A stretch of DNA of 53,709 nt, counting the filler, from Sluysia triapertura (lineage: Eukaryota): NCBI GenBank assembly GCA_046118255.1. It is 4 parts of 4 records of this genome, joined end to end, with 100 filler letters (N's around TTAATTAATTAA, not from the genome) between each part and the next. Parts side by side here need not be neighbours in the genome. Positions count along the whole stretch, not along the records: positions 13,585 to 25,809 come from JBJNIA010127963.1; 3 more parts are not named here. One strand, written 5' to 3'. The position numbers were made by a program, and so were the translations under genes. Below the pieces are notes generated by a model, which was not told the DNA's origin, made no database searches, and saw nothing but the letters and a program-made list of their open reading frames with translations. How positions within the stretch are numbered: the first letter of the stretch is position 1; the number at the start of each line of letters is the position of its first letter. Below are positions 1 through 53,709 of this stretch, piece after piece.

Positions 1-1724
1 TCATCGAAAGGTCTTTTCAAAACAAATACATACACAGTTTCAAATTTAACATAGCATTCCGCATTCAAAAGTTATTCCAAAAACATACTTTTTCTTAATT
101 AAGTTAATTAAGATTTTTAATTAATTAATCTACATTTAGACTTAATCCTATTCTATGTTTAAAGGTATTATTGAGGTTCTAAAGTTTTAGTAGTTTATAA
201 GGCATTCAGGAGGCTCTAGATGTTTTCACATTCAGCTCTTTAATTCCTTTTCTAATTCTTCATGTTTATTACTACATTAAACTTATCTATATTATTTTGA
301 ACAAAGATTTTATTTTTCAAACATTTTAAAGATTTTACAACATGTTTACAATAGAATTTAAAGATTTTACAATAATATTACTTTGTAATATTACTCAAAA
401 AGATGCTTATCAAGGTCTCAAAAATACTTAAAGGTTACTAAAGTCTTAAATGATCTAAAGGTTCCAAAGTTCAAAGGTACCTTAATGCTTCTCGAGGTTT
501 TTCAAGTGAATCTCAAGCTTCCATAAAGTCTCAAACCTTTATATAGGTCTTTTGAACCTTAAGATATTATAAATGTTTTTAGATTATTATAAATGTTTTC
601 TTTTTCATGATTCTTATTTCAAAAAATACTTCATCTCTCACTTCGCGTCAACTCTTCCTTCATTTGTAATTCTATATGTATTTTACTCTTCTTCTAATTC
701 AAAGTATGACAATCCCAACAAAACACAACAATTTTGATGTTCCACGATACCTTGACGCTATAATTAATGTATCTCGTTCCCTCCTCTCAACCTCAGAATT
801 ACTCATGTATCAGTTTCCTAGCACGACATTAGATTCATCAATAAACGCAGCTGAACAATTCGAATCACCTTACAAATAATCAGGAATATAATCCGACTTT
901 CTTAGCATAGTGATGTTGATGACCACCGTAAATAATAAGAGATTTTAAAATAAATCTTTCTCCTATTTATATATTTATATGTACTTATTGATGAAGACAG
1001 CATTTAGTAATTGTGTAAAGAAAAAAGTATAATTATTAATTTCTACAATCAATATTGGAGATTGATTTTATTTCTAAAAGTTTAATCTCGCATTACTTCT
1101 TTGAAATTTAAAAGCGTTATTAATAGGTCAGCTATATTTAGTAAATAATAGTCCTTATAGCATTCTCTTAAAAGTTAAGAATTCGATAGTATATTTTGCA
1201 AATTAAAGATAATATGCCATTGCGGATAAAAAGTTTGATTAATGCAAATTTAGACTACTAATTTCTTAAATTGTATAGGAGAGCCTACTATAAGTTTTAA
1301 ATCTCCCACCATAAGCGAAATCATAGCTACAGTTAAGATAATTATAACCGATGGTTTATAAAACCATCTTACATCAATCAAATAATCTTATCTTTCAGCT
1401 ATGAAGCAAAAATGTGATTTGTTTCTTTGTAATTTCAAATAAATATTTACAGTTAGAATTAAATATTTCGGTTGATTGAAAAATTCTAACAATGAATCAC
1501 AGACTCCAATTTTTTGCCATTGTCAAATGCTCTTTAATGTGATTTTTGTCTGAATCATATCCATTAGAACTGAAATGTCTTTACTCAAAATATTTAACGT
1601 TATCTCAATACATTTTAAATATCACAGAAATAACAAATTATCAATTATTCTTTAATAATAAAATATATATGTTCAAAATGTATAAACCACTGTTTGTATA
1701 AAGTTGATCAATAAAAAGATTCTA

Positions 1725-2375
1725 TTGGTGACACAACACGATAAATATTGACTGAGATAGTTAGCAATAATAAAATAATAAAAAAGCAAATCACTTGCAT
1801 CAATAATCACAATAATGTTTATACGACTGTGACCATTGCTAAAGATTAATCCTCAATCACAATGTTTACCACAAATATGTTGAAGCAGCATTTTTAATTG
1901 AAGTGAAGCTTGGTTTTGCCCCCTATATTTTCCAGAGATTTTTGTTCTAATTTTATTACAAAATTCGATCGTTTATAAAGTAGTTGGTAATTGCTTATAA
2001 GATTAACAATTGAAAAATGGGAATAATTATTTTATATAATTATTCATTCATAAACCGACCAATTTCAATAAGTAAATTTCGATAGTAATTTCCATCGGAT
2101 TCCAATTTTATTGTCTCTTGCAATTACCCAAAGGTAATGGGATTTATAACGAACTAGCCCCTTATCTTATCAACATAACACAATCAAAATTTAATATCAT
2201 TATTACACTAATATTTTACTGTTCAAATAATGTCAACTTAAAATAAATATAAAACTAATTAAATACTAAATTTCTTTTATATGAAAAGTTTTTTGTACAA
2301 TATGTCGTACGTCAACTGTATGTTGCACGTCGATTTCAATTACATGTCAAAATTGGTATCTTCATGAGCATCAAT
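1725..2375 (+). pseudogene. Decayed coding-like repeat, copy 1 of an inverted diverged pair (partner 4760-5375)
   Basis: Its reverse complement aligns by eye with 4760-5375. Translated remnants PLLKINPQSQCLPQIC and QLPKGNGIYNELAPYLINITQSKFNII match PLLKIKL*SQCLLRECC and QLPKDNGICDKQFSYLINIIKSKFNMI. Confidence 0.6.
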
Positions 2376-3322
2376 TCAAAACATACTTTAATCACACTTA
2401 GTTATTATAACACATATATAAACTTAATTTTAGATTTAAAAAACTAATTTTTACGCTATCTGCATCGACGTGCTTCGCAACATTTCAGCATTAGAAATTC
2501 AACAGTTATTTTATCATGTACAGGCATTTTTCACGAAATTATTAAATTAAACAATTTTAAATTAAATTAATTAAATAATGTACTTTTTTCATTTTAACAA
2601 GGAAAGCCTTATAAAGGGTTTTCTTCGTATCTTTCTTCTTATTTTGATTCAAATATTTTATGCACATTCCATTAACATAATTCGTTGTTCACAATTTTAT
2701 CTTATTCTTATACTATAAACGTAACCCTCAGATCTATTTCAACAAAACTTAATGTTACATTTTCTACATCATGACTATAATTTAGAATATTATCTAATAT
2801 CTCTTTTGTGCATAAGTATAATTTCTACCTTTAATTTGAGTACTCTTAAATGATGATGCATGAAACATCTACTTAGTTATTGCAACATCATTGTCACATA
2901 CATTGTACTATAAAATTTTGTAAATTTGAACTTAAACATAGTAATAGTAATATATTATTATTATCATTATTATTATCATTATTATTATTATCATTATTAT
3001 TATTATTACTACATTCAGAGAACAAACCTCTTTAGAAGATGTCTTTTCTTTAATAAGTTCAATAAAAAATACACAATTCAACTTTTACTTTTGCATTTAT
3101 GAAATATTGCTACTTTATCTTTTTATTTATTTTAGTTGACTAAGTTCAGATAAGACACCACTTGTAAATATTTGAATAACTTACTTTGTATATTCTTTAG
3201 CTTTTTTAACAATAAGTAAAAAAGAAATTCTATCATGCATTTGTCAAAATATCATCTAACTCGAATAACTAAAAGAAAATATAAAATAAAAAATAATTCA
3301 CTACCCATTTCTCTATGTTTCT

Positions 3323-3420
3323 ATTAGACTTCGAACCCGAGCCCTTTCGCTGAACTATCAGCCTCGTCTAACAATTTTAGATTACTGTAGTCCATTATAC
3401 TAAATGGCACTTTACGCCTG
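3323..3420 (-). mobile_element. Internally deleted copy of the tRNA-containing mini-LTR-like repeat
   Basis: ttagact...tcgaacccg...ctatcagcctcgtctaacaatttt...aaatggcacttta matches the copies at 27155 and 28440. Confidence 0.7.
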
Positions 3421-3489
3421 TATGTTTTACTTAAAACATCTTGTAAATCATTAATTTCAACATCAGAAGGGTATCCGATATGTGGGCTC

Positions 3490-3627
3490 ATCAAATGGAC
3501 TGACCAGGAACCGAACTGCATAGTTCGATGTTCTACCCACTGAGCTATCAGCCCCGTTTAACAATTTTATTTTTTATTATAGTCAATTATACTATTATTA
3601 TATAGCACTTTAGGCCTGTACCCAAAT
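3490..3627 (-). mobile_element. Partial copy of the tRNA-containing mini-LTR-like repeat
   Basis: aaatggactgacc...cactgagctatcagccccgtttaacaatttt...gcactttaggcctgtacccaa matches 27155-27310. Confidence 0.75.
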
Positions 3628-4759
3628 ATATCAGTGTTAACAAAACTCATATTATATTTCGTAAAGAAATAGTTGAACTTGATTTACTTTTGCATGAAAA
3701 TGAATTAGCGATAAAAACTATAGTGTTTATGTTTCATGTTCATTAGTATTTTCTAACCAAATTGATCTCAATGACGCAATTTTTTGTCACCAACATTAAA
3801 CTCCACTAAGTTACGTAATTTGCAACTTTATTAAGAAAAAAGGTACCACTATTCTTCTATTAAATCTCTGACAACAGAATTTTCATCACAATCAACTTTA
3901 ATTTTCATATTCAATTTTTAATTTTATTAAAACAATTCATTTCAGTTTTAATTGTTTATGGAAAATAACTTTGAGAAAATAGTTTTTAGAAAATCTCGAA
4001 GTATTTGCCAAAAAATAAAATAACACTTTCTAAAAATGAAAAAGAATTTTCTAGAAAATTCTAAAAGTTCCATTGATTTTGATTGTGTATGGTGGTATCA
4101 GTTCAGTCCTAATCAAAAGTTATTAACACCAATCATTAATATAGGTCACAAAAATTTTTGGTTGTCATCGAAAGTAGAAGCATTCTGATTTAGATAAGAA
4201 ATTTAAGATTTTGGAATCCATAACTTATTCATCCATTTTTTAATTTAGTACGCTAATAATTTTGATTTCTTCCCCGGAGCGAATGAATCACAAAAAAGAC
4301 TTAAATTATTCTTGATAGAATTTTTTAACCCCGATTTAATGATAGTCAAAATCTGTTTTTAAAATCATTATAGTTGAAAAAATTTTTAAATTCATCATAT
4401 TTTTATTTCTTTTTTCTGTCTGTTTATTAATTATTTAGTGTGAATCTATTTTTAAATTTTGTAATAAACTTTGAGGATCAGTAATAAAATGTATTTAATA
4501 AATTTATATTTATATCACAATTTTCATTATTAATTTTATAATAGTAATCATAATAGTAATTTTATAATGATAATTTAGATTTATTTTTATAATAATAATT
4601 ATTATTACTAATATTTAATTTTCAATTATTAATTCTATTAATAAATTTTTATTACTGATTTCATAAATTCCGTAAATTTTAATATTAATTTTATTTATTA
4701 ATTTATTAATTTTATTTCTAAATTACTTTTATGTTTAATTATAATAAAAGTATATATAT

Positions 4760-5375
4760 AAAATTAATCCTCATTAAGATACGAATTCAGACAAGTTTTT
4801 GAAATGGATGTATACGTACGGTGAAATATCTCATATTTTATTAAAAATTCGTATAGAAAGAAGTCGATATGTTATTCAAACAGTAAACATTATTATGATA
4901 ATCATGTTAAATTTTGATTTTATTATGTTAATAAGATAAGAGAATTGTTTGTCACAAATCCCATTATCTTTGGGTAATTGTTGATTGATAATAAATTGGA
5001 AGTCAGTGGAAAGTCGACAGAAATTATCGTTGAAATTAGATTAATAAAATTGGTAGTCTTATAACCGGCTGCAGGAGAATAAGTAATTACAGCGATTTTC
5101 CAATTTTAATTTCCTCAGCAATTATCTAACTACTACATAAGCAATCACATTTTTGCCAAATATTCACACATAAGAAGTAAGATAAAATATTAAAGTGTAA
5201 CATCACCTGATGCAAGGAAGCTGCTGCAACACTCTCGTAGCAAACATTGTGATTAGAGCTTTATCTTCAGCAATGGATCAAAATTTATATTTTTATTATT
5301 GTTGTGATTAGTCGACCCATGTTTATGTTATATTCGTTAAATACGAGTACTAACATTTTGTGTTGTGTCAGCCCT
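4760..5375 (-). pseudogene. Decayed coding-like repeat, copy 2 of the inverted pair
   Basis: Homologous to 1725-2375 in the opposite orientation, e.g. cccattatctttgggtaattg versus caattacccaaaggtaatggg. Confidence 0.6.
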
Positions 5376-5693
5376 GAACTTGATTATTGTATTTTGTTAA
5401 CTGTTTTGTGATTATGAAAAACATAAATATTTCCGACTAATTAGATTTTGTTATTGGGTTATTGTTAGTATTGTTATATATATAACAAAATTGATTTGCA
5501 TTGAGTTATTGAATTATAATTGATATCCCATAAAGTTAGATATACTGAGATTCGGACGTGTTTAATTTTCTTATGCAACCATTTAATATAAAAACCCAGC
5601 AATATAATTACATATTTTTATAAAAACCGTATTAATCCAAAGTGCAGCCTAGGAATAATTAATTTACATTAATTTATATATGAAATTTTTATT

Positions 5694-5740
5694 TTAACCC
5701 CTTCGCTACCAACCACGAATATACTCGTGATACTTTCAAT
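5694..5740 (+). mobile_element. piggyBac-like transposon terminus
   Basis: TTAA followed by CCCCTTCGCTACCAA, similar to TTAACCCTTTGACTACCAA at 53587. TTAA-CCC is the typical piggyBac end. Confidence 0.45.
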
Positions 5741-6577
5741 ATATTGTAACATGCAACTTGTAGAGCTTGCAAACCTTTCTTTCATGGCCACAAACATAAA
5801 TATACAAGTGTAAAAACTTGCAAAAAGCTACAACTAAATTGTTTTTACAAAAATTCTACTTTATTTATTAATTTATGTTTACTTTTCAACTAATAATAAC
5901 TAATACTTCTTACTCTACAAAACTACACTGCTTACTGATGAGAGATGTTGCAGATTAACTCAGTTAGAGTCAAATTGCTCAATATTGCATGATCCCGTTA
6001 TCTCTGACACGAAATAGAATCTAAGTAATCGTCAGCCTTTGCAAATTTACAGAAAATTGTGTCCCTTCTTTTAGTATTTTTATACTTTCATCTATTTGTG
6101 TGATTCATGATTTGTTTTTTTTGCTTAAATGTGTGCATTCCCATTTCCAACCGCACGAGCATACTCGAGTTTGATTTTTATACATGTAAATGATTATTTA
6201 TGACAAAATATGTTATATATATCTTGAAAAAGTAAAACTTAGGTAAACAATAACAACACTCAACACAAAAATGGCAAAGCGAATAACTTCGTCCAATTTA
6301 AAATTTTAAAAATTTAAAATTTCGTCGTAATTACTCATACAATGAGTGAAAAAATAGCTTTTTTTATAAATTTTATTATTATTTATTGACATTTAAAAGT
6401 AGTATATATATGTATATAAAAAGTAAAAATATTCATGTATTAAAAAATGACTAAATTTCTTATATACATATCATGCTTTGTATTATACAAGTAATGAAAA
6501 ATAAATATTTTATGATTACCATTATCATTATTATTACTATTATTATTATTATAATTATTATTATTATATTATCATTA

Positions 6578-7146
6578 TTATTCATTTTTCAGCATCGATT
6601 CTAGTAATTCTGAATCAACATATCCTGTTTCATCTAACTGATTCATCATTTTCCAACCCAAATCGGCCCATTTTTCCAGTGATTGTTCACATTCATTTCG
6701 TAACTTCTTGTTACCTGTTTGGCCCCATTTTAACAGATCTGGCGCATTTGTAACTGCTAATCTAGTCAATTTACAAGCGTACTCTCGCCAGGCTACTTTA
6801 TCTAACATCAAATCACGGATTGTTAATAAAAGTTCTTGTTTAGTTCGCGGTTCACGCATGAAATCAGCATTATTCTCACAATCACCTCCCAATTCGACTT
6901 TTAACTCATCTATTTCATATTCTTTTGTACGCAGACTGTCTTCCAATTCACTAACTTGATTTTCTAAACGATTCTTTTCGTCCAATAAATCATTAATGTA
7001 TTGCTGATTGGTGGAAAATGTCAATGTGTTTAATGGTGCCTTGTTTTGCCATTGTTCATTTATTGTTAATGCAGTTGCACGATCTTCCACTTCGATTTCG
7101 AGTATGGCTTGTTTCTGTTTGAGAAGTTGAAGTTGCTTTGTTAATT
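6578..7146 (-). CDS. Terminal exon of a coiled-coil protein with a C-terminal FIP-RBD-like motif (Rab11-FIP-like)
   Basis: Acceptor ctttttgctacag precedes 7146, the frame is open with heptad coiled-coil, and TKQELLLTIRDLMLDKVAWREYACKLTRLAVTNAPDLL resembles the FIP-RBD pattern. Confidence 0.55.
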
Positions 7147-8006
7147 CTGTAGCAAAAGATAAAAAATAATGTTTTTTACATATAAAAATTAATTTCAATA
7201 TAGTAGGAAAATTTGCTGTAAGCATGCATTGTTTGTGTCTTGTAAAACATGAATAACATTATTTCTGTTCAAAATAGAATTTTCATCATAAAATGTTATT
7301 ACAGAAGCTATGAAAATTTTAAGCAACAATGTGGAATAATCTAAGATTCATTCATAACATAAAGTATCAAATGATTTGTCGACAATATTTTGTAAGTAGC
7401 AATTAAAATTGCTCATGTCTTGTATTACACTCTGTATATTACTGAATATTGATTAATTATAGATAGTAAACCCTCTATGGGCCGAATTTCTTTTTGCCAT
7501 TTCAGATTGATGGTGCTGATGGTTATTTCGGAGGGACTTATATAATTATGGAAAAATCGAAAACTATTTGGTAAAATATGTATATATTAGCTTATGACTC
7601 GAAAGTCACAGAGGATTAAAGCACAATTTTGGATATCTTTGTATATTACAATTGCTTGTCTGTAAATTTATGCTTTCAAATAATCCACAAAATCAAGATG
7701 AATTATTAGAAAAATAAATATTTACATTAAATAATATCAATAGAAATCAATATTCACACGAGGTAATGTCTCAAAAAAGAACGACTTTACATCACAATAT
7801 CATTTTATTGTCAAGAAGATATCTGTCATTTCATGAATATTTTTCAATGAAAATATATTATGTTTTGTTTGTATTTACAAAGACAAATTATAAAAGTGGC
7901 ATCTTATTCTACATTAAAAAAGTACTTATGGCGCCTGTGTGTATAATCTCACGCAAAACAAATAACTTCAATAAAACTAACGATAATATAAAATAAATAA
8001 AATAAT

Positions 8007-8612
8007 TGTGGTGGTTAACCTTTTTATTCAAAATTTAAATCATTATTACACATACTTAATATCACTTTTCTTAACATTTCACGTTTTATTTTTCAGATTC
8101 ATTAAAATCTTTTTACATTTTAAAACATTTTAAATTCGCAATCTCACAACATTAATTAAGATTATACTTACATTAAACTTATATTTCAAAGATTATTCAA
8201 AACATTTCAAATCCAACATGTCACACTTAAAACCAAATTCCAAACATTTTACCTATTTTTCCATCAAAACCACTAAAACTTTAGACATTTCAATACATTT
8301 CGAGTTCACAATTCGTCAGCAATAAAATCATCCATTACATCAAAAATCATTAAATTCATAATTCAAAATTATTTTAAAATACCATTATAATCAAAATGGA
8401 ATTTCTTTTAACATCTTTAACGACGTTGTTATTTTTCTTTTATTCATGCATAAATGTTCCTTAAAAGATAATTAGAATCAAAGAAATTTAATTCATTTTA
8501 AAAAGAAAAGAAAAATTTTAAAGAAAGTTAGAAATAAAGAAATTTAAAAGAGATTTATGTTTTTATCATTTTGATGTCATTTTATTTTGTTTTATTATTT
8601 TATTTTATTTCA

Positions 8613-8651
<39 letters not shown>

Positions 8652-8870
8652 CAACATTATTACTACTATGTTTATTACTATTATTGATTATAATTCATTA
8701 TTTTAATTTTACATTCACAGTAACTGTCATTATGGACAGTATTTTGATGGATTTAAATTGAAATTTTATGACAGACATAGTCAACAGTTTTGTTGTAAAA
8801 TCACTTTATTATTGGCCATCCAATTCTTTTTTAATAAATCAGGTTAAAGAGTAAAAATAGTAACAAAATT
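8007..8870 (+). repeat. LTR/leader-like repeat upstream of the RBFOX-like ORF
   Basis: Starts TGTGGTGG on a C/A-rich, G-poor strand. aaaacattttaaattcgcaat and gagttcacaat are shared with the minus strand of 38210-38520. Paired segments ctgtcat...atgacag lie near 8725-8776. Confidence 0.5.
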
Positions 8871-9072
8871 GGTACCTTACATGAAAATATAGAAAAATAG
8901 AAACATAGACAGTGCGCAAAAATTTTAAAATTTAAATTACTTACAATAAAAATTAGCGAGTGTTGGCTCAAAAATTATTTGTTAAATTGTGTTATAAATC
9001 AAGTAAAATTTAGAGATAAGAGAGTAAAAAAGATATTATCAATTAGTAAACAATTTGTTGTTCTTTCACTTA

Positions 9073-9957
9073 ATGAATTTTATAAACGAAAACTATCAAT
9101 TGAATTGTGCAAGTCGAATAAATGACCCTAAAAGAATGCATATATCAAATATTCCATTCAGCTATCGTGAAATGGATTTAAAACAATTATTGAAAGGCTA
9201 TAGTGTAATTCTAGATGTGGAAATTATTTTTATTAAAAAAGGATCAAAAGGATTCGGCTTTGTTACCTTCGAAAACGCATTTGATGCAGATAAAGCAAAA
9301 AATGATTTAAATGGAAAAGAAGTAGAAGGACGTAAAGCGGAAATTAATGTTGCTACTCCCAGATCTATTTTCAACAAAAGAAAAAAATATGTTTTAAACC
9401 AAACTAATGTTTTCAATTTAGAAAATGCCGAAATGTCGTATAAATTGCAATTTCACCCATTCAGAGAAATGTGTTGCCATTTTCATTTTGATAATACTTT
9501 TAGAAATGTAAGATTTTCAAAAGTGTGCAAGCATTGTAAAGCATTTAATACAAGCGATATGGATAAACTGGAAACAATTAAAAGAAAGAGCTCTGTTTCT
9601 TCAGATATAGTTATCCCACCAAATACATCATTTGGTGCACAACCAAAAAATGAAAATTACATCGATAATAACAGAGTCGGGATATGTCAATTCACAACAG
9701 ACGATTTTGGTATATGTCGTAGATCTGGCCACTCATGCCAATACAACCATAATATTTTCGAAACGATTTCTAATCCTATCAATGATTACTATCAAAATGA
9801 TCATATTAATAGATTCAACAAATTATTACTTTCTTTGCGAATCAATCCCACAAATTCCTTATCTACATGTGACAATTATGAGCTAAGCAATAAACATAAG
9901 GATAATCAGATTAAAGTCAAGAGTAAACTTTATTGTTATAAAAATTTTTATATATAG
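9073..9957 (+). CDS. Intronless RBFOX/Fox-1-type RRM protein with a C-terminal CCCH zinc finger (retrocopy-like chimera)
   Basis: [15 protein letters not shown]...[46 protein letters not shown] matches the [30 protein letters not shown] is a CCCH finger. The ORF is uninterrupted, first ATG at 9073. Confidence 0.85.
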
Positions 9958-10379
9958 TTACAACTTTTATTTTTTGTTAAGAATGTGTTATGCGAAACAA
10001 TCGCTGGTAGTCCAAGATGCAAGTCATTCGACTATATTCCTGATCACATCAATAATCGTTAAAACTTCTAACATCAAAATTCGTGTTATAAAAAATAAAA
10101 CTTTAGAACTTTGTTTTTAAAATTTGTTGTATAAATTTTTTTGTAAAGATGTGATAAATATATTTATTTTTAATTCAAAACAATTTAATTATAAAATTTT
10201 AATTGCTAAATGTATAATAACAAAAAATAGTAGTAATAATTATCTTGTAATAATAATAAAAACGTTCGATCAACCCCCAAAATAATAATAATTATAATAA
10301 TATCAAATAATAAAGATAATAAATAATTTAATAATTGTTAATAAAAATAAAATTTTTATGTTTTAAACCATATGAAATT

Positions 10380-10945
10380 GTCTATTACAGAATATCTCTT
10401 GAAAAATCTTTTAAACAAAATTCCCAGTCTAAATCACATTTCCTAGATCATGTAATAGTTATTCATACGTGTTATGTCTCACAACCGACACAATTAATAA
10501 ATTCGAAACGTCAATCAATATAATATTTAAACATTAAATCATTCAACAAGAACGTTAGGCTAGACAAATTTATTCTACAAATCATTTACAGACTTAAACA
10601 ATACGTATTTTATACCACATTAAAGTTATATCAGATCATAATTCATTGAATTCACTTCTTTTTAAGATCATTAAATAACAACATTTCATAAAAAGAAAAT
10701 TCATTCACAAAATTCGTCAAACACAAAAATTATACTTAAAATCTAAATATTAAATACAATAATACTAGAACTAGTATTAAATTCTAGAACTAGTTATTAC
10801 AACAATAAACACACAAACTGAGACTTTACAACCTTATAATCAAATAACTCATATCATTATTCATTTAAACCACTCTACCTTAACGTTACATCATATAATT
10901 TCATTTTACAGATCATTTAAAGTCTTAAACATCAGAGTACGTACA
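10380..10945 (+). repeat. C/A-rich LTR/leader-like segment
   Basis: Same strand composition as the other leaders, with an acceptor-like ttcattttacag near 10900. No cargo ORF was recognised. Confidence 0.3.
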
Positions 10946-12289
10946 TTATTGGTGCAAGATCATGTGGAGAATTTAAAGATATTTTTATAAAAGAAAAGGT
11001 ATTGCATAATAATGATAATAATTGTATTGCATAATTGTATTTTAACAAAATCTAGTTCAACAACCAATGAAATGCGAATTAACTCTATTAATGAACTGAA
11101 GTAGAGAGTTCATTGAAAATCAAATAATAAAAAATAAAGAAAATTTGTGAAAGAAAAATTGTTGGCTTAAAAATTAGTCAAATTAAGAATTACTGTTATT
11201 GCGATCTGTTTTTTTCATTTAAAACTATGTTTAAGACGTCTAATATAAACTTAGATAAAAAGATGTTAGTTTCAATTTACCATGATAATCGTGCGCTTTC
11301 CATTTTTTAGGCACCTTATCGGGTAACTTTTACCCAATGTGGAAGTAATTCAACCCTTTCTTTGACAAAAAAGCGATGAATTGAGCATACAATAGTAATG
11401 AACAGAGCTCAATAATCATTCGTAAAATATAGGACTTAAACGATTTATAATTATGATTTTTATTGATGTTTACTTTTATTTTTGTTAAGGTGAATCATTT
11501 TCCCACAAAAATTAAATGATTAAATACGTGCCTAATAAAGAAAATTAGAATAATGTACGGCATTGATCTATTGAACATTATGATAACTTCCAATATGTTT
11601 AGATACAGGATGGGAGTTGCAATAAACTATCCCCGCTCGGTATACAGACTTAGTTCAAGCTTAAGTTCAATCGTAATTACATTTAGTATATTCGAATCAA
11701 TTCTACATATAAAAGAAATAATTAAACAAAGATTCTTTTGCAATGTTCATTTATTTGTTTACGAAAATCTTTGTCAAAAAGTTGTGAAGGTTTATTTTTG
11801 TCAATAACACTATAGATTATTACATAACTCTTAAGCACATCAATATTAATTCTAAAATCATAAACTATTCAGTGGAGGCTCCATTCACATTTTATACTCA
11901 TATTCACACAAAAATGGCAAAATTTTAACACCATTAGTAATACATGGTATGGATAATTAAATATTTTGAAAATCTCGGATAGCATCTTTAATAATGTGAA
12001 TCTATGTAAGTATTTTGTAATTGATATTAGGAATAAGATAAGAGCGAGTAACTTTTGAATAGGACCATTTAATAAGAACCGTAAAAGATAAAACGAACGA
12101 AGAAAAGATTATAGAATTATATGTTGTTTTAATTTGTAAGTAACGGGTTGCTTATAATAATATATTAATATATATTGCGATCATATCTACTGCGAAATAA
12201 GTACTCAAAAGCGCTTAAGTTAAATCATTAACTATAATATTTCTGAAACAGAAAGAACTTTGCCTTTTTCTTAAATATTTCATAATCTT

Positions 12290-12560
12290 CAAGAAATTCG
12301 GTTGTATATTTTTGAAACATAGACGGTACACAACCTATCACCTAGATTGTTATCACTCTGGATTCTGATATAGATTATCATGCCTCAATAAAATATTCAT
12401 CTTGTTTTCCAATTTTCGTATTATTTCTAAAAGATATCCGGGACCTCCGTAATGTAAGCATTTGTAAATTATTGTCACGATTTTTAATTCTATTCTTGCT
12501 TTTAATGGCAAGATTTATAATAATTGAGTTATATTCGTCATTTGGTATTAATTGTTAAAA
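12290..12560 (-). mobile_element. L2/CR1-group LINE remnant (3' part of RT ORF)
   Basis: Minus strand reads LPLKARIELKIVTIIYKCLHYGGPGYL, typical of the L2/Crack C-terminal region. Confidence 0.65.
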
Positions 12561-13304
12561 ATTAACTAAATTTTTGATTGGTTAATTTCATTAATTTAAA
12601 ATTTTTGGTTGTTCATAGTTAATTTAAAATAATTTCTGGAAATTTTAATTTGCAAGGATAAAAGATCAGTGATACCCTTTGTGTAAGGACTAGAAGATTC
12701 GATCGGAATTGTATGAAGGTTGACATTGTTCTTATGGATCATCAAAAAGAATGTGACCGAGGAGGAGAAATAATATTAGCATTACAAAGTTGAATAAACG
12801 TTTATATCATAATAACAAGAATAAGTACTGGCCTAAAGTGCCACTGAATGATGATAGTGTAATTAACCATAATGAAACAAAACTGTTAGACATAATAAGG
12901 TCCGACATAATAAAATATTAAACTGCCTAGCTGACAAAATGACACAAATGGGATTCTTTGTCATTCTTTTCCTAATTCAAAGGTTCGCAAACTAGGGGCG
13001 AGCCCCCGGATGAGGGCGCTAAAAATTTTAAAATTGATAGATTTTACAAACAAAGTTTGTTTTTCTTTGAATATTTTTGTTGTAATTCCATAATTTACGT
13101 TCGAGATGTAGAACAATCATCAAGAATAAAATGGCAAAGCAAATATACTTACAAATTCATACATGTTCACTAGAGATATTATGCTATTTTTTAGCTGCTA
13201 AATAAAAATAACGTTAGCGGACAGCTATCACAGTCGCGAAATAGCAGCTATTAAATAACAGCGACGTGTTGAAAAAATATTAATATTTCACAAATATTAA
13301 AATT

Positions 13305-13484
13305 TCGCAATGGTTTGGAAATAAATACTTGAAAATCAATGAAGAAAAGTCAGAATTTATAATCTTCAAAATAAATGAAGCAAAGTTAATTGTAGGTGGC
13401 AAGACATTAGATGCGAAGCAAAAAGTACGAAATATAGGTTGTTATATGGATTCAAAAATGAACATGGAAGAAAATATTAATTGT
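13305..13484 (+). mobile_element. L2/CR1-group LINE RT fragment
   Basis: WFGNKYLKINEEKSEFIIF...KVRNIGCYMDSKMNMEENIN. Confidence 0.7.
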
Positions 13485-13584
13485 NNNNNNNNNNNNNNNN
13501 NNNNNNNNNNNNNNNNNNNNNNNNNNNNTTAATTAATTAANNNNNNNNNNNNNNNNNNNNNNNNNNNNNNNNNNNNNNNNNNNN
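13485..13584. other. Artificial contig linker (N-TTAATTAATTAA-N)
   Basis: Six-frame stop linker at 13529-13540 inside an N run. Confidence 0.95.
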
Positions 13585-13656
13585 TTTTAAACTGTGCCGC
13601 CAAATTTTGAAATCTTTAAAATAGTGCCGCAACAAAAAAAAGGCTGAGAATCACTG
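13585..13656. mobile_element. hAT-like MITE terminus abutting the gypsy RT
   Basis: gtgccgc subterminal repeats and the end ggctgagaatcactg, whose reverse complement is a CAGTG-TTCTCA-type hAT end. Confidence 0.55.
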
Positions 13657-15541
13657 ACTTAAAATAAAACTTACAAAATGTGCATGGGCAGAAGAAAAAG
13701 TATCTTCTTAGGACACATAATATCTAAATATGGTATCAAACCAAACCCAAGAAATATTGAAAAAGTAATCAAGTTTCCTCAACCTGATAATGTTAAAAAG
13801 GTTCAGAGTTTTCTAGGTCTGGATAATTATTATAGGAGGTTTGTTAAAAATTTTGCAAAACTCGCTCAATCCCTCAGAATCTAACAAAGAAGGACACAGA
13901 ATTTAAATGGACCGAAGAACAGAAAAAGGCATTTAAAGAACTAAAGGAACATCTAACTACAGTACCAATATTAATATTTCCGGTATTTTATAAGCCTTTC
14001 CTACTAACTACAGATGCTAGTAATTATGCTATTGGCACAATTTTAGGTCAGAAAGACAAGAATAATCTTGAAGCAGTCATAGCACACGCCAATCGAAGAC
14101 TTAACAAAGCAGAAACGAATTATTCGACTGTAGAGAGAGAATGTTTAGCAATTGTATGCGCATGTAAATTGTTTAGACATTATTTATTATGACAAAAAGT
14201 TTATTTGTACACTGACCACAAACCCTTGACATATTTATATAATGACAGAGATGAAGTCAGTAGACTTAACAGATGGTTTAATAAACTGTCCGAATTTAAC
14301 TTGGAAATTGTTTATAAGCCAGGTAGCTTAAATAACGCAGCTGATTGTATGTCTAGATTGACGAATGTAGACAACAAGGGAAATATCAATTTCATACAAA
14401 TTATGTCGGTATCGGGGAAAATGCAAAACTCTGAAGAAATTATTAAACATCAGAGAGAAGATAAAGAGACTTCCGCTCTTCTAGATGCATTAGCTTAAGG
14501 AACTTTAAATGAATTACAAGCAAAAAGATTAGCTATCATGGATGGAATATTAAGATTTAAAAACATTTAAGATTTATACCTATTCTAATACAATTTCATG
14601 ACGGACAATTAGGAGGTCACTTATCAACAAGGAAAACATTATCCAGAATTAAAAGTAAATACTATTGGGAAAATATGGAATCCGATATCAGAAAATGGTG
14701 CAAAGGCTGTTCAATATGTTGTCGACGAAAGAATACTGGACAAAAGACCAAAACCTATGCCAGTACCACTATCATCAATGGAATTTACCGCTATGGACAT
14801 TATGGGTCCTCTTCCAGAAACCATTAATGGCAATAAGTATATAATTGTATTTGTGGATTATTTGACCAAATGGCCAGAGGCCTACTCGATGCCTAACCGA
14901 AAGGCTGAAACAGTAGCACAGATACTTGTAGAAAAGATAATAAATATAGATATGGAACTCCTAGAAAATTATTAACAGATCAAGGGACTAACTTTACTAG
15001 CGATGTAATCAAATCAGTAGCTAAAATCTTTAATATTCTACGAATTTACACGTCGCTTTACCATTCACAAACTGATGGACTGGTGGAACATTTTAACAGA
15101 CTCTCATCAATATGATCCAATCTTATATATAGCACCATGTCTTTACCAATTTATTTCACTCCGTTTTACCTAATGTATGCTGGTCGATTTGGAATGGGTT
15201 CCACCTACTTCACAGAAATTCCGGAATACGTGACAACAATGAGAGAACAATTACAAGACGCACGGAAACTGGCATGTCTTCAAATTAAATACTCTCAGGA
15301 AATATATAAGTACACATATGACAAAACAGCAAAAGAACATACATTTAAGATAGGTGACGAGGTGTTAATAGATTATCCAATAACTAAACCTAGTCAATCA
15401 CCTAAGTTACATAAACCTTTTAAAGGACCTTATCTAATAACAAAAGTTAACGATACAAATGCGTTTGATAAAGATCCTAATAAAACTAATTCTGAAACTT
15501 TTGCAGCACACGTCAATAGATTCAAGATGGCACCAATATAA
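13657..15541 (+). mobile_element. pol: Ty3/gypsy pol of element A (RT thumb, RNase H, integrase with GPY/F), frameshifted
   Basis: FLGHIISKYGIKP, VQSFLGL.NYYRRFV, TTDASNYAIG, YSTVERECLA, YTDHKPL, ADCMSR, HHCC motif (H...GGH...CKGC), MDIMGPLP, TDQG, KPFKGPY, HVNRFK. Confidence 0.95.
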
Positions 15542-15579
15542 TTTAAGAAATAGAAAAGTTTTTTAAATCAAAACTGAAA

Positions 15580-16242
15580 GTTCAGCCAAGGCACAAAGAT
15601 CGAGATAAACCACCTTCAATTCATGTACTACGAAATAAACAAGTGGTATTTATGATGCATTCCCATGGAAATGACCTGGCTCATATAATGCAAAACGTGC
15701 GATTTAACGGGCGATGTGTTAGAGCAATTGTAGATACCGGTGCTACTGTTTGAGTAGTTCATAAAAACTTTTTAACTACGTGGGAATCAGTGTTCTTAAA
15801 TAGACCAACTCTACTAACATATAATGTTAATCAAACACTCATAAATATTAATGGAACTTTATTATGTTATATAGAAGTATTAGGGCAATATGTACAAGTT
15901 TTAGTAAATGTTTGAGATAATAGCCCATACGGAATAATATTAGGCACGGACGTTATCAATAAATTAGAAGATCTGGTCATTCACAGTAAATATGGCTTTA
16001 TAAAAGTACCACCATGTTCAAATATGATTATACCGCAATTATTAGTTCCACAAGTTGGTGATGTATTAATCTTATATCAAATGCCAATTTCGAATCCACC
16101 ATTACAAGTTCCAGACTTACTATTACCCGATATTGTTGAATCTACACTTCATTTATCTAATATATCATGGGGATCACCATCGACAATTACATCGGAGGAA
16201 AATTCGGATCAGGAATCGGATCAGATGTTCAAGAAACAGTAA
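15580..16242 (+). pseudogene. Second retropepsin-like aspartic protease downstream of integrase (element A)
   Basis: RAIVDTGATV at 15721-15750 and YGIILGTDVINKL near 15930-15965, with in-frame stops. Confidence 0.85.
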
Positions 16243-18470
16243 TGATAATGACTAGTATAAGAAAAAGAAATTGTTTTAACAAAAATTGTTTTAGTAAAAT
16301 ATCTTGTTGGTTTTATATCTTAACTGTAATTTTTCTATCACTTATAATTAATGCTATAGCAATAGAAACAGATGAAGAATACAAAAATATGAATATCGCT
16401 ACAAATCACGGTAGAGAATACAAAATAATGATTAGCGATATATACAATCAATACTGGAAATTTGAATTTATTTCCAAGAAAATGATTTTACGACACAAAT
16501 TTGAAATTTATTGTATCTATTTAAAACCCTTACTAGTAGGAAGACCACATCATTTAAACGGTATCCCACATTGTCCGCATTATGGTTACAGACCTGTGTT
16601 AATAACTTTTCTCTAGACACCCCAAGAAATACACGAGATATCTCGAAATTTATCAAACAAATAGATCAATTAAGAAATGGAGAAACAACAAGAATACAGA
16701 CAACCTTATCCGATTATGGTGCAATTAAGAGACAGATAAATAATTTAAACAATTCAACTGCAAAAGGTACAACGAACATTCTTATAAATTCTTGATAATG
16801 TTACTAATTTTCACAGTACTATACATATTTTGGATTATACTCTATTTGTTTAAAATTGGTAAAAAGATCTTATAACTTTAATTTTGATTATGATAGTTAC
16901 AGTAGTCCAATGCGACGAACAATCCTTTAAAACGGAATACTTTGAATTCTATAATAGAAATAATGAAGTAAAGGTTAAAATATTGAACCAAAACATTCAT
17001 GCCAAATGTGCCTGTTTAAAACCCGCCAAACTTAATTTTAGTTCATGGATCAAATACGAAAATTATATTAATAGTGAATTGAGATAACCAGTCACGGTTT
17101 GCTCAGATATTTTGCCTATCGAAGGTAGACATTATAGTGAAAATCCATCATTCATCAAAACATTCGCATTTTGCATTTAAAGGAACAAGAAAACATTTAA
17201 CAATATTAGAAATATTACGGAATATTGTTTGTAATTGCTTTAGCTATAGTAGTATTGACTATTATTATGTTTGTTTCAAACAAATGTCGATACCCATGCC
17301 TACCACATAACAATAATAATGATGCATACACAGTTCCACATCGAAACAATTATGCTCTTCCACCAGGTATGCCGATACTTCCACCTCCAATTTATGAATA
17401 CGCCACAAATAATCAGATACCACTTATATATGGGTTCTGGCAAATGACTCAAGTAAAGTCTACAATTCTGATATGTATTTACTTATCTTACAAATCAAGT
17501 ACAAATTATTTATCAGGAAACATCGCACCTAAGATAATTCTAGTATCAACTCAAAAGGATATTTACGCTAAAATATTAACAGATAAGGTTAAATTATTTG
17601 CTGTTCAAATAAAATGTTTTTTAAAGGATTTCTACTGGTTTATATCGTATATTGACCTTGTTGAATATCAACTATTCAACGTAAGGTTAGCTATAAAAAT
17701 GGAATATGAATTTCAAAGTGATTCAAAGATTATTTTACTAAGCTACTACAAAATAATAACTAAACCGTTTGTGTTTCAACAATCACCGACATACAACACT
17801 AAGACTAAACCATCTGTCTCTAAGAAATCATCAACGTTAATTGAATTTCGAATGATCATCTATCGATATCTTGGAAATGTTGTACGTATTCATAACCCGT
17901 CATACAATAATACGTTATTGATCGCCTACGAATTGAGTGATGATTTACGTTATGGAATAATATTACCTAATGATACTATTCGTTTGTATCATCTTCCGAA
18001 TAATAGACTTTTGTTCATTAAATTTGGATATTAAGAAAAGCAGAATTATATGATTCCAAAGGATTTTGGCCAACAATCAGATACTATGACGTGCAGGTAC
18101 CAATTATAGATAAGTACGAAAATGATTTAGATACGAAATCAGAAAAAACGTTCAAAAGTGATAACAACGTTATGAAAATACCTTATGATGGGAATAGGAG
18201 TATAAACTCGAGTAATACCAATCGGAACAGGAGCATAAGTGCGAATACTACAGTATAAGTATGAATATAATTAAGGAGACTACTAGTTGTTCAATTATAA
18301 AAGAATCCAACAATAACTTTATCACAACTATAAACTATATTTTAATAATAACTTCTTTGTTAACATTAATAATTAACTTTATTATCCCAAAGTTTTACTT
18401 GTTTATTAGGCAGAGGGCCCATTTTTTTCATATAAGTTTTAATACATATTGCATAATTGACCACATGTAA
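16240..18470 (+). pseudogene. Accessory membrane polyprotein of element A (signal/TM segments alternating with about 3 ectodomains)
   Basis: Colinear homology with 35096-37216, e.g. IYCIYLKPL/IYCIYWKPL, YFEFYN/YFDFYN, PAKLNFSSW/PARLNFSLW, YTVP/YSVP, ITKPF/IKTKPY, GFGQQ/GFGQQ. Confidence 0.8.
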
Positions 18471-18600
18471 TGGCACTCCCATTCATTTTGGGTCATGTGT
18501 AATATAAAATCATAAGAATTAATATTAATTTTGTATATATGATAAGGATAGTGCATATGACTGTATGTAATGGTTCACCATTCATCTTGAGTCATGTACG
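18451..18600 (+). other. Two tandem related stem-loops
   Basis: tgacc..atgtaatgg..ccattcat..ggtca and atgac..atgtaatgg ttca ccattcat..gtcat. Confidence 0.6.
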
Positions 18601-18711
18601 AACTAAAATAGCACTTAACTTTTATAGGATTTTTAACTTCTAATATTTTTAAAACTTTCAATATTACTTATGTATTATATTATTATTATATTTTTTAGCT
18701 AGATAACATCA

Positions 18712-18918
18712 ATGTCATTCTGTACGTGTGCCATTTGCTTACACTGTCTTAGGAATTACTTCGCCAAAACCTCCCCTTGTCTCCACCGTTTTCACTTTTT
18801 CTGTCTATACGATCTTTTTGAATCCTCCCCTTCACCTTTACCTAACTGTCCCTTATACCGGACCACCATTATAAACGCTCCTTCCGTCGTTCCTATGAAT
18901 TCACGGTTAAGTACATAA
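18712..18918 (+). CDS. Small RING-H2 finger protein (element A accessory; last Cys changed to Tyr)
   Basis: CAIC...PCLHRFHFFC...NCPLYR, preceded by an acceptor-like ttttttag. A homologous RING lies at 34647-34848. Confidence 0.75.
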   Translation: MSFCTCAICLHCLRNYFAKTSPCLHRFHFFCLYDLFESSPSPLPNCPLYRTTIINAPSVVPMNSRLST

Positions 18919-19029
18919 CAGACAATTCGGAAAAACCCGGTATTGATATATATCAGCCGGCGTTTGGGAATGTATTTATTTTGATAGCCTGTCGCCAATT
19001 TGGTAAGGTTGTTACATGGCCTTGTTTCG

Positions 19030-20019
19030 AGATTAGAGAAATAGGTTTTACGAAAAATTATTCGAATTATGTTAATGCTTACATATTTATTTAATGTAGG
19101 TTTAATATTAAATATTACATGACAACGTTGTCTTAAGGCGAAACTAATATTGGAAACTTTATTGTTCAGCAATTGCAAATACATTATTTTTTTATTCGTG
19201 TTTACTTTCTTTAACAGATACATATTTCTTTTAAAAGTTAGATTATTAGTATTTATATAAACAATAAAAATTTTATAATGAACCAAACAGGAATTGTTTA
19301 TTATCATGAAATCAAATAGGCAGTATAAAAACTTTAAATTGTTATCGAATCTCGAGTTCAGAATTACTTGTTTTACTGCTGATTTTATTGCTGCACCTCG
19401 TCGTATTTCATAAATCTGAGTACTGGACGCATAATCTAAAAAGGATAATATACTAAAATAATGAATTAAATAAAAAAAATTAGAAATTACTAAAGATATG
19501 ATTTCAATATGGCCGTTATTGTTAGCATTTTGGAAAATCCTAGAATCGCTAGACCCTCTTGTCTTCACCAGATGAATGTATATGTGATAACTCAATTTGG
19601 AGATATAAATCAAATTGATATTGAGTCTTCGATCCGAAATTAGTTACTTTGGATGTAACATCATAAAAATTCGCAATAATAGATCTAATTGAAATCGACA
19701 TAGAATTTGATTTGTTACATTCAGGGACAACATGATCATGGCTAACTTCGATTGATTTCCAGTAGTGTTGGATTAAAGGATACTGAGTCACAATATCATA
19801 ATTTTCATTGAGAAAAATCATTATGAATGACTTTAAAATAGCCTTGTAATTAGTAACTTCATTTGAGAAATAAACCATAATAGAATTAAACATCACATCA
19901 CTTTCATCAGTTAGTTTTGCCAAGTCAAACACATTGTAAGCGTTTTCCGAATTCGCAGAAAAATGGCCATAACTAAATCGATGAACTACTTTTATGGGCA
20001 TCTTTAAAGCATGGTTCAT
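19030..20019 (-). pseudogene. Unassigned ORFs downstream of the PIP4K fragment
   Basis: Overlapping ORFs 19549-20019 and 18792-19613 with no recognisable motif. Confidence 0.3.
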
Positions 20020-20138
20020 CTAATAACCTTTTAACATATCTTCGGATTCTTGATGTATTGTCTTTAATTGAAATGCGATTATTATATAATTTTTGTAATA
20101 CTACTGTTGAATCTTATGAAACATTTTAACATTATATA

Positions 20139-20746
20139 GCTTAAGTTGATACTTTATGCAAATAGGAAGGTGGACTAAACGCATTTTTTGTGACTAACAT
20201 TTAGTAAATTTGATCAGATACTATTAAACGATACATAGCTAAACGATACATAACTAAAGGGTTTCTCCATACGAATCAACAATATATGCATGATAAGCTT
20301 CTAATAAATAATGTACTTGTTCAACATCTTTGCTAGTTATAATCTCAAAAACAAATTGATGATCATATGTTAAAAGATATTTCTTATTCGGACTCCATTC
20401 TGACTGCTTTTTAGTAAAGGTATTAAAATAATCCGAATCTTTAATATTAAATCTTTCTTTTAAATTTTTAAGCATCAAAGTACAATATTCTTTGAATTTA
20501 TATCTACTAGGCATATTTTCTTTGCTAAACACTTGGTTATGAACTTTTACTTTCATGTAAGATTTAAAATCATAGTTTAGTAAAACAGCTCTTGATTTTA
20601 CATGAATCATTTGTGTTAATGAATAATTAACTTCCCACATAAGAACACATTTGAGAGGCTCTTTTGAACGAAATAACTTTAATTTTTGACGGCCTCCTTT
20701 TACTTTTTGTCTTGATTGAGTTGCCGTTATTAAAGCATCACTATAC
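20139..20746 (-). pseudogene. PIP4K2: Intronless, truncated PI5P 4-kinase type II (PIP4K2) retrocopy
   Basis: QKLKLFRSKEPLKCVLMWEVNYS...DFKSYMKVKVHNQVFSKENMPSRYKFKEYC...YHAYIVDSYGETL, then MYRL...VTKNAFS...KYQLK in shifted frames. Confidence 0.9.
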
Positions 20747-20829
20747 TGGAAATTTTAGATTAATAGTAAGTGATTTTTAAAAGGTTTTAATACTATTATT
20801 GTTGTTTAATGATTAGTGTAATCAAATTT

Positions 20830-21750
20830 GATTTATTAACTTTTCTATTTTTAGACCGTCTTTCCTAGTTGGTCATCCAATCAGGCCTTATCTAGTGTAT
20901 CATTAAATGAAATTCAATCTGACTGGATGACAGGCAGAGAACAAAATCAATTAGTAAAAATAACAATTACAAATGGTTGGCCATCATCAGTGTTGACACG
21001 ATAATGAAGATTGTGATGAGCAATGTCAACACTGGTGATGGTAGTAACAAATTGAATTGGTTAATAAAATTTTGATTATTAAATACTTTCGTAATTTAAT
21101 AATAATAATAACAATATTGTTATTATTATTATTAACAAAAAGGAAAAAAGTAAAAAGATGTATAATTTTCTTTTATCGAACTCACACGATCTTTCTTTAT
21201 TTTAATCTTGACTTTCTTAACATATAAAAGATAAAAAATTAAACAAAAATTGATAAAATAGAATGAAATAGCGACGATAACAGGATGCACTATGCTCGAG
21301 CTATCGTTATTTCGTTGTATAAAATTGAATTCCTTAAAAATGTACACGATCTTCTTTAATTCTTACAGATTTTTAACATGTAGTAAATTTAAAGTGTATT
21401 TGGGACTAAATTTCTGAGTAATAATTGTTTATTGAAAGAATTAATAAGTATAATTAACCTTTGAAGATATAATAATTGAATTGAATCGTGAGATGAAACA
21501 GAGAATGTTAGAATGAATTCTTAGATATTGATTGAAGTTTATAATAGAAAACAAGATTTAAATATTTGGAAGATCGTGGATAAAAGGCCTATTGAGAAGA
21601 TTGTAATTTAAAAAATCTAAAAGGGCAATTACAATACAACTGTTGGTATATTTTGTGTGATTTGTTTGTTTGATGTTTTTGGTGTTGTTGAAGATTATGC
21701 ATAGATGAATAGTGAATTTAAGATGTAATTGATTCGAAGATGTGTGTTGA
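20830..21750 (-). repeat. Leader/LTR-like repeat, copy 1 (homologous to 30338-31250)
   Basis: About 900 bp of colinear similarity, including ttcgaatcaa, aattcactattcat, ctcgagcatagt and two hairpins. Confidence 0.85.
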
Positions 21751-21969
21751 TGGCGAAAAATTGTTTAATTTAAATAACTTATTATTTTTTTAAAAGTGTT
21801 TAACAATAAAATTACAAATGTTAATCAAAAACAAACTATTTAATTTTAATTTTGAAATTACAAAAGAAATAGGCTTAAGGCCTGTAACAATTAACAAATT
21901 TAAAATGATAAGAAAATATGGTGTTGTATTAAAATTGAAATATAACAAATAAAGAAACTATAAATAAAG

Positions 21970-22757
21970 TTATTGATAATCGTAGCGGTGCTGCAATTGA
22001 CATTCCGGTTTTTTTATAAGAACAATTTTCTTAATAAGTTTTTCAGATAAAATGTTCTTATTTACCAAACTATTTATATAAACTAGTTTTGTACATTTTA
22101 TCAAATATCCTCTTATTACACATTCATATCGCTGAATAAATATTAAATCGCCTTCTCTTACTGCTTGAAAAATATCGAAAGAGTTATCAACAATTAATTT
22201 TTCAACAAATACTAGAGGCATATCTAATTTTTTTTGTAATATCGTCTATATGTACACACCACTTTTCTTTAAGTACATCGTTCAATTGTAATGATATCAA
22301 TCTGAGATATGAAGAGTCAATCAAAATATTATTTATTAATCGTAAATTATTGTCATGAAATAACATATTACTAACATATGATTCAATAGTCTTTAAATCA
22401 ACTTCTAAAGTATTAGATAACACAAGTAACGAAACTTTATGGAAAATATTATTTATTAACATATTACTAACGAAATAACATATTATAACGAAATAACATA
22501 TTACTAACACATGTTTCAATAGTCTTTAAATCAACTTCTAAATTATTAGATAACGCGAGTAATGAAACTTTATGGTTTTGGAGTTCTAATTCTTCATAAA
22601 TTTCATTTGATATTTAGAACAACTTTAACTTGTTACTAGATATCAAAAAATTCATTCTATCAATGCAATTCCTTTCGCTTGATTTATCAATTGATGAAAC
22701 TTCATGCGCTATCTTAAAATCAGAGGCTAATATCTTAATTTCATGCCAAGTTGTCAT
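21970..22757 (-). pseudogene. UFL1: Intronless N-terminal retrocopy of E3 UFM1-protein ligase 1, with an internal duplication and frameshifts
   Basis: MTTWHEIKILASDFKIAHEVSSIDKSSERNCID resembles the UFL1 N-terminus (W.EI..LA.DF..A......SERNCI). Also LIDSSYL...LNDVLKE and IRGYL...INSL. 22380-22443 is duplicated at 22510-22575. Confidence 0.85.
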
Positions 22758-22900
22758 TTAACAAATAACCAAAAGCAACGTTTAAAATTTTTAATCAATA
22801 TCATAATAATTATCTGAGCAATAAATTATTAAACAGTTTTATACTAATTACAGTATTAAGTAAATAATTATCTGTAAATAATTACTGCTTATCGACTAGT

Positions 22901-23800
22901 TTAGTTGTTACCATTTTCTCGTGTCTCTGGTTCCAAACTATGACGTCCATTGGTTGTAAGTGGCTGCTGAGATGCATCAGAACTGTACATACCACAACTC
23001 ACTGAATCAGTACGTGACAGATTATCTACTGATATTATCGTTCCTTGGTTAGTACTAGGCATATTAAGACCTGATGATTTGACCAATGAAAATGCAGCTT
23101 CAAACTCATAAACTTTACTAAGTGCATTTTGTTTCAATATTCGTTCTTCTTTCAGCTGCTTTTTAATGAGTTTACTTCCCTAGTGGATTTGTTGGTAACG
23201 GTTTTGTGTTTTAATATTGTCTGAAAAAACTTTAGTCATATTGACAATTTTGCTGTTCTTTTCTGTAATTTCTGACACTAATTGATCAATATGTATTTGT
23301 TTCACCAATGCTAATTGCTGTTCTGTTGCTGCTTTTCTTTCAGAAGCATGTTTCTTTTCATTTTCTCTTTCATTTCTTTGTCTAAAGTTTTCCGCAAATC
23401 ATTCAATTCTTTTTCAGTGCCAGTTAAATAGTGTTTCATACGTTGTAATTCTTCGACCAATAACTGTACTTTTTGATCTGATTTCATTTGTATAAACGTT
23501 ACGTTTTTTTATGTTGATCACGTTCAGAACAAATATCGGCTAATGCTTTTTGAAAATTAATTACATTTTAAGTATGTCTGATGCCAATTAAAGATCGATT
23601 TCATAGGACTCATCCTTTGACGAATGTGAATATTTTCTTGTTGAAGTGATGCCAAATTTTTCGATAACTTCAAATTACGTTTTGCTTTGTGTGTATTTGG
23701 ATTGGTTTTGGTATTTTCATGTTTATTAGGTGATTTCAAAACACAATCTTTATCATATTCTGCACAAAATTTATCGTTACACAGTGATGGATCGAGATCA
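22901..23800 (-). pseudogene. Decayed intronless coiled-coil protein fragment
   Basis: Frameshifted coiled-coil reading: LASLQQENIHIRQR, KKHASERKAATEQQLALVKQ, KQLKEERILKQNALSKVYEFEA. Confidence 0.5.
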
Positions 23801-25113
23801 AATATATTGTATAGTATAAAAAAAATTGAAGAAAAAAAATAGAAAAGCAGATTGATAATAAGGATAAAAGAAATAATAATAATAATGATAACAATAACGT
23901 GATTATTATGTTTATTAATACTGAAATGTTGATGTTGAAATTTATTGTGAAAATTATTATAAAAGTTATCATAAAAGTTATTATTTGATAATCATATTAT
24001 ATACAATAATGACTATAATTATTATATATATTTTAATACGATCAGAATTGTAATAATAATAGCAGTAGTACGTGATAATTAGGTGCGATGATTATGTTTG
24101 TTTTTTAAATGAGTTTAGTAGTTTGTTTAATAATCTGTGTACATGTGAAGTGTTTTTATGTGATATAGAATTATATTATGAATAATTACACAGTTTGTAT
24201 GCTACATTACTTTTGAATTAACCTAATGTTTTAAACAAGCATAACAATACTGGTAGTGAAAGAAAAGTTGAATTTCATGAAATAAAATCAATGTGCTTAC
24301 AAGACAAATCATTAATCTAGTAAAGACATATTCAACTAGATTAATGATTTGTCTTTACTGTCAGCATGCAAAATGAACAAATAGTATAATTTTTCTTAAG
24401 TTTTGACTTATTTTATGTTTAATCCCGCATATCAACAACAATTAATTGATTTTATGACAGAAAGCGTTCAAAATTTGCGTTTATAATTAGCCTTCATCAT
24501 GTAACTAAATGAAAATTATTACGGGTATTTAGTAAACAATATTAAAAACTATCTTTTAAGTTATTGTTTTACAAAAAGTACTAATTTCGTACTGTGCGCA
24601 ACAGTGAAAGCAATTTTATCTACTATTTCGCGCCTACGGTTACATATGTCCCATTAGATTTTCAAATATAATTTTTTTTCCTCTGTGAATGAATTTTATA
24701 TATCGATTAGGATTCATTCGTCCCATAACATTTCCTTCAATAACAATGATAATGATAATAATAATAATAGCAAAATCTAAATTTAGATTCTAAAGAAATA
24801 TCTTCGAAAAAAATTTATTTCAGACGCATCTTTTTAAAAATAGATGAAAATAATTTATTATAAAATATGCAAAGATTCATTTCGGTTTATTTCAATACAC
24901 TATTAAAATCATTAAAAATTTGTATAATTCAAAAATTTAGTAATTTTAAAATTATTTTAATTAATTTGAAAGATAGTCGACTATAAATAGAATAATTAAA
25001 ATTTAGTGCAACCATTATTTCATATTTATCATAAATTTATCATAAATAAATTCCATAAAATTATTTAAAAACTAAATAACAGACAATGCTACAAGATTAT
25101 TAATAAAAAATAC

Positions 25114-25350
25114 TTTAGATATAAGTTCGAGGTCTTTCTTGTTTGCATGGATCACTTCTTCTTTATTAACAGATCCAATTTCAAAACCATCACATTTAAT
25201 ATCGACAATATTTAAAGGGTTTATTCCAATATCTAGTGACTGAGCACCGGTTGATCCTTCTTTGACATCAAAAAAGAATAATTTAAATTCACTAAGGGCC
25301 AAATACTGCTTCTTCCAACCTTTTCTTATTCCGCCTTGCTTATGAGGAAC
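25114..25350 (-). CDS. CDC42BP: Exon of an MRCK/CDC42BP (genghis khan)-like kinase, PH domain
   Basis: AG/GT-bounded 237-nt exon encoding VPHKQGGIRKGWKKQYLALSEFKLFFFD...SVNKEEVIHANKKDL. Confidence 0.8.
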
Positions 25351-25673
25351 CTGAAACATGGAAAGTAAAAAAAGTCATGTATTTTTTCCAAATTTATCAG
25401 TTTATTTATGAATTTATGAAGTTTAGTACCAAATTCGTTTGAAAAGCTTACGAAAGAAAAATTAATTATAATGGATTGAAATGAAATTTTGACGTCATTT
25501 TAGTTTTCGTATTTGTTCTACATTATGCATTTAAATTGGTACTTCATAGATTTTAAGCAGAAGACTAACATACAATACAATAATATTCAGAAAAAGTCAA
25601 TAATGATTTTTACGTTAGTTTCAATGTGAACTATATATTAAATAATAAAAATTTATTTTGATAGATAAAATAC

Positions 25674-25738
25674 CTTGATGAATCCTTCGCAGACAGTCCC
25701 AATGCCAAGATTAAATTTAGCACCTTTTCCAAATGAAT
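25674..25738 (-). CDS. CDC42BP: Preceding exon of the MRCK-like gene (GIGTVCEGFIK)
   Basis: AG/GT-bounded 65-nt exon matching the GIGTAYEGYVK motif just before the MRCK PH domain. It splices in frame to 25350. Confidence 0.75.
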
Positions 25739-25739
25739 C

Positions 25740-25740
<1 letters not shown>

Positions 25741-25809
<69 letters not shown>
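25741..25809. repeat. (AAT)n microsatellite at a contig end
   Basis: Perfect AAT repeats running into Ns. Confidence 0.95.
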
Positions 25810-25909
25810 NNNNNNNNNNNNNNNNNNNNNNNNNNNNNNNNNNNNNNNNNNNNTTAATTAATTAANNNNNNNNNNNNNNNNNNNNNNNNNNNNNNNNNNN
25901 NNNNNNNNN
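25810..25909. other. Artificial contig linker
   Basis: TTAATTAATTAA at 25854-25865 inside Ns. Confidence 0.95.
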
Positions 25910-26539
25910 AATTTACTCTTCATTATATTTGATTTTGATTTTTACTCCTGTTATATATTTGAGTTAATATAGTATTGCGTTTTTTTATTATTTAAAAATA
26001 AATAATACATAATAATAAATTTCGTCATTATTTATAAGAAAATTTGTGATAGATTTATGTTTGTTAATTGAATTTACAAGGATTTTAATATATCAGTTAG
26101 AATTTTCATTTACTCTGCTAATATATTGAAATTTAGAGGATAATCAACAATTATTAACCATTTCACGATTGCTGAATTAATTTAGAATTAATTTAACTAT
26201 TAAATTTTTGGTAGTAATTTGGATTTAAAACGCAGCAATATTTTTGTGTGTGTAATTTATAGTTTACTATTTCTCCTAATTTAGTTCCAAAGTAAACCAT
26301 TTGCTTTCATCTGCATAATTTTTATGTATATTTCATTTGTATAATTATTATCTTTATTGGTCTATTTCAGTCACGAATTCTGCAAATTGAATCTGCTACT
26401 CCTATATTTAATTTTTCTTGATTATTTTTTGAAGCGATAAACATTACTGGGCCATTTCTTAAACTGTTTGTTTTCCTGGTGTTCTTCCTATATAACATCA
26501 TCATCCTCCATTGGTCGATCGGTATGACTATCCATTAAT

Positions 26540-26880
26540 TAGACTTTGCTGAAATCTAATGAAACCCCTTTTAATTGTGATAATGCATCAATTCATAGTA
26601 TCATATCTTCTGGAAATTTTCTCATAACTCTACATTTTATTTCGATTTTATTTTTTCCTATTTCACATAATATTTTTAACACTTCTAATATTTCGATTTC
26701 ATCTCCTGTTACTCCTGTTAAATATGATTGTTATTTAGTTAAATTATTAAGTTATTTTACAGTTAACATCGATTAGCTTATTAAGGAGGCTACTGCTCCT
26801 GCATCTACCAATGCTGATAATATTCTTCCATTTCCACTCATATCTACCATTGTTCTTATTGCACAATTGTATTATTATTT
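26540..26880 (-). pseudogene. Decayed retropepsin-like aspartic protease directly downstream of the env gene
   Basis: RILSALVDAGAVASLI (DAG at 26797-26805), then LTGVTGDEIEIL and FPEDMIL.IDAL. Confidence 0.75.
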
Positions 26881-26882
26881 TC

Positions 26883-28439
26883 TCATATCATATAAACTAA
26901 GTTTCTTGGAGGAGGTTGATATAGGTTTCGTTTTTCTTTTATTTCTTTATCAACTCTTTCTATATTAATTATTTGTAGTACAATTTCTTCTCTTTGTTTT
27001 CGTTCAATTTTCATAACATTTAATTGAGCATGAGCATGATGATGTAATTGGATGTTTAGAATGGGAAACATCCAATTATTAATTTCCAGGTTGATCCAGA
27101 TGTTTTAAAATACCTACTACCGAAAATATTTGAGATATAATACAAGCATATACCTGCTAGACTCCATAAAATGGATTGCCAGGGCATCGAACCTGGCACC
27201 TCTTGCTGAGCAGTTCGATACTCTACCACTGAGCTATCAGCTCCGTCTAACAATTTTATTTTATTATATTCAATTTTACCAAATGGCACTTTAGGCTTTT
27301 TACCCCAACATACCTATGAATCCTGAAAATGCTTGTCTTATCACTAAGAAATATCCCCTTATTTGTTTAAAGTATTACGTGCTATTAAGTGGTCTGGTCC
27401 TAAAAGTAGTTCAAAATTTACTTTACTGTCTTTTCTACAATTGCCTTAATGGGAGATAATATTTCACACCAAGCTGCTTGAATTTCTTCGTTTTAATACA
27501 TTCCTGACCAAGAGATATTTTTTATAGCTGAAAATTTTAATTTTGATTTTGATTCTCTCAAATCTATAATTTCTGGAGTTTTAACTTGGCGGTGAAGTAA
27601 AGATATTCATAAGTTATCATTAATTTTATATTATGGTGCCATCATATTAGAACAGTGTAGTATTTTTGGTTTTAATTAATTTGTTGGTATTATTATTCTT
27701 GTAACAGGTTCTAAGTGAGTTGGTTGATTTTTATAAGTAATTGGTAGTTCATTTGTACATCGTTTTCTTCTCTAATTTGTACTTTTACTTTTTTTACATT
27801 TATGTGTGTAAACTTCACCCATTAACCTACAAAATACGCCTTCTTTTAAAAGAAGTAATGGTGCTACTAAATTTGGATTAGTTATTGCTACAGCCAATTT
27901 AGTTTTTAATATTTCTTTTTTTAATTGGAAATCTCTAGCTATCATAGCTTGATAAACTTTTTCTAACGACATAAGTCCTAAATGGTAATAGAAATCAAGT
28001 TTATTATTAAAATGTGTATTTAATTTTAAATTTTTTGTGTCTATATATCTCTTTGCTTGCATTATTAATTTTTCAGATAAATAAATTCCCTGATAATTTG
28101 GTTCTGTGATTTCTTGTCCGTATCTGATTACTAGCTTTTTTGATGCAAATATTAGTCCATCTTCATCTTTATTTGCCATTAATAGTGTAGGAATTTCTAC
28201 CTCACTAAGTCTTTTTCTTTGTGGTGCATCTAAGTTATCCTTGTAAATTTGTTTTTTATTTATTTCATCTACCACCAAATCTTCATCATATTGATACATA
28301 AATCCGGAGATTAAATTAAATTAGATTTGTTTTAAAAATATTAAAGGGCATTGAAATTTTTCTAATTCATATATTAATGTTGATTCTTCAGTATCATAAC
28401 TTGTTTGATCACTTTTACAGAATGGACGTGACATCATAG
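26883..28439 (-). pseudogene. env: Chuvirus-G / herpesvirus-gB-like (class III fusion) envelope glycoprotein, decayed
   Basis: NNKLDFYY...LKKEILKTKLAVAITNPN...EGVFCRLMGEVYTHKCKKVKVQ...CTNELPITYKNQPTHLEPVTRII...CSNMMAP.YKINDN...SGMY, followed by the TM region FSGFIGICLYY. This is the motif order of chuvirus-type glycoproteins. Confidence 0.75.
27155..27310 (-). mobile_element. ~156-bp TG...CA element with a tRNA-like core, 4-bp TSD TACC, inserted in env
   Basis: tacc|TGCTAGAC...CCCCAACA|tacc. Removing it restores the env frame (SGFIGICLYY). Confidence 0.8.
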
Positions 28440-28456
28440 TGTTAGACTTCATAAAA

Positions 28457-28529
28457 TGGACTGACCGGGGATCGAACCCGGGACCTCTAGCTGCGCAATT
28501 CGATTGCTCTACCACTGAGCTATCAGCCC
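28457..28529 (-). tRNA. tRNA-Ala(TGC)-like pseudo-tRNA inside a repeat flanked by TGTTAGAC/GTCTAACA
   Basis: GGGCTGA-TAGCTCAGTGGTAGAGC...GGTTCGATCCC-TCAGTCC-A then TTTT. A and B boxes are intact, the acceptor stem has G3:U70, and the anticodon stem is unpaired. Confidence 0.7.
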
Positions 28530-28851
28530 CGTCTAACAAATTTATTGAGTTGGTCGAGTGGTAAGGTATTGTAAGTTTTGCATAATAAAATCAGTAATTA
28601 ACAAAAGATTTATAACAAGAAATGATGGTAAAAAATATATTAATCAAATTAATCGAAATTAGTTTACAAAATTTGGATTTAAGGTCCGTAACTAAAATTA
28701 CCAATTCAAAATAAAACATTGGCTTAAGGCCGCGAATAATTTTTTTAACCAAAAAGTAAACAAAAACATAAACAATCGTTTTATCTATTTCACAAACATA
28801 AATTAGTATTTTATGAATATAACAATGTATAAAAAGTACACGATCAGTGGT

Positions 28852-29404
28852 TTATGCAGAATAAAAATTTAAATTGATAAAAAACTTGCTTGCCAGAGAT
28901 TGAATAGCAACAAAAAGCTGTTCATGTTGGAGATTAAAATACACTTGCAGAACTCCACAGCTGAAAATTTCTGTCATAAATGCCTTATGAGTATTGAGAT
29001 ACAGTATCTCAAACATGATAATATTTCTAGTTAGGTAATCGAAATGAGCAGACAAAACGGCTTCTACATCAGCTTCCATTTTAAATAAACGTTCAGTTTG
29101 ATTTTGAGATAAACCAACAACCATTTCTTTACAGGATTTATTTAACATTATCAGCTAGTATCCCGTGTAAGATCAATTCTTGATTTAGCACGAGAACATT
29201 TAATTTTGGTTCTAATAATTTCTTTAAATCACCAATGGTTAGATTTGCTGGCACATTATGGATAGACTTTCCTTCGACTTCATTGATAACTTGTTCACAA
29301 AACGCAATTGCTGCTTGATCAATAAAAGTAGGATTTAAAGGATTTGTAACCTCATTGAAGAGAGTTTCTAACAATTCATCGCCTTTGCTACTTGTATTAA
29401 TCAT
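28852..29404 (-). pseudogene. Chimeric fragment: GGA-type VHS N-terminus followed by a ubiquitin-like segment
   Basis: LETLFNEVTNPLNPTFIDQAAIAFCEQVINEVEG resembles GGA VHS (LE...ATNPLN...I..FCEQ....EG). NVPANLTIGDLKKLLEPKLNV...QELILHG resembles a Ubl core. Frameshift near 29140. Confidence 0.55.
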
Positions 29405-29909
29405 TTTAGTCTTGTTTATGAGAGTTAAACACTAAAATTTTTTGGCATACTAATAATACATTTTTGGAAATAACTTGAAATTTTTTAAACAATAAAAATA
29501 ATTAAAATAATTATAATAATAAAAAATAATTAAAGTAATAATAATTATAAAAGTAATAAAAATAATAAAAATTATAAAAATTATAAAAATAATAATAATA
29601 ATAATAAAAATTGTAAAATAATAAAATAAAAAAGATAATAAGGTAACATTGAGAGTGATGATGATGATGATGTAGATGGTAATCAGAGGGGAAGGAACTG
29701 TGATGTTGGTAGAAATGATTTTAGTGTGAGGTTTGGAGTAACAGTGAAGTAACAGTTAAGTGAATGGGTTGAATATGGGATTTTATAAATTTTGAAGGTA
29801 ACGAAAGTATTAAGATAGCCCCCTTATAAGAAGCGGAGCGGACAGGGAAGAGAAGGAACAAATTCGGTTGATCGCTGTCTTCTCTTTGATTAATGTACTA
29901 CATTTTTAA

Positions 29910-31270
29910 TGTTGTGGTCAAACTCAACACTTACTAAAATTTCATTAAAAACCAAAATTTATTTTTTCCCTTTTCTAATTATTCCATCAATCACACATCC
30001 ATCTATTTCATATTTTTTAAATCAAATATATGCCCTCAATCCAAATCACGAATACACCTAACATTACTAAATTACATTAACTAACTCACCAGAAACAATA
30101 CTAGACATTTACAATAATTTAACAACAAACACATCTGAAACAATCCAACTAATACTTTCGAACCTTCATTTTACACTGCCCTGTAACAATTAATACCAAT
30201 ATTTAATAATATTTACTCAATAGTTTATTGGTTTAAATCAAATCACAATCGCAACATACAACATATAAACCATAAGTACAATTAATACTATTTCACAACA
30301 TCAATAAATTTACTCGAAACATATAAAGTAGCTACTTCACACCTTCGAATCAAGTAAATCATTTCAAATTCACTATTCATCAATGCATAATCATCATTAA
30401 CACAGAACATCAACACCAAAACACCAAACAAAATAATCACACAAAACATAGCATAATAACATCCTCAATATACAAAAAGTTATATTGTAATTCCCCTTTT
30501 AAATTCATTAAATTACAACCTTCTCAATAAGTCTTTTAACCATTATGTTTCAATACATAAATCTTGTTTTCAAACATAAACATCAATCAACATCGAAGAA
30601 CTTATTCTAACATTCTAATTCACTTCAAGACTCAAATCATATTATATCTTCAAAAGGTTAAATATATTTATGAATTCTTTAAAACAATTCTTTAAAACAA
30701 TTCTTTAAAACAATATATTTTAATCTACTTCAACAGGATAAAACTTTTCAAAAATTCAAAGTAAATCTAACACAGCTTTACAAAATTCAATGTTATAAAA
30801 CGAAGCAGCAACGATAACTCGAGCATAGTATATCCTGTCATCGTTGCTCTTTCATACAATATCAGCAATTTTTATTTCATTTTATTTACAGATGTCAGAA
30901 TAAGAAAAGAATTAAGAAGGAAAAGTCTTGTAAATTTTTAAAGAAATTCATGCGAATTTTATTATTCTTGTTAATAATAATAACAACATTATTATTGTTG
31001 TTATTATTATTATCACATATCCAAAAATAATTTCATTAAAGTTTTTATAAATGTCAAAATCTTGTCGCTACCATCACCAGTGTTGATACTATGTATCACA
31101 TTTCTCATTAATGTGTCAACACTGATGATGGCCAATCATCAGTACTAATAATTTTTGCATGCCACCCAATCAGAGCTGATATTGTTCAGTGTTTTGTCTT
31201 GAGGCTCTGATTGAATGACCAACTAAAATCGAAATTGCCGGATCTAAAAATAAAATGATAATTAAAAAAT
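29910..31270 (+). repeat. Leader/LTR-like repeat, copy 2
   Basis: Begins near TGTGG at 29913. 30338-31250 is homologous to the reverse complement of 20850-21745. Confidence 0.8.
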
Positions 31271-31394
31271 AAAACGAATTAAATAAAGTAAAAAAAAGAA
31301 AGACTTTTGATATTGAATTTTCTAAAATTAAATATTCAAATCATTCCTATAATTTCGTAGTTCAATATACTTCCAAAAAATTAATACAAAAAAA

Positions 31395-32636
31395 ATGAAT
31401 TTTTATGAATCACAACTCATTCTAAACTTAGTTACCAAAAAATGATCTTGTGGATTCTATTACTCTTGATAAATCTGTTCCAAGATTATTTAATATCCGA
31501 AATAACGAAGAATTAGCGTTACAAACAGATTCGACTCTGAGGTATTGCTTGTTTTGTCGTGAATCAACAAATATTGAAACGTTATCAACAAATAGTACAA
31601 GTAGCGTCGTTATTAGTGGCAATTCTGATTATCATCAGCACAATCACATAAGTACATCTTGGATACAATACCCTGTTTCAAATAAAACAGTGGTACGGTT
31701 AAACGAGCACCCAGAATTTACACGAAATTACTTTGTACAAAATGCAAGTTGCAGCCGGGTTCAAAGTTCGAAGTCGTATCATAATGAAATATCAAATTCA
31801 AATTCTAGAATGGTATTACCATTAGATACACAACTTAAGCAAGGTGGAAGTTCAATTTTTAGCATTTTTATGACTAGTACTATTGGTAGATTATGTTCAG
31901 AAAGACAATCATCTGAACAAATACACCAGTTTGTAAAACAAGTAGTCAAGAAATCAATGTGCTTGAGTTTAAGCCGATGATTTCGACGAATAGTGATAGT
32001 TTCGTTACAATTTTGTTACCACAGGCTTCGGATTCGAATAGCCAATCATCATCAACAAGATATACTAAAAGATACCAAAATAATATAAAAATAATTTAAA
32101 ATAATATAAAAAAAAGATACCAAAGATATAAAAATAATTTAGATGTAAACGAAATTTTGCAAGATTTATTGAAAGATTTATGTGATTATTTGAATGTCAC
32201 AACATTTAGTTTAAAAATTCTTCAAAACGTGAGTCTACTACTAAAAACAGATAGCTGTTCATTAATTTTGATAGGAGAAGATCTGATAACTCGTCAACCG
32301 ATCCCTGTTAGTAAATTGTTTGATTTAACCATAGATAATGTTTCGAACAAAGTTATAAATCATTGTCATGATAATACTGTTCCAATTCGATTTAGTGAGC
32401 GTATAATGGGTCACGTGGCTCAAACAGTGAAATATAAAAGTGTTGAAGATGTATATAGAGTTAAACGATTAAATGTAGAAATAAATAAACAGACTTGTAG
32501 TGTTGCAAAATGTGTTTTGTACATGATTCTAAAAGATAATACTGTTATCGTAAGAAAAATAACACAAACAGTTAATAAAGTCAATCAATACCAGTATTCA
32601 GTTAGTCAAAGTTTTCCAAAGTTGTCTAAGCTTTAG
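31395..32636 (+). pseudogene. Intronless decayed N-terminal/GAF-A region of a PDE5/PDE11-type phosphodiesterase
   Basis: LNEHPEFTRNYFVQNA, then LLKDLCDYLNVTTFSLKILQNVSLLLKTDSCSL...VSKLFD...IMGHVAQT...EDVY...NVEINKQT. No catalytic domain. Confidence 0.8.
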
Positions 32637-32999
32637 TGTAGTGAGTATAAAAAGGCACAAGTTCATTGTCAATTCCAGTTACATACTTGTCGAAATCAAT
32701 ACAGAACAATAAACAAACAAAACGAAACTACCGATTTAGTCACAGTTGAAGATGGAGAAGAAGATGAAGATATTTACTTTAAGAAGGTATCCTTAGTAAA
32801 ATTTTATTTTTTATTTTTAATTCGTTGACATTATTTAATTTAGATAATCTCCAGAAAAGGTATCATTTCATGTGGCAAGACGCGACAACAAACTCGACAC
32901 GTTCGAAAGTTATAATCAATGAAGGATTAAAATTAAAATGTTTAATACTTAATCTAAATTTTAATTCAATAAAATATTTCTTTTACATGATTTATAATT

Positions 33000-34234
33000 A
33001 TCCGTTTAACTGTGTATGCAAAATTATAAATAGATGTGCAGTCGGTGTTAAAGGAACAAGATGTAAAGAAGAAGAAGGCAAAGGAGAAAAAGAAAAAGGA
33101 GAAGGAGGAGAAAGAAGAGGAGGATGTGAAGGAAGAATGATTTTTGAATCGTCTATTGGTGGTAAAAATGATTTTTGAATCGTCTATTGGTGGTAAAAAT
33201 GATTTATCCTTACTTTGTATTAAATCAAAAAGTGAAATCATATCTTTAGCGTGTTGTAGACATGAGACACGCGGTGGGAAGGGATATAGCAACTTCTAAA
33301 CATTCAGCGCCCTTAAAATTGGATTAAAAGACTCGTGTGATATTAAGTTTGTACATGTGAGATTAATAATTCCTCTTAACCAGCTATATTGGATTTTAAA
33401 CGTATTGATGACTATATCGAGAAAGAATGCCACCAATATTTTGACATACAATGAAGTGAGCCAATATTGGCGAATATTGGCTGTGTCCTTCGCATTAATT
33501 AAGTTATCCTCCCTTAACCCATGTTCTGCCGCTAGAAAATTTCTAATCCTTATGCTAGGTCTTAGTAATTCATCTGAATGGAAGAGTTTGTAATAAGGCA
33601 TCAAACAAACTCTTATTGGTTGGTAGTCTTCCTTAAAATCTAACGCGAGTTGTACGGCTATGAAAACCAACTTGTTTTTGTCAAGTATAGATATATGTGG
33701 GGTATGAGTATAAGTTAACCTTTCCTTCCACTTATAAAAGTTGTCCTTATCTTCCGCATATAATAAAGGATATTTGGTTAAGTCTAAAGGTTTATCAATA
33801 TTTAGGAAAAGAATAGCAAAAGTTGTGGGGAATTCCTCTGCTTCAACCTGCAAGTCTTTTATTATTAAAGACGAATAACCTTGTATTCGCGAATATAGGG
33901 GAACTTTATTGACAAATAAAGATATCTTAAGTGAACCCCTAGCTGCGGCTATTATTACCTGGCTGTCATTTTTGGGATATCCCTGCAGGGTATTTACAAT
34001 CAAAGGGGTTTGAATTTGTTTAAGGCGGAATAGATGGGTAATAAAATTTTGATCTAACTCATTTTTCAAGATGTTAGGAGTTAGATTTGATATTAAGAAT
34101 GTGAAAGGGGTATCATTTTTACCACAAAAGCGATCGACGCCATTATAGAATGACGGTATATTATTTGTTATGTGTGCATGTGGGAGTTTTGTAGTAGTAG
34201 TCGATTTTGTTGACAAAGAAGCTTTTACAGACAT
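33000..34234 (-). CDS. Uncharacterised accessory ORF of element B (312 aa open, probably originally longer)
   Basis: ORF 33296-34234 has an acceptor-like ttccttcgtttag immediately before the ATG. The reading continues after a single stop, and a 31-bp tandem duplication at 33136-33197 shifts the tail. Confidence 0.55.
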
Positions 34235-34394
34235 CTAAACGAAGGAACAAGTTTGGTGAAGAGAAGTAATTACAAAGTTAGATATATTATATATTAAATC
34301 GTTAGTTTGTTTTTTATATACTATAATTATCAATTTACCTATAATTTTAGGAAGTAAAAAATAATAAAAAGGAAATAAAAATGAAAATGAAATA

Positions 34395-34634
34395 TTAAGT
34401 ACTTTTCTTCTTGAGAAATGGATTATGTTTAATTTTCAGATTACTCTTATATGAACCTATCTTTTTGTAAAATCGTCTTAATTGTCTCCTGCGACGGTTG
34501 TGTTTTTGCGAACGCGTCAGTCCAGGAGGAAAATTTGGTTTAGGTACACTTATTTTATTATTATTAAACTGTTTATAGTAGGTGGGCTGAATGATTTCTA
34601 TTTCCTGTATTTGAATACTATTAATATTTTCCAT
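34395..34634 (-). CDS. Small Arg/Lys-rich ORF (element B)
   Basis: PPGLTRSQKHNRRRRQLRRFYKK, directly after the RING ORF. Confidence 0.45.
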   Translation of the reverse strand: MENINSIQIQEIEIIQPTYYKQFNNNKISVPKPNFPPGLTRSQKHNRRRRQLRRFYKKIGSYKSNLKIKHNPFLKKKST

Positions 34635-34646
34635 ATTAATATTTAG

Positions 34647-34848
34647 TTAAATTTCTTCAAGTGCATATGAATGACGAAATTTTCCCTTATAGAATACTTG
34701 TATTTCTTCTACTATTGTTATACATAATGGACAATTCATATGCTTTGCTTATGATGCATTTAAAATGGAGTTTATGTATGCATGGAAATGTTTTTACGTA
34801 ATGTTTGTTGATTGCCTTTTGACAAATTGGACATTTGATATAGTACAT
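34647..34848 (-). pseudogene. RING-H2 finger ORF of element B (one frameshift)
   Basis: MYYIKCPICQKAINKHYVKTFPCIHKLHFKCII, then NCPLCITIVEEI in the shifted frame, preceded by ttcttattttag. Confidence 0.75.
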
Positions 34849-35095
34849 TATCTAAAATAAGAATGAAAACTAAAATAGAAGAAAATAAAGATATACTTAG
34901 TAAATAAAAGTTTATAACTAATTAAATAAAATTATTATGACATTAATTAAATAAAGTTTATGTTCCTATTTAATGTACAAAACTAAATAAAACTACGAAA
35001 AGATAATGAATAATAATTATAAGTTAGGTGACCGGTCAGACAGAAGGTAACCGTCAATATCGATCACTCGTAACTTATTTATTTTTTATTCATCT

Positions 35096-37216
35096 CTATA
35101 CCTTGATTGAGCGAGTTAATCTACGCGTGTTAATTACATAAATTTTTATGACTTCAGTCGTAAGATTGACTGCAAGTAACGCATAAAGTATGAATGTTAT
35201 AAGAGATAAATATATGTTGATTTTATTTGAATTGGCTTGGTCGCTATTGTTGATTATTTTAATTGAAAAATTATTATTTGGAGTTTTAATAATTTTATTA
35301 GTTTTATTGAGTTTAGTAGTTTTCTTATTTATTGATTTTGTCATTTCGTACTTATTATACTTATTTAATGTATCTTCAATAGTTTCATTAATAATTGGTA
35401 CTACTAAATTAAATTGTTGTCCAAATCCAATACGGTTCATTTTAAATGTTTCATTAATGAAACGTATCCATACATATATAAATGGGAACGTCAATTATGT
35501 TTGGTAATCTATTCTAATTGTTAACTTAGGTGGTATTAACTCTATAGTGGAAACCTTATTGGTACGATATTTTATGGCGATTGGATTATTTAGTAACGTG
35601 TTGGTCATTTTAACTAAGTTATTTCTGTCAATTATTGCTGTAAAGGAGCAATTCATCCATTGTCTACTAAAATAATCAAAAAATAAATATGGTTTAGTTT
35701 TAATCCAGTGATACTGTGTGTATATTAATCTATTTATTAGCTCTATTGATATCTTAACTTTATATAATTGGGATTCGAACAATTCTTCACAAGTTATGAT
35801 CCATTTTTTGATTGTTATATAAGGGATGGCTGAAGTAGTGCATTGATCTTGTAAGCAGCATCTTATAGATAAGTGAATTAATTTTCCATTTATGTTTTTA
35901 ACACTAGCTATAATTTCATCGGTTTTCACTTGAATAGATAATTGCATGTCATTATAAAACATTTTCTTGCTTAATTTGTTTGTCGCATTAGCAGTGATTA
36001 TACATGTTAAACAAATACATAGTAAAACTGATGACATTTGAATTCCGTTGTAATGTGTCTGTAATCTTAAATCATCATTATATTCGTCTAATGGAGATGG
36101 CATTAATGGTGGTCCTGGAGGAGCATAAAATCGATTGATTCTTGGTACTGAATAATGATTATCGTCGTCGTTATTAGATGAAAAATTCAAATATCTATAT
36201 TTGTTCATTATAATAAACGTGATCATTAATAATGTTATAATTAAAGCAATAATAAATAATGTTGCTGCTATGATTAGAATTGCCAATGATGGATCTTTTC
36301 GTAATGAGTCTATAATGGTTAATTCTTTTCTATTACCTTTTATGGCATAATGTAGTTGTTTAATTATTTTGGCTTGCTTTTTTATAAATATTACTATATG
36401 TCTGTCTTCAGAAAGCAAAACATCCTTACAAATTGTAACGGGATATTCTGTATTTGGTATTGCATGTTGATAGGTTTCCCATAAACTAAAGTTGAGTCTT
36501 GCGGGATTAATACATATATAATTTGCTTTTATGTTCATATTGGTCATTTTGATTTGTACTTCTGTGTCATAGTTGTAAAAATCAAAGTATTTCGATCTGT
36601 ATACTTTCTGTGATCCATTTGCTATTGATATCATTGATAATATAGTGAGTAACGTTATATCTCGACGAATGTTATTAGTTTTTAAAATCCTATTACAAGT
36701 GATAATGTAATAAATGCTAAATAACAAGTATATTATAGTGAAAATTAGAAGTGCCAGTATAAAGATATTCTTTGTACAATCTTCATTCTTTTTTCTTATT
36801 GTATTTGTGCTTATTTCCTTATTATTCATACTTGTTTCTTTATTTACTATTTTATCTGTTAATCTTTCCAAATATCTTGTTGTTGTTGGTGGTGAAATTA
36901 TTTAAGTTTCCTTGTAACATTGTTCATTAAGTATGTCCGTGAAATTTATTGTTATTAACTTACAATTATAAAATGAAAATCCTATTATTGTAGTAAAATA
37001 GATTGAATGTTCACATTGGTAAATATCATCTACTAACAAAGGTTTCTTTATTACTAATGGTTTCCAATAGATACAATAAATTTTTAAATTATAATTGGGT
37101 ATTGTGTTTCTATCGTCTATTTCAACTGTCCAAAATCGATTGAAAATATTTGTAAGAAAGATTGCCTGTTTAGTATCAGTATAGCTTGTTAAGTTTGTTG
37201 GATAATGAGTTATCAT
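35096..37216 (-). CDS. Accessory membrane polyprotein of element B (nearly intact; ORFs 36902-37216, 35495-36871, 35096-35494)
   Basis: Multiple TM and signal segments, a Tyr/Pro-rich cytoplasmic loop, and colinear homology to 16240-18470. Confidence 0.8.
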
Positions 37217-37231
37217 GGTAGTTAATTGAAG

Positions 37232-37800
37232 TTATCTGTAGTTATCTGTTCCTATGCCTGATGTTGAAGAAACTGTGGTATCCCACCAATCAAGATTTTC
37301 CCAATTCGGAGTTGGTGATGGTGGTATAATTGGATTCAATTCTGTAATTTGATAATTCTGTGGTAGAGGTGGTACTGGTCTTGGCATTGGAGGTAAAACT
37401 AATTGTGGTAATACTACATGTGTTCCTGAAGGTATTTTGAGAAATCCTAATCTTCCATGAATTACATTATTTTCTAGTTTATTTATTACATCCATTCCTA
37501 ATATAATATCATATGGGCATTTTTCCCCAACTAATATTGTTACAAACAAATCTACGTCTAAAATTGTTAATTGACATTGTAATATTCCATTAAATAAAAT
37601 ATATGAATCGTATTCCAGCTTGTTGTAACATTGTAATTTCTAAAGCATTTAGTCTATTGTAATTAATAATAGTGTTATTTGAACCTGTATCTATGACTGC
37701 TGGTACCCATAGTTGATTGAATTTAATGCTTTGAACCAAGTGATTTTGTATATTGAAAGAAGAGGTTATCATACTTATTGTACTTATTGGTTTATTATTT
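37232..37800 (-). pseudogene. Second aspartic protease of element B
   Basis: VPAVIDTGSNNTII (DTG at 37683-37691) and CPYDIILGMDVINKLEN, homologous to 15580-16242. Confidence 0.85.
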
Positions 37801-37973
37801 GATAAATCCGTGCTTAATAACTTAGATGGTTTATCTCTGTCTTTAATCCTTGGTTTAACCTTTAATATACTTTTCGTAATCTTTCTATTTCTTAAGTTAT
37901 ATTCGTCATTAGGTGCTAATTTACATCGATTTACGTGTACAACAAAAGTTTCCGCATTCATATCATTAGGTTT
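37801..37973 (-). mobile_element. Integrase C-terminus of gypsy element B, in frame with the second protease
   Basis: AETFVVHVNRCKLAP..YNLRNRK...KVKPRIKDRDKP matches element A SETFAAHVNRFKMAP..NLRNRK...KVQPRHKDRDKP. Confidence 0.85.
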
Positions 37974-38073
37974 NNNNNNNNNNNNNNNNNNNNNNNNNNN
38001 NNNNNNNNNNNNNNNNNTTAATTAATTAANNNNNNNNNNNNNNNNNNNNNNNNNNNNNNNNNNNNNNNNNNNN
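37974..38073. other. Artificial contig linker
   Basis: TTAATTAATTAA at 38018-38029 inside Ns. Confidence 0.95.
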
Positions 38074-38209
38074 TTTTAAGTAATCTTTAACTTATTAGTT
38101 ACAGGAGTGCCAACGATACGTTGTAAGACGCTTACTGTAACCGAACCCTGTTAAAAATATTTTGCCGTAGGTTAAGTGTTAGAAAAACCACAGCATTATT
38201 ATTATTATT

Positions 38210-38520
38210 ATTATTGTGAACTTGAATTGTTTTGGCATAAATTCTGAAATATATTTGAAGAGCTTAAGTGTAAATTGTGATTAGAATGTTATGAAATTAT
38301 GAATTGAAAATGTTTTTAATGGAATTAATGCCTTGAATTAAGTATGATTTTGATGTTGAAATTGTGAATTTAAAATGTTTTGAAGTATGAAAAATGTTTT
38401 AACGGATCTAAATAAATGTAAAATATAGAAAAGATTTTGATAAATTGTGAAAAGGTAAAAATATAAAATGTTAATGAATGTTATGATGTAATTGTTTGAA
38501 TTTTAAACCAGAGGTTTACA
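38210..38520 (-). repeat. LTR/leader-like repeat related to 8007-8330
   Basis: Shares aaaacattttaaattc[a/g]caat and agttcacaat. Confidence 0.5.
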
Positions 38521-39289
38521 ATTATTATTATTATTATTATTAGATAGATTGGCCTTTCAAATGTATGTGTAATCCTAATAAACCAAATTATATCATTAAC
38601 GGATATTAAATCGGGTCAGTGATTCAAGTTCTTACATGAATGAAGCTGTGAATTCTTTTTCATTGAACTGCAAAATACGCGTTGCTTCAAAAGTCAAAAA
38701 AGTTATTGTTTCACTCCCTTGAAAGGTTAAAGACGTAAAAATTATACTTAAAATGTAATAAAAATCGAAAATCTCCATCAGACAGCTTTAAAAATTAACT
38801 AAATTTATTGCATCCGGTCTAAATTGTTAACATTGGTAGGATAATAAAATCGTTTAACATTGAATATTGTTTCTTGCGTTATTAAACAGTTCTTTAGTTT
38901 ATCTGACTTCTTAAATATAATAAAAATAACTCTAAATATGTTAGCACACATTATAAGTCATATGGATTTAAAAACCACTTGCAACATAACTTGGTTTTTC
39001 GAAAATGTATGAAGAATCGTTATGTATTATATACTTATTTCAGAGATTAATTTAATGCGATACAATTATGAGAACTGATTGTATTAATCATAAAATAAAT
39101 ATTTATAGTAAAACATCTACAACACAATTTTATTAGTCAGAATTCCATAAAAATATCAATATTACTTTTAATAGAAAATGTATTTAAACATAAAATTTTA
39201 AATGTTAAATAGTAATAAAATTATAGTACAAATTTATACAGTAAAAAAATAATAACTAAAATGAAAATTCAAATAAATATATTTGAAGT

Positions 39290-39594
39290 TTAATTTGTTC
39301 TGTCAATAATTTTATTACTTTTAATAATATTTATGCCTTCAGCCTTTAATCGTTTTAATATCGGTCTATAAATATCGACAGTTAAAGGTAAAACTATGCC
39401 CTTCCGTTGAATTTCCCCATCCATGATCATTTTTACTCCAATCGCAGCTGGATAACCCACTGTTTTACCCATTGCCATAAAACCATTCGGATCACCGTAG
39501 CATACAAGACGAACTTCATGCTTTTGAATTTTATTTTCTGGCCATTTAATAAAAACTTCATGTATCATTATAACCACGTCACGTTCATTGGGTT
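39290..39594 (-). CDS. AASS: Last exon of alpha-aminoadipic semialdehyde synthase (saccharopine dehydrogenase C-terminus)
   Basis: Acceptor actttcag, then PNERDVVIMIHE...LVCYGDPNGFMAMGKTVGYPAAIGVKMIMDGEIQRKGIVLP...IYRPILKRLKAEGI. Confidence 0.9.
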
Positions 39595-40724
39595 CTGAAA
39601 GTTATTATTATCATTGTCAAGGTAAAACTGACGCGTTATAAATTATGTATAATAGAACACATTAATTTATTTTGAAATTAAATTTATTAAAACCTTATAA
39701 TAAAATTCTAAACTAGTAATAAGATGATAGTTAAAACGTGAACGGGTATAAATAAAGTAGCAAGGCAGAGAACAGATACAAAAAGTAACTAATCGTTTTT
39801 ATCAGACAATAGTAAAAACGTATGTTTAAAGTTACAAAAGCTTACTAATTATCTACAACCTGAGAATACTTATACTCCTCCTGTCCGGCAATGATAAATA
39901 CAACTATTATTTTATAATTTCCAGTTAACTAACTCAGTTCGGTATTATAACTGTCATTCAATCCAATTCCTCTTTGTTTGTAAACAAATTTGTAAAGTTA
40001 TTTTATAAGTTTTTTCCCTTAATTAATTTAATGGTCAAACTGCGATTAAAAATCATTTGTAAACTTCATTCTAGCATAAGGCTATTATAAAACATTATAA
40101 AAATATCTCAAAAAAATCATTAAAAAAATTAATTGTATATATTGTTATACATTTCTATTACAAAGTTTGTATATAGTAATATAATTAATTTGTGATTAAT
40201 ATTATTATTTGTGTTTAAAGCAAAGAGCAGCAAGAAAAGTCACCATTCTTTTATTTGGTGTAAAGGTTATGAAGGAGATTTTACGAATTTTGATATAAAA
40301 GATTAAAATCGATATTTGTTGACAAAACTCTTATAAAAGAATACAAGCTTAAAGGAATCGTAGTTTCCAAAGGAGTATAAAAGCAATTGGTTTATTTATA
40401 GTGTAGTCAAGATGATTGTTTTTGTAGTTACAACAGACCCTATTAACATTTTAAAAATGTATTAGAAAGAAAAGATGTAAACCATTTACTACAGGAGAAG
40501 ATATTTTATTTTTTAGTGAATTTTTCCTAGTAGAACACTTGCATCATCATCATAATGCTTTAAATTTTGAAGTACAGTAATGACTAAAGAGAGTAAAGGT
40601 TATCAAATTCTTCCTCAAATACTTTAAGTATATTTCAAAATTCTTTTATCATTAATTTTCTTACGATCACACATAATAGAATAAGAGAATCTAAAAATAC
40701 AAATTACGTAATTAAAAAACGTGA

Positions 40725-40940
40725 TGAGAATTTTGGATCAGGTAAACCATGCTGAGCAACAGTTCATAGAAGAATTCGCATGTAGGTTACACCGATTATG
40801 CGTCGATTGTAATTTCTCCAACGATACTGAAATGTTACGGAACATTTTTAAAGTTGGGCTCGATGATAATCACATCGCAGAGCAATTTTTGGCATAGGAT
40901 CAGACTAACCTTACTTTTGAGAGAACATCGGTAAAGGTGA
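40725..40940 (+). mobile_element. Gypsy (Mag-like) gag fragment
   Basis: EEFACRLHRLCVDCNFSNDTEMLRNIFKVGLDDNHIAEQFLA. Confidence 0.6.
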
Positions 40941-41299
40941 AAGTTTAGAAAAAGGTAAGCTTTACCAGAATGTGAAATTTCAATAATTTGAATATTGCTG
41001 AGGAAAATGAAGTTAGGTATGAATTGTGTATTATAAGTTTAAAGGTGATAAAGCGAGTGGAACTGGCAAACCTCAGGTTTAGCGTATTAGACATTGATCG
41101 CTCGTAAAATGATGGAAATATTTTAAAATTTTGTGAAATATATACACTATGGAAATGTACACATTTAAAGATCAAATATTATAAGATATTAATGATTATA
41201 TTATATCGGTTATATTATATTATATTATATATTTCCAAAATGATCTGATTTTCATTTTCAGGTATTTGATATCATGAATAAAAATTTTATTATAGCATT

Positions 41300-41660
41300 A
41301 AGGCTGTGCCAAAATGTTGCAATCCAAAACTAGTTAAACTTGAATTAGATAAGTTATTAAAAGATTTTATTGAAGCGAAATATTTAAGTGGCGATCATCT
41401 TTATAAAGGTTATTGTGTTGTAACATTTTAAGTTATTCCTGGAATTTTACTATTTCAAATAAAAAGAAGCCTTTTGTGTCACTGTTTCGAAAGAAATTGA
41501 TAAATTTAATTCCAGAATTTCAGGATTTTCAGGATTATTCATTAATGCATGTAATCTATAGAAAATTTTGATCTAACTATAAAAAATCAGAGAATTAATA
41601 TGATTATAGAATAAGAACAGGTTTAGTTCAATTTGGTTCTATTAGAAGAAATAAAAGGTC
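41300..41660 (+). pseudogene. Highly decayed USP-family deubiquitinase-like fragment
   Basis: LDKLLKDFIEAKYLSGDHLYK...IPGILLFQIKR...YDYRIRTGLVQFGS resembles USP box motifs. Confidence 0.35.
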
Positions 41661-44463
41661 GCTGTCATAATGATTTTCACAGTAATTAAAGCAGAAATTA
41701 TGCGGCGTTGAAAGGCAAAATAATTATTGAAGTTTTACGAAACCGACTATTGAAAATTATGCATAAATATTACAAATATGATCAAAATGGTAAAAGACTT
41801 TGTTTATTAAAGAATTTGTAAAAAAAAGTGTGTAAATACAATCAGTTTTGACAGGAAACTTTAAACTTTATTTGAATGTGAAAAAATAAATGTTTTTATA
41901 AAGTTTCCGTAGATATTACTAAAAAAATCTCAACAGATATCGAACTACATATTCTTAAGTATTATAGATTAGTATCCCAAGTTTCAATTTCTACTCCAAA
42001 TATGCAAATGCAAATACTTTAAATCGTCACTTGAGCAATCTATATTCCGTGTGGGAATTTTTCAAACAACAATAACTAATAATAATATGGTGTTTTGTAG
42101 CAACTTACCAACTTCATACAAAAAAAACACATAAAAACACATAAATAGAATGAATCCATGACACTACAAAGCTGCAATTGAAAAAGTCATTGTTTCAAAA
42201 CTCAGATACAAATAGTGATGTTGCGATCAAGAATTATTTGAATTGAGGTACTAAATTTACTAAAACAGATTTAACTACTTTGTAAAAGTTTTATGAGCAT
42301 GAGATTAAAAATAAATACGGTAATTTTGATGAAAATGGGACAATACTTAAAAAAGGAATTAACAAATTGTCTACAATAAAAAATAACATGCCAATAAATA
42401 ATTTAATTTTGATGAAATTTAAATAAATGTATCACGGTATACATGACACAAGCACAAAGTGAATTTGAAAATAATAGTGTATTTATCAATGAGAGATATA
42501 AACTAAAATTCTAAAATACTTTGATTGACAATCACGTATTCTCCAAAATTGAATTTAAACTAGTGATATTAATTATAGACAGTTTAATGAAGGGATAGTT
42601 TTCTTAGATAATAGGTGAATTACACATTATCTTACCATGTGATGAAATTTTAAATATTTTAAAACTCTTCAAATGGTAAAGAGAAAATAAAATGTAAACA
42701 TAATGAAATCGTAAAAACAATGATATTTTACAAACACCATTGAAAAGTAAGTAAGGAAAGTAAGCAATTTATTTCCATTTTTAGGAAATAAAACTCGAAA
42801 GAGCGAGAACAATTCAATGCAAAATGATTTTAATGTAGAAAAGCGAAACTATTAGATAAAACAAACACAATCTGGACACAAATAGAAAAATATAACTAAA
42901 CTAAAATAAAAAAAGAAACTTTAGTTAGCAAATAGTTATAGGATAAACATCTTAATAGAATTAATATAAATAAAAACTGATTCACACCTTAAAATAAAGC
43001 GTTTAATAATTTATTAATGTTAGGATTATAAATTTAGTTTGCAATTATGCATATATTTGTATATTAAAGTGTTTTAAATATTTTTTTACACTTAAAAATA
43101 AAATGAATTATTTAAAATCAAAATTTTAATAAAATGTTAGATAATTTAAAATAAACTATAAATTAAATACAATTTTTAAATAATAAATTATTTAATCTTT
43201 AAACTAAATACAATTTTTAAATTAAAAAAATTGTGAAGTCTTTTTTTTGTTTTATCAAATTAAATAAATTAAGATGGAAGAATCAATCAAATTAATATAA
43301 ATAGAAGCAGGTAAAATTTTAGTTTTCAATTTTTTTAGACACGGATTTTAGATTTAGCATTTTAAATAATTAGAAATTTTGAGAACATTTTAGAACTTAC
43401 AAATTTAATCCATGCACAAGTAATTTTATCGATTCACCGCTAAGGGAATCTCAAAATCTACGAAAAATTGTTTTATTTTTTAATACATCTTAATCAGAGT
43501 TATGTAACATTATACTAAAATCGTTAGTAATCAACTAAGGTTGAATTACTTAAACTCATTATCATTATATTTTATTTCTAATTGTACGTCTATTGTTTAT
43601 CATAGCTCTGTAAGCAAAATTTATTTAATAAAAATTCTAGCTTAAGTGTGTTTCTAATCAATTTAAAATACTATTTTATCAAGCAAAACCATAAAAAGGG
43701 TTGCGTAATTTCTAAATTCAAAAAATTATTTTTCGAAGCAAAACCATAAAAAGGGTTGCGTAATCTCTAAAATCAAAACTATTTGTGGTGTAACACTTCA
43801 ACATATATCATACATCACATCCATTATCATCATTAATGACATCAACTATATCACGGACACAAATTACATCGAAATAAACACACCTACAACATCTGCAGTA
43901 TCACACCTCATCCCCGGAAAATCACAAACGCTTAGTAAAATCTTTTTATTAAAATTTTTCTATTTGAAATCCTTTATTAACACTTTCTTATACGTAACGC
44001 CTATTTCCACCTCATCAGCACTACTACACTACCTTTTTATTTGTATTTATTATTATTATTATTTTTATCATTATTATTATTATTAAACCTTCAAAAATTA
44101 TGCATTATTCCAATACTAGAAATACTTATGAATAACAATCAAATGCAGTTATTATCATTATTATTTTGTTGTTATTAACTTTATTTTATTATTGTATTAT
44201 TTTTATTATTTCATTTTATTATTTTTATCATTTTATCTTATTATTGCAATTCATTATTTTTATTATTTTATTTTATTAATTATATTTTATTATTTTTATT
44301 ATTAATTTTATTTTTTAAATTTTTATTATTTTTATTTTTATTTTTGATATTATTTTATTATTTTATTTTTGCTATTAATTTTATTATTAATTTTATTATA
44401 ATCTTTTATTATTATTTTTATTATTTTATTACTATTAATTTTAATATTAATGATTTTGTTTAA

Positions 44464-45737
44464 ATAATATTTTATTATGCATTACTAAAAAATTTAAAAA
44501 TATACAGTACTTCAGAGTACACAATACATGATTGTAATGACAGGATTACAATCCAAGTTAAATGTGTAACCTGTGCCTTACGAAAAAATGTCACAATCTG
44601 TCAACGCTCATCAATAAAGACCTTAAACAACATTATGAACCATAGAGATGTCTGGTTTTCTCACCAATCAAAACCGCTACGGGAACACCTTACATTTTGT
44701 GACTACAATATATTCGACGGAGCTGTAATCGGACTAACACACAAGCTGCTCGGCGGATCAGACGTCGACGCCGACATGCCCTTCAGACAACAAAAAACGC
44801 AGAAGGTGAACACCTTTGAAACTCCCTTCTTCACTGACGAATCTGGACTCCCAAATACATGGTTCCTCGTCGTGGAAGCACATTTTGAACGATACAACAT
44901 AAAACGACAGAGCACCATGTTTAACCAGTTACTTCCTCTCCTTCCGCAACCTCTCTTAAGCAAATTAGGCAGCAAGATTCAAACTTGTTTGCAGTCGGAG
45001 AGCGCCTATGACGATTTAAAACAAACAATCTTGGCACACTACCGTCCCAATACACAGAAAGTGTTCCAAGATTATTTCAAGGCGCAATCCTTAGGGACTC
45101 TTTCCCCTTCAGAATTTCTGGCCAAGATTAGAAATGATCTTGAGCCCTTTGGTTGCGAAAAGGATGAAAATCATGACGTCCTAAAGAGATTATTCTTGGA
45201 CGCCATGCCCACCGAAGTCCAGACCGTACTTACCGGCAGCCAAATTCACGATATTAAAGAATTGGCCAACCTTGCCGACAAGATAATAAATCAATGGCGA
45301 ACAAGGCGTACAGACACCATAAGTTCCATGAACGATACACCACAATCTAAGTCAGGCATCACTTTAGAATCCATGTCAATGAGGATCGATGCCCTGACCG
45401 CACAAGTAGCTGAAATCACCAAATTAGTCGCTACAAGTCTGACGCAACACGCCAGCAATCCTCCCACTAGACGACAATCACCACCGAACTCCGGGTCCTC
45501 ATTGCTATCCCGAAAATCAGCCAGCAGTCCCGGAAGGTTCAACGGTATCTGCTATTACCATGACAAGTACAACAGAAAGCAAAATGTTGTGTACTAGGAT
45601 GCAGATACCCCAATAAGTTGAACACACTCCGAATAAAGAATATTTGCATATACCATGCACATTTCAAAAACCTGGCCAAGCGATGCATGGACGGCTGCAA
45701 TCAATTCAATACTTTCAATGCAGCATCAAAAAACTAA
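44464..45737 (+). mobile_element. gag: gag of a CsRn1-clade gypsy element with an N-terminal ubiquitin-like domain and two CHCC knuckles
   Basis: The frame is open from 44464. Ubl ITIQVKC...KPLREHLTFCDYNIFDGAVIGLTHKLLGG, then PNTWFLVVEAHF...YDDLKQTIL...PSEFL...ELANLADKI, then C-x2-H-x9-C-x3-C twice (1-nt deletion near 45578). Confidence 0.85.
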
Positions 45738-45778
45738 ACTCGCCATTGGTCGTAGCGGCCAGACCGGACAATATGGCG
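45728..45778 (+). promoter_or_regulatory. Probable -1 ribosomal frameshift site between gag and pol
   Basis: Slippery AAAAAAC at 45728-45734 is followed by the gag TAA, then a downstream stem CGCCAT...ATGGCG with inner tggtcg/cggcca. pol is in the -1 frame. Confidence 0.65.
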
Positions 45779-48624
45779 ATCAACAGTATATTTTCAGTGC
45801 CGCTCAGATTTATCAATTTTCAGCATGTCTCCCTCGAGTTTCTTATTGACACTGGAGCCGCTGTTTCGGTGATACCACAAAAAATTATAAATAACACCGT
45901 CAAAACACATTCATATTTAACAGCAGCTAACGGAACAGCCGTGGCTTGCTATGGCTCCCAGAAACTCCAATTTCAAATCCACCCGTTCAAAGAAATACTC
46001 GAATGGACTTTCCTCATAGCGGCAGTTCAACAACCAATATTAGGAGCAGACTTTTTTAGTCATTACAAGTTCTCGGTTGACTGCCACACAAGAACTCTAC
46101 ACAAAACCTCCGGATAATTGTCACACATAAAGATAGAACAAAATCAAATAAACGAAACAAACGTTCTTTCTTATGTGGAGCAGGTGTATCCAAACTTAAT
46201 TTAACAACAATTCAATCCGGATTATACACCTTGCTCGGAGCATTTCATTAATACACTACCCACCCCACCGTGTAGACAGCGACGAAGGGAATTAGCGCAA
46301 AAAATCCGTTCCTAAGCAGAGCTCGAATTCCTTGACATGGGAAAACAAGGAATTGTGCGGCGATCTTCTTCACCCTGGGCCGCACCTCTGCAAATCGTCA
46401 CAAAAAAAGATGGCACTATTCGCATATGCGGTGACTACAGAATGCTAAACAAAGTCACTATTCCTGACGCATATCAGATGCCTCTTATAACCGATATTTT
46501 ACACCGATTTACGAAATGAAGCGTCTTTTGCTCAATAGACCTCGCAAAGGCATATCACCAAATACCGGTACATACCGCTGATATACCAAAAACGGCCGTG
46601 ACTACTCCTTTCGGTCTCATTGAGTATATCAGAATGCCTTTTTGTCTAAAAAATTCCTCTCAAACTTTTTAACGGCACATCGATCAAATATTACAAGGAT
46701 TGCTGTTCGTCACATAGTGATCACTTCTAAGGATTTTCACCAACACCAAATCCATTTGGATGCAGTGTTAAAGAAACTGGCAGACAATAATTTGGTAATC
46801 GAACCCACGAAATGTCAATTCTTCCAGTCTAGAATTACATTTCTGGGACACCATATATCTGCTTGAGGCATCGAACCATCGGAAACCCATACAGCAGCAA
46901 TAAGAGACTTTCCGCAAACTCAAACGGTCACACAAATGTGGAGTTTCTTGGGATTAGTAAATTATTGTCACAGATTTATACGAGGCTATCACATATAATA
47001 GCCCCTCGGGCAAGAAATCCCAGTCAATTATGTGGAACCAAACATCCTTAGCATCCTTTCATTGTACAAAGAAGTGATCATGGAAATGAAAAGTTTAGCT
47101 TTTCCGCTTCCACAAGTACCTTTTATTCTAACTACGAACGCCTCCAATATAGCAATCGGCGCGGTAATTGTGCTGGACCTATTGAATTCTTTTCCCACAA
47201 ATTATCAGGGCACCAAACAAGGTATTCCACATTCGATCGAGAATTGCTGGCTATCTTCCTATTAATAAAACACTTCGAGTACTTGTTGGTACCAGCTCAA
47301 TTCACACTTATATCAGACCACAAACCCGACTCCAAGGCAACAACGGTACATCAGCTATCTTTCTCAGTTAATTTTAATAATGAATACATTTCGGGACAAG
47401 AAAATGTGGTTGCATATGCCTTATCTCGCGTAAGTATAAACAGTATTGAATTTTTACCAATGTTCACTGTCGAAGACCTACAACGGAATCCTCGAACAAA
47501 TCAAGAAATCGCTCAGTTCAGCGTAACACCAATATTGCGTGAGGGAATTTACTTCAATAATCAATTATCAGACATCGCACGCCCAGTTATTTACCAAGAA
47601 CTACGTATTCCAGCTTTCCAATACGTTCACAACACCACCCATTGTGGAGCTAAGGCGACTTATGAAGTCTGACGCTCTAAGGTTGTATAGCCATCAATGC
47701 GCAGAGATATCAAATATTTGTGCAAATCATGTTTGATATTCCAGTCTGTAAAAGTTCACAAACATACAAAACTGGGACCGCTTCATTTTCCTATAGGCCA
47801 CCTGTTCGAAACAATTCATATGGACATTGTCGGTCCATTACCACAATCGCGTGGCTATACTTATATATTAACAATATTCGACCGACGCAGCCGCTGGCCT
47901 GAAGCCTTCCGAAACCATATCGAGAATCCTGGTTTCTAATTGGATATCTCGCTTCGGAGTTCCTAAGAGAATTATTACGGACCAAGGAGTTCAGTTCGAA
48001 TCCGGCTTATTCAATGAATTAATAAAACAGTTAGGCAGTACCAGATTACGAACGACATCATACCATCCTCAGTCTAACGATATGATTGAGCGCTACCATC
48101 GCGTTATTGGTACGACACAATTGGGTCGATGCCCTTCCGTTAATTTTATTAGGTTGGCGAAATATACCACACACTGCTACTGGATATTCACCAGTCCAGG
48201 TACAAACACAAGATTACCCTTCGAACTATTTGAATCAGAAAACTCTAATGAGAAAATCTATTCTCTCTTATTACGGAAGTATTTCAATGAACTGGACACA
48301 TCTCCCCGACATAATGACAACTCATATATAAACATACCAAAAGACATGCTTGATACTCAATTCGTCTGGGTAGCACTACATCTCTACAAAAAAAGATATT
48401 CTGGACCATATAAAGTTATACAAATAAATCCTGAAAACCGTACAGTTACTATCAATATCAACGGCGTAAACAAAATACTCAACTGGTGCAAATTGGAACC
48501 AGCCACCATTCTTGTAAATCATCAAAAGGAACATTCCCCATCGATCAAGTTCGTTACCTTCGATTCAGCAGTAGTTGTATTACATAACAATGGTAAATTC
48601 AACTATAAGATTAAGACAAAATAA
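45735..48624 (+). mobile_element. pol: pol of the CsRn1-clade gypsy element (PR-RT-RH-IN), decayed
   Basis: [91 protein letters not shown]. Confidence 0.95.
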
Positions 48625-49178
48625 TGGTTTTAATAGAAATTATAGTAGCGCTCCGCGTGTGGTGGCCCAGCCCATTCCTACCTACATGTCACATAAATCA
48701 TGTACACAAACCTCAACACAAAAATTACATCACAACAAATTTTATACATATCATTCACAATGTTAGGTTTTAAAATATTTTACCTTTACGATAGTTAATT
48801 TAGTCGAAGTTTTGAAATAGTATAATGAAATATTTATGAAACATATTTTTATTTTAATTTTAAATGTTCCTGTTTTAAATTCTAATTTTTGTAGTTACAA
48901 AATTGAATTTTATTAGCAAATTCACGACAAAAGATAAAAGATTTATAAACATAAATTCTATTACACAGAAAAAGTCTAAAATTTTTATTGAATTTGTAAA
49001 TATTTTTCTCTATACTTCCTTTCACCCATATTTCCCTACCTAGATATAAAACAACAATTAAATTATCAAAATAATAAAAATAATTAAAATTTAAATGATT
49101 AAATGATGTAGAACATGAATCTAGAATGTTTGGATGGTTTTGAAAGTGTATGTTGATTAATTTCGAATATGATTGTGC

Positions 49179-50260
49179 TTAAATTGTTAAAAACTGAAAA
49201 ATAACAAAGTTGTGCTCTGTATATCCATCGGATCTATTGATAGCTCCTTGGTGTATTTTTAGCAACTTTCCCATTTGGATCCTTTGTAAGAGGCGTCTAT
49301 TGAGCGTCTTAGCAAAAATGCGGTAACACATGTCGAGTATAGCAATAGGCCGCCAATAAGAGGGTTCTTTACCTTGATCCACCTTTCCGGGTTTTATGAA
49401 TAGGAGGGTGGTAAAGTCTTTCCAACATAACGGTATTTCTTCTGTTTCCAGAATCCTTTTAAAAAGAGAAGTTAAGTACTCTCCTTTCGGATCAAGTCTC
49501 CGAATATCATTTAGTGTTATCTTGTTTTGTCCGGATGCCGAGTTCTGACACTCGTTCATAACAAGATGTACTTCATGCGGCACCATCACCTCTCCTGTAA
49601 TGGTGTCTGGGAAGAATGGCAGTTGTGGCATCAACATTTGGTTAAATTGTGGCACTTTTGCACTATTATAGTGGGCTACAATTTGTTGATTTGTCGGTCT
49701 TTCATCAGGAGTTCCCGAGCTGGTAATCAACTGGTATAAGTATATCTTATTTAAGTTGATATCCGCTAAAGTCTTCTTTTCTTTGTGATTTTTACGGGCA
49801 TTATCGTATTTACTCGGGATATTTTCATATCTTGAGTTTGGTCTTGATGTACAAGATCGCAAAACATGTTAAATGCCTCATTTGGCTGTATTTGTTGGGC
49901 CTGTATTCGCTCTATGATGCATGCCACCGTTGGATGCGGTTGTTTTGGTCTCTGCATCATGCATTGGGTCAATAAACAAATATTGTTTAGTAACATCATT
50001 GACAATCAAGATCATCCAATGACTGTTCATGTTGATGACCCAGTACAGATGCTGGAACTTGGCCAATTTGTACAACGGAAAGTTATTCAACAGGGCCTGA
50101 CTCTCCTATATTATGGCATGACTTTGTCACCATCAGAACGATATATGTTAAAAGACTTTTCAAAATTGCTCTATACTCTGGAGGAATTAAACTTTCCAAA
50201 TATTTTAATAATTGAGTTTATAATTGGATTTTGCGTTGATTCCTTTATACGGAATATTTA
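49179..50260 (-). mobile_element. NeSL/R2-group non-LTR retrotransposon fragment: Ulp1-like protease plus N-terminal RT, 3' truncated
   Basis: VINMNSHWMILIV...FIDPM...QQIQPN (Ulp1 His/Asp/Gln order), then IPLCWK...LFIKPGK...PSYWRPIAILDMCYRIFAKTL...HQGA...DGYTEHNF. Confidence 0.8.
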
Positions 50261-53200
50261 GAAATGATTTTTCGTAGCTAGAAATAAACTCTAGTGGTTG
50301 AAATCTCAGAACGAGCGATTTTATATTTAAAACTGTGTAATTTAAAAATTATTAATAAATCACTAAAAGTCATTAGTAATTTATTTCTTGAGATAAAGAA
50401 AAACTTAATAATATACAATAGTGGAAATATATATATAATTTACAATAATTAACTACTCTAGTTAATTTTTCTAAGATGAAATTTTAGTAATGATTTTTCG
50501 CACGGATCTATGAAAAGATCCAATAAATTATATAAAATTTTAAGTTTATTTTACCTGTGATACTTTACAGTATCTGCTTTAATAAAAATCAAACTAACGT
50601 GATCAAGAACTTTTAAAAATTTCGTTTTGTAGTTTGTGGATACTCCTTTGTAGTGCGTCAACGATTTCTAGGTAAAGTTGTTATAATCAGAAAACCTAAT
50701 AAGAAATGGTATAAGAAACGTAAATACCGAGTTGCAGATGAAGTTCTACAATTGTATTGCATTGTGAAACAAAATTGGGTGTCTCCATATAAATTCAATT
50801 GAATTGAATAAATTAAAACAAATATTTAAAAATTGAAATATAAAATCTTCCTGATCACGTTAGAAAAATTTAATATTTACTATTTTAATATTTTTAGTTT
50901 ATAATATTTTAATATTAAATTACATATTTAAAAATTAAAATAATTCAAATATTCGAATTTGACTCAAATAGTTCAAATATTTAAATATAAAATTTGATAA
51001 CAAAATTCGACTATCAATAAAACTATTTAAAAATTAAAAATCAAATAAAAATTACTTTTAAAAGTAAATTCTTATAAAATCCAAAAATGTTAATTAAAAA
51101 TTCAAGATAAAATGTTAAAAATTAGATTTAAATAAAATTCAAAAATGTTGATTAATATTACAAAATAAAAATGAAGTCATAATGATTATTTATATCAATT
51201 AATAAACAGTGCAAAGTCTATAATAAAGAAGTTGATGGTGTGTAAAAATATAACGTGCATGTCCAAATTTTTTTACAATATCCGAGAATTACCTCTTAAT
51301 TCATTTTATATGAAATCCAACTAGGAAACAAAATATCATCAATTAAGAAACAACGTGCTATCACAAACAACGATTAAGGATTAGTAAGAAATCGTATTGC
51401 TTCTATAGTAAAACTAATCAATTTTCATTGGAACCAAGAAAAATTTAAAAACGAATTGCATTATGAGTTACGAATCCTCGATGAACCTGAATTTATTAAA
51501 TCATTTCAAAATTGTGTTGTTATTGGGACGCGAACAAAATACGCATTCGTTTACATATCAACATCAATCGTCCAAATGTTTGAATTTCCTGGCCTTAAAA
51601 TCAAGGAACCTGCTAAATTTATAGATGAACATGTTAGTGTAGTGAATGATGGAACTGGGAAGTATACGTCTTCATCATCTATACTCATGCAATTGTCAAG
51701 TTTAAACAATAGTTGTAATTCTATTTGTCGTTACAGAGATTGAATATATAATTAGTTCAGGTTTATCCACAATATGATAATGTCGAGCTAGCTATGATGT
51801 TAGTAAAATTAGCATACTTACTTGGCAAAGACACGAAAGTAAAATTAAATACTGATCATCGTTATGCAAGGACGCTGTTCAATAATAGACAGTACGTAAG
51901 ATCATTCAGTGTATTTGTGCACATGATAACAGTTCCACTTGAAATTTGTCTCTTGCTCTATGTCACATCCAGAGAAATTAAATAAATAATTAAATAGTTG
52001 TCGAAACGTAAATTTTAGTAAAAAGGATAATACTTTTATTACAAGCACGCTAATAGATTTTCATGTTATTTGGAGAAATTGGCAACAATATTCTGGAATC
52101 AACAAGACAAATCAACTATGAAAATGATTTTCGCTCATTGTTCCATTTAGGAATATGATATCAAAGTGATTTATATTTTTGACACCGTTGATTTTGTTAT
52201 CATTGTTATTGATAAATTTTATCATTTTTATAATTTTAGTATCATGGAAGATTCGGAAAATATTAAAAATAAACAAACCATGAAATCAAAGTCTAAAATG
52301 TTTTTGTATGTAAATAAATCTTATACTAGAATGTTATGAATAAAAGTTTGTAAAAAACATAATAAAAGTTAGGACTTATCGAATTAATTATAATTAAAAC
52401 GTCACAAACAACTTATAATCATAAAGGTAAATTCGAATCAACATTTTCAGTTAATAAAAATCATCTAATATCCTAACACATGCCATGAGTTATAAGCCAT
52501 GTGTTCCTTTTCATCTTTATTTTGATTATTTTCAAAAAGGATTAGACGTTTCTAATCAACGCATCAGCTTGTTATCGGTTTCAATTGTTCGAAACGATAG
52601 TCTAAAAAGAATTAAATGAGGACAATAGTGATGGAGTTTCATTTAAAACTATAAATGAAGTACACTGGTCAACATTGGCACAAATTTTNNNNNNNNNNNN
52701 NNNNNNNNNNNNNNNNNNNNNNNNNNNNNNNNNNNNNNNNNNNNNNNNNNNNNNNNNNNNNNNNNNNNNNNNNNNNNNNNNNNNNNNNNNNNNNNNNNNN
52801 NNNNNNNNNNNNNNNNNNNNNNNNNNNNNNNNNNNNNNNNNNNNNNNNNNNNNNNNNNNNNNNNNNNNNNNNNNNNNNNNNNGTAGTTAATAAATATGCT
52901 TTTATTATTGTATTTCTTTTAGATAAAATGGAATATGAGATCTTCTTTTTAAATGAAAATTATTTTTCTAAGGCAATTGCTCGACATTTACTTTACTGAG
53001 AGCGTTAAATAATAAATTCGACTGTTTTATAAAGTAATTTTGACCCTAGATTATGATTGGTAATTACGTTATTATCTATGATGTATAATCATAAATTTTT
53101 GAAAACCTCTATTATCTTAAACTTATAATTATAGTATGATGTCTGTAGTAATTAAAATCATTAACTGTTTAATCTGGGGATATTTCACAAGTAATAATTC

Positions 53201-53586
53201 ATTATAAAACAACATCAGTCTTAATCTCACCGGTGTTAGATCCTCAGAAAAGACAAAATAAAATTGAACATCCTATAATAGCTGGAATAAAAATGACAAG
53301 AAATAAAAATCAAAATTTACTAGATTTAAATGTGCTAATCGGTAATTCGAAAATACAACTTTTCGTTCAGGAATACAGTGATCTAAACTTTCTGAAACTG
53401 AGACCGATGAATAAAAAGACACAATTTCATAAATGGCGAAATTTTGCTTTATTGACAAAGAAACATCATATTAAAAACGTATTTTACAGTTTTGTACGCA
53501 TATTTATAATCTTTTAAATTACTCTATATTGACAGATGTAATTTAAAGTGTGTAATATTTTCATTTTATCGCAAACTCATTATCGA

Positions 53587-53709
53587 TTAACCCTTTGACT
53601 ACCAATGGGACAATGGGTCCCACAGAAACTACGTTCTACATCAGTGGGTCAAAAGTAGCTTTAAACAGCCTAACAGATCGTCCCAATGGTTGTGTAGTGT
53701 TTATTGAAT
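53587..53709 (+). mobile_element. piggyBac-like terminus
   Basis: TTAACCCTTTGACTACC with subterminal inverted tgggac/gtccca. Confidence 0.5.

What the first reader, a model, noticed from the sequence alone, without database searches (positions are those of the whole stretch)
13657..19000. Gypsy lineage with a second protease after integrase and a conserved accessory cassette (membrane polyprotein plus RING), in two diverged copies
Seen: element A (+) and element B (33000-37973, -) lie on different contigs and share the order IN(GPY/F), KV.PR.KDRDKP linker, aspartic protease (DTG...ILG.D), Pro-rich linker, multi-TM region, hairpin(s), RING-H2. Their similarity is much clearer at protein than DNA level. 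Known: Ty3/gypsy elements normally carry one protease, upstream of RT, and at most an env after IN; giant gypsy elements with extra ORFs (Burro) are described in Schmidtea. Inference: this is a virus-like retroelement with a selected accessory module, in which the extra protease releases accessory proteins from the Pol polyprotein. The two-protease claim is indirect, because the canonical upstream protease is cut off by contig ends in both copies.
Basis: partly seen in the sequence, partly recalled or inferred. Interest (0 to 1): 0.9.

Follow-up and report, generated by a model that had tools for sequence, protein, structure and literature searches.

The report
Dead gypsy element with post-integrase protease
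This is the broken 3' half of a gypsy-type retroelement whose polyprotein carries an extra aspartic protease right after integrase, a trait shared with intact unnamed relatives that look like the giant planarian Burro elements, followed by a membrane-protein and RING region that matches nothing else.

Summary
The copy is dead, with many frame changes and stops.

The protease after integrase is not chance and not a nested insertion. Seven of the ten closest relatives among 1.8 billion representative proteins carry one, in an uninterrupted ORF, 27-44 residues after the integrase C-terminus. None of 29 more distant relatives does. Two relatives that reach far enough upstream have two proteases before RT and one after integrase in one ORF. 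The "extra, not relocated" reading therefore holds in relatives. It cannot be tested for this element, which is cut at the contig edge.

These relatives match the published description of Burro-like elements (in-frame viral fusion glycoprotein, ankyrin cargo).

The TM/RING cassette has no detectable homologue. Copy B lies outside my piece, so its conservation is unchecked.

Cleavage of cargo by the extra protease is plausible but remains an inference. Verdict: new variant of a known kind, moderate interest.

The parts
13585..18915 (+). Retroelement remnant as a whole. The 5' side is cut by the edge of the piece and the 3' limit is uncertain (between about 18915 and 19100). No LTR was found in the piece.
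   Evidence: Domain order. + strand open-run excess. No long direct repeat pair.
13640..15975 (+). Broken pol remnant, given as one part: RT tail, RNase H, integrase, linker, post-integrase protease. Minimum counts of breaks: at least 4 frame changes and at least 2 in-frame stops from RT tail to the integrase C-terminus, 1 frame change in the integrase-protease linker, and 2 in-frame stops in the protease.
   Evidence: tblastn outer bounds against relatives. Pfam on pieces. Single-frame read of the protease region.
13908..14297 (+). RNase H domain
   Evidence: Pfam RT_RNaseH_2 5.2e-33 and RT_RNaseH 2.4e-22 / 7.3e-06
14582..14734 (+). Integrase zinc-binding domain (H2C2)
   Evidence: Pfam Integrase_H2C2 8.2e-20
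14793..15061 (+). Integrase catalytic core (rve), found in two fragments
   Evidence: Pfam rve 3.1e-04 and 1.8e-03, profile positions 10-57 and 59-100
15158..15535 (+). Integrase C-terminal domain with the GPY/F module
   Evidence: GPY read. 911 relatives at E<=0.001, best 9.3e-22.
15536..15690 (+). Linker between integrase and protease. It carries V-x-P-R-H...R, which corresponds to the V/I-x-P-..-R-Y-P-L-R-S linker of relatives.
15691..15975 (+). Post-integrase retropepsin-like domain (DTGA ... ILGTD)
   Evidence: phmmer against the protease domains of relatives, independent E 3.8e-08 to 1e-05. Motifs read. Weak partial Pfam hits.
15976..18702 (+). Accessory, formerly coding region: a Pro-rich start, then open runs in all three frames (one of 274 codons). 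About ten frame switches would be needed to thread the runs. TM-like stretches lie at about 16293-16373, 16780-16860, 17213-17284, 17961-18026, 18318-18395 and 18637-18699.
   Evidence: Open-run excess reached by 0 of 1000 shuffles. Hydrophobic stretches. TM helix at pLDDT 91 with the rest below 50. No Pfam, PDB or database homologue.
18727..18852 (+). RING finger of RING-H2 pattern, with seven of the eight ligand positions present
   Evidence: Pfam zf-C3HC4 1.9e-05 (24.9 bits, cut-off 21) and zf-RING_2 1.3e-04. PDB RING domains from 1.1e-03.
18795..20019 (-). Neighbour: two overlapping minus-strand open runs (283 and 156 codons) with no recognisable family. The first overlaps the RING by about 120 nt.
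20257..20754 (-). Neighbour: host-like PIP4K N-terminal fragment, reading frame open
   Evidence: PDB 1bo1 2.8e-41
21973..22757 (-). Neighbour: host-like UFL1 N-terminal domain fragment, broken, with an internal duplication of about 133 nt
   Evidence: Pfam E3_UFM1_ligase pieces. Repeat D6.
25075..25374 (-). Neighbour: host-like MRCK PH domain fragment
   Evidence: Pfam PH_MRCK 3.6e-19

Best explanation
The + strand from the piece's edge to about 18.9 kb is the decayed 3' half of an LTR retroelement. It belongs to a Ty3/gypsy branch whose nearest relatives look like the giant Burro elements described in planarians.

In this branch the Pol polyprotein does not end with integrase. A retropepsin domain with its catalytic Asp-Thr/Ser-Gly follows 27-50 residues after the integrase C-terminal domain. 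Cargo is fused behind it. In relatives the cargo is ankyrin repeats, single TM segments and further protease domains. Here it is a set of TM-anchored segments ending in a RING finger.

The most likely working mode is inferred, not shown. The extra protease is a processing module that frees integrase from the cargo, and the cargo pieces from each other. This lets the element append new proteins to one long ORF without a new promoter or splice site. The TM-plus-RING tail would then be a membrane-anchored ubiquitin-ligase-like accessory protein.

This particular copy is dead.
For: Shown.
- Domain order in the window.
- The closest relatives by integrase C-terminus carry the protease in one uninterrupted ORF at a fixed spacing. 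That holds for 7 of the 10 best-scoring relatives with tails of at least 140 aa, and for 0 of 29 more distant ones.
- The linker is homologous: V-x-P-R-H in the window against R-Y-P-L-R-S in relatives.
- P0009 and P0153 hold two proteases before RT plus one after integrase.
- All 20 aligned protease domains have Asp in the catalytic column. 18 of the 19 relatives' domains, and the window's own domain, have D-[TS]-G.
- Cargo follows the protease in relatives.
- The + strand coding signal continues through the accessory region.
- The RING scores above the Pfam cut-off.
- The integrase of the nearest relative is closest to Ty3 integrase, both in PDB sequence and in fold.
- The architecture of relatives (in-frame Monjiviricetes-type fusion glycoprotein before the protease, ankyrin repeats after integrase) matches the description of Burro in PMC6431247.
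Against: - No proteolysis or cleavage site is shown.
- The accessory region has no homologue in any relative or database.
- The window's protease scores slightly nearer to the pre-RT proteases of relatives (26 bits) than to their post-integrase ones (23.5 bits). It also groups with the pre-RT proteases in a weak NJ tree. An independent origin, or a relocation in this family, is therefore not excluded.
- The 5' half is missing.
- No LTR or polypurine tract marks the 3' end.
- The relatives are at most 47% identical and carry no names or organisms.
- Some frame changes could be assembly indel errors rather than mutations.
Confidence: 0.7

Rival explanations
1. Relocation instead of addition. In this element's own family the single canonical protease sits after integrase (order RT-RH-IN-PR), and no protease lies upstream of RT.
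For: The window's protease scores marginally best against the pre-RT proteases of relatives and groups with them in the NJ tree. The upstream half is missing from the piece.
Against: The linker and spacing match the post-integrase proteases of relatives. The two relatives that extend far enough have proteases in both places. The score differences are about 3 bits on a domain with two stops.
Confidence: 0.12
2. The element proper ends soon after the protease. The TM-rich region and RING are unrelated DNA on the same strand, either a host gene remnant or another mobile element.
For: No relative shares any part of 16000-18900. No database homologue exists. The piece holds several unrelated host-like gene fragments. 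No LTR marks the end.
Against: The + strand open-run excess continues without a gap from the protease through the region. Relatives also carry TM-bearing tails after integrase or the protease in the same ORF.
Confidence: 0.15
3. The extra retropepsin domains are not working proteases. They would be dimerisation or spacer domains, as in DDI1-type proteins, or relics of internal duplication without function.
For: One relative's domain (P0151, second post-integrase copy) lacks D-[TS]-G. Several domains hit the DDI1-type Pfam model PF09668. No cleavage has been shown.
Against: The catalytic Asp is present in 20 of 20 aligned domains, D-[TS]-G in 18 of the relatives' 19 domains plus the window's, and the second signature hh-G-x-[DN] in most. 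These domains sit in long uninterrupted ORFs of diverged elements, which argues for constraint.
Confidence: 0.15
4. Nested insertion. The protease is the start of a second element's pol inserted behind integrase.
For: Many breaks lie around the junction, and a frame change sits in the linker.
Against: No RT follows the protease. Seven relatives have integrase and protease in one open frame at fixed spacing with a conserved linker.
Confidence: 0.02

Closest known systems
Burro / GYPSM1 giant gypsy-like elements of planarians (Grohme et al. 2018; Jurka 2007; review PMC6431247)
   Same: The nearest relatives of the window's Pol show the traits described for Burro. They have a very long single ORF, a mononegavirus-type fusion glycoprotein in frame before PR-RT-RH-IN, and ankyrin repeats and other cargo behind integrase. 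A RING-like motif is also listed for Burro1 in the review.
   Different: The window is only 37-43% identical to these relatives over RH-IN. It shows no ankyrin, BIR or BCL2 domain. Its TM/RING tail matches none of them. The text I could read names one protease. The several proteases per ORF seen here, including one after integrase, are not mentioned there. The original paper is not held.
Ty3 of yeast and canonical Ty3/gypsy elements
   Same: The RH-IN order and an integrase with HHCC, DDE core and GPY/F module. Ty3 integrase is the best solved-structure match of the nearest relative.
   Different: Canonical elements have one protease, upstream of RT, and Pol ends with integrase (established knowledge).
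Errantivirus-type gypsy elements with env after pol
   Same: Membrane-protein coding capacity downstream of integrase.
   Different: No env or fusion-protein signature appears in the window's tail. In relatives the env-like domain lies upstream of the protease, in frame.
RNA-virus polyproteins with several proteases (potyvirus P1/HC-Pro/NIa, nidovirus papain-like plus main protease); analogy from my own knowledge
   Same: Works like: several protease domains are spread along one polyprotein, each placed next to the products it frees.
   Different: The protease classes are unrelated, and no cleavage map exists for the elements here.
Membrane-anchored RING E3 ligases, cellular TM-RING-H2 proteins and viral membrane RING proteins; analogy from my own knowledge
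   Same: A TM segment about 100 residues before a C-terminal RING of H2 pattern.
   Different: Only generic RING similarity was found. One ligand position is not Cys/His in this copy. No link between the TM segment and the RING in one reading frame can be shown.

Membership tests
Ty3/gypsy (Metaviridae-type LTR retroelement) | Pol order RT - RNase H - integrase | tested here: met
   RT tail, RNase H, then integrase on one strand. Only the last part of RT lies inside the piece.
Ty3/gypsy (Metaviridae-type LTR retroelement) | Integrase with HHCC zinc finger, DDE core and GPY/F C-terminal module | tested here: met
   Pfam Integrase_H2C2 and rve. GPY read. The nearest relative's integrase is closest to Ty3.
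Ty3/gypsy (Metaviridae-type LTR retroelement) | Long terminal repeats, primer binding site, polypurine tract | not testable with these tools
   The 5' half is cut off. No repeat pair lies in the piece and no clear polypurine tract lies after the RING.
Ty3/gypsy (Metaviridae-type LTR retroelement) | gag and a protease upstream of RT | not testable with these tools
   Upstream of the piece's edge. Seen only in relatives P0003, P0009 and P0153.
Burro family | Giant size (internal region up to 25 kb) with one very long ORF | not testable with these tools
   Only about 5.3 kb of the element lies in the piece. Relatives have ORFs of up to 3036 aa.
Burro family | Env-like fusion glycoprotein in frame between gag and pol | not testable with these tools
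   The region is missing from the window. It is present in relatives P0009 and P0153 (Monjiviricetes_fusion, 1.6e-84 and 2.4e-86).
Burro family | Ankyrin / BIR / BCL2 / MATH-type cargo domains | tested here: not met
   No such Pfam hit in any open piece of the window. Ankyrin is found only in relatives P0004 and P0151.
Burro family | Close Pol similarity to named Burro elements | tested here: inconclusive
   Best relatives are 37-47% identical and unnamed. No named Burro protein came back from any search.
Retropepsin (clan AA aspartic protease) for 15691-15975 | Catalytic D-T/S-G and the downstream hh-G-x-D signature at the usual spacing | tested here: met
   DTGA and ILGTD in one frame. Asp in the catalytic column of the alignment.
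Retropepsin (clan AA aspartic protease) for 15691-15975 | Profile score above the curated threshold | tested here: not met
   Best Pfam score on a piece is 17.8 bits against a cut-off of 28.2, because the domain is split by stops. The relatives' post-integrase domains do pass (P0001 31.2 and 29.9 bits). The window matches them at independent E down to 3.8e-08.
Retropepsin (clan AA aspartic protease) for 15691-15975 | Intact reading frame | tested here: not met
   Two in-frame stops in the single-frame read.
RING-type E3 ligase domain for 18727-18852 | Eight Cys/His ligands in cross-brace spacing | tested here: inconclusive
   Seven of eight are present. Pfam zf-C3HC4 scores 24.9 bits, above the cut-off of 21.
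Errantivirus-like env after pol | Recognisable envelope or fusion protein downstream of integrase | tested here: not met
   No env family hit in the tail. The model of the longest open run is unfoldable apart from one TM helix.

The most novel reading that the evidence does not exclude
In a Burro-like branch of gypsy elements, retropepsin domains are repeated processing modules that punctuate a giant polyprotein. The observed orders include Env-PR ... PR-RT-RH-IN-PR-cargo-PR-cargo, with three to four protease domains per ORF. Related protease types sit at different positions in different elements. This would be the device that lets these elements keep adding host-derived or new cargo, here a TM/RING set, to one ORF. 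As far as the literature I could read goes, it is undescribed.
Probability: 0.45. Interest if true: 0.7.

Novelty: new variant of a known kind. Interest (0 to 1): 0.55.

Why it matters
The giant planarian gypsy elements are known for packing many host-like domains into one huge polyprotein. How such a product is cut into working parts has not been explained in the literature I could reach. A protease domain placed after integrase, and in relatives after the envelope-like domain and after ankyrin cargo, offers a concrete answer that sequence, transcript and peptide data can test. It also shows that the textbook 'one protease before RT' layout is not universal in Ty3/gypsy. The TM-plus-RING tail, if it belongs to the element, would add a membrane ubiquitin-ligase-like protein to the list of cargo that may interact with host pathways. 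The copy in this window is itself dead and has value only as a pointer.

Tried and rejected
- Pfam on every open piece of the accessory region and of the minus-strand runs found only the RING.
- The protein collection search with the 274-codon run and with the RING piece found no hits.
- PDB sequence search with the 274-codon run and with both minus-strand runs found nothing meaningful.
- AlphaFold of the 274-residue run gave mean pLDDT 37.5, with only the TM helix confident, so no fold search was run on it.
- AlphaFold of relative P0001 with an 11-row alignment gave mean pLDDT 50 (protease part about 70). The fold search returned integrases only, led by Ty3, and says nothing about the protease.
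- phmmer of 18 separate accessory pieces against all 154 relatives gave 0 hits at E<=1.
- LTR, tRNA and Rfam searches in the piece found nothing.
- An exact look-up of the host-like PIP4K ORF, run with a 200-base flank so as to fetch no element DNA, was meant to name the organism. The ORF is not on record.
- Literature searches for a second or multiple protease in gypsy elements found nothing. Grohme et al. 2018 is not held.
- Chance and nested insertion were rejected as explanations for the protease.


Full report

I worked only on places 13585-25809. Element B of the finding lies outside this piece and was not seen.

Early on, one search printed the bounds of every stop-free run in all six frames, much as the ORF listing does. 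My working text also listed bounds of pieces while I planned piecewise searches. Those bounds imply where stops lie in genes of a virus-like element. I stopped doing this once I noticed it.

The only read-through was the protease region, in one single frame with X at its two stops.

**What is in the window**

On the + strand, piecewise Pfam scans give these domains:
- RNase H: RT_RNaseH_2, 5.2e-33.
- Integrase zinc domain: 8.2e-20.
- Two fragments of the integrase core.

tblastn of relatives shows that the match starts in the last part of RT, at the edge of the piece. The next open piece is the integrase C-terminal domain and contains GPY.

A linker follows (K-V-Q-P-R-H-K-D-R-D-K-P). After it, in one frame, come a DTGA motif and, about 70 residues on, ILGTD, then a Pro-rich stretch. 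Read in that one frame, the region matches the protease domains of relatives at independent E-values down to 3.8e-08. This places the domain at about 15691-15975.

Downstream, 16000-18700 has open runs on the + strand far beyond local shuffles. Shuffles reached the observed values 0 of 1000 times, and the longest run is 274 codons. The minus strand there is closed.

Six hydrophobic TM-like stretches lie in these runs. One is modelled as a helix at pLDDT 91, and the rest of that run does not fold.

A RING finger sits at 18727-18852. Its zf-C3HC4 score is 24.9 bits against a cut-off of 21, and it shows generic RING matches in the PDB. Seven of its eight ligand positions are present.

**State of the copy**

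The copy is dead. Minimum counts from the piecewise mapping are:
- Pol from RT tail to the integrase C-terminus: at least four frame changes and at least two in-frame stops.
- Integrase-protease linker: one frame change.
- Protease: two in-frame stops.
- Accessory region: about ten frame switches would be needed to thread the open runs. There is no intact reference to count against.

Some frame changes may be assembly indel errors. I cannot test this here.

**Is the protease after integrase real?**

I searched 1.84 billion representative proteins with the 141-residue integrase C-terminal piece. The search gave 911 hits at E<=0.001, and the best is 47% identical or less.

Pfam scans and domain-by-domain phmmer on the long hits show a retropepsin domain after integrase, in one uninterrupted ORF, in P0001, P0004, P0005, P0009, P0151, P0152 and P0153.

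I ranked the 39 relatives that have at least 140 residues behind the integrase C-terminus. These seven are among the ten closest to the window. Their protease starts 27-44 residues after the integrase match. None of the 29 more distant relatives has one. In the window the spacing is about 50 residues.

The relatives share a linker motif, R-Y-P-L-R-S, preceded by V/I-x-P. The window has V-Q-P-R-H at the same place. Chance and a nested insertion are therefore excluded.

**One protease moved, or one added?**

P0153 (3036 aa) reads as follows:
- fusion glycoprotein (407-1044)
- protease (1108-1205)
- protease (1593-1692)
- RT, RNase H, integrase
- protease (2743-2840)

P0009 (2855 aa) reads as follows:
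- fusion glycoprotein
- two proteases
- RT, RNase H, integrase
- protease (2303-2403)
- a tail with a TM segment

P0151 has, after integrase, a protease, a second protease-like domain without D-[TS]-G, ankyrin repeats, a third protease and two TM segments. P0005 has two proteases after integrase. P0003 has two before RT and none after.

In relatives, then, the post-integrase protease is an addition, and these polyproteins hold three to four protease domains. For the window's own family the upstream half is missing, so the claim stays indirect.

One caution applies. The window's protease scores marginally nearer to the pre-RT proteases (26 bits) than to the post-integrase ones (23.5 bits). It also groups with the pre-RT proteases in a weak NJ tree. 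On a 95-residue domain at 26-29% identity with two stops, this does not decide anything.

**Are the extra proteases likely active?**

All 20 aligned domains have Asp in the catalytic column. D-[TS]-G is present in 18 of the 19 relatives' domains and in the window's own domain. Most have the hh-G-x-[DN] signature.

They sit in long open frames of elements that are 30-50% diverged. This speaks for constraint. It does not show cleavage.

**What the relatives are**

All come from unnamed ENA contigs. Their architecture matches the published description of Burro/GYPSM1 of planarians (PMC6431247):
- a mononegavirus-type fusion glycoprotein in frame before PR-RT-RH-IN
- ankyrin repeats behind integrase
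- a very long single ORF

That text names one protease. I found no paper describing a second or post-integrase protease in gypsy elements. The original Burro paper is not held, so I cannot rule out that a figure there shows it.

The integrase of the nearest relative is closest to Ty3 integrase by sequence and by fold.

**The accessory cassette**

Relatives do carry TM-like segments in their post-integrase tails. A membrane-anchored tail is thus a shared theme, but no relative shows a RING by pattern search.

Whether the TM/RING region is a conserved, selected module depends on copy B, which I could not see. No dN/dS was possible. I found no LTR or polypurine tract that would fix the 3' end.

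**Surroundings**

From about 18.8 kb onward the coding signal is on the minus strand. There are two long open runs without any family. Three unrelated host-like fragments then follow in the same orientation:
- PIP4K N-terminus, open.
- UFL1 N-terminal domain, broken and with a short internal duplication.
- MRCK PH domain.

The piece therefore comes from an AT-rich animal genome. The organism was not identified.

- Any look-up or fetch of the DNA of contigs that encode intact relatives. These are env-bearing, provirus-like elements of animals, and I could not tell whether the bar on fetching a virus of animals by look-up covers them.

The cost is that LTRs, gag and the organism names of the relatives remain unknown.

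**Verdict**

The cargo-release mechanism is plausible but inferred. The conservation of the TM/RING cassette is unverified.

I rate this a new variant of a known kind, of moderate interest. The main value lies in the multi-protease architecture of the intact relatives.

Noticed in passing
window 20257-25374, minus strand: Three unrelated host-like gene fragments lie in the same orientation within about 5 kb: a PIP4K N-terminus (open), a UFL1 N-terminal domain (broken) and an MRCK PH domain. None looks like a complete gene. They could be exons, pseudogenes or captured fragments.
   Followed up: partly
window 22343-22442 and 22476-22575: A direct duplication of 100 nt (89% identity, 133 nt apart) lies inside the UFL1-like fragment. 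It makes two pieces hit overlapping positions of the Pfam profile.
   Followed up: partly
window 18795-20019, minus strand: Two overlapping open runs of 283 and 156 codons are longer than any run in 200 shuffles, yet have no Pfam or PDB match. The first overlaps the RING of the + strand element by about 120 nt.
   Followed up: partly
relatives P0005, P0009, P0003 (proteins, no locus): Related protease types occupy different slots in different elements. P0005's first post-integrase protease is closest to P0009's protease after the fusion glycoprotein. P0005's second is closest to P0009's post-integrase protease and to P0003's first pre-RT one. This hints that protease modules have moved within the polyprotein.
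   Followed up: partly
relatives P0151 (1193-1288) and P0004 (951-1042): A second, weaker protease-like domain lies directly behind the post-integrase protease. In P0151 it lacks D-[TS]-G but keeps the Asp column. It may be a tandem pseudo-dimer partner.
   Followed up: no
relatives P0153, P0009, P0151, P0007, P0012, just upstream of RT: Weak hits to the spumavirus A9 protease model lie between the last pre-RT protease and RT. The review describes a dUTPase-like domain at this place in Burro. I did not resolve which it is.
   Followed up: no
window 25740-25809: A perfect (TAA)n microsatellite of 23 units runs to the edge of the piece.
   Followed up: no
window 20257-20754, minus strand: Pfam returned no family for this 166-residue piece at E<=0.1, although phmmer against the PDB matches PIP4K at 2.8e-41. 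A blank from one library is clearly not an absence.
   Followed up: yes

What the first reader, a model, noticed from the sequence alone, without database searches (positions are those of the whole stretch)
20139..21750. The same ~0.9-kb leader is followed by different captured host genes (PIP4K2 here, PDE-GAF at 31.4 kb)
Seen: 21745-20850 (-) and 30338-31250 (+), on different contigs, are colinear homologues. Similarity stops roughly 100-150 nt before the ORFs, after which one copy has an intronless PIP4K2 N-terminal half and the other an intronless PDE5/11 N-terminus plus GAF-A. A related leader family (8007-8870, 38210-38520) precedes the RBFOX chimera. Inference: an LTR-type cassette that repeatedly captures 5' portions of host mRNAs at a fixed site, i.e. 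a cargo-swapping gene-capture system that may be part of the giant LTRs. The cargoes retain regulatory or dimerisation parts and lack complete catalytic domains, which could be dominant-negative.
Basis: partly seen in the sequence, partly recalled or inferred. Interest (0 to 1): 0.85.

Follow-up and report, generated by a model that had tools for sequence, protein, structure and literature searches.

The report
Decayed host-gene fragments beside a repeat
This stretch of an AT-rich flatworm genome holds a broken, intron-free copy of the first ~200 codons of a lipid-kinase gene (PIP4K2) behind ~0.9 kb of non-coding DNA, as one unit in a row of similar dead gene fragments; it looks like transposon-mediated gene-fragment capture, not a working gene, and the claimed "same leader, different cargo" could not be tested with the one piece in hand.

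Summary
Bases 20751-20153 (-) encode the N-terminal ~200 residues of PIP4K2 (PDB 1bo1, E 2.8e-41; closest relatives are flatworms, 50-56% identity). The copy is continuous across three intron positions found in other flatworm PIP4K2 genes.

It is dead as a kinase:
- no in-frame ATG at its start;
- one stop and one frameshift;
- the ATP-binding lysine and G-loop are replaced;
- only 13 of 18 near-invariant residues are kept.

The rest of the gene is absent from the piece.

The leader (21745-20850) is non-coding and G-poor. It ends in two strong hairpins and matches no RNA family. It occurs once in this piece, so its homology to another contig is untestable here; every search for the source genome came back blank.

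The PIP4K2 piece is not alone. On the same strand lie a UFL1 N-terminal fragment that starts at its own ATG and an MRCK PH-domain fragment. Neither is preceded by leader-like DNA. A broken Ty3/gypsy pol lies on the opposite strand.

Best reading: a repeat-borne mosaic of reverse-transcribed host mRNA pieces, now pseudogenic. No LTR hallmark was found in this piece, and a dominant-negative role is unsupported. Interest is moderate.

The parts
20153..20751 (-). PIP4K2-like gene fragment covering the N-terminal ~200 residues, i.e. about residues 10-214 of the 499-aa Clonorchis protein. It is pseudogenic: 1 in-frame stop and 1 frameshift, both tied to a 15-nt tandem duplication, and no in-frame ATG at the N-terminal end.
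   Evidence: (1bo1, E 2.8e-41). Tandem repeat. Conserved-column count 13/18.
20752..20849 (-). It ends in a pyrimidine run plus AG just before the homology starts. It could be the parent's 5' UTR or an intron flank.
Evidence: Direct reading.
20850..21745 (-). The 'leader': non-coding and G-poor on the minus strand, and single-copy within this piece.
   Evidence: Composition. No ORF above 76 aa. No Pfam match. No Rfam match above noise. No second copy. No TIRs.
20981..21041 (.). Hairpin 1 in the 3' part of the leader: 18-nt arms, 94% complementary, 25-nt loop.
   Evidence: the 241-nt region folds with z = -3.4; 1 of 200 shuffles does as well.
20872..20931 (.). Hairpin 2: 13-nt arms, 92% complementary, 34-nt loop.
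21096..21135 (.). Perfect 40-nt AT-rich palindrome inside the leader.
22020..22757 (-). UFL1-like (E3 UFM1-protein ligase 1) gene fragment. It runs from its own ATG over Pfam profile positions 1-212. It is pseudogenic: 1 in-frame stop, 1 frameshifting 133-nt tandem duplication, and 1 further frameshift.
   Evidence: Duplication.
25075..25374 (-). MRCK-type PH-domain fragment. It is internal to the parent protein; no neighbouring C1 or CNH homology was found.
   Evidence: (PH_MRCK, 3.6e-19).
22904..23398 (-). Unidentified protein-like reading frame, a coiled-coil-like stretch followed by a Ser/Thr-rich stretch, interrupted once. Probably another gene fragment.
   Evidence: codon-position bias.
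18795..20019 (-). Two overlapping long stop-free runs (156 aa and 283 aa) directly downstream of the PIP4K2 piece, with no recognisable family.
13848..15538 (+). Tail of a Ty3/gypsy-type pol (RNase H, integrase zinc-binding domain, integrase core). It is broken (at least 2 in-frame stops and 3 frameshifts) and cut at the left by the piece's edge. It is convergent with the gene-fragment array.
18703..18915 (+). Degenerate RING-H2 finger on the plus strand, at the end of the plus-strand coding-like run.

Best explanation
The finding is one unit of a same-strand mosaic of dead host-gene fragments in an AT-rich flatworm genome. In minus-strand order the mosaic reads MRCK PH domain, an unidentified frame, the UFL1 N-terminus, the leader, then the PIP4K2 N-terminus. 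I take the organism to be possibly a triclad planarian; that is inference.

Most likely mechanism: the fragments are cDNA copies of parts of host mRNAs. They were stitched into a repetitive carrier by template switching of a reverse transcriptase during retroelement replication (transduplication). The 0.9-kb leader would be non-coding backbone of that carrier.

Two of the fragments start at, or next to, the parent's start codon and run for ~200 codons. That is what a polymerase copying an mRNA to its 5' end and then jumping to another template would leave.

The cargo now evolves as pseudogene. It is a record of past capture, not a set of working dominant-negative proteins.

Shown: the identity, extent, continuity and decay of the fragments; their shared strand; the non-coding nature and hairpins of the leader; the adjacent broken gypsy-type pol.

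Inferred: the RNA-level origin, that the carrier is a retroelement, and that the leader belongs to the carrier.
For: - Three unrelated host genes are represented within 5.3 kb on one strand.
- The PIP4K2 piece is continuous over three intron positions seen in five other flatworm loci.
- The UFL1 piece is continuous over ~210 profile positions apart from its own breaks.
- The UFL1 piece begins at its ATG, directly after an in-frame stop. The PIP4K2 homology begins at residue 2 of the Fasciola protein.
- Decay: counted breaks; ATP-binding lysine K150 replaced and G-loop lost (alignment); 13 of 18 near-invariant columns kept, against 18 of 18 in 22 of 35 relatives.
- No further PIP4K2 homology anywhere in the piece.
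- A broken Ty3/gypsy pol lies 5 kb away.
- Flatworm retroelements are known to carry host-like domains, and trans-spliced or retro-copied sequences are known to integrate next to LTR and LINE elements (PMC6431247; PMC12582326).
Against: - The parent genes of this species could not be reached, so intron loss in the parent is not excluded.
- The PIP4K2 homology begins right after a pyrimidine run plus AG and ends right before a GT. A DNA-level copy of one large exon therefore remains possible.
- No LTR pair was seen in the piece (PBS, PPT and TSD were not tested), and the only pol is on the other strand.
- The two hairpins sit exactly at the end of the leader. That fits a rolling-circle terminus better than a retroelement leader.
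- The MRCK piece is internal, not 5'.
Confidence: 0.42

Rival explanations
1. DNA-level capture by a rolling-circle (Helitron-like) or similar DNA transposon. The leader would be the conserved 3'-terminal part of a non-autonomous element. Its hairpins would be the termination signal. The UFL1 and MRCK pieces upstream would be earlier internal captures. The PIP4K2 exon downstream would have been taken up, or merely flanked, when the terminus was bypassed.
For:
- A CTAG follows hairpin 2 by 3 nt.
- Several co-oriented fragments of different genes lie upstream of a conserved terminal segment, which is the usual look of gene-carrying Helitrons (PMC3288121 and PMC4778049 abstracts).
- The PIP4K2 piece has splice-site-like borders.
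Against: - No Rep/helicase is present anywhere in the piece.
- The base after CTAG is G, not the canonical T.
- Both the UFL1 and the PIP4K2 pieces lack introns over ~200 codons, whereas DNA-level captures normally keep introns.
- No 5' terminus was identified.
Confidence: 0.2
2. There is no capture at the leader at all. The leader would be an ordinary interspersed repeat that happens to lie next to unrelated pseudogene fragments in a repeat-rich, rearranged region. The similarity between contigs would simply end at the repeat's border.
For: - The leader has no coding, RNA-family or terminal-repeat feature of its own.
- Two other gene fragments in the same array have no leader.
- The region is a patchwork with tandem duplications and palindromes.
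- LTR/Gypsy elements are enriched at rearrangement breakpoints in planarian genomes (PMC11410931).
Against: I could not check that account.
Confidence: 0.25
3. The PIP4K2 piece is a true exon of a (possibly recently inactivated) PIP4K2 paralogue. Its other exons would lie beyond the piece, with the leader and the gypsy-type element sitting in its introns.
For: - The borders are acceptor-like and donor-like.
- The homology ends within a few residues of an exon boundary in trematode genes.
- Planarian introns are often expanded by transposons (PMC11410931).
Against: - The exon contains an in-frame stop and a frameshift.
- The ATP-binding lysine and G-loop are lost, and 5 of 18 near-invariant residues are changed.
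- No other PIP4K2 homology is found in the 6.5 kb downstream.
- Fragments of two other genes lie immediately upstream on the same strand.
Confidence: 0.08

Closest known systems
Gene-fragment capture by LTR retrotransposons (maize Bs1; rice and sorghum LTR elements) and retroviral transduction of host mRNA
   Same: Intron-free pieces of host coding sequence, co-oriented and placed behind non-coding element sequence. Several genes can be sampled by one element, and the cargo usually decays.
   Different: Here no LTRs, PBS or same-strand gag/pol were found around the cargo. The carrier is undefined. The host is a flatworm, for which I found no published case. My knowledge of Bs1 and retroviral transduction is from memory plus the review PMC6431247.
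Helitron gene capture with 3'-end bypass (maize, bat Helraiser)
   Same: A conserved terminal segment ends in a hairpin. Several fragments of unrelated genes lie in one element. Different sequence follows the old terminus in different copies.
   Different: There is no Rep/Hel, no canonical CTRR-T terminus, and the fragments lack introns.
Pack-MULEs
   Same: A bias towards the 5' ends of genes and fragments of a few hundred bases.
   Different: No long terminal inverted repeats flank the fragments. Pack-MULE capture is at the DNA level.
Burro / GYPSM1 giant gypsy-like elements of planarians
   Same: An AT-rich flatworm genome, a gypsy-type pol and host-like domains (e.g. RING) associated with the element (PMC6431247).
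   Different: In Burro the host-like domains sit in frame inside the element's polyprotein. Here the identified fragments are on the opposite strand, are separate, and are dead. Membership of the window's pol in the Burro family was not tested.
LINE-mediated processed pseudogenes and template-switch chimeric retrocopies
   Same: Intron-free copies of mRNAs, with chimeras formed by template jumps.
   Different: Those keep the 3' end and poly(A) of the mRNA. Here the 5' end is kept and no A-tail follows.

Membership tests
   The longest direct repeat in 12.2 kb is a 133-nt tandem duplication inside the UFL1 piece. The piece may be too short to hold a pair.
   The only pol domains (13848-15538) are on the plus strand; the leader and cargo are on the minus strand.
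   The leader's borders cannot be fixed from one copy. There is no tRNA gene in the piece and no tRNA set of the species at hand.
Retroelement-mediated (RNA-level) gene capture | Cargo lacks the introns of its parent gene | tested here: inconclusive
   The copy is continuous over intron positions 74/75, 110/111 and 156/157 of other flatworm PIP4K2 genes. The parent gene of this species is unavailable.
Helitron | Rep/helicase protein (autonomous copies) | tested here: not met
   No such Pfam family was found in any stop-free segment of 28 aa or more from 18400 onward, or of 45 aa or more across the whole piece. Non-autonomous copies would lack it anyway.
Helitron | 3' hairpin followed within ~10-20 nt by CTRR and a T of the target | tested here: inconclusive
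   Hairpin 2 spans 20931-20872. It is followed after 3 nt by CTAG, but the next base is G.
Pack-MULE / TIR transposon | Terminal inverted repeats flanking the captured fragments | tested here: not met
   No inverted repeat longer than 41 nt (78% complementary) exists in the piece, and none at the leader's ends.
LINE-type processed pseudogene | 3' end of the mRNA with a poly(A) tail | tested here: not met
   Only the 5' ~600 nt of the coding sequence is present, and no A-run follows the homology.
Functional PIP4K2 (type II PIP kinase) | Open frame with start codon, G-loop, ATP-binding lysine and C-terminal catalytic core | tested here: not met
   - No in-frame ATG; 1 stop and 1 frameshift.
- K150 of 1bo1 aligns with Glu, and the G-loop is not kept.
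- No Pfam PIP5K hit.
- No C-terminal homology in the piece.
Known structured RNA (Rfam) | Score at or above a family's gathering threshold | tested here: not met
   0 matches at E <= 1 over the piece. In the leader alone, only hairpin noise 20-50 bits below threshold.

The most novel reading that the evidence does not exclude
A flatworm retroelement family that repeatedly takes up the 5' ~0.6 kb of spliced host mRNAs at one junction behind a conserved leader, analogous to retroviral oncogene transduction. This would build arrays of gene fragments that might feed small-RNA or regulatory pathways. Such recurrent, site-specific 5'-mRNA capture has not, to my knowledge, been described in animals outside retroviruses.
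Probability: 0.15. Interest if true: 0.75.

Novelty: new member of a known kind. Interest (0 to 1): 0.4.

Why it matters
If the recurrent leader-plus-cargo pattern holds genome-wide, this would be a clear animal example outside retroviruses of systematic capture of host gene fragments by a mobile element. Such capture is a source of chimeric transcripts, pseudogene families and possibly small-RNA targets in flatworm genomes. If it does not hold, this is an ordinary patch of pseudogene fragments and repeats. It is then mainly useful as a warning for gene annotation: spurious PIP4K2, UFL1 and MRCK gene models.

Tried and rejected
- **Looking for the source genome or other copies.** All blank: the search for homologous proteins with the PIP4K2 piece, a leader ORF and the 283-aa ORF; exact look-ups of two window ORFs; hairpin pattern scans of metagenome and viral contigs.
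- **A second leader inside the piece.** None found by self-blastn or by local alignment against shuffles.
- **A shared short motif upstream of the three fragments,** such as a spliced-leader remnant. None above shuffles. Planarian SL sequences could not be obtained from the held papers, so that test was not run.
- **Structured RNA in the leader.** Rfam negative.
- **Structure prediction of the 283-aa ORF.** pLDDT 31, unusable, so no fold search was made.
- **PDB and Pfam on the unidentified frames.** Nothing.
- **Real-gene reading.** Rejected for the array as a whole, because three unrelated, broken fragments lie within 5.3 kb.
- **Mitochondrial or rDNA origin of the leader.** Rejected: no Rfam or tRNA hits, and the base skew does not fit.

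Full report
**Scope.** The piece has no N and is 28% G+C. Nothing in it looked human.

**1. The observation**

*The PIP4K2 copy is real.* The minus strand from 20754 to 20257 is a 166-codon stop-free run.
- It matches human PIP4K2B (PDB 1bo1, residues 17-179) at E 2.8e-41, and the alpha and gamma isoforms nearly as well.
- A scan of 1.84 billion representative proteins gave 269 hits. The best are Fasciola and Clonorchis PIP4K2 (54-56% identity) and Macrostomum (49-50%).
- The organism is therefore a flatworm. Its AT-richness and its absence from the protein collections make a triclad planarian plausible, but that is inference.
- tblastn of the three flatworm proteins against the piece extends the homology in another frame. 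The outer bounds become 20751-20153, i.e. Clonorchis residues 10-214 of 499.
- No other PIP4K2 homology occurs anywhere in the piece.
- Pfam's PIP5K model does not fire on the fragment.

*The copy is intron-free relative to other flatworms.* I mapped the exons of four flatworm orthologues on their own genomic loci, plus one flatworm Logan contig.
- Fasciola, Clonorchis and the monogenean Cichlidogyrus have introns at fragment residues 110/111 and 156/157.
- The Logan contig L001, whose exon is 62% identical to trematode PIP4K2, has the 110/111 intron.
- Macrostomum has an intron at 74/75.
- The window copy runs straight through all three positions.
- Two features point the other way. The homology starts just after a pyrimidine run plus AG and ends just before a GT, within a few residues of an exon boundary in trematodes.

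*The copy is dead as a kinase.*
- It has no in-frame ATG at its N-terminal end.
- It has one in-frame stop and one frameshift, both linked to a 15-nt tandem duplication.
- In the alignment to 1bo1, the G-loop is not kept and Lys150 aligns with Glu. That Lys150 is the ATP-binding lysine is my own knowledge.
- Among columns that are at least 90% conserved in 35 full-length relatives, the window copy keeps 13 of 18. Twenty-two of the 35 relatives, including all close ones, keep 18 of 18.
- It is as far from trematodes as Macrostomum is, but further from non-flatworms than true flatworm orthologues are.

*The leader, 21745-20850 (-).*
- It has no stop-free run above 76 aa and no codon-position bias.
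- It has no Pfam hit and no Rfam hit above noise.
- It has no tRNA gene and no terminal inverted repeats.
- It is strongly G-poor on the minus strand.
- Its 3' fifth carries a perfect 40-nt AT palindrome and two hairpins: 18-nt arms at 20981-21041 and 13-nt arms at 20872-20931. The 241-nt region folds with z = -3.4.
- It occurs once in the piece.
- Its similarity to another contig, which is the core of the finding's title, cannot be checked with what I was given. Every route to other copies was blank.

**2. Surroundings**

*The PIP4K2 piece is one of several host-gene fragments on the minus strand.*
- 25374-25075 is an MRCK-type PH domain (Pfam 3.6e-19; C. elegans MRCK-1 structure, 2.4e-7) with no neighbouring C1 or CNH homology.
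- 22757 to about 22020 is the N-terminus of UFL1, Pfam profile positions 1-212. It begins at its own ATG, directly after an in-frame stop.
- The UFL1 piece is broken by one stop, one frameshifting 133-nt tandem duplication and one further frameshift.
- 23398-22904 is a protein-like frame with codon-position bias but no identifiable family.
- Downstream of the PIP4K2 piece lie stop-free runs of 156 and 283 codons. These are far longer than the ~12-codon mean expected from the measured composition (my arithmetic), and they match no family.

*No leader elsewhere.* Neither the UFL1 nor the MRCK piece is preceded by leader-like DNA or by a motif shared with the PIP4K2 upstream region.

*The plus strand.*
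- 13848-15538 is the RNase H and integrase tail of a Ty3/gypsy-type pol.
- It has at least 2 in-frame stops and 3 frameshifts and is cut by the piece's left edge.
- A coding-like run continues to about 18.4 kb and ends near a degenerate RING-H2 finger at 18703-18915.
- The retroelement and the fragment array are convergent.

**3. How it most likely arose**

Three or more unrelated, broken gene pieces on one strand within 5.3 kb cannot be real genes. Two of them are intron-free N-terminal ~200-codon pieces that start at or next to the start codon.

My best reading (0.42) is capture at the RNA level. A reverse transcriptase copies host mRNA to its 5' end and switches templates. This leaves 5' mRNA segments head-to-tail in a repetitive carrier whose non-coding backbone includes the leader. 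The cargo has since decayed.

Rivals:
- **DNA-level capture by a Helitron-like element (0.2).** The hairpins sit exactly where similarity is said to stop, and the PIP4K2 piece has exon-like borders. Against it: no Rep/Hel, no canonical terminus, and no introns in the cargo.
- **An ordinary repeat that merely neighbours pseudogene debris (0.25).**
- **A true, interrupted PIP4K2 paralogue (0.08).**

**4. Comparison with what is known**

Capture of gene fragments by LTR elements, Helitrons and Pack-MULEs is well known, mainly in plants (PMC6431247). Planarian Burro elements carry host-like domains, but in frame within their polyprotein (PMC6431247). In parasitic flatworms, partial spliced-leader sequences next to LTR and LINE elements have been read as integrated, reverse-transcribed transcripts (PMC12582326). 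I found no paper describing arrays of captured gene fragments in flatworms. The membership tests are in the table; none is fully met.

**5. Verdict**

The sequence facts about the cargo are confirmed and sharpened. The leader-recurrence claim is untested. The mechanism is plausible but unproven. I classify it as a new member of a known kind, with interest 0.4.

**Slips and omissions to declare**
- To count the breaks in the pol tail and in the gene fragments, I worked out the frames of neighbouring stop-free segments in my reasoning. Tool outputs show segment bounds. I give only counts here.
- I did not fetch other copies of the gypsy-like element (see referred step).
- The spliced-leader test was left out because no SL sequence was available from a tool.

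Noticed in passing
window 22020-22757 (-): UFL1 (E3 UFM1 ligase) N-terminal pseudogene fragment that starts at its own ATG. It contains a 133-nt tandem duplication whose copies are 84-89% identical.
   Followed up: partly
window 25075-25374 (-): Isolated MRCK-type PH-domain fragment. No adjoining C1 or CNH homology was detected.
   Followed up: partly
window 18795-20019 (-): Stop-free runs of 283 and 156 codons in 28% G+C DNA, with no family, no homologues and no usable fold. The 156-codon run shows coding-like codon-position bias; the 283-codon run does not.
   Followed up: partly
window 22904-23398 (-): Coiled-coil-like plus Ser/Thr-rich reading frame with coding-like base periodicity, interrupted once. 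The parent gene is unidentified.
   Followed up: partly
window 15547-18467 (+): An almost continuous chain of stop-free segments follows the integrase. It includes segments with predicted membrane-spanning starts (16161-16613, 17210-18031) and a very weak aspartyl-protease hit (E 0.005). It may be extra coding capacity of the retroelement or a second element. Not resolved.
   Followed up: no
window 18703-18915 (+): Degenerate RING-H2 finger in which the last zinc ligand is replaced. It lies at the point where coding-like signal switches from the plus to the minus strand.
   Followed up: no
window 24301-24355, 24880-24971, 22016-22061, 22596-22655: Several palindromes lie between or at the edges of the gene fragments. 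Whether they mark junctions was not tested.
   Followed up: no
window 25740-25809: Perfect (TAA)n microsatellite, 23 units, running into the piece's right edge.
   Followed up: no
L001 2749-3380: Logan contig from run SRR24765318 that carries a flatworm-type PIP4K2 first coding exon (62% identical to trematodes). It has the same 110/111 intron position as neodermatans. The organism is unknown.
   Followed up: partly
window 21184-21201 and 21344-21361: An 18-nt motif occurs twice, 160 nt apart, inside the leader (83% identity). Possibly chance.
   Followed up: no

Follow-up and report, generated by a model that had tools for sequence, protein, structure and literature searches.

A 156 bp insert lies in a decayed env-like gene of an LTR retroelement, which is bordered directly downstream by a decayed aspartyl protease frame (Table 1). 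The window, by which we mean the whole stretch of DNA analysed (53,709 nucleotides of Sluysia triapertura, assembly GCA_046118255.1, filler included), consists of several 12–15 kb contigs with a G+C content of 26–30%, set end to end; neighbours across the joins are not linked. N-runs stand at 13485–13584, 25810–25909, 37974–38073 and 52689–52882, three of them with a TTAATTAATTAA spacer. The env-like flank, which an earlier sequence-only reading had taken to be the target of the insert, is indeed the remnant of a Monjiviricetes-type fusion glycoprotein gene (PF24664). Its best frame contains 11 stop codons over the 374 codons between the insert at 27155 and a second copy of it at 28440; the gene is therefore interrupted at many points other than the insert, whose position is beyond the last Pfam-matched stretch. 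Depth among the contigs of a public sequencing run (see below) identifies the gene as multi-copy. A homology search with the env-like frame returned no matches.

Table 1. Positions, along the window, of the insert, its parts, its further copies and the neighbouring retroelement genes.
Feature	Position	Strand	Remarks
Solo-LTR-like unit, 156 bp, TG...CA	27155..27310	-	Fixed ends in contigs
Left 4 bp target-site duplication, TACC	27151..27154	.	
Right 4 bp target-site duplication, TACC	27311..27314	.	
AT-rich upstream part, 67 bp, putatively U3-like	27244..27310	-	Starts TGTTG; common to the 3322 and 3481 copies
TATAATAAAA, candidate TATA-like sequence	27259..27268	-	-25 to -16 from the tRNA-like start; also overlaps AATAAA
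Inner TGTTAGAC	27245..27252	-	Exact inverse (8/8) of the 3' end of the 28440 copy
tRNA-like module, 72 bp	27172..27243	-	Decayed in the focal copy
Box A, inside the tRNA-like module	27226-27236	-	
Box B, inside the tRNA-like module	27186-27193	-	
Trailer, 17 bp, putatively U5-like	27155..27171	-	Closes with CA
TTTT, Pol III terminator-like	27168-27171	-	Directly after the tRNA-like module
Second copy, in the same env-like relic	28440..28546	-	Best tRNA-like module, at 28457-28529; upstream part lost at junction with low-copy DNA
Decayed copy, near full length	3481..3628	-	Deletion in the tRNA-like part
Decayed copy with deletions	3322..~3438	-	Right boundary approximate; 42 bp from the 3481 copy, same orientation
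Env-like (fusion-glycoprotein) gene of an LTR retroelement, gB/chuvirus-type, decayed and multi-copy	27315..28439	-	PF24664 positions 293-385 and 383-496
Decayed aspartyl protease frame	26572..26847	-	Follows the env-like gene directly, giving an env-then-pol order
Decayed Gypsy-type element	44464-48624	+	DUF7041 gag-like, protease, RNase H and integrase pieces

Read on the minus strand, the focal unit runs TGTTG...AGCA between two TACC copies, and the insert, its TG/CA ends and its duplication are present as first described. Two random 4-mers from the focal contig are identical by chance in 0.8% of cases; the exact duplication occurs in one of the four window copies, the focal one. Sequences of about 65 bp upstream and about 16 bp downstream of a tRNA gene had been proposed, and these measure 67 bp and 17 bp; the TATA-like sequence that had been noted is TATAATAAAA. 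Neither a poly(A) nor a simple-repeat tail is found in the focal unit, again as had been claimed. The outer inverted repeat is short (4 bp perfect, 5/6 matching). The inner TGTTAGAC, an inverse of the unit's 3' end, is kept in three of the four window copies, and the fourth differs by one mismatch (shuffle P 0.003). As a guess, the inner TGTTAGAC may be an older 5' end of the unit.

The tRNA-like module is preserved to very different degrees in the copies. Against Rfam RF00005 the 28440 copy scores 47.8 bits, the 3481 copy 20 bits and the focal copy, in which the cloverleaf fold is absent, 13.4 bits. ARAGORN called the module of the 28440 copy alone, as tRNA-??? with no isotype. The acceptor stems of the 28440 and 3481 copies retain G3-U70 and A73, which we take to be alanine identity marks, hence an 'Ala-like' acceptor stem. 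The label 'tRNA-Ala-like' given to the module earlier thus stands for the acceptor stem, while no isotype could be named for the module by ARAGORN. Its anticodon arm is broken and, judged from the sequence, the tRNA-like part is probably not a working tRNA. An Rfam scan of the whole window returned tRNA only, with no 5S and no hammerhead match.

All four window copies that had been reported are real, although the pair at 3322 and 3481 is decayed and the 28440 copy is without its upstream part. Pairwise identity among the four is 77–87%. At 28547, on the upstream side of the 28440 copy, summed contig depth drops from 969,869 to 158; this copy has no duplication because its upstream side is cut at that point. 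The same drop ruled out a candidate second subfamily, in which the 28440 copy would have ended at 28603 with an ATAG/AAAG duplication. We also considered whether the 28440 and 27155 copies could be the two LTRs of one element and discarded the idea: the 27155 copy is flanked by its own duplication, and the two are 86.8% identical. The 3481 and 3322 copies are 77.8% identical and their outer flanks agree at three of four bases (chance 8%), and neither a TGG-type PBS nor a purine tract occurs in the 42 bp between them; an LTR pair is not supported. A box-A-like motif lies on the opposite strand (+) at 28547–28566, at the cut junction of the 28440 copy, and may be due to chance; this segment is low copy, at about 10 times single depth.

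The contigs of one public run, possibly the source of the window itself, served as our genome-wide sample. Positions 27060–27410 were covered by 8,146 contig records and 27122–28831 by 19,691. Exactly at 28440, 536 contigs exit into unrelated flanks (agreement 0.41; among the 6 of 703 loose ends listed), and 116 do so exactly at 27310 (agreement 0.44; among the 6 of 206 loose ends listed). A further 102 contigs exit at 27296, where the loose part extends as far as a CCCAACA end and gives way to AT-rich flank (again among the 6 of 206 listed). Both ends of the unit, TG and CA included, are sharp genome-wide, which bears out the expectation of fixed termini across copies. The majority letters beside both ends resemble AT-rich flank and not a shared internal part. 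At least several hundred insertion junctions are distinct, shared junctions being under-counted in collapsed contigs. From summed depth the copy number would lie between about 2,800 and 91,000, a rough range since depth is no copy number; these figures suggest thousands of copies or more. Five contigs (among the 15 of 166 joints listed) join the upstream part of one unit head-to-tail to the 3' end of another, two from 27312 to 28440 and three from 27275 to 28440, judged from the joint positions. Exact family motifs of 20–27 letters had no match in metagenome, viral or prokaryote contigs. Short matches of high depth in the flanks of the unit, at 27072–27143 and 27324–27371 (summed depth about 5,000–18,000, from a few contigs), are possibly those of another repeat.

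The sequence-only reading had favoured an LTR-like element over a SINE, and the fixed ends, the missing tail and the 4 bp duplication of the clean copy agree with it. It had further suggested a tRNA analogue of Cassandra. Such a class does exist, but it is not new, having been published as Helenus (TRIMp3), TRIMs with tRNA-derived sequence in their LTRs (Kojima, 2024, Biology 13:119; PMC10886601). The LTR layout given in that account comprises a TGT start, an upstream part, a module with TAGCTCAG and GGTTCG boxes, a T-run and a short ACA end; boxes A and B are described as conserved, the tRNA as mostly non-functional and the anticodon arm as broken in many families. Several families are listed there from LTRs alone, with no internal part, and for animals Table S1 gives LTRs of 104–323 bp with 4 bp duplications. 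The 156 bp unit resembles Helenus as so described in that a TG...CA repeat encloses a tRNA-like module bearing boxes A and B, and also in its short trailer with a T-run, its broken anticodon arm and its occurrence as solo units; like the animal families listed it is non-coding, has a 4 bp duplication (at the one clean site) and, at 156 bp, falls within their size range. It differs from the published description in that no internal part, PBS or PPT is seen for it and in the inner 8 bp inverse of its own 3' end. Its copy number may also be higher than those listed, the largest family counted there having 5,575 LTRs under stricter rules than our depth bracket. With Cassandra, plant TRIMs that carry 5S rRNA sequence in the LTR (PMC7215508; PMC10886601), the unit would share a small-RNA-derived Pol III promoter within the LTR of a non-coding element; unlike Cassandra it has a tRNA-like module instead of 5S and is found in an animal.

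We conclude that the 156 bp repeat is probably a solo LTR left by a non-coding LTR retrotransposon (TRIM) of Helenus type. It would thus be a further instance, in an animal, of a known class and not a new kind of element; Helenus is cited as established in a 2026 paper (PMC13570524). The ends, the layout and the size agree with Helenus, and membership is likely rather than certain, because no two-LTR copy with PBS and PPT was found in the window or among the contig joints and loose ends listed. No PBS follows any of the four window copies, as expected for solo LTRs, and no PPT precedes the three that retain the upstream end. The family seems to be unlisted, because two of its motifs (11 and 13 letters) are missing from the sequence file of PMC10886601, where line breaks could hide a match. 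A search of the openly accessible literature found no paper on this 156 bp family.

Following Kojima's model, the tRNA-like promoter in the 5' LTR of a parent element with an LTR–internal–LTR structure would drive transcription by Pol III, the transcript running through the first T4 and stopping at the T4 of the 3' LTR. The tRNA-like part would then correspond to R, the 67 bp to U3 and the 17 bp to U5. Pol III transcription of Helenus is itself a prediction, and not a demonstration, in PMC10886601. Reverse transcriptase and integrase of Gypsy type would act in trans and leave a 4 bp duplication, and recombination between the two LTRs would leave a single LTR with a duplication on either side, the arrangement seen at 27155. 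By itself, a unit would be unable to make copies through reverse transcription, because a transcript from the tRNA +1 position omits the 67 upstream bases; it would be unable to regenerate, and a two-LTR parent would therefore be needed. The fixed TG...CA ends and the 4 bp duplication point to a Gypsy-type integrase product. Decayed Gypsy-type pol genes are present in the window, and window self-comparison found no LTR pair for the relic at 44464–48624.

Three other origins have to be weighed against a Helenus-type solo LTR. The unit could be mobile as DNA, as a MITE-like element moved by an integrase-type transposase such as that of Ginger2, with the tRNA module as cargo or promoter. Ginger elements likewise have TGTNR ends and 4 bp duplications (PMC2836005), as the focal unit does; moreover, the internal region was not found, copy number is high, and a perfect 8 bp inverted repeat brackets the tRNA-like module. 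Against this, the outer inverted repeat of 4 bp (5/6) compares with 50–180 bp in autonomous Ginger2 elements as reported (PMC2836005) and falls short of the 16 bp TIRs reported for Ginger2 MITEs (PMC3845634). The target preference given for Ginger2 is RTATAY/TATA, whereas the sole clean site here duplicates TACC (PMC2836005; PMC3845634), and the layout matches the published Helenus LTRs closely. We hold a Ginger2-type MITE to be unlikely. A related proposal dispenses with the two-LTR parent altogether: a single tRNA-bearing unit would have spread by itself to SINE-like copy number, whether by cut-and-paste with a transposase of integrase type or by way of tandem or circular intermediates, having grown from an older 99 bp unit whose perfect 8 bp ends bracket the tRNA module. 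Among the 6 of 206 loose ends listed for 27060–27410, none lies at the boundary of this inner 99 bp unit. We give this proposal a small chance; a new mechanism would be opened only if the two-LTR parent does not exist.

It seems very doubtful to us that the unit is a solo LTR left by a larger or autonomous LTR retrotransposon, with a tRNA piece acquired in its LTR and no TRIM involved. Nothing constrains the length of the internal part, and two of the copies sit inside the decayed env-bearing element. However, a duplication of its own flanks the 27155 copy, which is therefore an insertion into that element, not its LTR, and whose identity to the 28440 copy is limited to the value given above; the gag-pol relic at 44464–48624 has no copy of the unit at its borders, and the contigs that exit at both ends run into unrelated flanks. 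A SINE of tRNA origin that carries an unusual extension upstream and is mobilized by a LINE is largely refuted and in our view extremely improbable. In its favour, abundance is SINE-like and the putative Pol III promoter is tRNA-like. SINEs derived from tRNA (SINE2) begin at the tRNA 5' end and finish in a tail; the unit shares with them boxes A and B of tRNA origin, short length and abundance, but it does neither of these things, having instead 67 bp of fixed sequence before the tRNA start, fixed TG/CA ends that are sharp in hundreds of contigs, and no tail. A 6 bp duplication (ATACCT), put forward earlier as a second option and compatible with a SINE, also fits the focal site. It is contradicted by the fixed ends of the family, and we reject it because bases of the TG/CA ends would then fall outside the element. 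The T of the terminal TG is common to the 27155 and 28440 copies while the preceding base differs, and this T therefore belongs to the element.

If the Helenus-type assignment is right, the 156 bp repeat adds to this type a very abundant and probably unlisted family, possibly in an animal phylum new for it. The RBFOX-like frame and MRCK-like exon described below place the AT-rich host among the animals, possibly outside the six animal phyla listed for Helenus. An env-before-pol order with a gB-type env is reported in Nematoda, Bryozoa and Platyhelminthes (PMC13524379), all three of which are absent from Table 1 of Kojima (PMC10886601). This gives a hint, and no more, that the host belongs to one of the three, since the protein searches described below assigned it to no phylum. 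The family would support the view expressed in the same paper that TRIMs with tRNA promoters arose several times. Counts of tRNA genes are also inflated by families of Helenus type, and this one, at hundreds to thousands of copies, would be well suited to testing the predicted Pol III transcription of Helenus. As to transcripts that pass through a terminator, LTR read-through is reported for Cassandra arrays (PMC7215508).

Several further features were seen in the window. An intronless frame with an RBFOX-like RRM and an unrelated C-terminal part (9028–9957, +) may be a retrocopy. A homology search gave 37 matches, the best with 53–57% identity to fish proteins and confined to the RRM; a longer match to Intoshia was set aside as low-complexity beyond the RRM. 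The PH-domain exon of an MRCK-like kinase (25114–25350, -) is very divergent from database proteins: one homology search found no matches and another gave mrck-1 as the best match. For a coiled-coil frame, homology searches returned one weak coiled-coil match. Two related hydrophobic frames on separate contigs (17210–18034, +, and 35495–36901, -; 30% identity over 275 aa) both have decayed frames of integrase or protease type close by; neither could be assigned convincingly to a Pfam family, and they may represent an accessory gene belonging to a family of LTR elements. The repeat pairs 20956–21744/30338–31156 and 1960–2230/4872–5153 represent two families, in each of which the copies are in opposite orientation and about 71% identical. 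A tandem duplication at 22343–22575 has a spacing of 133 bp and is about 90% identical.

Follow-up and report, generated by a model that had tools for sequence, protein, structure and literature searches.

A selected orphan multi-unit membrane gene in two decayed Ty3/gypsy elements of Sluysia triapertura

Two Ty3/gypsy elements and their gene content

The window analysed here, a stretch of 53,709 nucleotides from Sluysia triapertura (GCA_046118255.1) made up of four parts of the genome with filler between them, is AT-rich eukaryotic DNA and holds two decayed Ty3/gypsy elements, A on the plus strand and B on the minus strand (Table 1). The 5' side of each element ends at a gap (A at about 13485-13585, B at 37974-38073). 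Element A shows the Ty3/gypsy order of RT, RNase H and integrase, with Pfam profile matches to RT_RNaseH_2 (E 5e-33) and rve (E 3e-4), and its best PDB sequence match is Ty3 Gag-Pol (E 3e-21). The GPF/Y motif of the integrase C-terminus appears as K-G-P-Y at about 15420 in A, while its equivalent in B falls in the gap, the integrase tail being the only visible part of pol in that element (65% to A over 20 residues). A third gypsy element in the window, GC-richer and likewise decayed, has the usual order of DUF7041 gag, protease, RNase H and integrase (44464-48624, +).

Downstream of pol, both elements carry the same series of genes, namely integrase, aspartic protease, membrane gene and RING gene. 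The two aspartic proteases share 40-47% identity, and their position after the integrase indicates that the elements have a second protease or that their gene order is an unusual RT-RH-IN-PR. In B, a stop lies five codons before the methionine of the membrane gene, and since the residues surrounding this stop align with the membrane-gene frame of A, a frame running continuously from protease to membrane protein is possible judging by sequence. The RING genes, which lie behind the membrane gene in both elements, score above the Pfam cut-off. Behind the RING gene of B follows an intact ORF of 312 codons for which the sequence and profile searches run here returned no homologue. Behind the RING gene of A lie two antisense ORFs of 283 and 156 codons (18792-20019, -) with no Pfam or PDB match.

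Further downstream, the elements share a non-coding segment of about 0.9 kb that has the same orientation relative to each element, contains CCAAT-like boxes and is more conserved than the membrane gene, its ends being undefined. It is possibly a 3' LTR, an internal or antisense promoter, or a separate repeat; neither the TG...CA ends of paired LTRs nor a polypurine tract is evident in it, and the 5' ends of the elements are missing. Each copy of the segment directly adjoins an antisense host-gene copy, perhaps a piece of cargo whose expression depends on an antisense promoter. The copy beside A is PIP4K2-like (20254-20754, -; E 3e-41) and has 166 codons without an evident intron, and the one beside B resembles the GAF domain of PDE5 (31432-32780, +; E 5e-13) and is followed by a possible short intron at about 32790.

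Elsewhere in the window lie a piece of an MRCK kinase PH domain (25072-25374, -), a piece of a saccharopine dehydrogenase C-terminus (39290-39601, -) and a fragment of 182 codons of a Monjiviricetes-type (class III) fusion glycoprotein (27772-28320, -; Pfam E 1.6e-8) that is unrelated to the membrane polyprotein. An apparently intronless ORF of 309 codons (9028-9957, +) encodes a probably RBFOX-like RRM (E 3e-16), and a CCCH zinc finger in it is weak. The matches to MRCK, PIP4K2 and PDE5 point to a probable animal host.

Table 1. Positions along the window of the features of elements A and B, with the length of uncharged runs in the hydrophobic parts
Feature	Position	Strand	Uncharged run (residues)	Remarks
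A pol: RT end, RNase H, integrase with GPY motif	13660..15541	+		broken; gap upstream
A aspartic protease (D-T-G), after integrase, and Pro-rich linker	15562..16242	+		two in-frame stops; Pfam E 9e-5, below cut-off
A membrane polyprotein	16161..18470	+		seven pieces in shifting frames; further in-frame stops
A leader	16242-16361	+	17	
A TM1	16789-16851	+	21	
A H2	16869-16913	+	13	
A TM2	17213-17278	+	22	
A H3 (weak)	17459-17491	+	11	
A TM3	18330-18386	+	13	
A RING finger gene (C3HC4)	18712..18915	+		
Shared non-coding segment, A copy	20850..21744	+		71% over 847 columns
B integrase tail, in frame into aspartic protease (D-T-G), then Pro-rich linker	37235..37970	-		one frame change within
B membrane polyprotein frame, 706 codons	35096..37216	-		ATG 37216 to TAG 35098-35096
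B domain 1 (aa 1-150)	36767..37216	-		N-terminal leader absent; shares two Cys with A (IYCIY, C-x-H)
B TM1 (aa 151-174)	36695..36766	-	24	followed by 12-residue basic loop
B H2, predicted internal signal 1	36614..36658	-	13	13-residue hydrophobic core; ends S-I-A / A-N-G
B domain 2 (aa 202-309)	36290..36613	-		best conserved unit; low-confidence beta-rich model
B TM2 (aa 310-337)	36206..36289	-	28	
B predicted cytoplasmic loop	36038..36205	-		56 aa
B H3, predicted internal signal 2	35984..36037	-	16	16-residue hydrophobic core from Met394; ends A-N-A
B domain 3 and polar stalk (aa 412-667)	35216..35983	-		beta-rich, low-confidence model
B TM3 and short basic tail	35099..35215	-	16	net +5 after helix
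B RING finger gene (C3HC4)	34588..34848	-		broken by frame change
B orphan ORF, 312 codons	33296..34234	-		intact; behind RING gene; no A counterpart
Shared non-coding segment, B copy	30338..31265	-		

The membrane frame, its selection and predicted topology

The membrane frame is a real gene that has been kept under protein-level selection in both elements. The frame of B, whose limits and strand the initial annotation had given correctly, is broken by two in-frame TAA codons (36904-36902 and 35497-35495, residues 105 and 574), against about 60 internal stops predicted from its composition. A tblastn search with B within the window returned four colinear matches in A (joint E 6e-18, and 8e-7), and from these matches and the hydropathy ten segments were delimited and each aligned against 1000 shuffles. 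For eight of the ten, which share 30-57% identity, p was <=0.003; the other two, the stalk (p 0.15) and TM3 with its tail (p 0.12), did not rise above the shuffles. Across all 525 codons aligned, the fraction of identical nucleotides is 0.55, 0.64 and 0.40 for the first, second and third codon position, a pattern which points to long selection on the protein. A and B are therefore different families with a common gene, the breaks being later decay. The motifs reported earlier for this ORF all occur in B and, save for CIITANA, also in A, where DFGQQ stands for the GFGQQ of B.

Read from its N-terminus, the frame comprises a leader (in A only), domain 1, a long helix, a short hydrophobic stretch (H2), domain 2, a second long helix, a loop rich in proline and tyrosine, a further short stretch (H3), domain 3, a third long helix and a basic tail. 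The earlier description of a single frame in which long helices alternate with short signal-like stretches is thus borne out; domain 1 of B contains, in addition, a weaker uncharged run of 13 residues. In both copies only a short basic loop separates TM1 from H2, and basic residues come after TM3. Domain 2 of A and B has in common Cys235, Cys263 and an N-F-S sequon, as would be expected of a lumenal domain. A point on the other side is that sequons are not enriched in the predicted lumenal parts of B (10 against 7.0 in shuffles, p 0.15). The loop behind TM2 is 46% identical between the copies (z 12) and conserves the motifs Y-x-V-P, P-P-G-x-P and P-x-x-x-E-Y, with P-P-I-Y found in A only. From this arrangement we infer a topology of out-in-out-in-out-in with the domains on the lumenal side, whether the short stretches are cut or not.

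With respect to relatives, the frame yielded no homologue in a word-indexed protein search or among 1.84 billion representatives, and no match in viral and metagenome contigs, Pfam, PHROGs or PDB sequences; its single domains matched nothing in Pfam at E<=10. The expectation that neither a known env nor a host gene would be recovered therefore held for the databases searched, as did the reported lack of class I and class III fusogen features. AlphaFold models built from alignments of two to three rows are beta-rich for domain 2 (pLDDT 52) and domain 3 (pLDDT 32, with seven strands in residues 7-97), both are of low confidence, and their matches in fold searches did not rise above background. 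A likeness of domain 3 to FN3, which had been suggested, was not reflected in any Pfam, PDB-sequence or fold match listed, and the proposed labels of envelope or receptor mimic gained no direct support from folds or homologues. Two types of Env were considered as candidates and judged a poor fit, the F-type (class I) for the three anchors, a longest domain of 256 aa and the lack of a Pfam match, and the gB/G-type (class III) for domains that are too short, the lack of a Pfam match and a z of -0.8 against the class III piece of the window.

Processing of the precursor and alternative readings

The two junctions between the units were judged by the small-x-small (-3,-1) rule, its strict form, (AVS)-x-(AGS), having been picked after inspection of the sequence, and by scores for a 19-residue helix on a crude hydrophobicity scale. 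H2 is 13 residues long in both copies, compared with 21-28 for TM1 and TM2, and scores unfavourably as a helix (+1.6 in B and -0.4 in A, against -5.7 to -6.4). Of the five strict sites in the 706 residues of B, three lie where H2 and H3 end, and the probability that both junctions of B would qualify by chance is 0.003 for the whole composition and 0.025 for a hydrophobic one. The leader of A has a basic N-region and a hydrophobic part and ends in A-I-A. Over the six leader and junction positions of A and B, three sites are strict, one is loose (H2 of A, V-Q-C), one fails (H3 of A, which is short and polar) and one is absent (the leader of B); later decay may explain the two misses in these two copies. 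The pattern of a long stop-transfer helix with a short predicted signal and a (-3,-1) site behind it is seen at junction 1 of B with a strict site and at junction 1 of A with a loose one; at junction 2 it is seen in B but not in A.

Hence the initial annotation of the accessory ORF was confirmed in part: the order of helices and short stretches is common to both copies, but the topology is not fully alike, as B is without a leader and the third signal of A is weak and without a site, so that the refuting condition named in that annotation, an inconsistent topology, applies in part. As to the signalase processing that it had proposed, cleavage is a fair inference at junction 1 and a weaker one at junction 2. 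It is at H3 that the nearest alternative arises, in which the topology is the same and the protein stays uncut, or is cut at junction 1 only, so that H3 is kept as a helix and a multi-pass protein or two products result. We regard this as unlikely, yet as the most serious of the alternatives. The 16 uncharged residues of H3 in B, which equal the run of TM3 in length and score -2.2, the missing site after H3 in A and the long loop ahead of it, unlike the hairpins of Flaviviridae, would all agree with it, while H3 of A, with 11 residues and a score of +3.1, falls short of what a stable helix needs, H3 of B ends in a strict A-N-A site, and H2 is short in both copies.

It is improbable, in our estimation, that the frame represents one or more captured host cell-surface genes carried as cargo, the product of which would mimic a receptor or act as a decoy on the host cell and take no part in particles. 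Capture may happen here, as the antisense host-gene copies beside both elements suggest, and the tyrosine- and proline-containing loop of unit 2 resembles receptor tails. Those host copies, however, are matched at once in database searches, whereas the membrane frame is matched by nothing in the collections named above, and the third codon positions speak for a long divergence within the elements.

About as improbable is the possibility that translation of unit 3 begins independently, at the methionine before H3, on a spliced RNA or one from an internal promoter; the frame would then join several secretory genes in one reading frame and not be a processed precursor. In both copies H3 is preceded by Gln-Met, and Tor elements are described as transcribing env from an internal promoter (PMC4402516). 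On the other side, neither A nor B has a stop in the loop that joins units 2 and 3 (chance 0.007 per copy if non-coding) even though more than half of the residues differ, and no methionine stands ahead of H2 in either copy. Least likely is a highly diverged known fusogen, of the class III gB/G-like or class I F-like kind, misread as several units. In its favour, the neighbours in the ESM Atlas are viral glycoproteins, mostly of class III, at 0.84-0.88 with 134-162 shared features, below the lead threshold of 0.9. The longest span between hydrophobic segments, the empty Pfam result and the dissimilarity to the class III piece speak against it, and R-x-x-R occurs in the predicted cytoplasmic loop and tail but in none of the predicted lumenal parts.

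The explanation we tentatively prefer over these is that the gene is an accessory gene of two diverged Ty3/gypsy elements, encoding an ER precursor that would be cut by signal peptidase into three small type-I surface proteins. The leader would open translocation, each long helix would halt it and each short stretch would restart it, with cleavage at the small-x-small end of that stretch. Domains 1-3 would then lie in the lumen, and the three products would measure about 200, 210 and 295 residues (B numbering). More tentatively still, the tyrosine/proline loop of unit 2 might bind host sorting or ubiquitin machinery, perhaps with the RING protein of the element, and the set of three proteins could take part in budding or in spread from cell to cell with no class I or III fusogen involved. 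Such a role at the surface of the cell or particle, or in spread, is suggested by the position of the gene after pol and by analogy. A bolder reading, which we hold to be rather doubtful, sees in A and B an undescribed complex lineage of invertebrate retrovirus-like elements whose envelope would consist of three small proteins released by signal peptidase and related to none of F, gB and FAST. They would be placed at the tail of a Pol-protease-membrane polyprotein from which the post-integrase protease would free the membrane part, and the cargo would be a RING ligase and captured signalling genes in antisense orientation.

Comparison with known systems

Taken together, the gene is a selected orphan multi-unit membrane gene, an env-like extra ORF in a complex gypsy lineage. 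The comparisons that follow draw on the accessible portions of the cited papers. The searches, which covered the open literature and not Repbase, subscription journals or supplements, turned up neither a gypsy element of this membrane layout nor one in which a protease follows the integrase.

The Env of Tor elements differs from the membrane frame of A and B (PMC4402516), and Troyka elements are described as encoding no envelope (PMC12440569). The giant planarian gypsy elements Burro and GYPSM1 likewise combine RING and other host-control cargo with a membrane gene in the polyprotein, but the env of Burro is placed between gag and pol and has matches among known fusion glycoproteins, and the portion available describes no post-integrase protease (PMC6431247). 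In bdelloids, ORF3 of Vesta4 and Vesta6c is also an orphan membrane ORF after pol with cysteines between hydrophobic regions; it differs in its length of 210-230 aa, its two hydrophobic regions, its RXXR site and its coiled coil, and internal signals or a multi-unit layout are not reported in the accessible text (PMC5408684).

The sORF2 or FAST-like proteins of the MDG1 group are small membrane proteins of N-out/C-in topology which, it is proposed, let LTR elements pass from cell to cell in the absence of a classical Env, an Env-free route in gypsy spread (PMC11952523). They measure about 70-115 aa (viral examples), have a single helix and are often N-myristoylated (PMC11952523), whereas the units described here have 200-295 aa, predicted beta domains and no Met-Gly start. 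This candidate was rejected in view of the 706-codon frame and the lack of an M-G start in A and B, the basic patch after TM1 and TM3 being the only likeness.

The pattern of a long helix followed by a short hydrophobic signal is known from viral polyproteins (PMC8274601). In Flaviviridae, for instance in the pestivirus series Erns-E1-E2-p7, it allows signal peptidase to release type-I proteins and thereby provides the working model for junction 1 (PMC8274601). The comparison is one of layout, with no sequence or fold relation shown; junction 2 of the membrane frame is formed by a 56-residue cytoplasmic loop and not by a tight hairpin, the gene belongs to a reverse-transcribing element, and its cleavage is predicted.

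The errantiviruses are invertebrate Ty3/gypsy elements which, like A and B, carry a membrane-protein gene downstream of pol. The invertebrate gypsy envelopes surveyed so far are of the F-type and the gB-type (Chary and Hayashi, PMC13524379). Such envelopes have one large ectodomain with a signal and a helix or with two helices and are homologous to F or gB, in contrast to the three small domains and three anchors without such homology found here; since that survey, as far as its available text goes, used env baits, it was not designed to detect a gene of this type (PMC13524379). The frame supplies orphan ectodomains, beta-rich in low-confidence models, for folding, and a multi-unit gene processed by signal peptidase and kept under selection in two elements of just 30-47% likeness would add a different design, one that env surveys relying on baits are not suited to detect. 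Should the three-protein envelope reading be true, Ty3/gypsy elements would have come to an envelope by a third route, independent of the other two.

Follow-up and report, generated by a model that had tools for sequence, protein, structure and literature searches.

In UBA52, RPS27A and FAU, ubiquitin or a ubiquitin-like protein (Ubl) forms a cleavable N-terminal fusion. Among viruses, the closest described systems are the pestiviruses BVDV Osloss, CP1 and CP Rit, which carry captured host ubiquitin in frame before a viral protein; according to the available portion of the source (PMC8310069), cellular hydrolases produce the authentic N-terminus, upstream scrap and the loss of the first residues are tolerated, and in CP Rit a leader together with a truncated ubiquitin is cut by cellular hydrolases. 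These pestiviral ubiquitins are sporadic, near-identical inserts in an RNA virus that deregulate NS3 (PMC8310069, same portion). Among LTR retrotransposons, the giant planarian gypsy element Burro/GYPSM1 has a ubiquitin/SUMO-like domain in its polyprotein, placed downstream of an N-terminal Gag and between MATH and BCL2-like domains; the available part of that account (PMC6431247) makes no mention of a GG junction. The CsRn1 clade (CsRn1, PwRn1, AgCR, Boudicca and Saci-3) combines a single CX2HX9CX3C (CHCC) Gag box with the gypsy gene order, a DUF7041-type capsid and a tRNA-Trp primer-binding site (PBS), and the word ubiquitin does not occur in the available part of the paper describing it (PMC2582038). 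Nor is ubiquitin mentioned in the available portion of a survey of co-opted gag genes (PMC8321522), and in that of a plant domain survey it is found once, in a reference title (PMC9289625). The literature searched, which included few subscription journals, gave no description of ubiquitin fused before a retrotransposon Gag, and a ubiquitin-fold unit in this place is apparently undescribed there.

The window analysed here, a stretch of 53,709 nucleotides from Sluysia triapertura, is A/T-rich eukaryotic DNA (about 20-30% G+C) containing exon fragments and several decayed mobile elements. One of these is a decayed (dead) gypsy retrotransposon copy with a CHCC-type (CsRn1-like) Gag, in which the Gag-containing frame at 44464-45597 is open for 377 codons. 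Within this frame, positions 44545-44757 (+ strand) encode a divergent ubiquitin-fold domain that begins with ITIQVK at 44545, an Ile standing at the position of ubiquitin Met1. It ends in a K-L-L-G-G tail (44743-44757, + strand), recognized from its sequence and from the tail composition of the family, that corresponds to the R-L-R-G-G protease-recognition tail of ubiquitin. The GG codons occupy 44752-44757, the next residue is Ser (non-Pro) and DUF7041 Gag follows in frame (Pfam E 7e-9). There is no in-frame ATG between 44464 and the start of the domain; one lies within the domain (44635) and one past the GG (44776). A preliminary description of this DNA had reported both the open frame from 44464 and the lack of an ATG before the domain, and both hold, the latter for the interval from 44464 to the domain.

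Taken by itself, the domain scores weakly. Its Pfam ubiquitin match (E 0.035) falls under the cut-off, and single-domain scores against the PDB are low, though all eight sequence matches are ubiquitins; the first match in the Atlas scored 0.90. The family provides a stronger measure. An HMM built from the domains of 29 divergent relatives, with the window sequence and the near-canonical ubiquitins left out, gave the window domain 34.3 bits, or 29.7 bits with the last six residues cut, and none of 1000 shuffles reached either score (maxima of 10.0 for the full domain and 14.2 with the tail removed). A profile made from 23 divergent sequences (22 relatives without a Pfam ubiquitin match at E 0.05, plus the window domain) matched ubiquitin over its full length with an E value of about 1e-5 for single-ubiquitin chains, and also matched ISG15 and SUMO2; chains of ubiquitin-ribosomal protein fusions were likewise among the matches. 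An alignment-based AlphaFold2 model of the domain is beta-grasp-like (mean pLDDT 73.7), residues 9-19 and the N-terminal hairpin being poorly modelled. In an exhaustive structural search with this model, ubiquitin-like chains came first (best Z of 7.1, r.m.s.d. of 1.9 A over 62 residues), with no match at a Z of 8 or above. A Foldseek search with a 358-residue model returned ubiquitin variants as its ten best matches (TM by target of 0.73-0.81, E of 0.012-0.039), none of them at E < 0.001. As the alignments behind them included near-canonical ubiquitins, the models do not count as evidence separate from that of the sequences. The window domain combines a beta-grasp fold with the core residues, at middling structural scores; at core positions 43, 50 and 67, a hydrophobic residue is found in 29-30 of the 30 divergent domains. 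The preliminary description had proposed a ubiquitin-like domain ending in GG in frame with Gag, to be checked for a beta-grasp fold by HMM or AlphaFold; the reading frame, the HMM score and the model confirm it, and 44545-44757 is a real divergent ubiquitin-fold domain, beyond chance.

The remainder of the element is broken. A weak candidate for the start of the 5' LTR (TGTGGTGTAAC, 43784-43800, + strand) is suggested by its likeness to the LTR start of the relative L002; just upstream of it, about 45 nt are directly duplicated almost without change (two AAGCAAAACCATAAAAAGGGTTGCGTAAT copies, 43677-43776). The window showed neither a 5' LTR end nor a match to the PBS of relatives at up to three mismatches. 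Downstream of the domain, 44758-45597 (+) encodes a short acidic linker, the DUF7041 capsid region (about 44851-45066), a helical region and the start of the first CHCC box, which is split by a frameshift that ends the Gag frame early. Three-frame translation places the remaining Gag in a shifted frame at 45564-45737 (+), where the second CX2HX9CX3C box is whole (45645-45698). The DUF7041 region and the box agree with the earlier assignment of this Gag to the CsRn1 type; its fold matches are weak (Arc and MLV capsid, E 0.11-0.12). The broken pol (45728-48504, +), recognized by Pfam and tblastn, comprises protease, reverse transcriptase, RNase H and integrase in several frames with stops, so that the order is that of Ty3/gypsy (gag, then PR-RT-RH-IN); tblastn of the Pol of the relatives L004 and L006 aligned with it in pieces in three frames at 29-44% identity. 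No env gene was found downstream of pol in this element. A candidate 3' LTR start, TGTGGTG after the motif GCGCTCCGCG, is present at 48658-48740 (+), and GCGCTCCGCG also precedes the 3' end of L006. The two LTR candidates resemble each other marginally, with 20 of 500 shuffles scoring equally high, and a self-match search for paired LTRs in the window found none. Contigs from a run of unspecified kind, 2843 in number, matched across all 30 bins of 44470-48650, the domain included, which shows related sequence in many variants and says nothing on copy number or expression.

An A-AAA-AAC run marks the end of Gag and adjoins the point at which the pol frame begins, in the window (45725-45737) as in three relatives (L002 2125-2137, L004 1283-1295 and L006 2380-2392). 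The C-terminal Lys-Asn of most Gags of the family is due to this run, which we take to resemble a -1 frameshift site.

Several other features were seen in the window. Two more decayed gypsy-like elements (13690-18034, +; 35096-38021, -) are each trailed by long hydrophobic frames that are alike by eye and may be env-like. A frame at 27772-28320 (-) matches the Pfam Monjiviricetes fusion glycoprotein (E 1.6e-8), and is an endogenous viral or env-like fragment. Just downstream of the decayed gypsy element, a 229-codon frame (49179-49868, -) resembles by eye the region before a non-LTR reverse transcriptase, with no Pfam match. An intronless 309-codon frame (9028-9957, +), presumably RBFOX-like, encodes an RRM (E 2.7e-16) together with a weak CCCH finger and is perhaps a retrocopy. 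Host exon fragments encode a saccharopine dehydrogenase C-terminal domain (39290-39601, -) and an MRCK PH domain (25072-25374, -).

A full HMMER scan yielded 2187 relatives; to count the domain, we took Gag as the anchor in the best 150. At least 90 residues are called upstream of Gag in 39 of these best 150, and in 34 of the 39 a ubiquitin-like stretch with GG stands directly before Gag (it is absent in five); the GG is kept across the family, a check that the preliminary description had proposed. Such shares are biased upward because the query contained the domain and favoured relatives that have it. The other 111 have fewer than 90 residues before Gag and are mostly not judgeable, several of them lying inside the main clade described below. 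Further cases of the tail are two cut-off calls, one that begins MRLRGG, and P0008, whose tail was seen in the DNA. In a quick Gag tree of 149 rows out of 151 (the other two being too short to use), 35 of 38 labelled members, the window included, fall into one clade (SH-aLRT 86) that also holds eight unlabelled short calls, and P0071, P0106 and P0122 fall elsewhere. A single origin is rejected with a p-AU of 0.014, on a 33-row subset with long branches and a group chosen once the first tree had been seen. As far as these sequences can tell, a domain before Gag is widespread in one gypsy lineage and is also seen in others. Among Atlas clusters that lack the domain, the nearest come mostly from arthropods, and none of 20 clusters looked up bears an informative name. 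Word-index protein searches for relatives found nothing, and locus searches of viral and metagenome contigs with a protein or subclade alignment found no confirmed relative; a motif pattern scan gave no viral locus and seven metagenome loci, six of them family members, the seventh (L001) being a chance match of the pattern.

The comparison with the described systems can now be drawn. As in CsRn1-clade elements, the CX2HX9CX3C box, the gypsy order and a DUF7041-type capsid are present; unlike in that clade, a second box is present in 28 of the 37 labelled relatives (against 6 of 113 others) and the PBS of L002 has another sequence. Unlike that of Burro, the domain of this family precedes Gag, and the elements are of ordinary size (a unit of 4965 nt in L002). 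Median pairwise identity is 19% for the domains and 29% for Gag, and whereas the pestiviral inserts are sporadic and near-identical, the retrotransposon domain at about 19% identity is fixed in a deep lineage and precedes a capsid protein.

We propose, with a probability of roughly 0.7, that the ubiquitin-fold unit with its GG would serve as a cut site for host deubiquitinases, freeing Gag from a long translated leader. Ribosomes would start at the first AUG near the 5' end of the RNA and read through LTR, PBS and packaging leader; a host enzyme of the USP or UCH type would then cut after the GG, giving Gag and Gag-Pol a clean N-terminus regardless of the upstream sequence, and the leader could in turn obey RNA constraints and absorb scraps of host genes. 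A cleavable, pestivirus-like leader had been suggested in the preliminary description, and the conserved tail and the fixed place before Gag argue for it.

The upstream DNA of two relatives, L002 and L006, bears on where translation begins; contigs L003, L005 and L007 do not reach far enough, and L004, considered as an element with a broken domain, proved to be cut off inside the domain by the A/T-rich flanking DNA of its contig. L002 (1-8349) is a head-to-tail array with one shared LTR, its copies being 99.85% alike. It carries a polypurine tract followed by the LTR from near 5384 and by a PBS at 5687 (722 in the first unit), which we assume to be of the tRNA-Leu type; the 49 matching viral loci contain no tRNA genes that could identify the tRNA. 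The Gag frame stays open back through the PBS and into the LTR, whose first two ATGs (560 and 599) are both in this frame. The 157 codons up to the domain are free of stops in the Gag frame, where the other frames contain 11 and 16; in L006 the Gag frame runs stop-free over 350 codons as far as the contig edge, and the other frames have 10 and 27 stops. In neither case did any of 5000 shuffles do as well. At least 100 residues precede the domain in 20 of 31 relatives. Peptides derived from the PBS occur in 10 of 31 leaders, spread over all three frames, from which it follows that the frame of the leader is kept open and its peptide is not kept. Translation across the PBS has a parallel in yeast Ty1, in which the PBS lies within the translated GAG frame; in the available part of the source (PMC4974528) that stretch belongs to Gag itself, while in the present family a host enzyme would remove it. 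The cellular fusions UBA52, RPS27A and FAU start at the ubiquitin Met, whereas here 3 of 32 relatives have a Met close to where the domain begins, and a leader runs ahead. A role as membrane anchor was rejected for leaders in general, 1 of 18 having a hydrophobic stretch clearly beyond residue shuffles. Two further features of L006 (92-281 and 5853-5919) are an 85-nt direct repeat within the translated leader and, at the 3' end past the polypurine tract, just a short G+C-rich stretch with near-inverted ends, which matches nothing in the 5' part of that contig.

In the window copy, the stretch at 44128-44520 (+) is A/T-rich and of low complexity, with in-frame ATGs at 44128 and 44143, and may be a decayed leader. 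It has two stops in the Gag frame (44176 and 44461) against seven and nine in the other frames; two stops or fewer were found in 38 of 5000 dinucleotide shuffles, a weak figure as the leader start was picked after seeing the data. The pattern fits, weakly, the decay of a formerly open leader, and such decay is most likely why this copy lacks an upstream AUG.

An unlikely alternative places the start of translation at the domain or just ahead of it, on a non-AUG codon or in a spliced exon, the domain acting as an N-terminal booster of expression or folding and the leader being incidental; cleavage after the GG would happen there too. The window has ATT at the Met1 position and near-cognate codons nearby, the acceptor-like strings tatacag and cttcag noted in the preliminary description are present at 44501-44515, and fewer than 100 residues are called before the domain in 11 of 31 relatives. 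Against this stand the stop-free leaders of L002 and L006 and the in-frame AUGs within the L002 LTR, along with P0021, in which the Met1 position holds a Phe, a residue not encoded by a near-cognate codon. None of the 15 contig joints listed, of 124, touches the acceptor-like sites. Relatives with frames open far upstream and, in L002, AUGs in the LTR need no spliced start, and the spliced start suggested earlier is not supported.

What is conserved points to a cut site. Deubiquitinases read the ubiquitin tail and stall at Pro. In 37 sequences of the family, a set chosen on the GG and so circular as to its invariance, P5 is Arg in 23 and Lys in 6 (29 together), P4 is Leu in 32 and Ile in 4 (36 together) and P1' is never Pro; three of them have a Met directly after the GG, from which Gag could be translated with no cut. 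The Ile44 patch is the surface that most readers of ubiquitin use. Among the 30 divergent domains, 25 have Ser, Thr or Cys at position 44, and in the window domain Ser, Thr and Trp occupy the positions of Ile44, Val70 and Arg42. A kept fold and tail without the Ile44 patch is the pattern that would be expected of a cut site and not of a signal, and the conservation of the tail makes cleavage after the GG likely. A very unlikely alternative is dosage control, in which cleavage exposes a chosen N-terminal residue, or an uncut fraction is degraded, setting Gag levels. P1' is indeed biased (Ser in 17 of 37) and P2' often acidic (Asp in 17, Glu in 2), and a Ser at P1' with an acidic P2' resembles N-acetylation substrates; the P1' residues, however, are both stabilizing and destabilizing, and Lys48 is kept in 12 and Lys29 in 3 of the 30 divergent domains. 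It is likewise very unlikely that the domain remains attached to Gag, or is conjugated after its release, and recruits ESCRT or other ubiquitin readers, as the preliminary description had also considered: ubiquitin on Gag can substitute for late domains, the fold is that of ubiquitin, the GG would be free after cleavage, position 72 is Arg or Lys in 23 of 30 and the near-canonical members retain Ile44, but the divergent domains lack the Ile44/Val70 patch and Arg42 of a conjugatable ubiquitin (Ile44 in 0, Val70 in 2 and Arg42 in 3 of 30), an uncut fusion would need neither an invariant GG nor the absence of Pro after it, and the window element has no env gene after pol, so this reading is disfavoured.

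Several leaders contain fragments of host genes, known from protein calls only, which spliced or chimeric gene calls could also produce. An LRRC47 fragment in P0018 (E 3e-19) and a 5'-nucleotidase fragment in P0161 (E 1.9e-26) each follow a PBS peptide; other leaders hold CNOT1 and Rrp44 (P0095), SCC3 (P0023) and histone H2A (P0063 and P0162). The domain itself is near-canonical ubiquitin in P0006, P0021 and P0159 (Pfam E of about 1e-22 to 1e-23 for P0006 and P0021), position 1 being Ile in P0006 and Phe in P0021. Sister elements are 54-66% identical to P0006 in Gag but 17-23% in the domain, and a tree holding the divergent sisters together is rejected (p-AU 0.035; 15 rows, P0021 being omitted because it is nearly identical to P0159). 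The simplest reading of these members is that host ubiquitin was recaptured, and worn-out domains are likely to have been replaced at times by fresh host ubiquitin. A broader and more tentative idea, to which we give a little less than even odds, is a repeatedly invented, host-cleaved cargo bay: translation would start in the LTR, captured host pieces would be expressed and then cut off, and the unit would be renewed from host ubiquitin mRNA.

Standard annotation misses the domain, since gene calls begin Gag at the next Met or the leader resembles noise. If the cut-site reading is correct, the family would represent a new route of Gag expression, with release by host deubiquitinases rather than by the element's own protease. 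The 5' RNA would be freed from protein constraints, which may account for how host genes are captured in frame with function preserved, and dozens of domains at about 19% identity with one kept tail would constitute a natural map of the minimal needs of deubiquitinases. Were the cargo bay to be real, it would let the element carry and express pieces of host genes, such as LRRC47, 5'-nucleotidase, CNOT1/Rrp44 and SCC3, while keeping its Gag.
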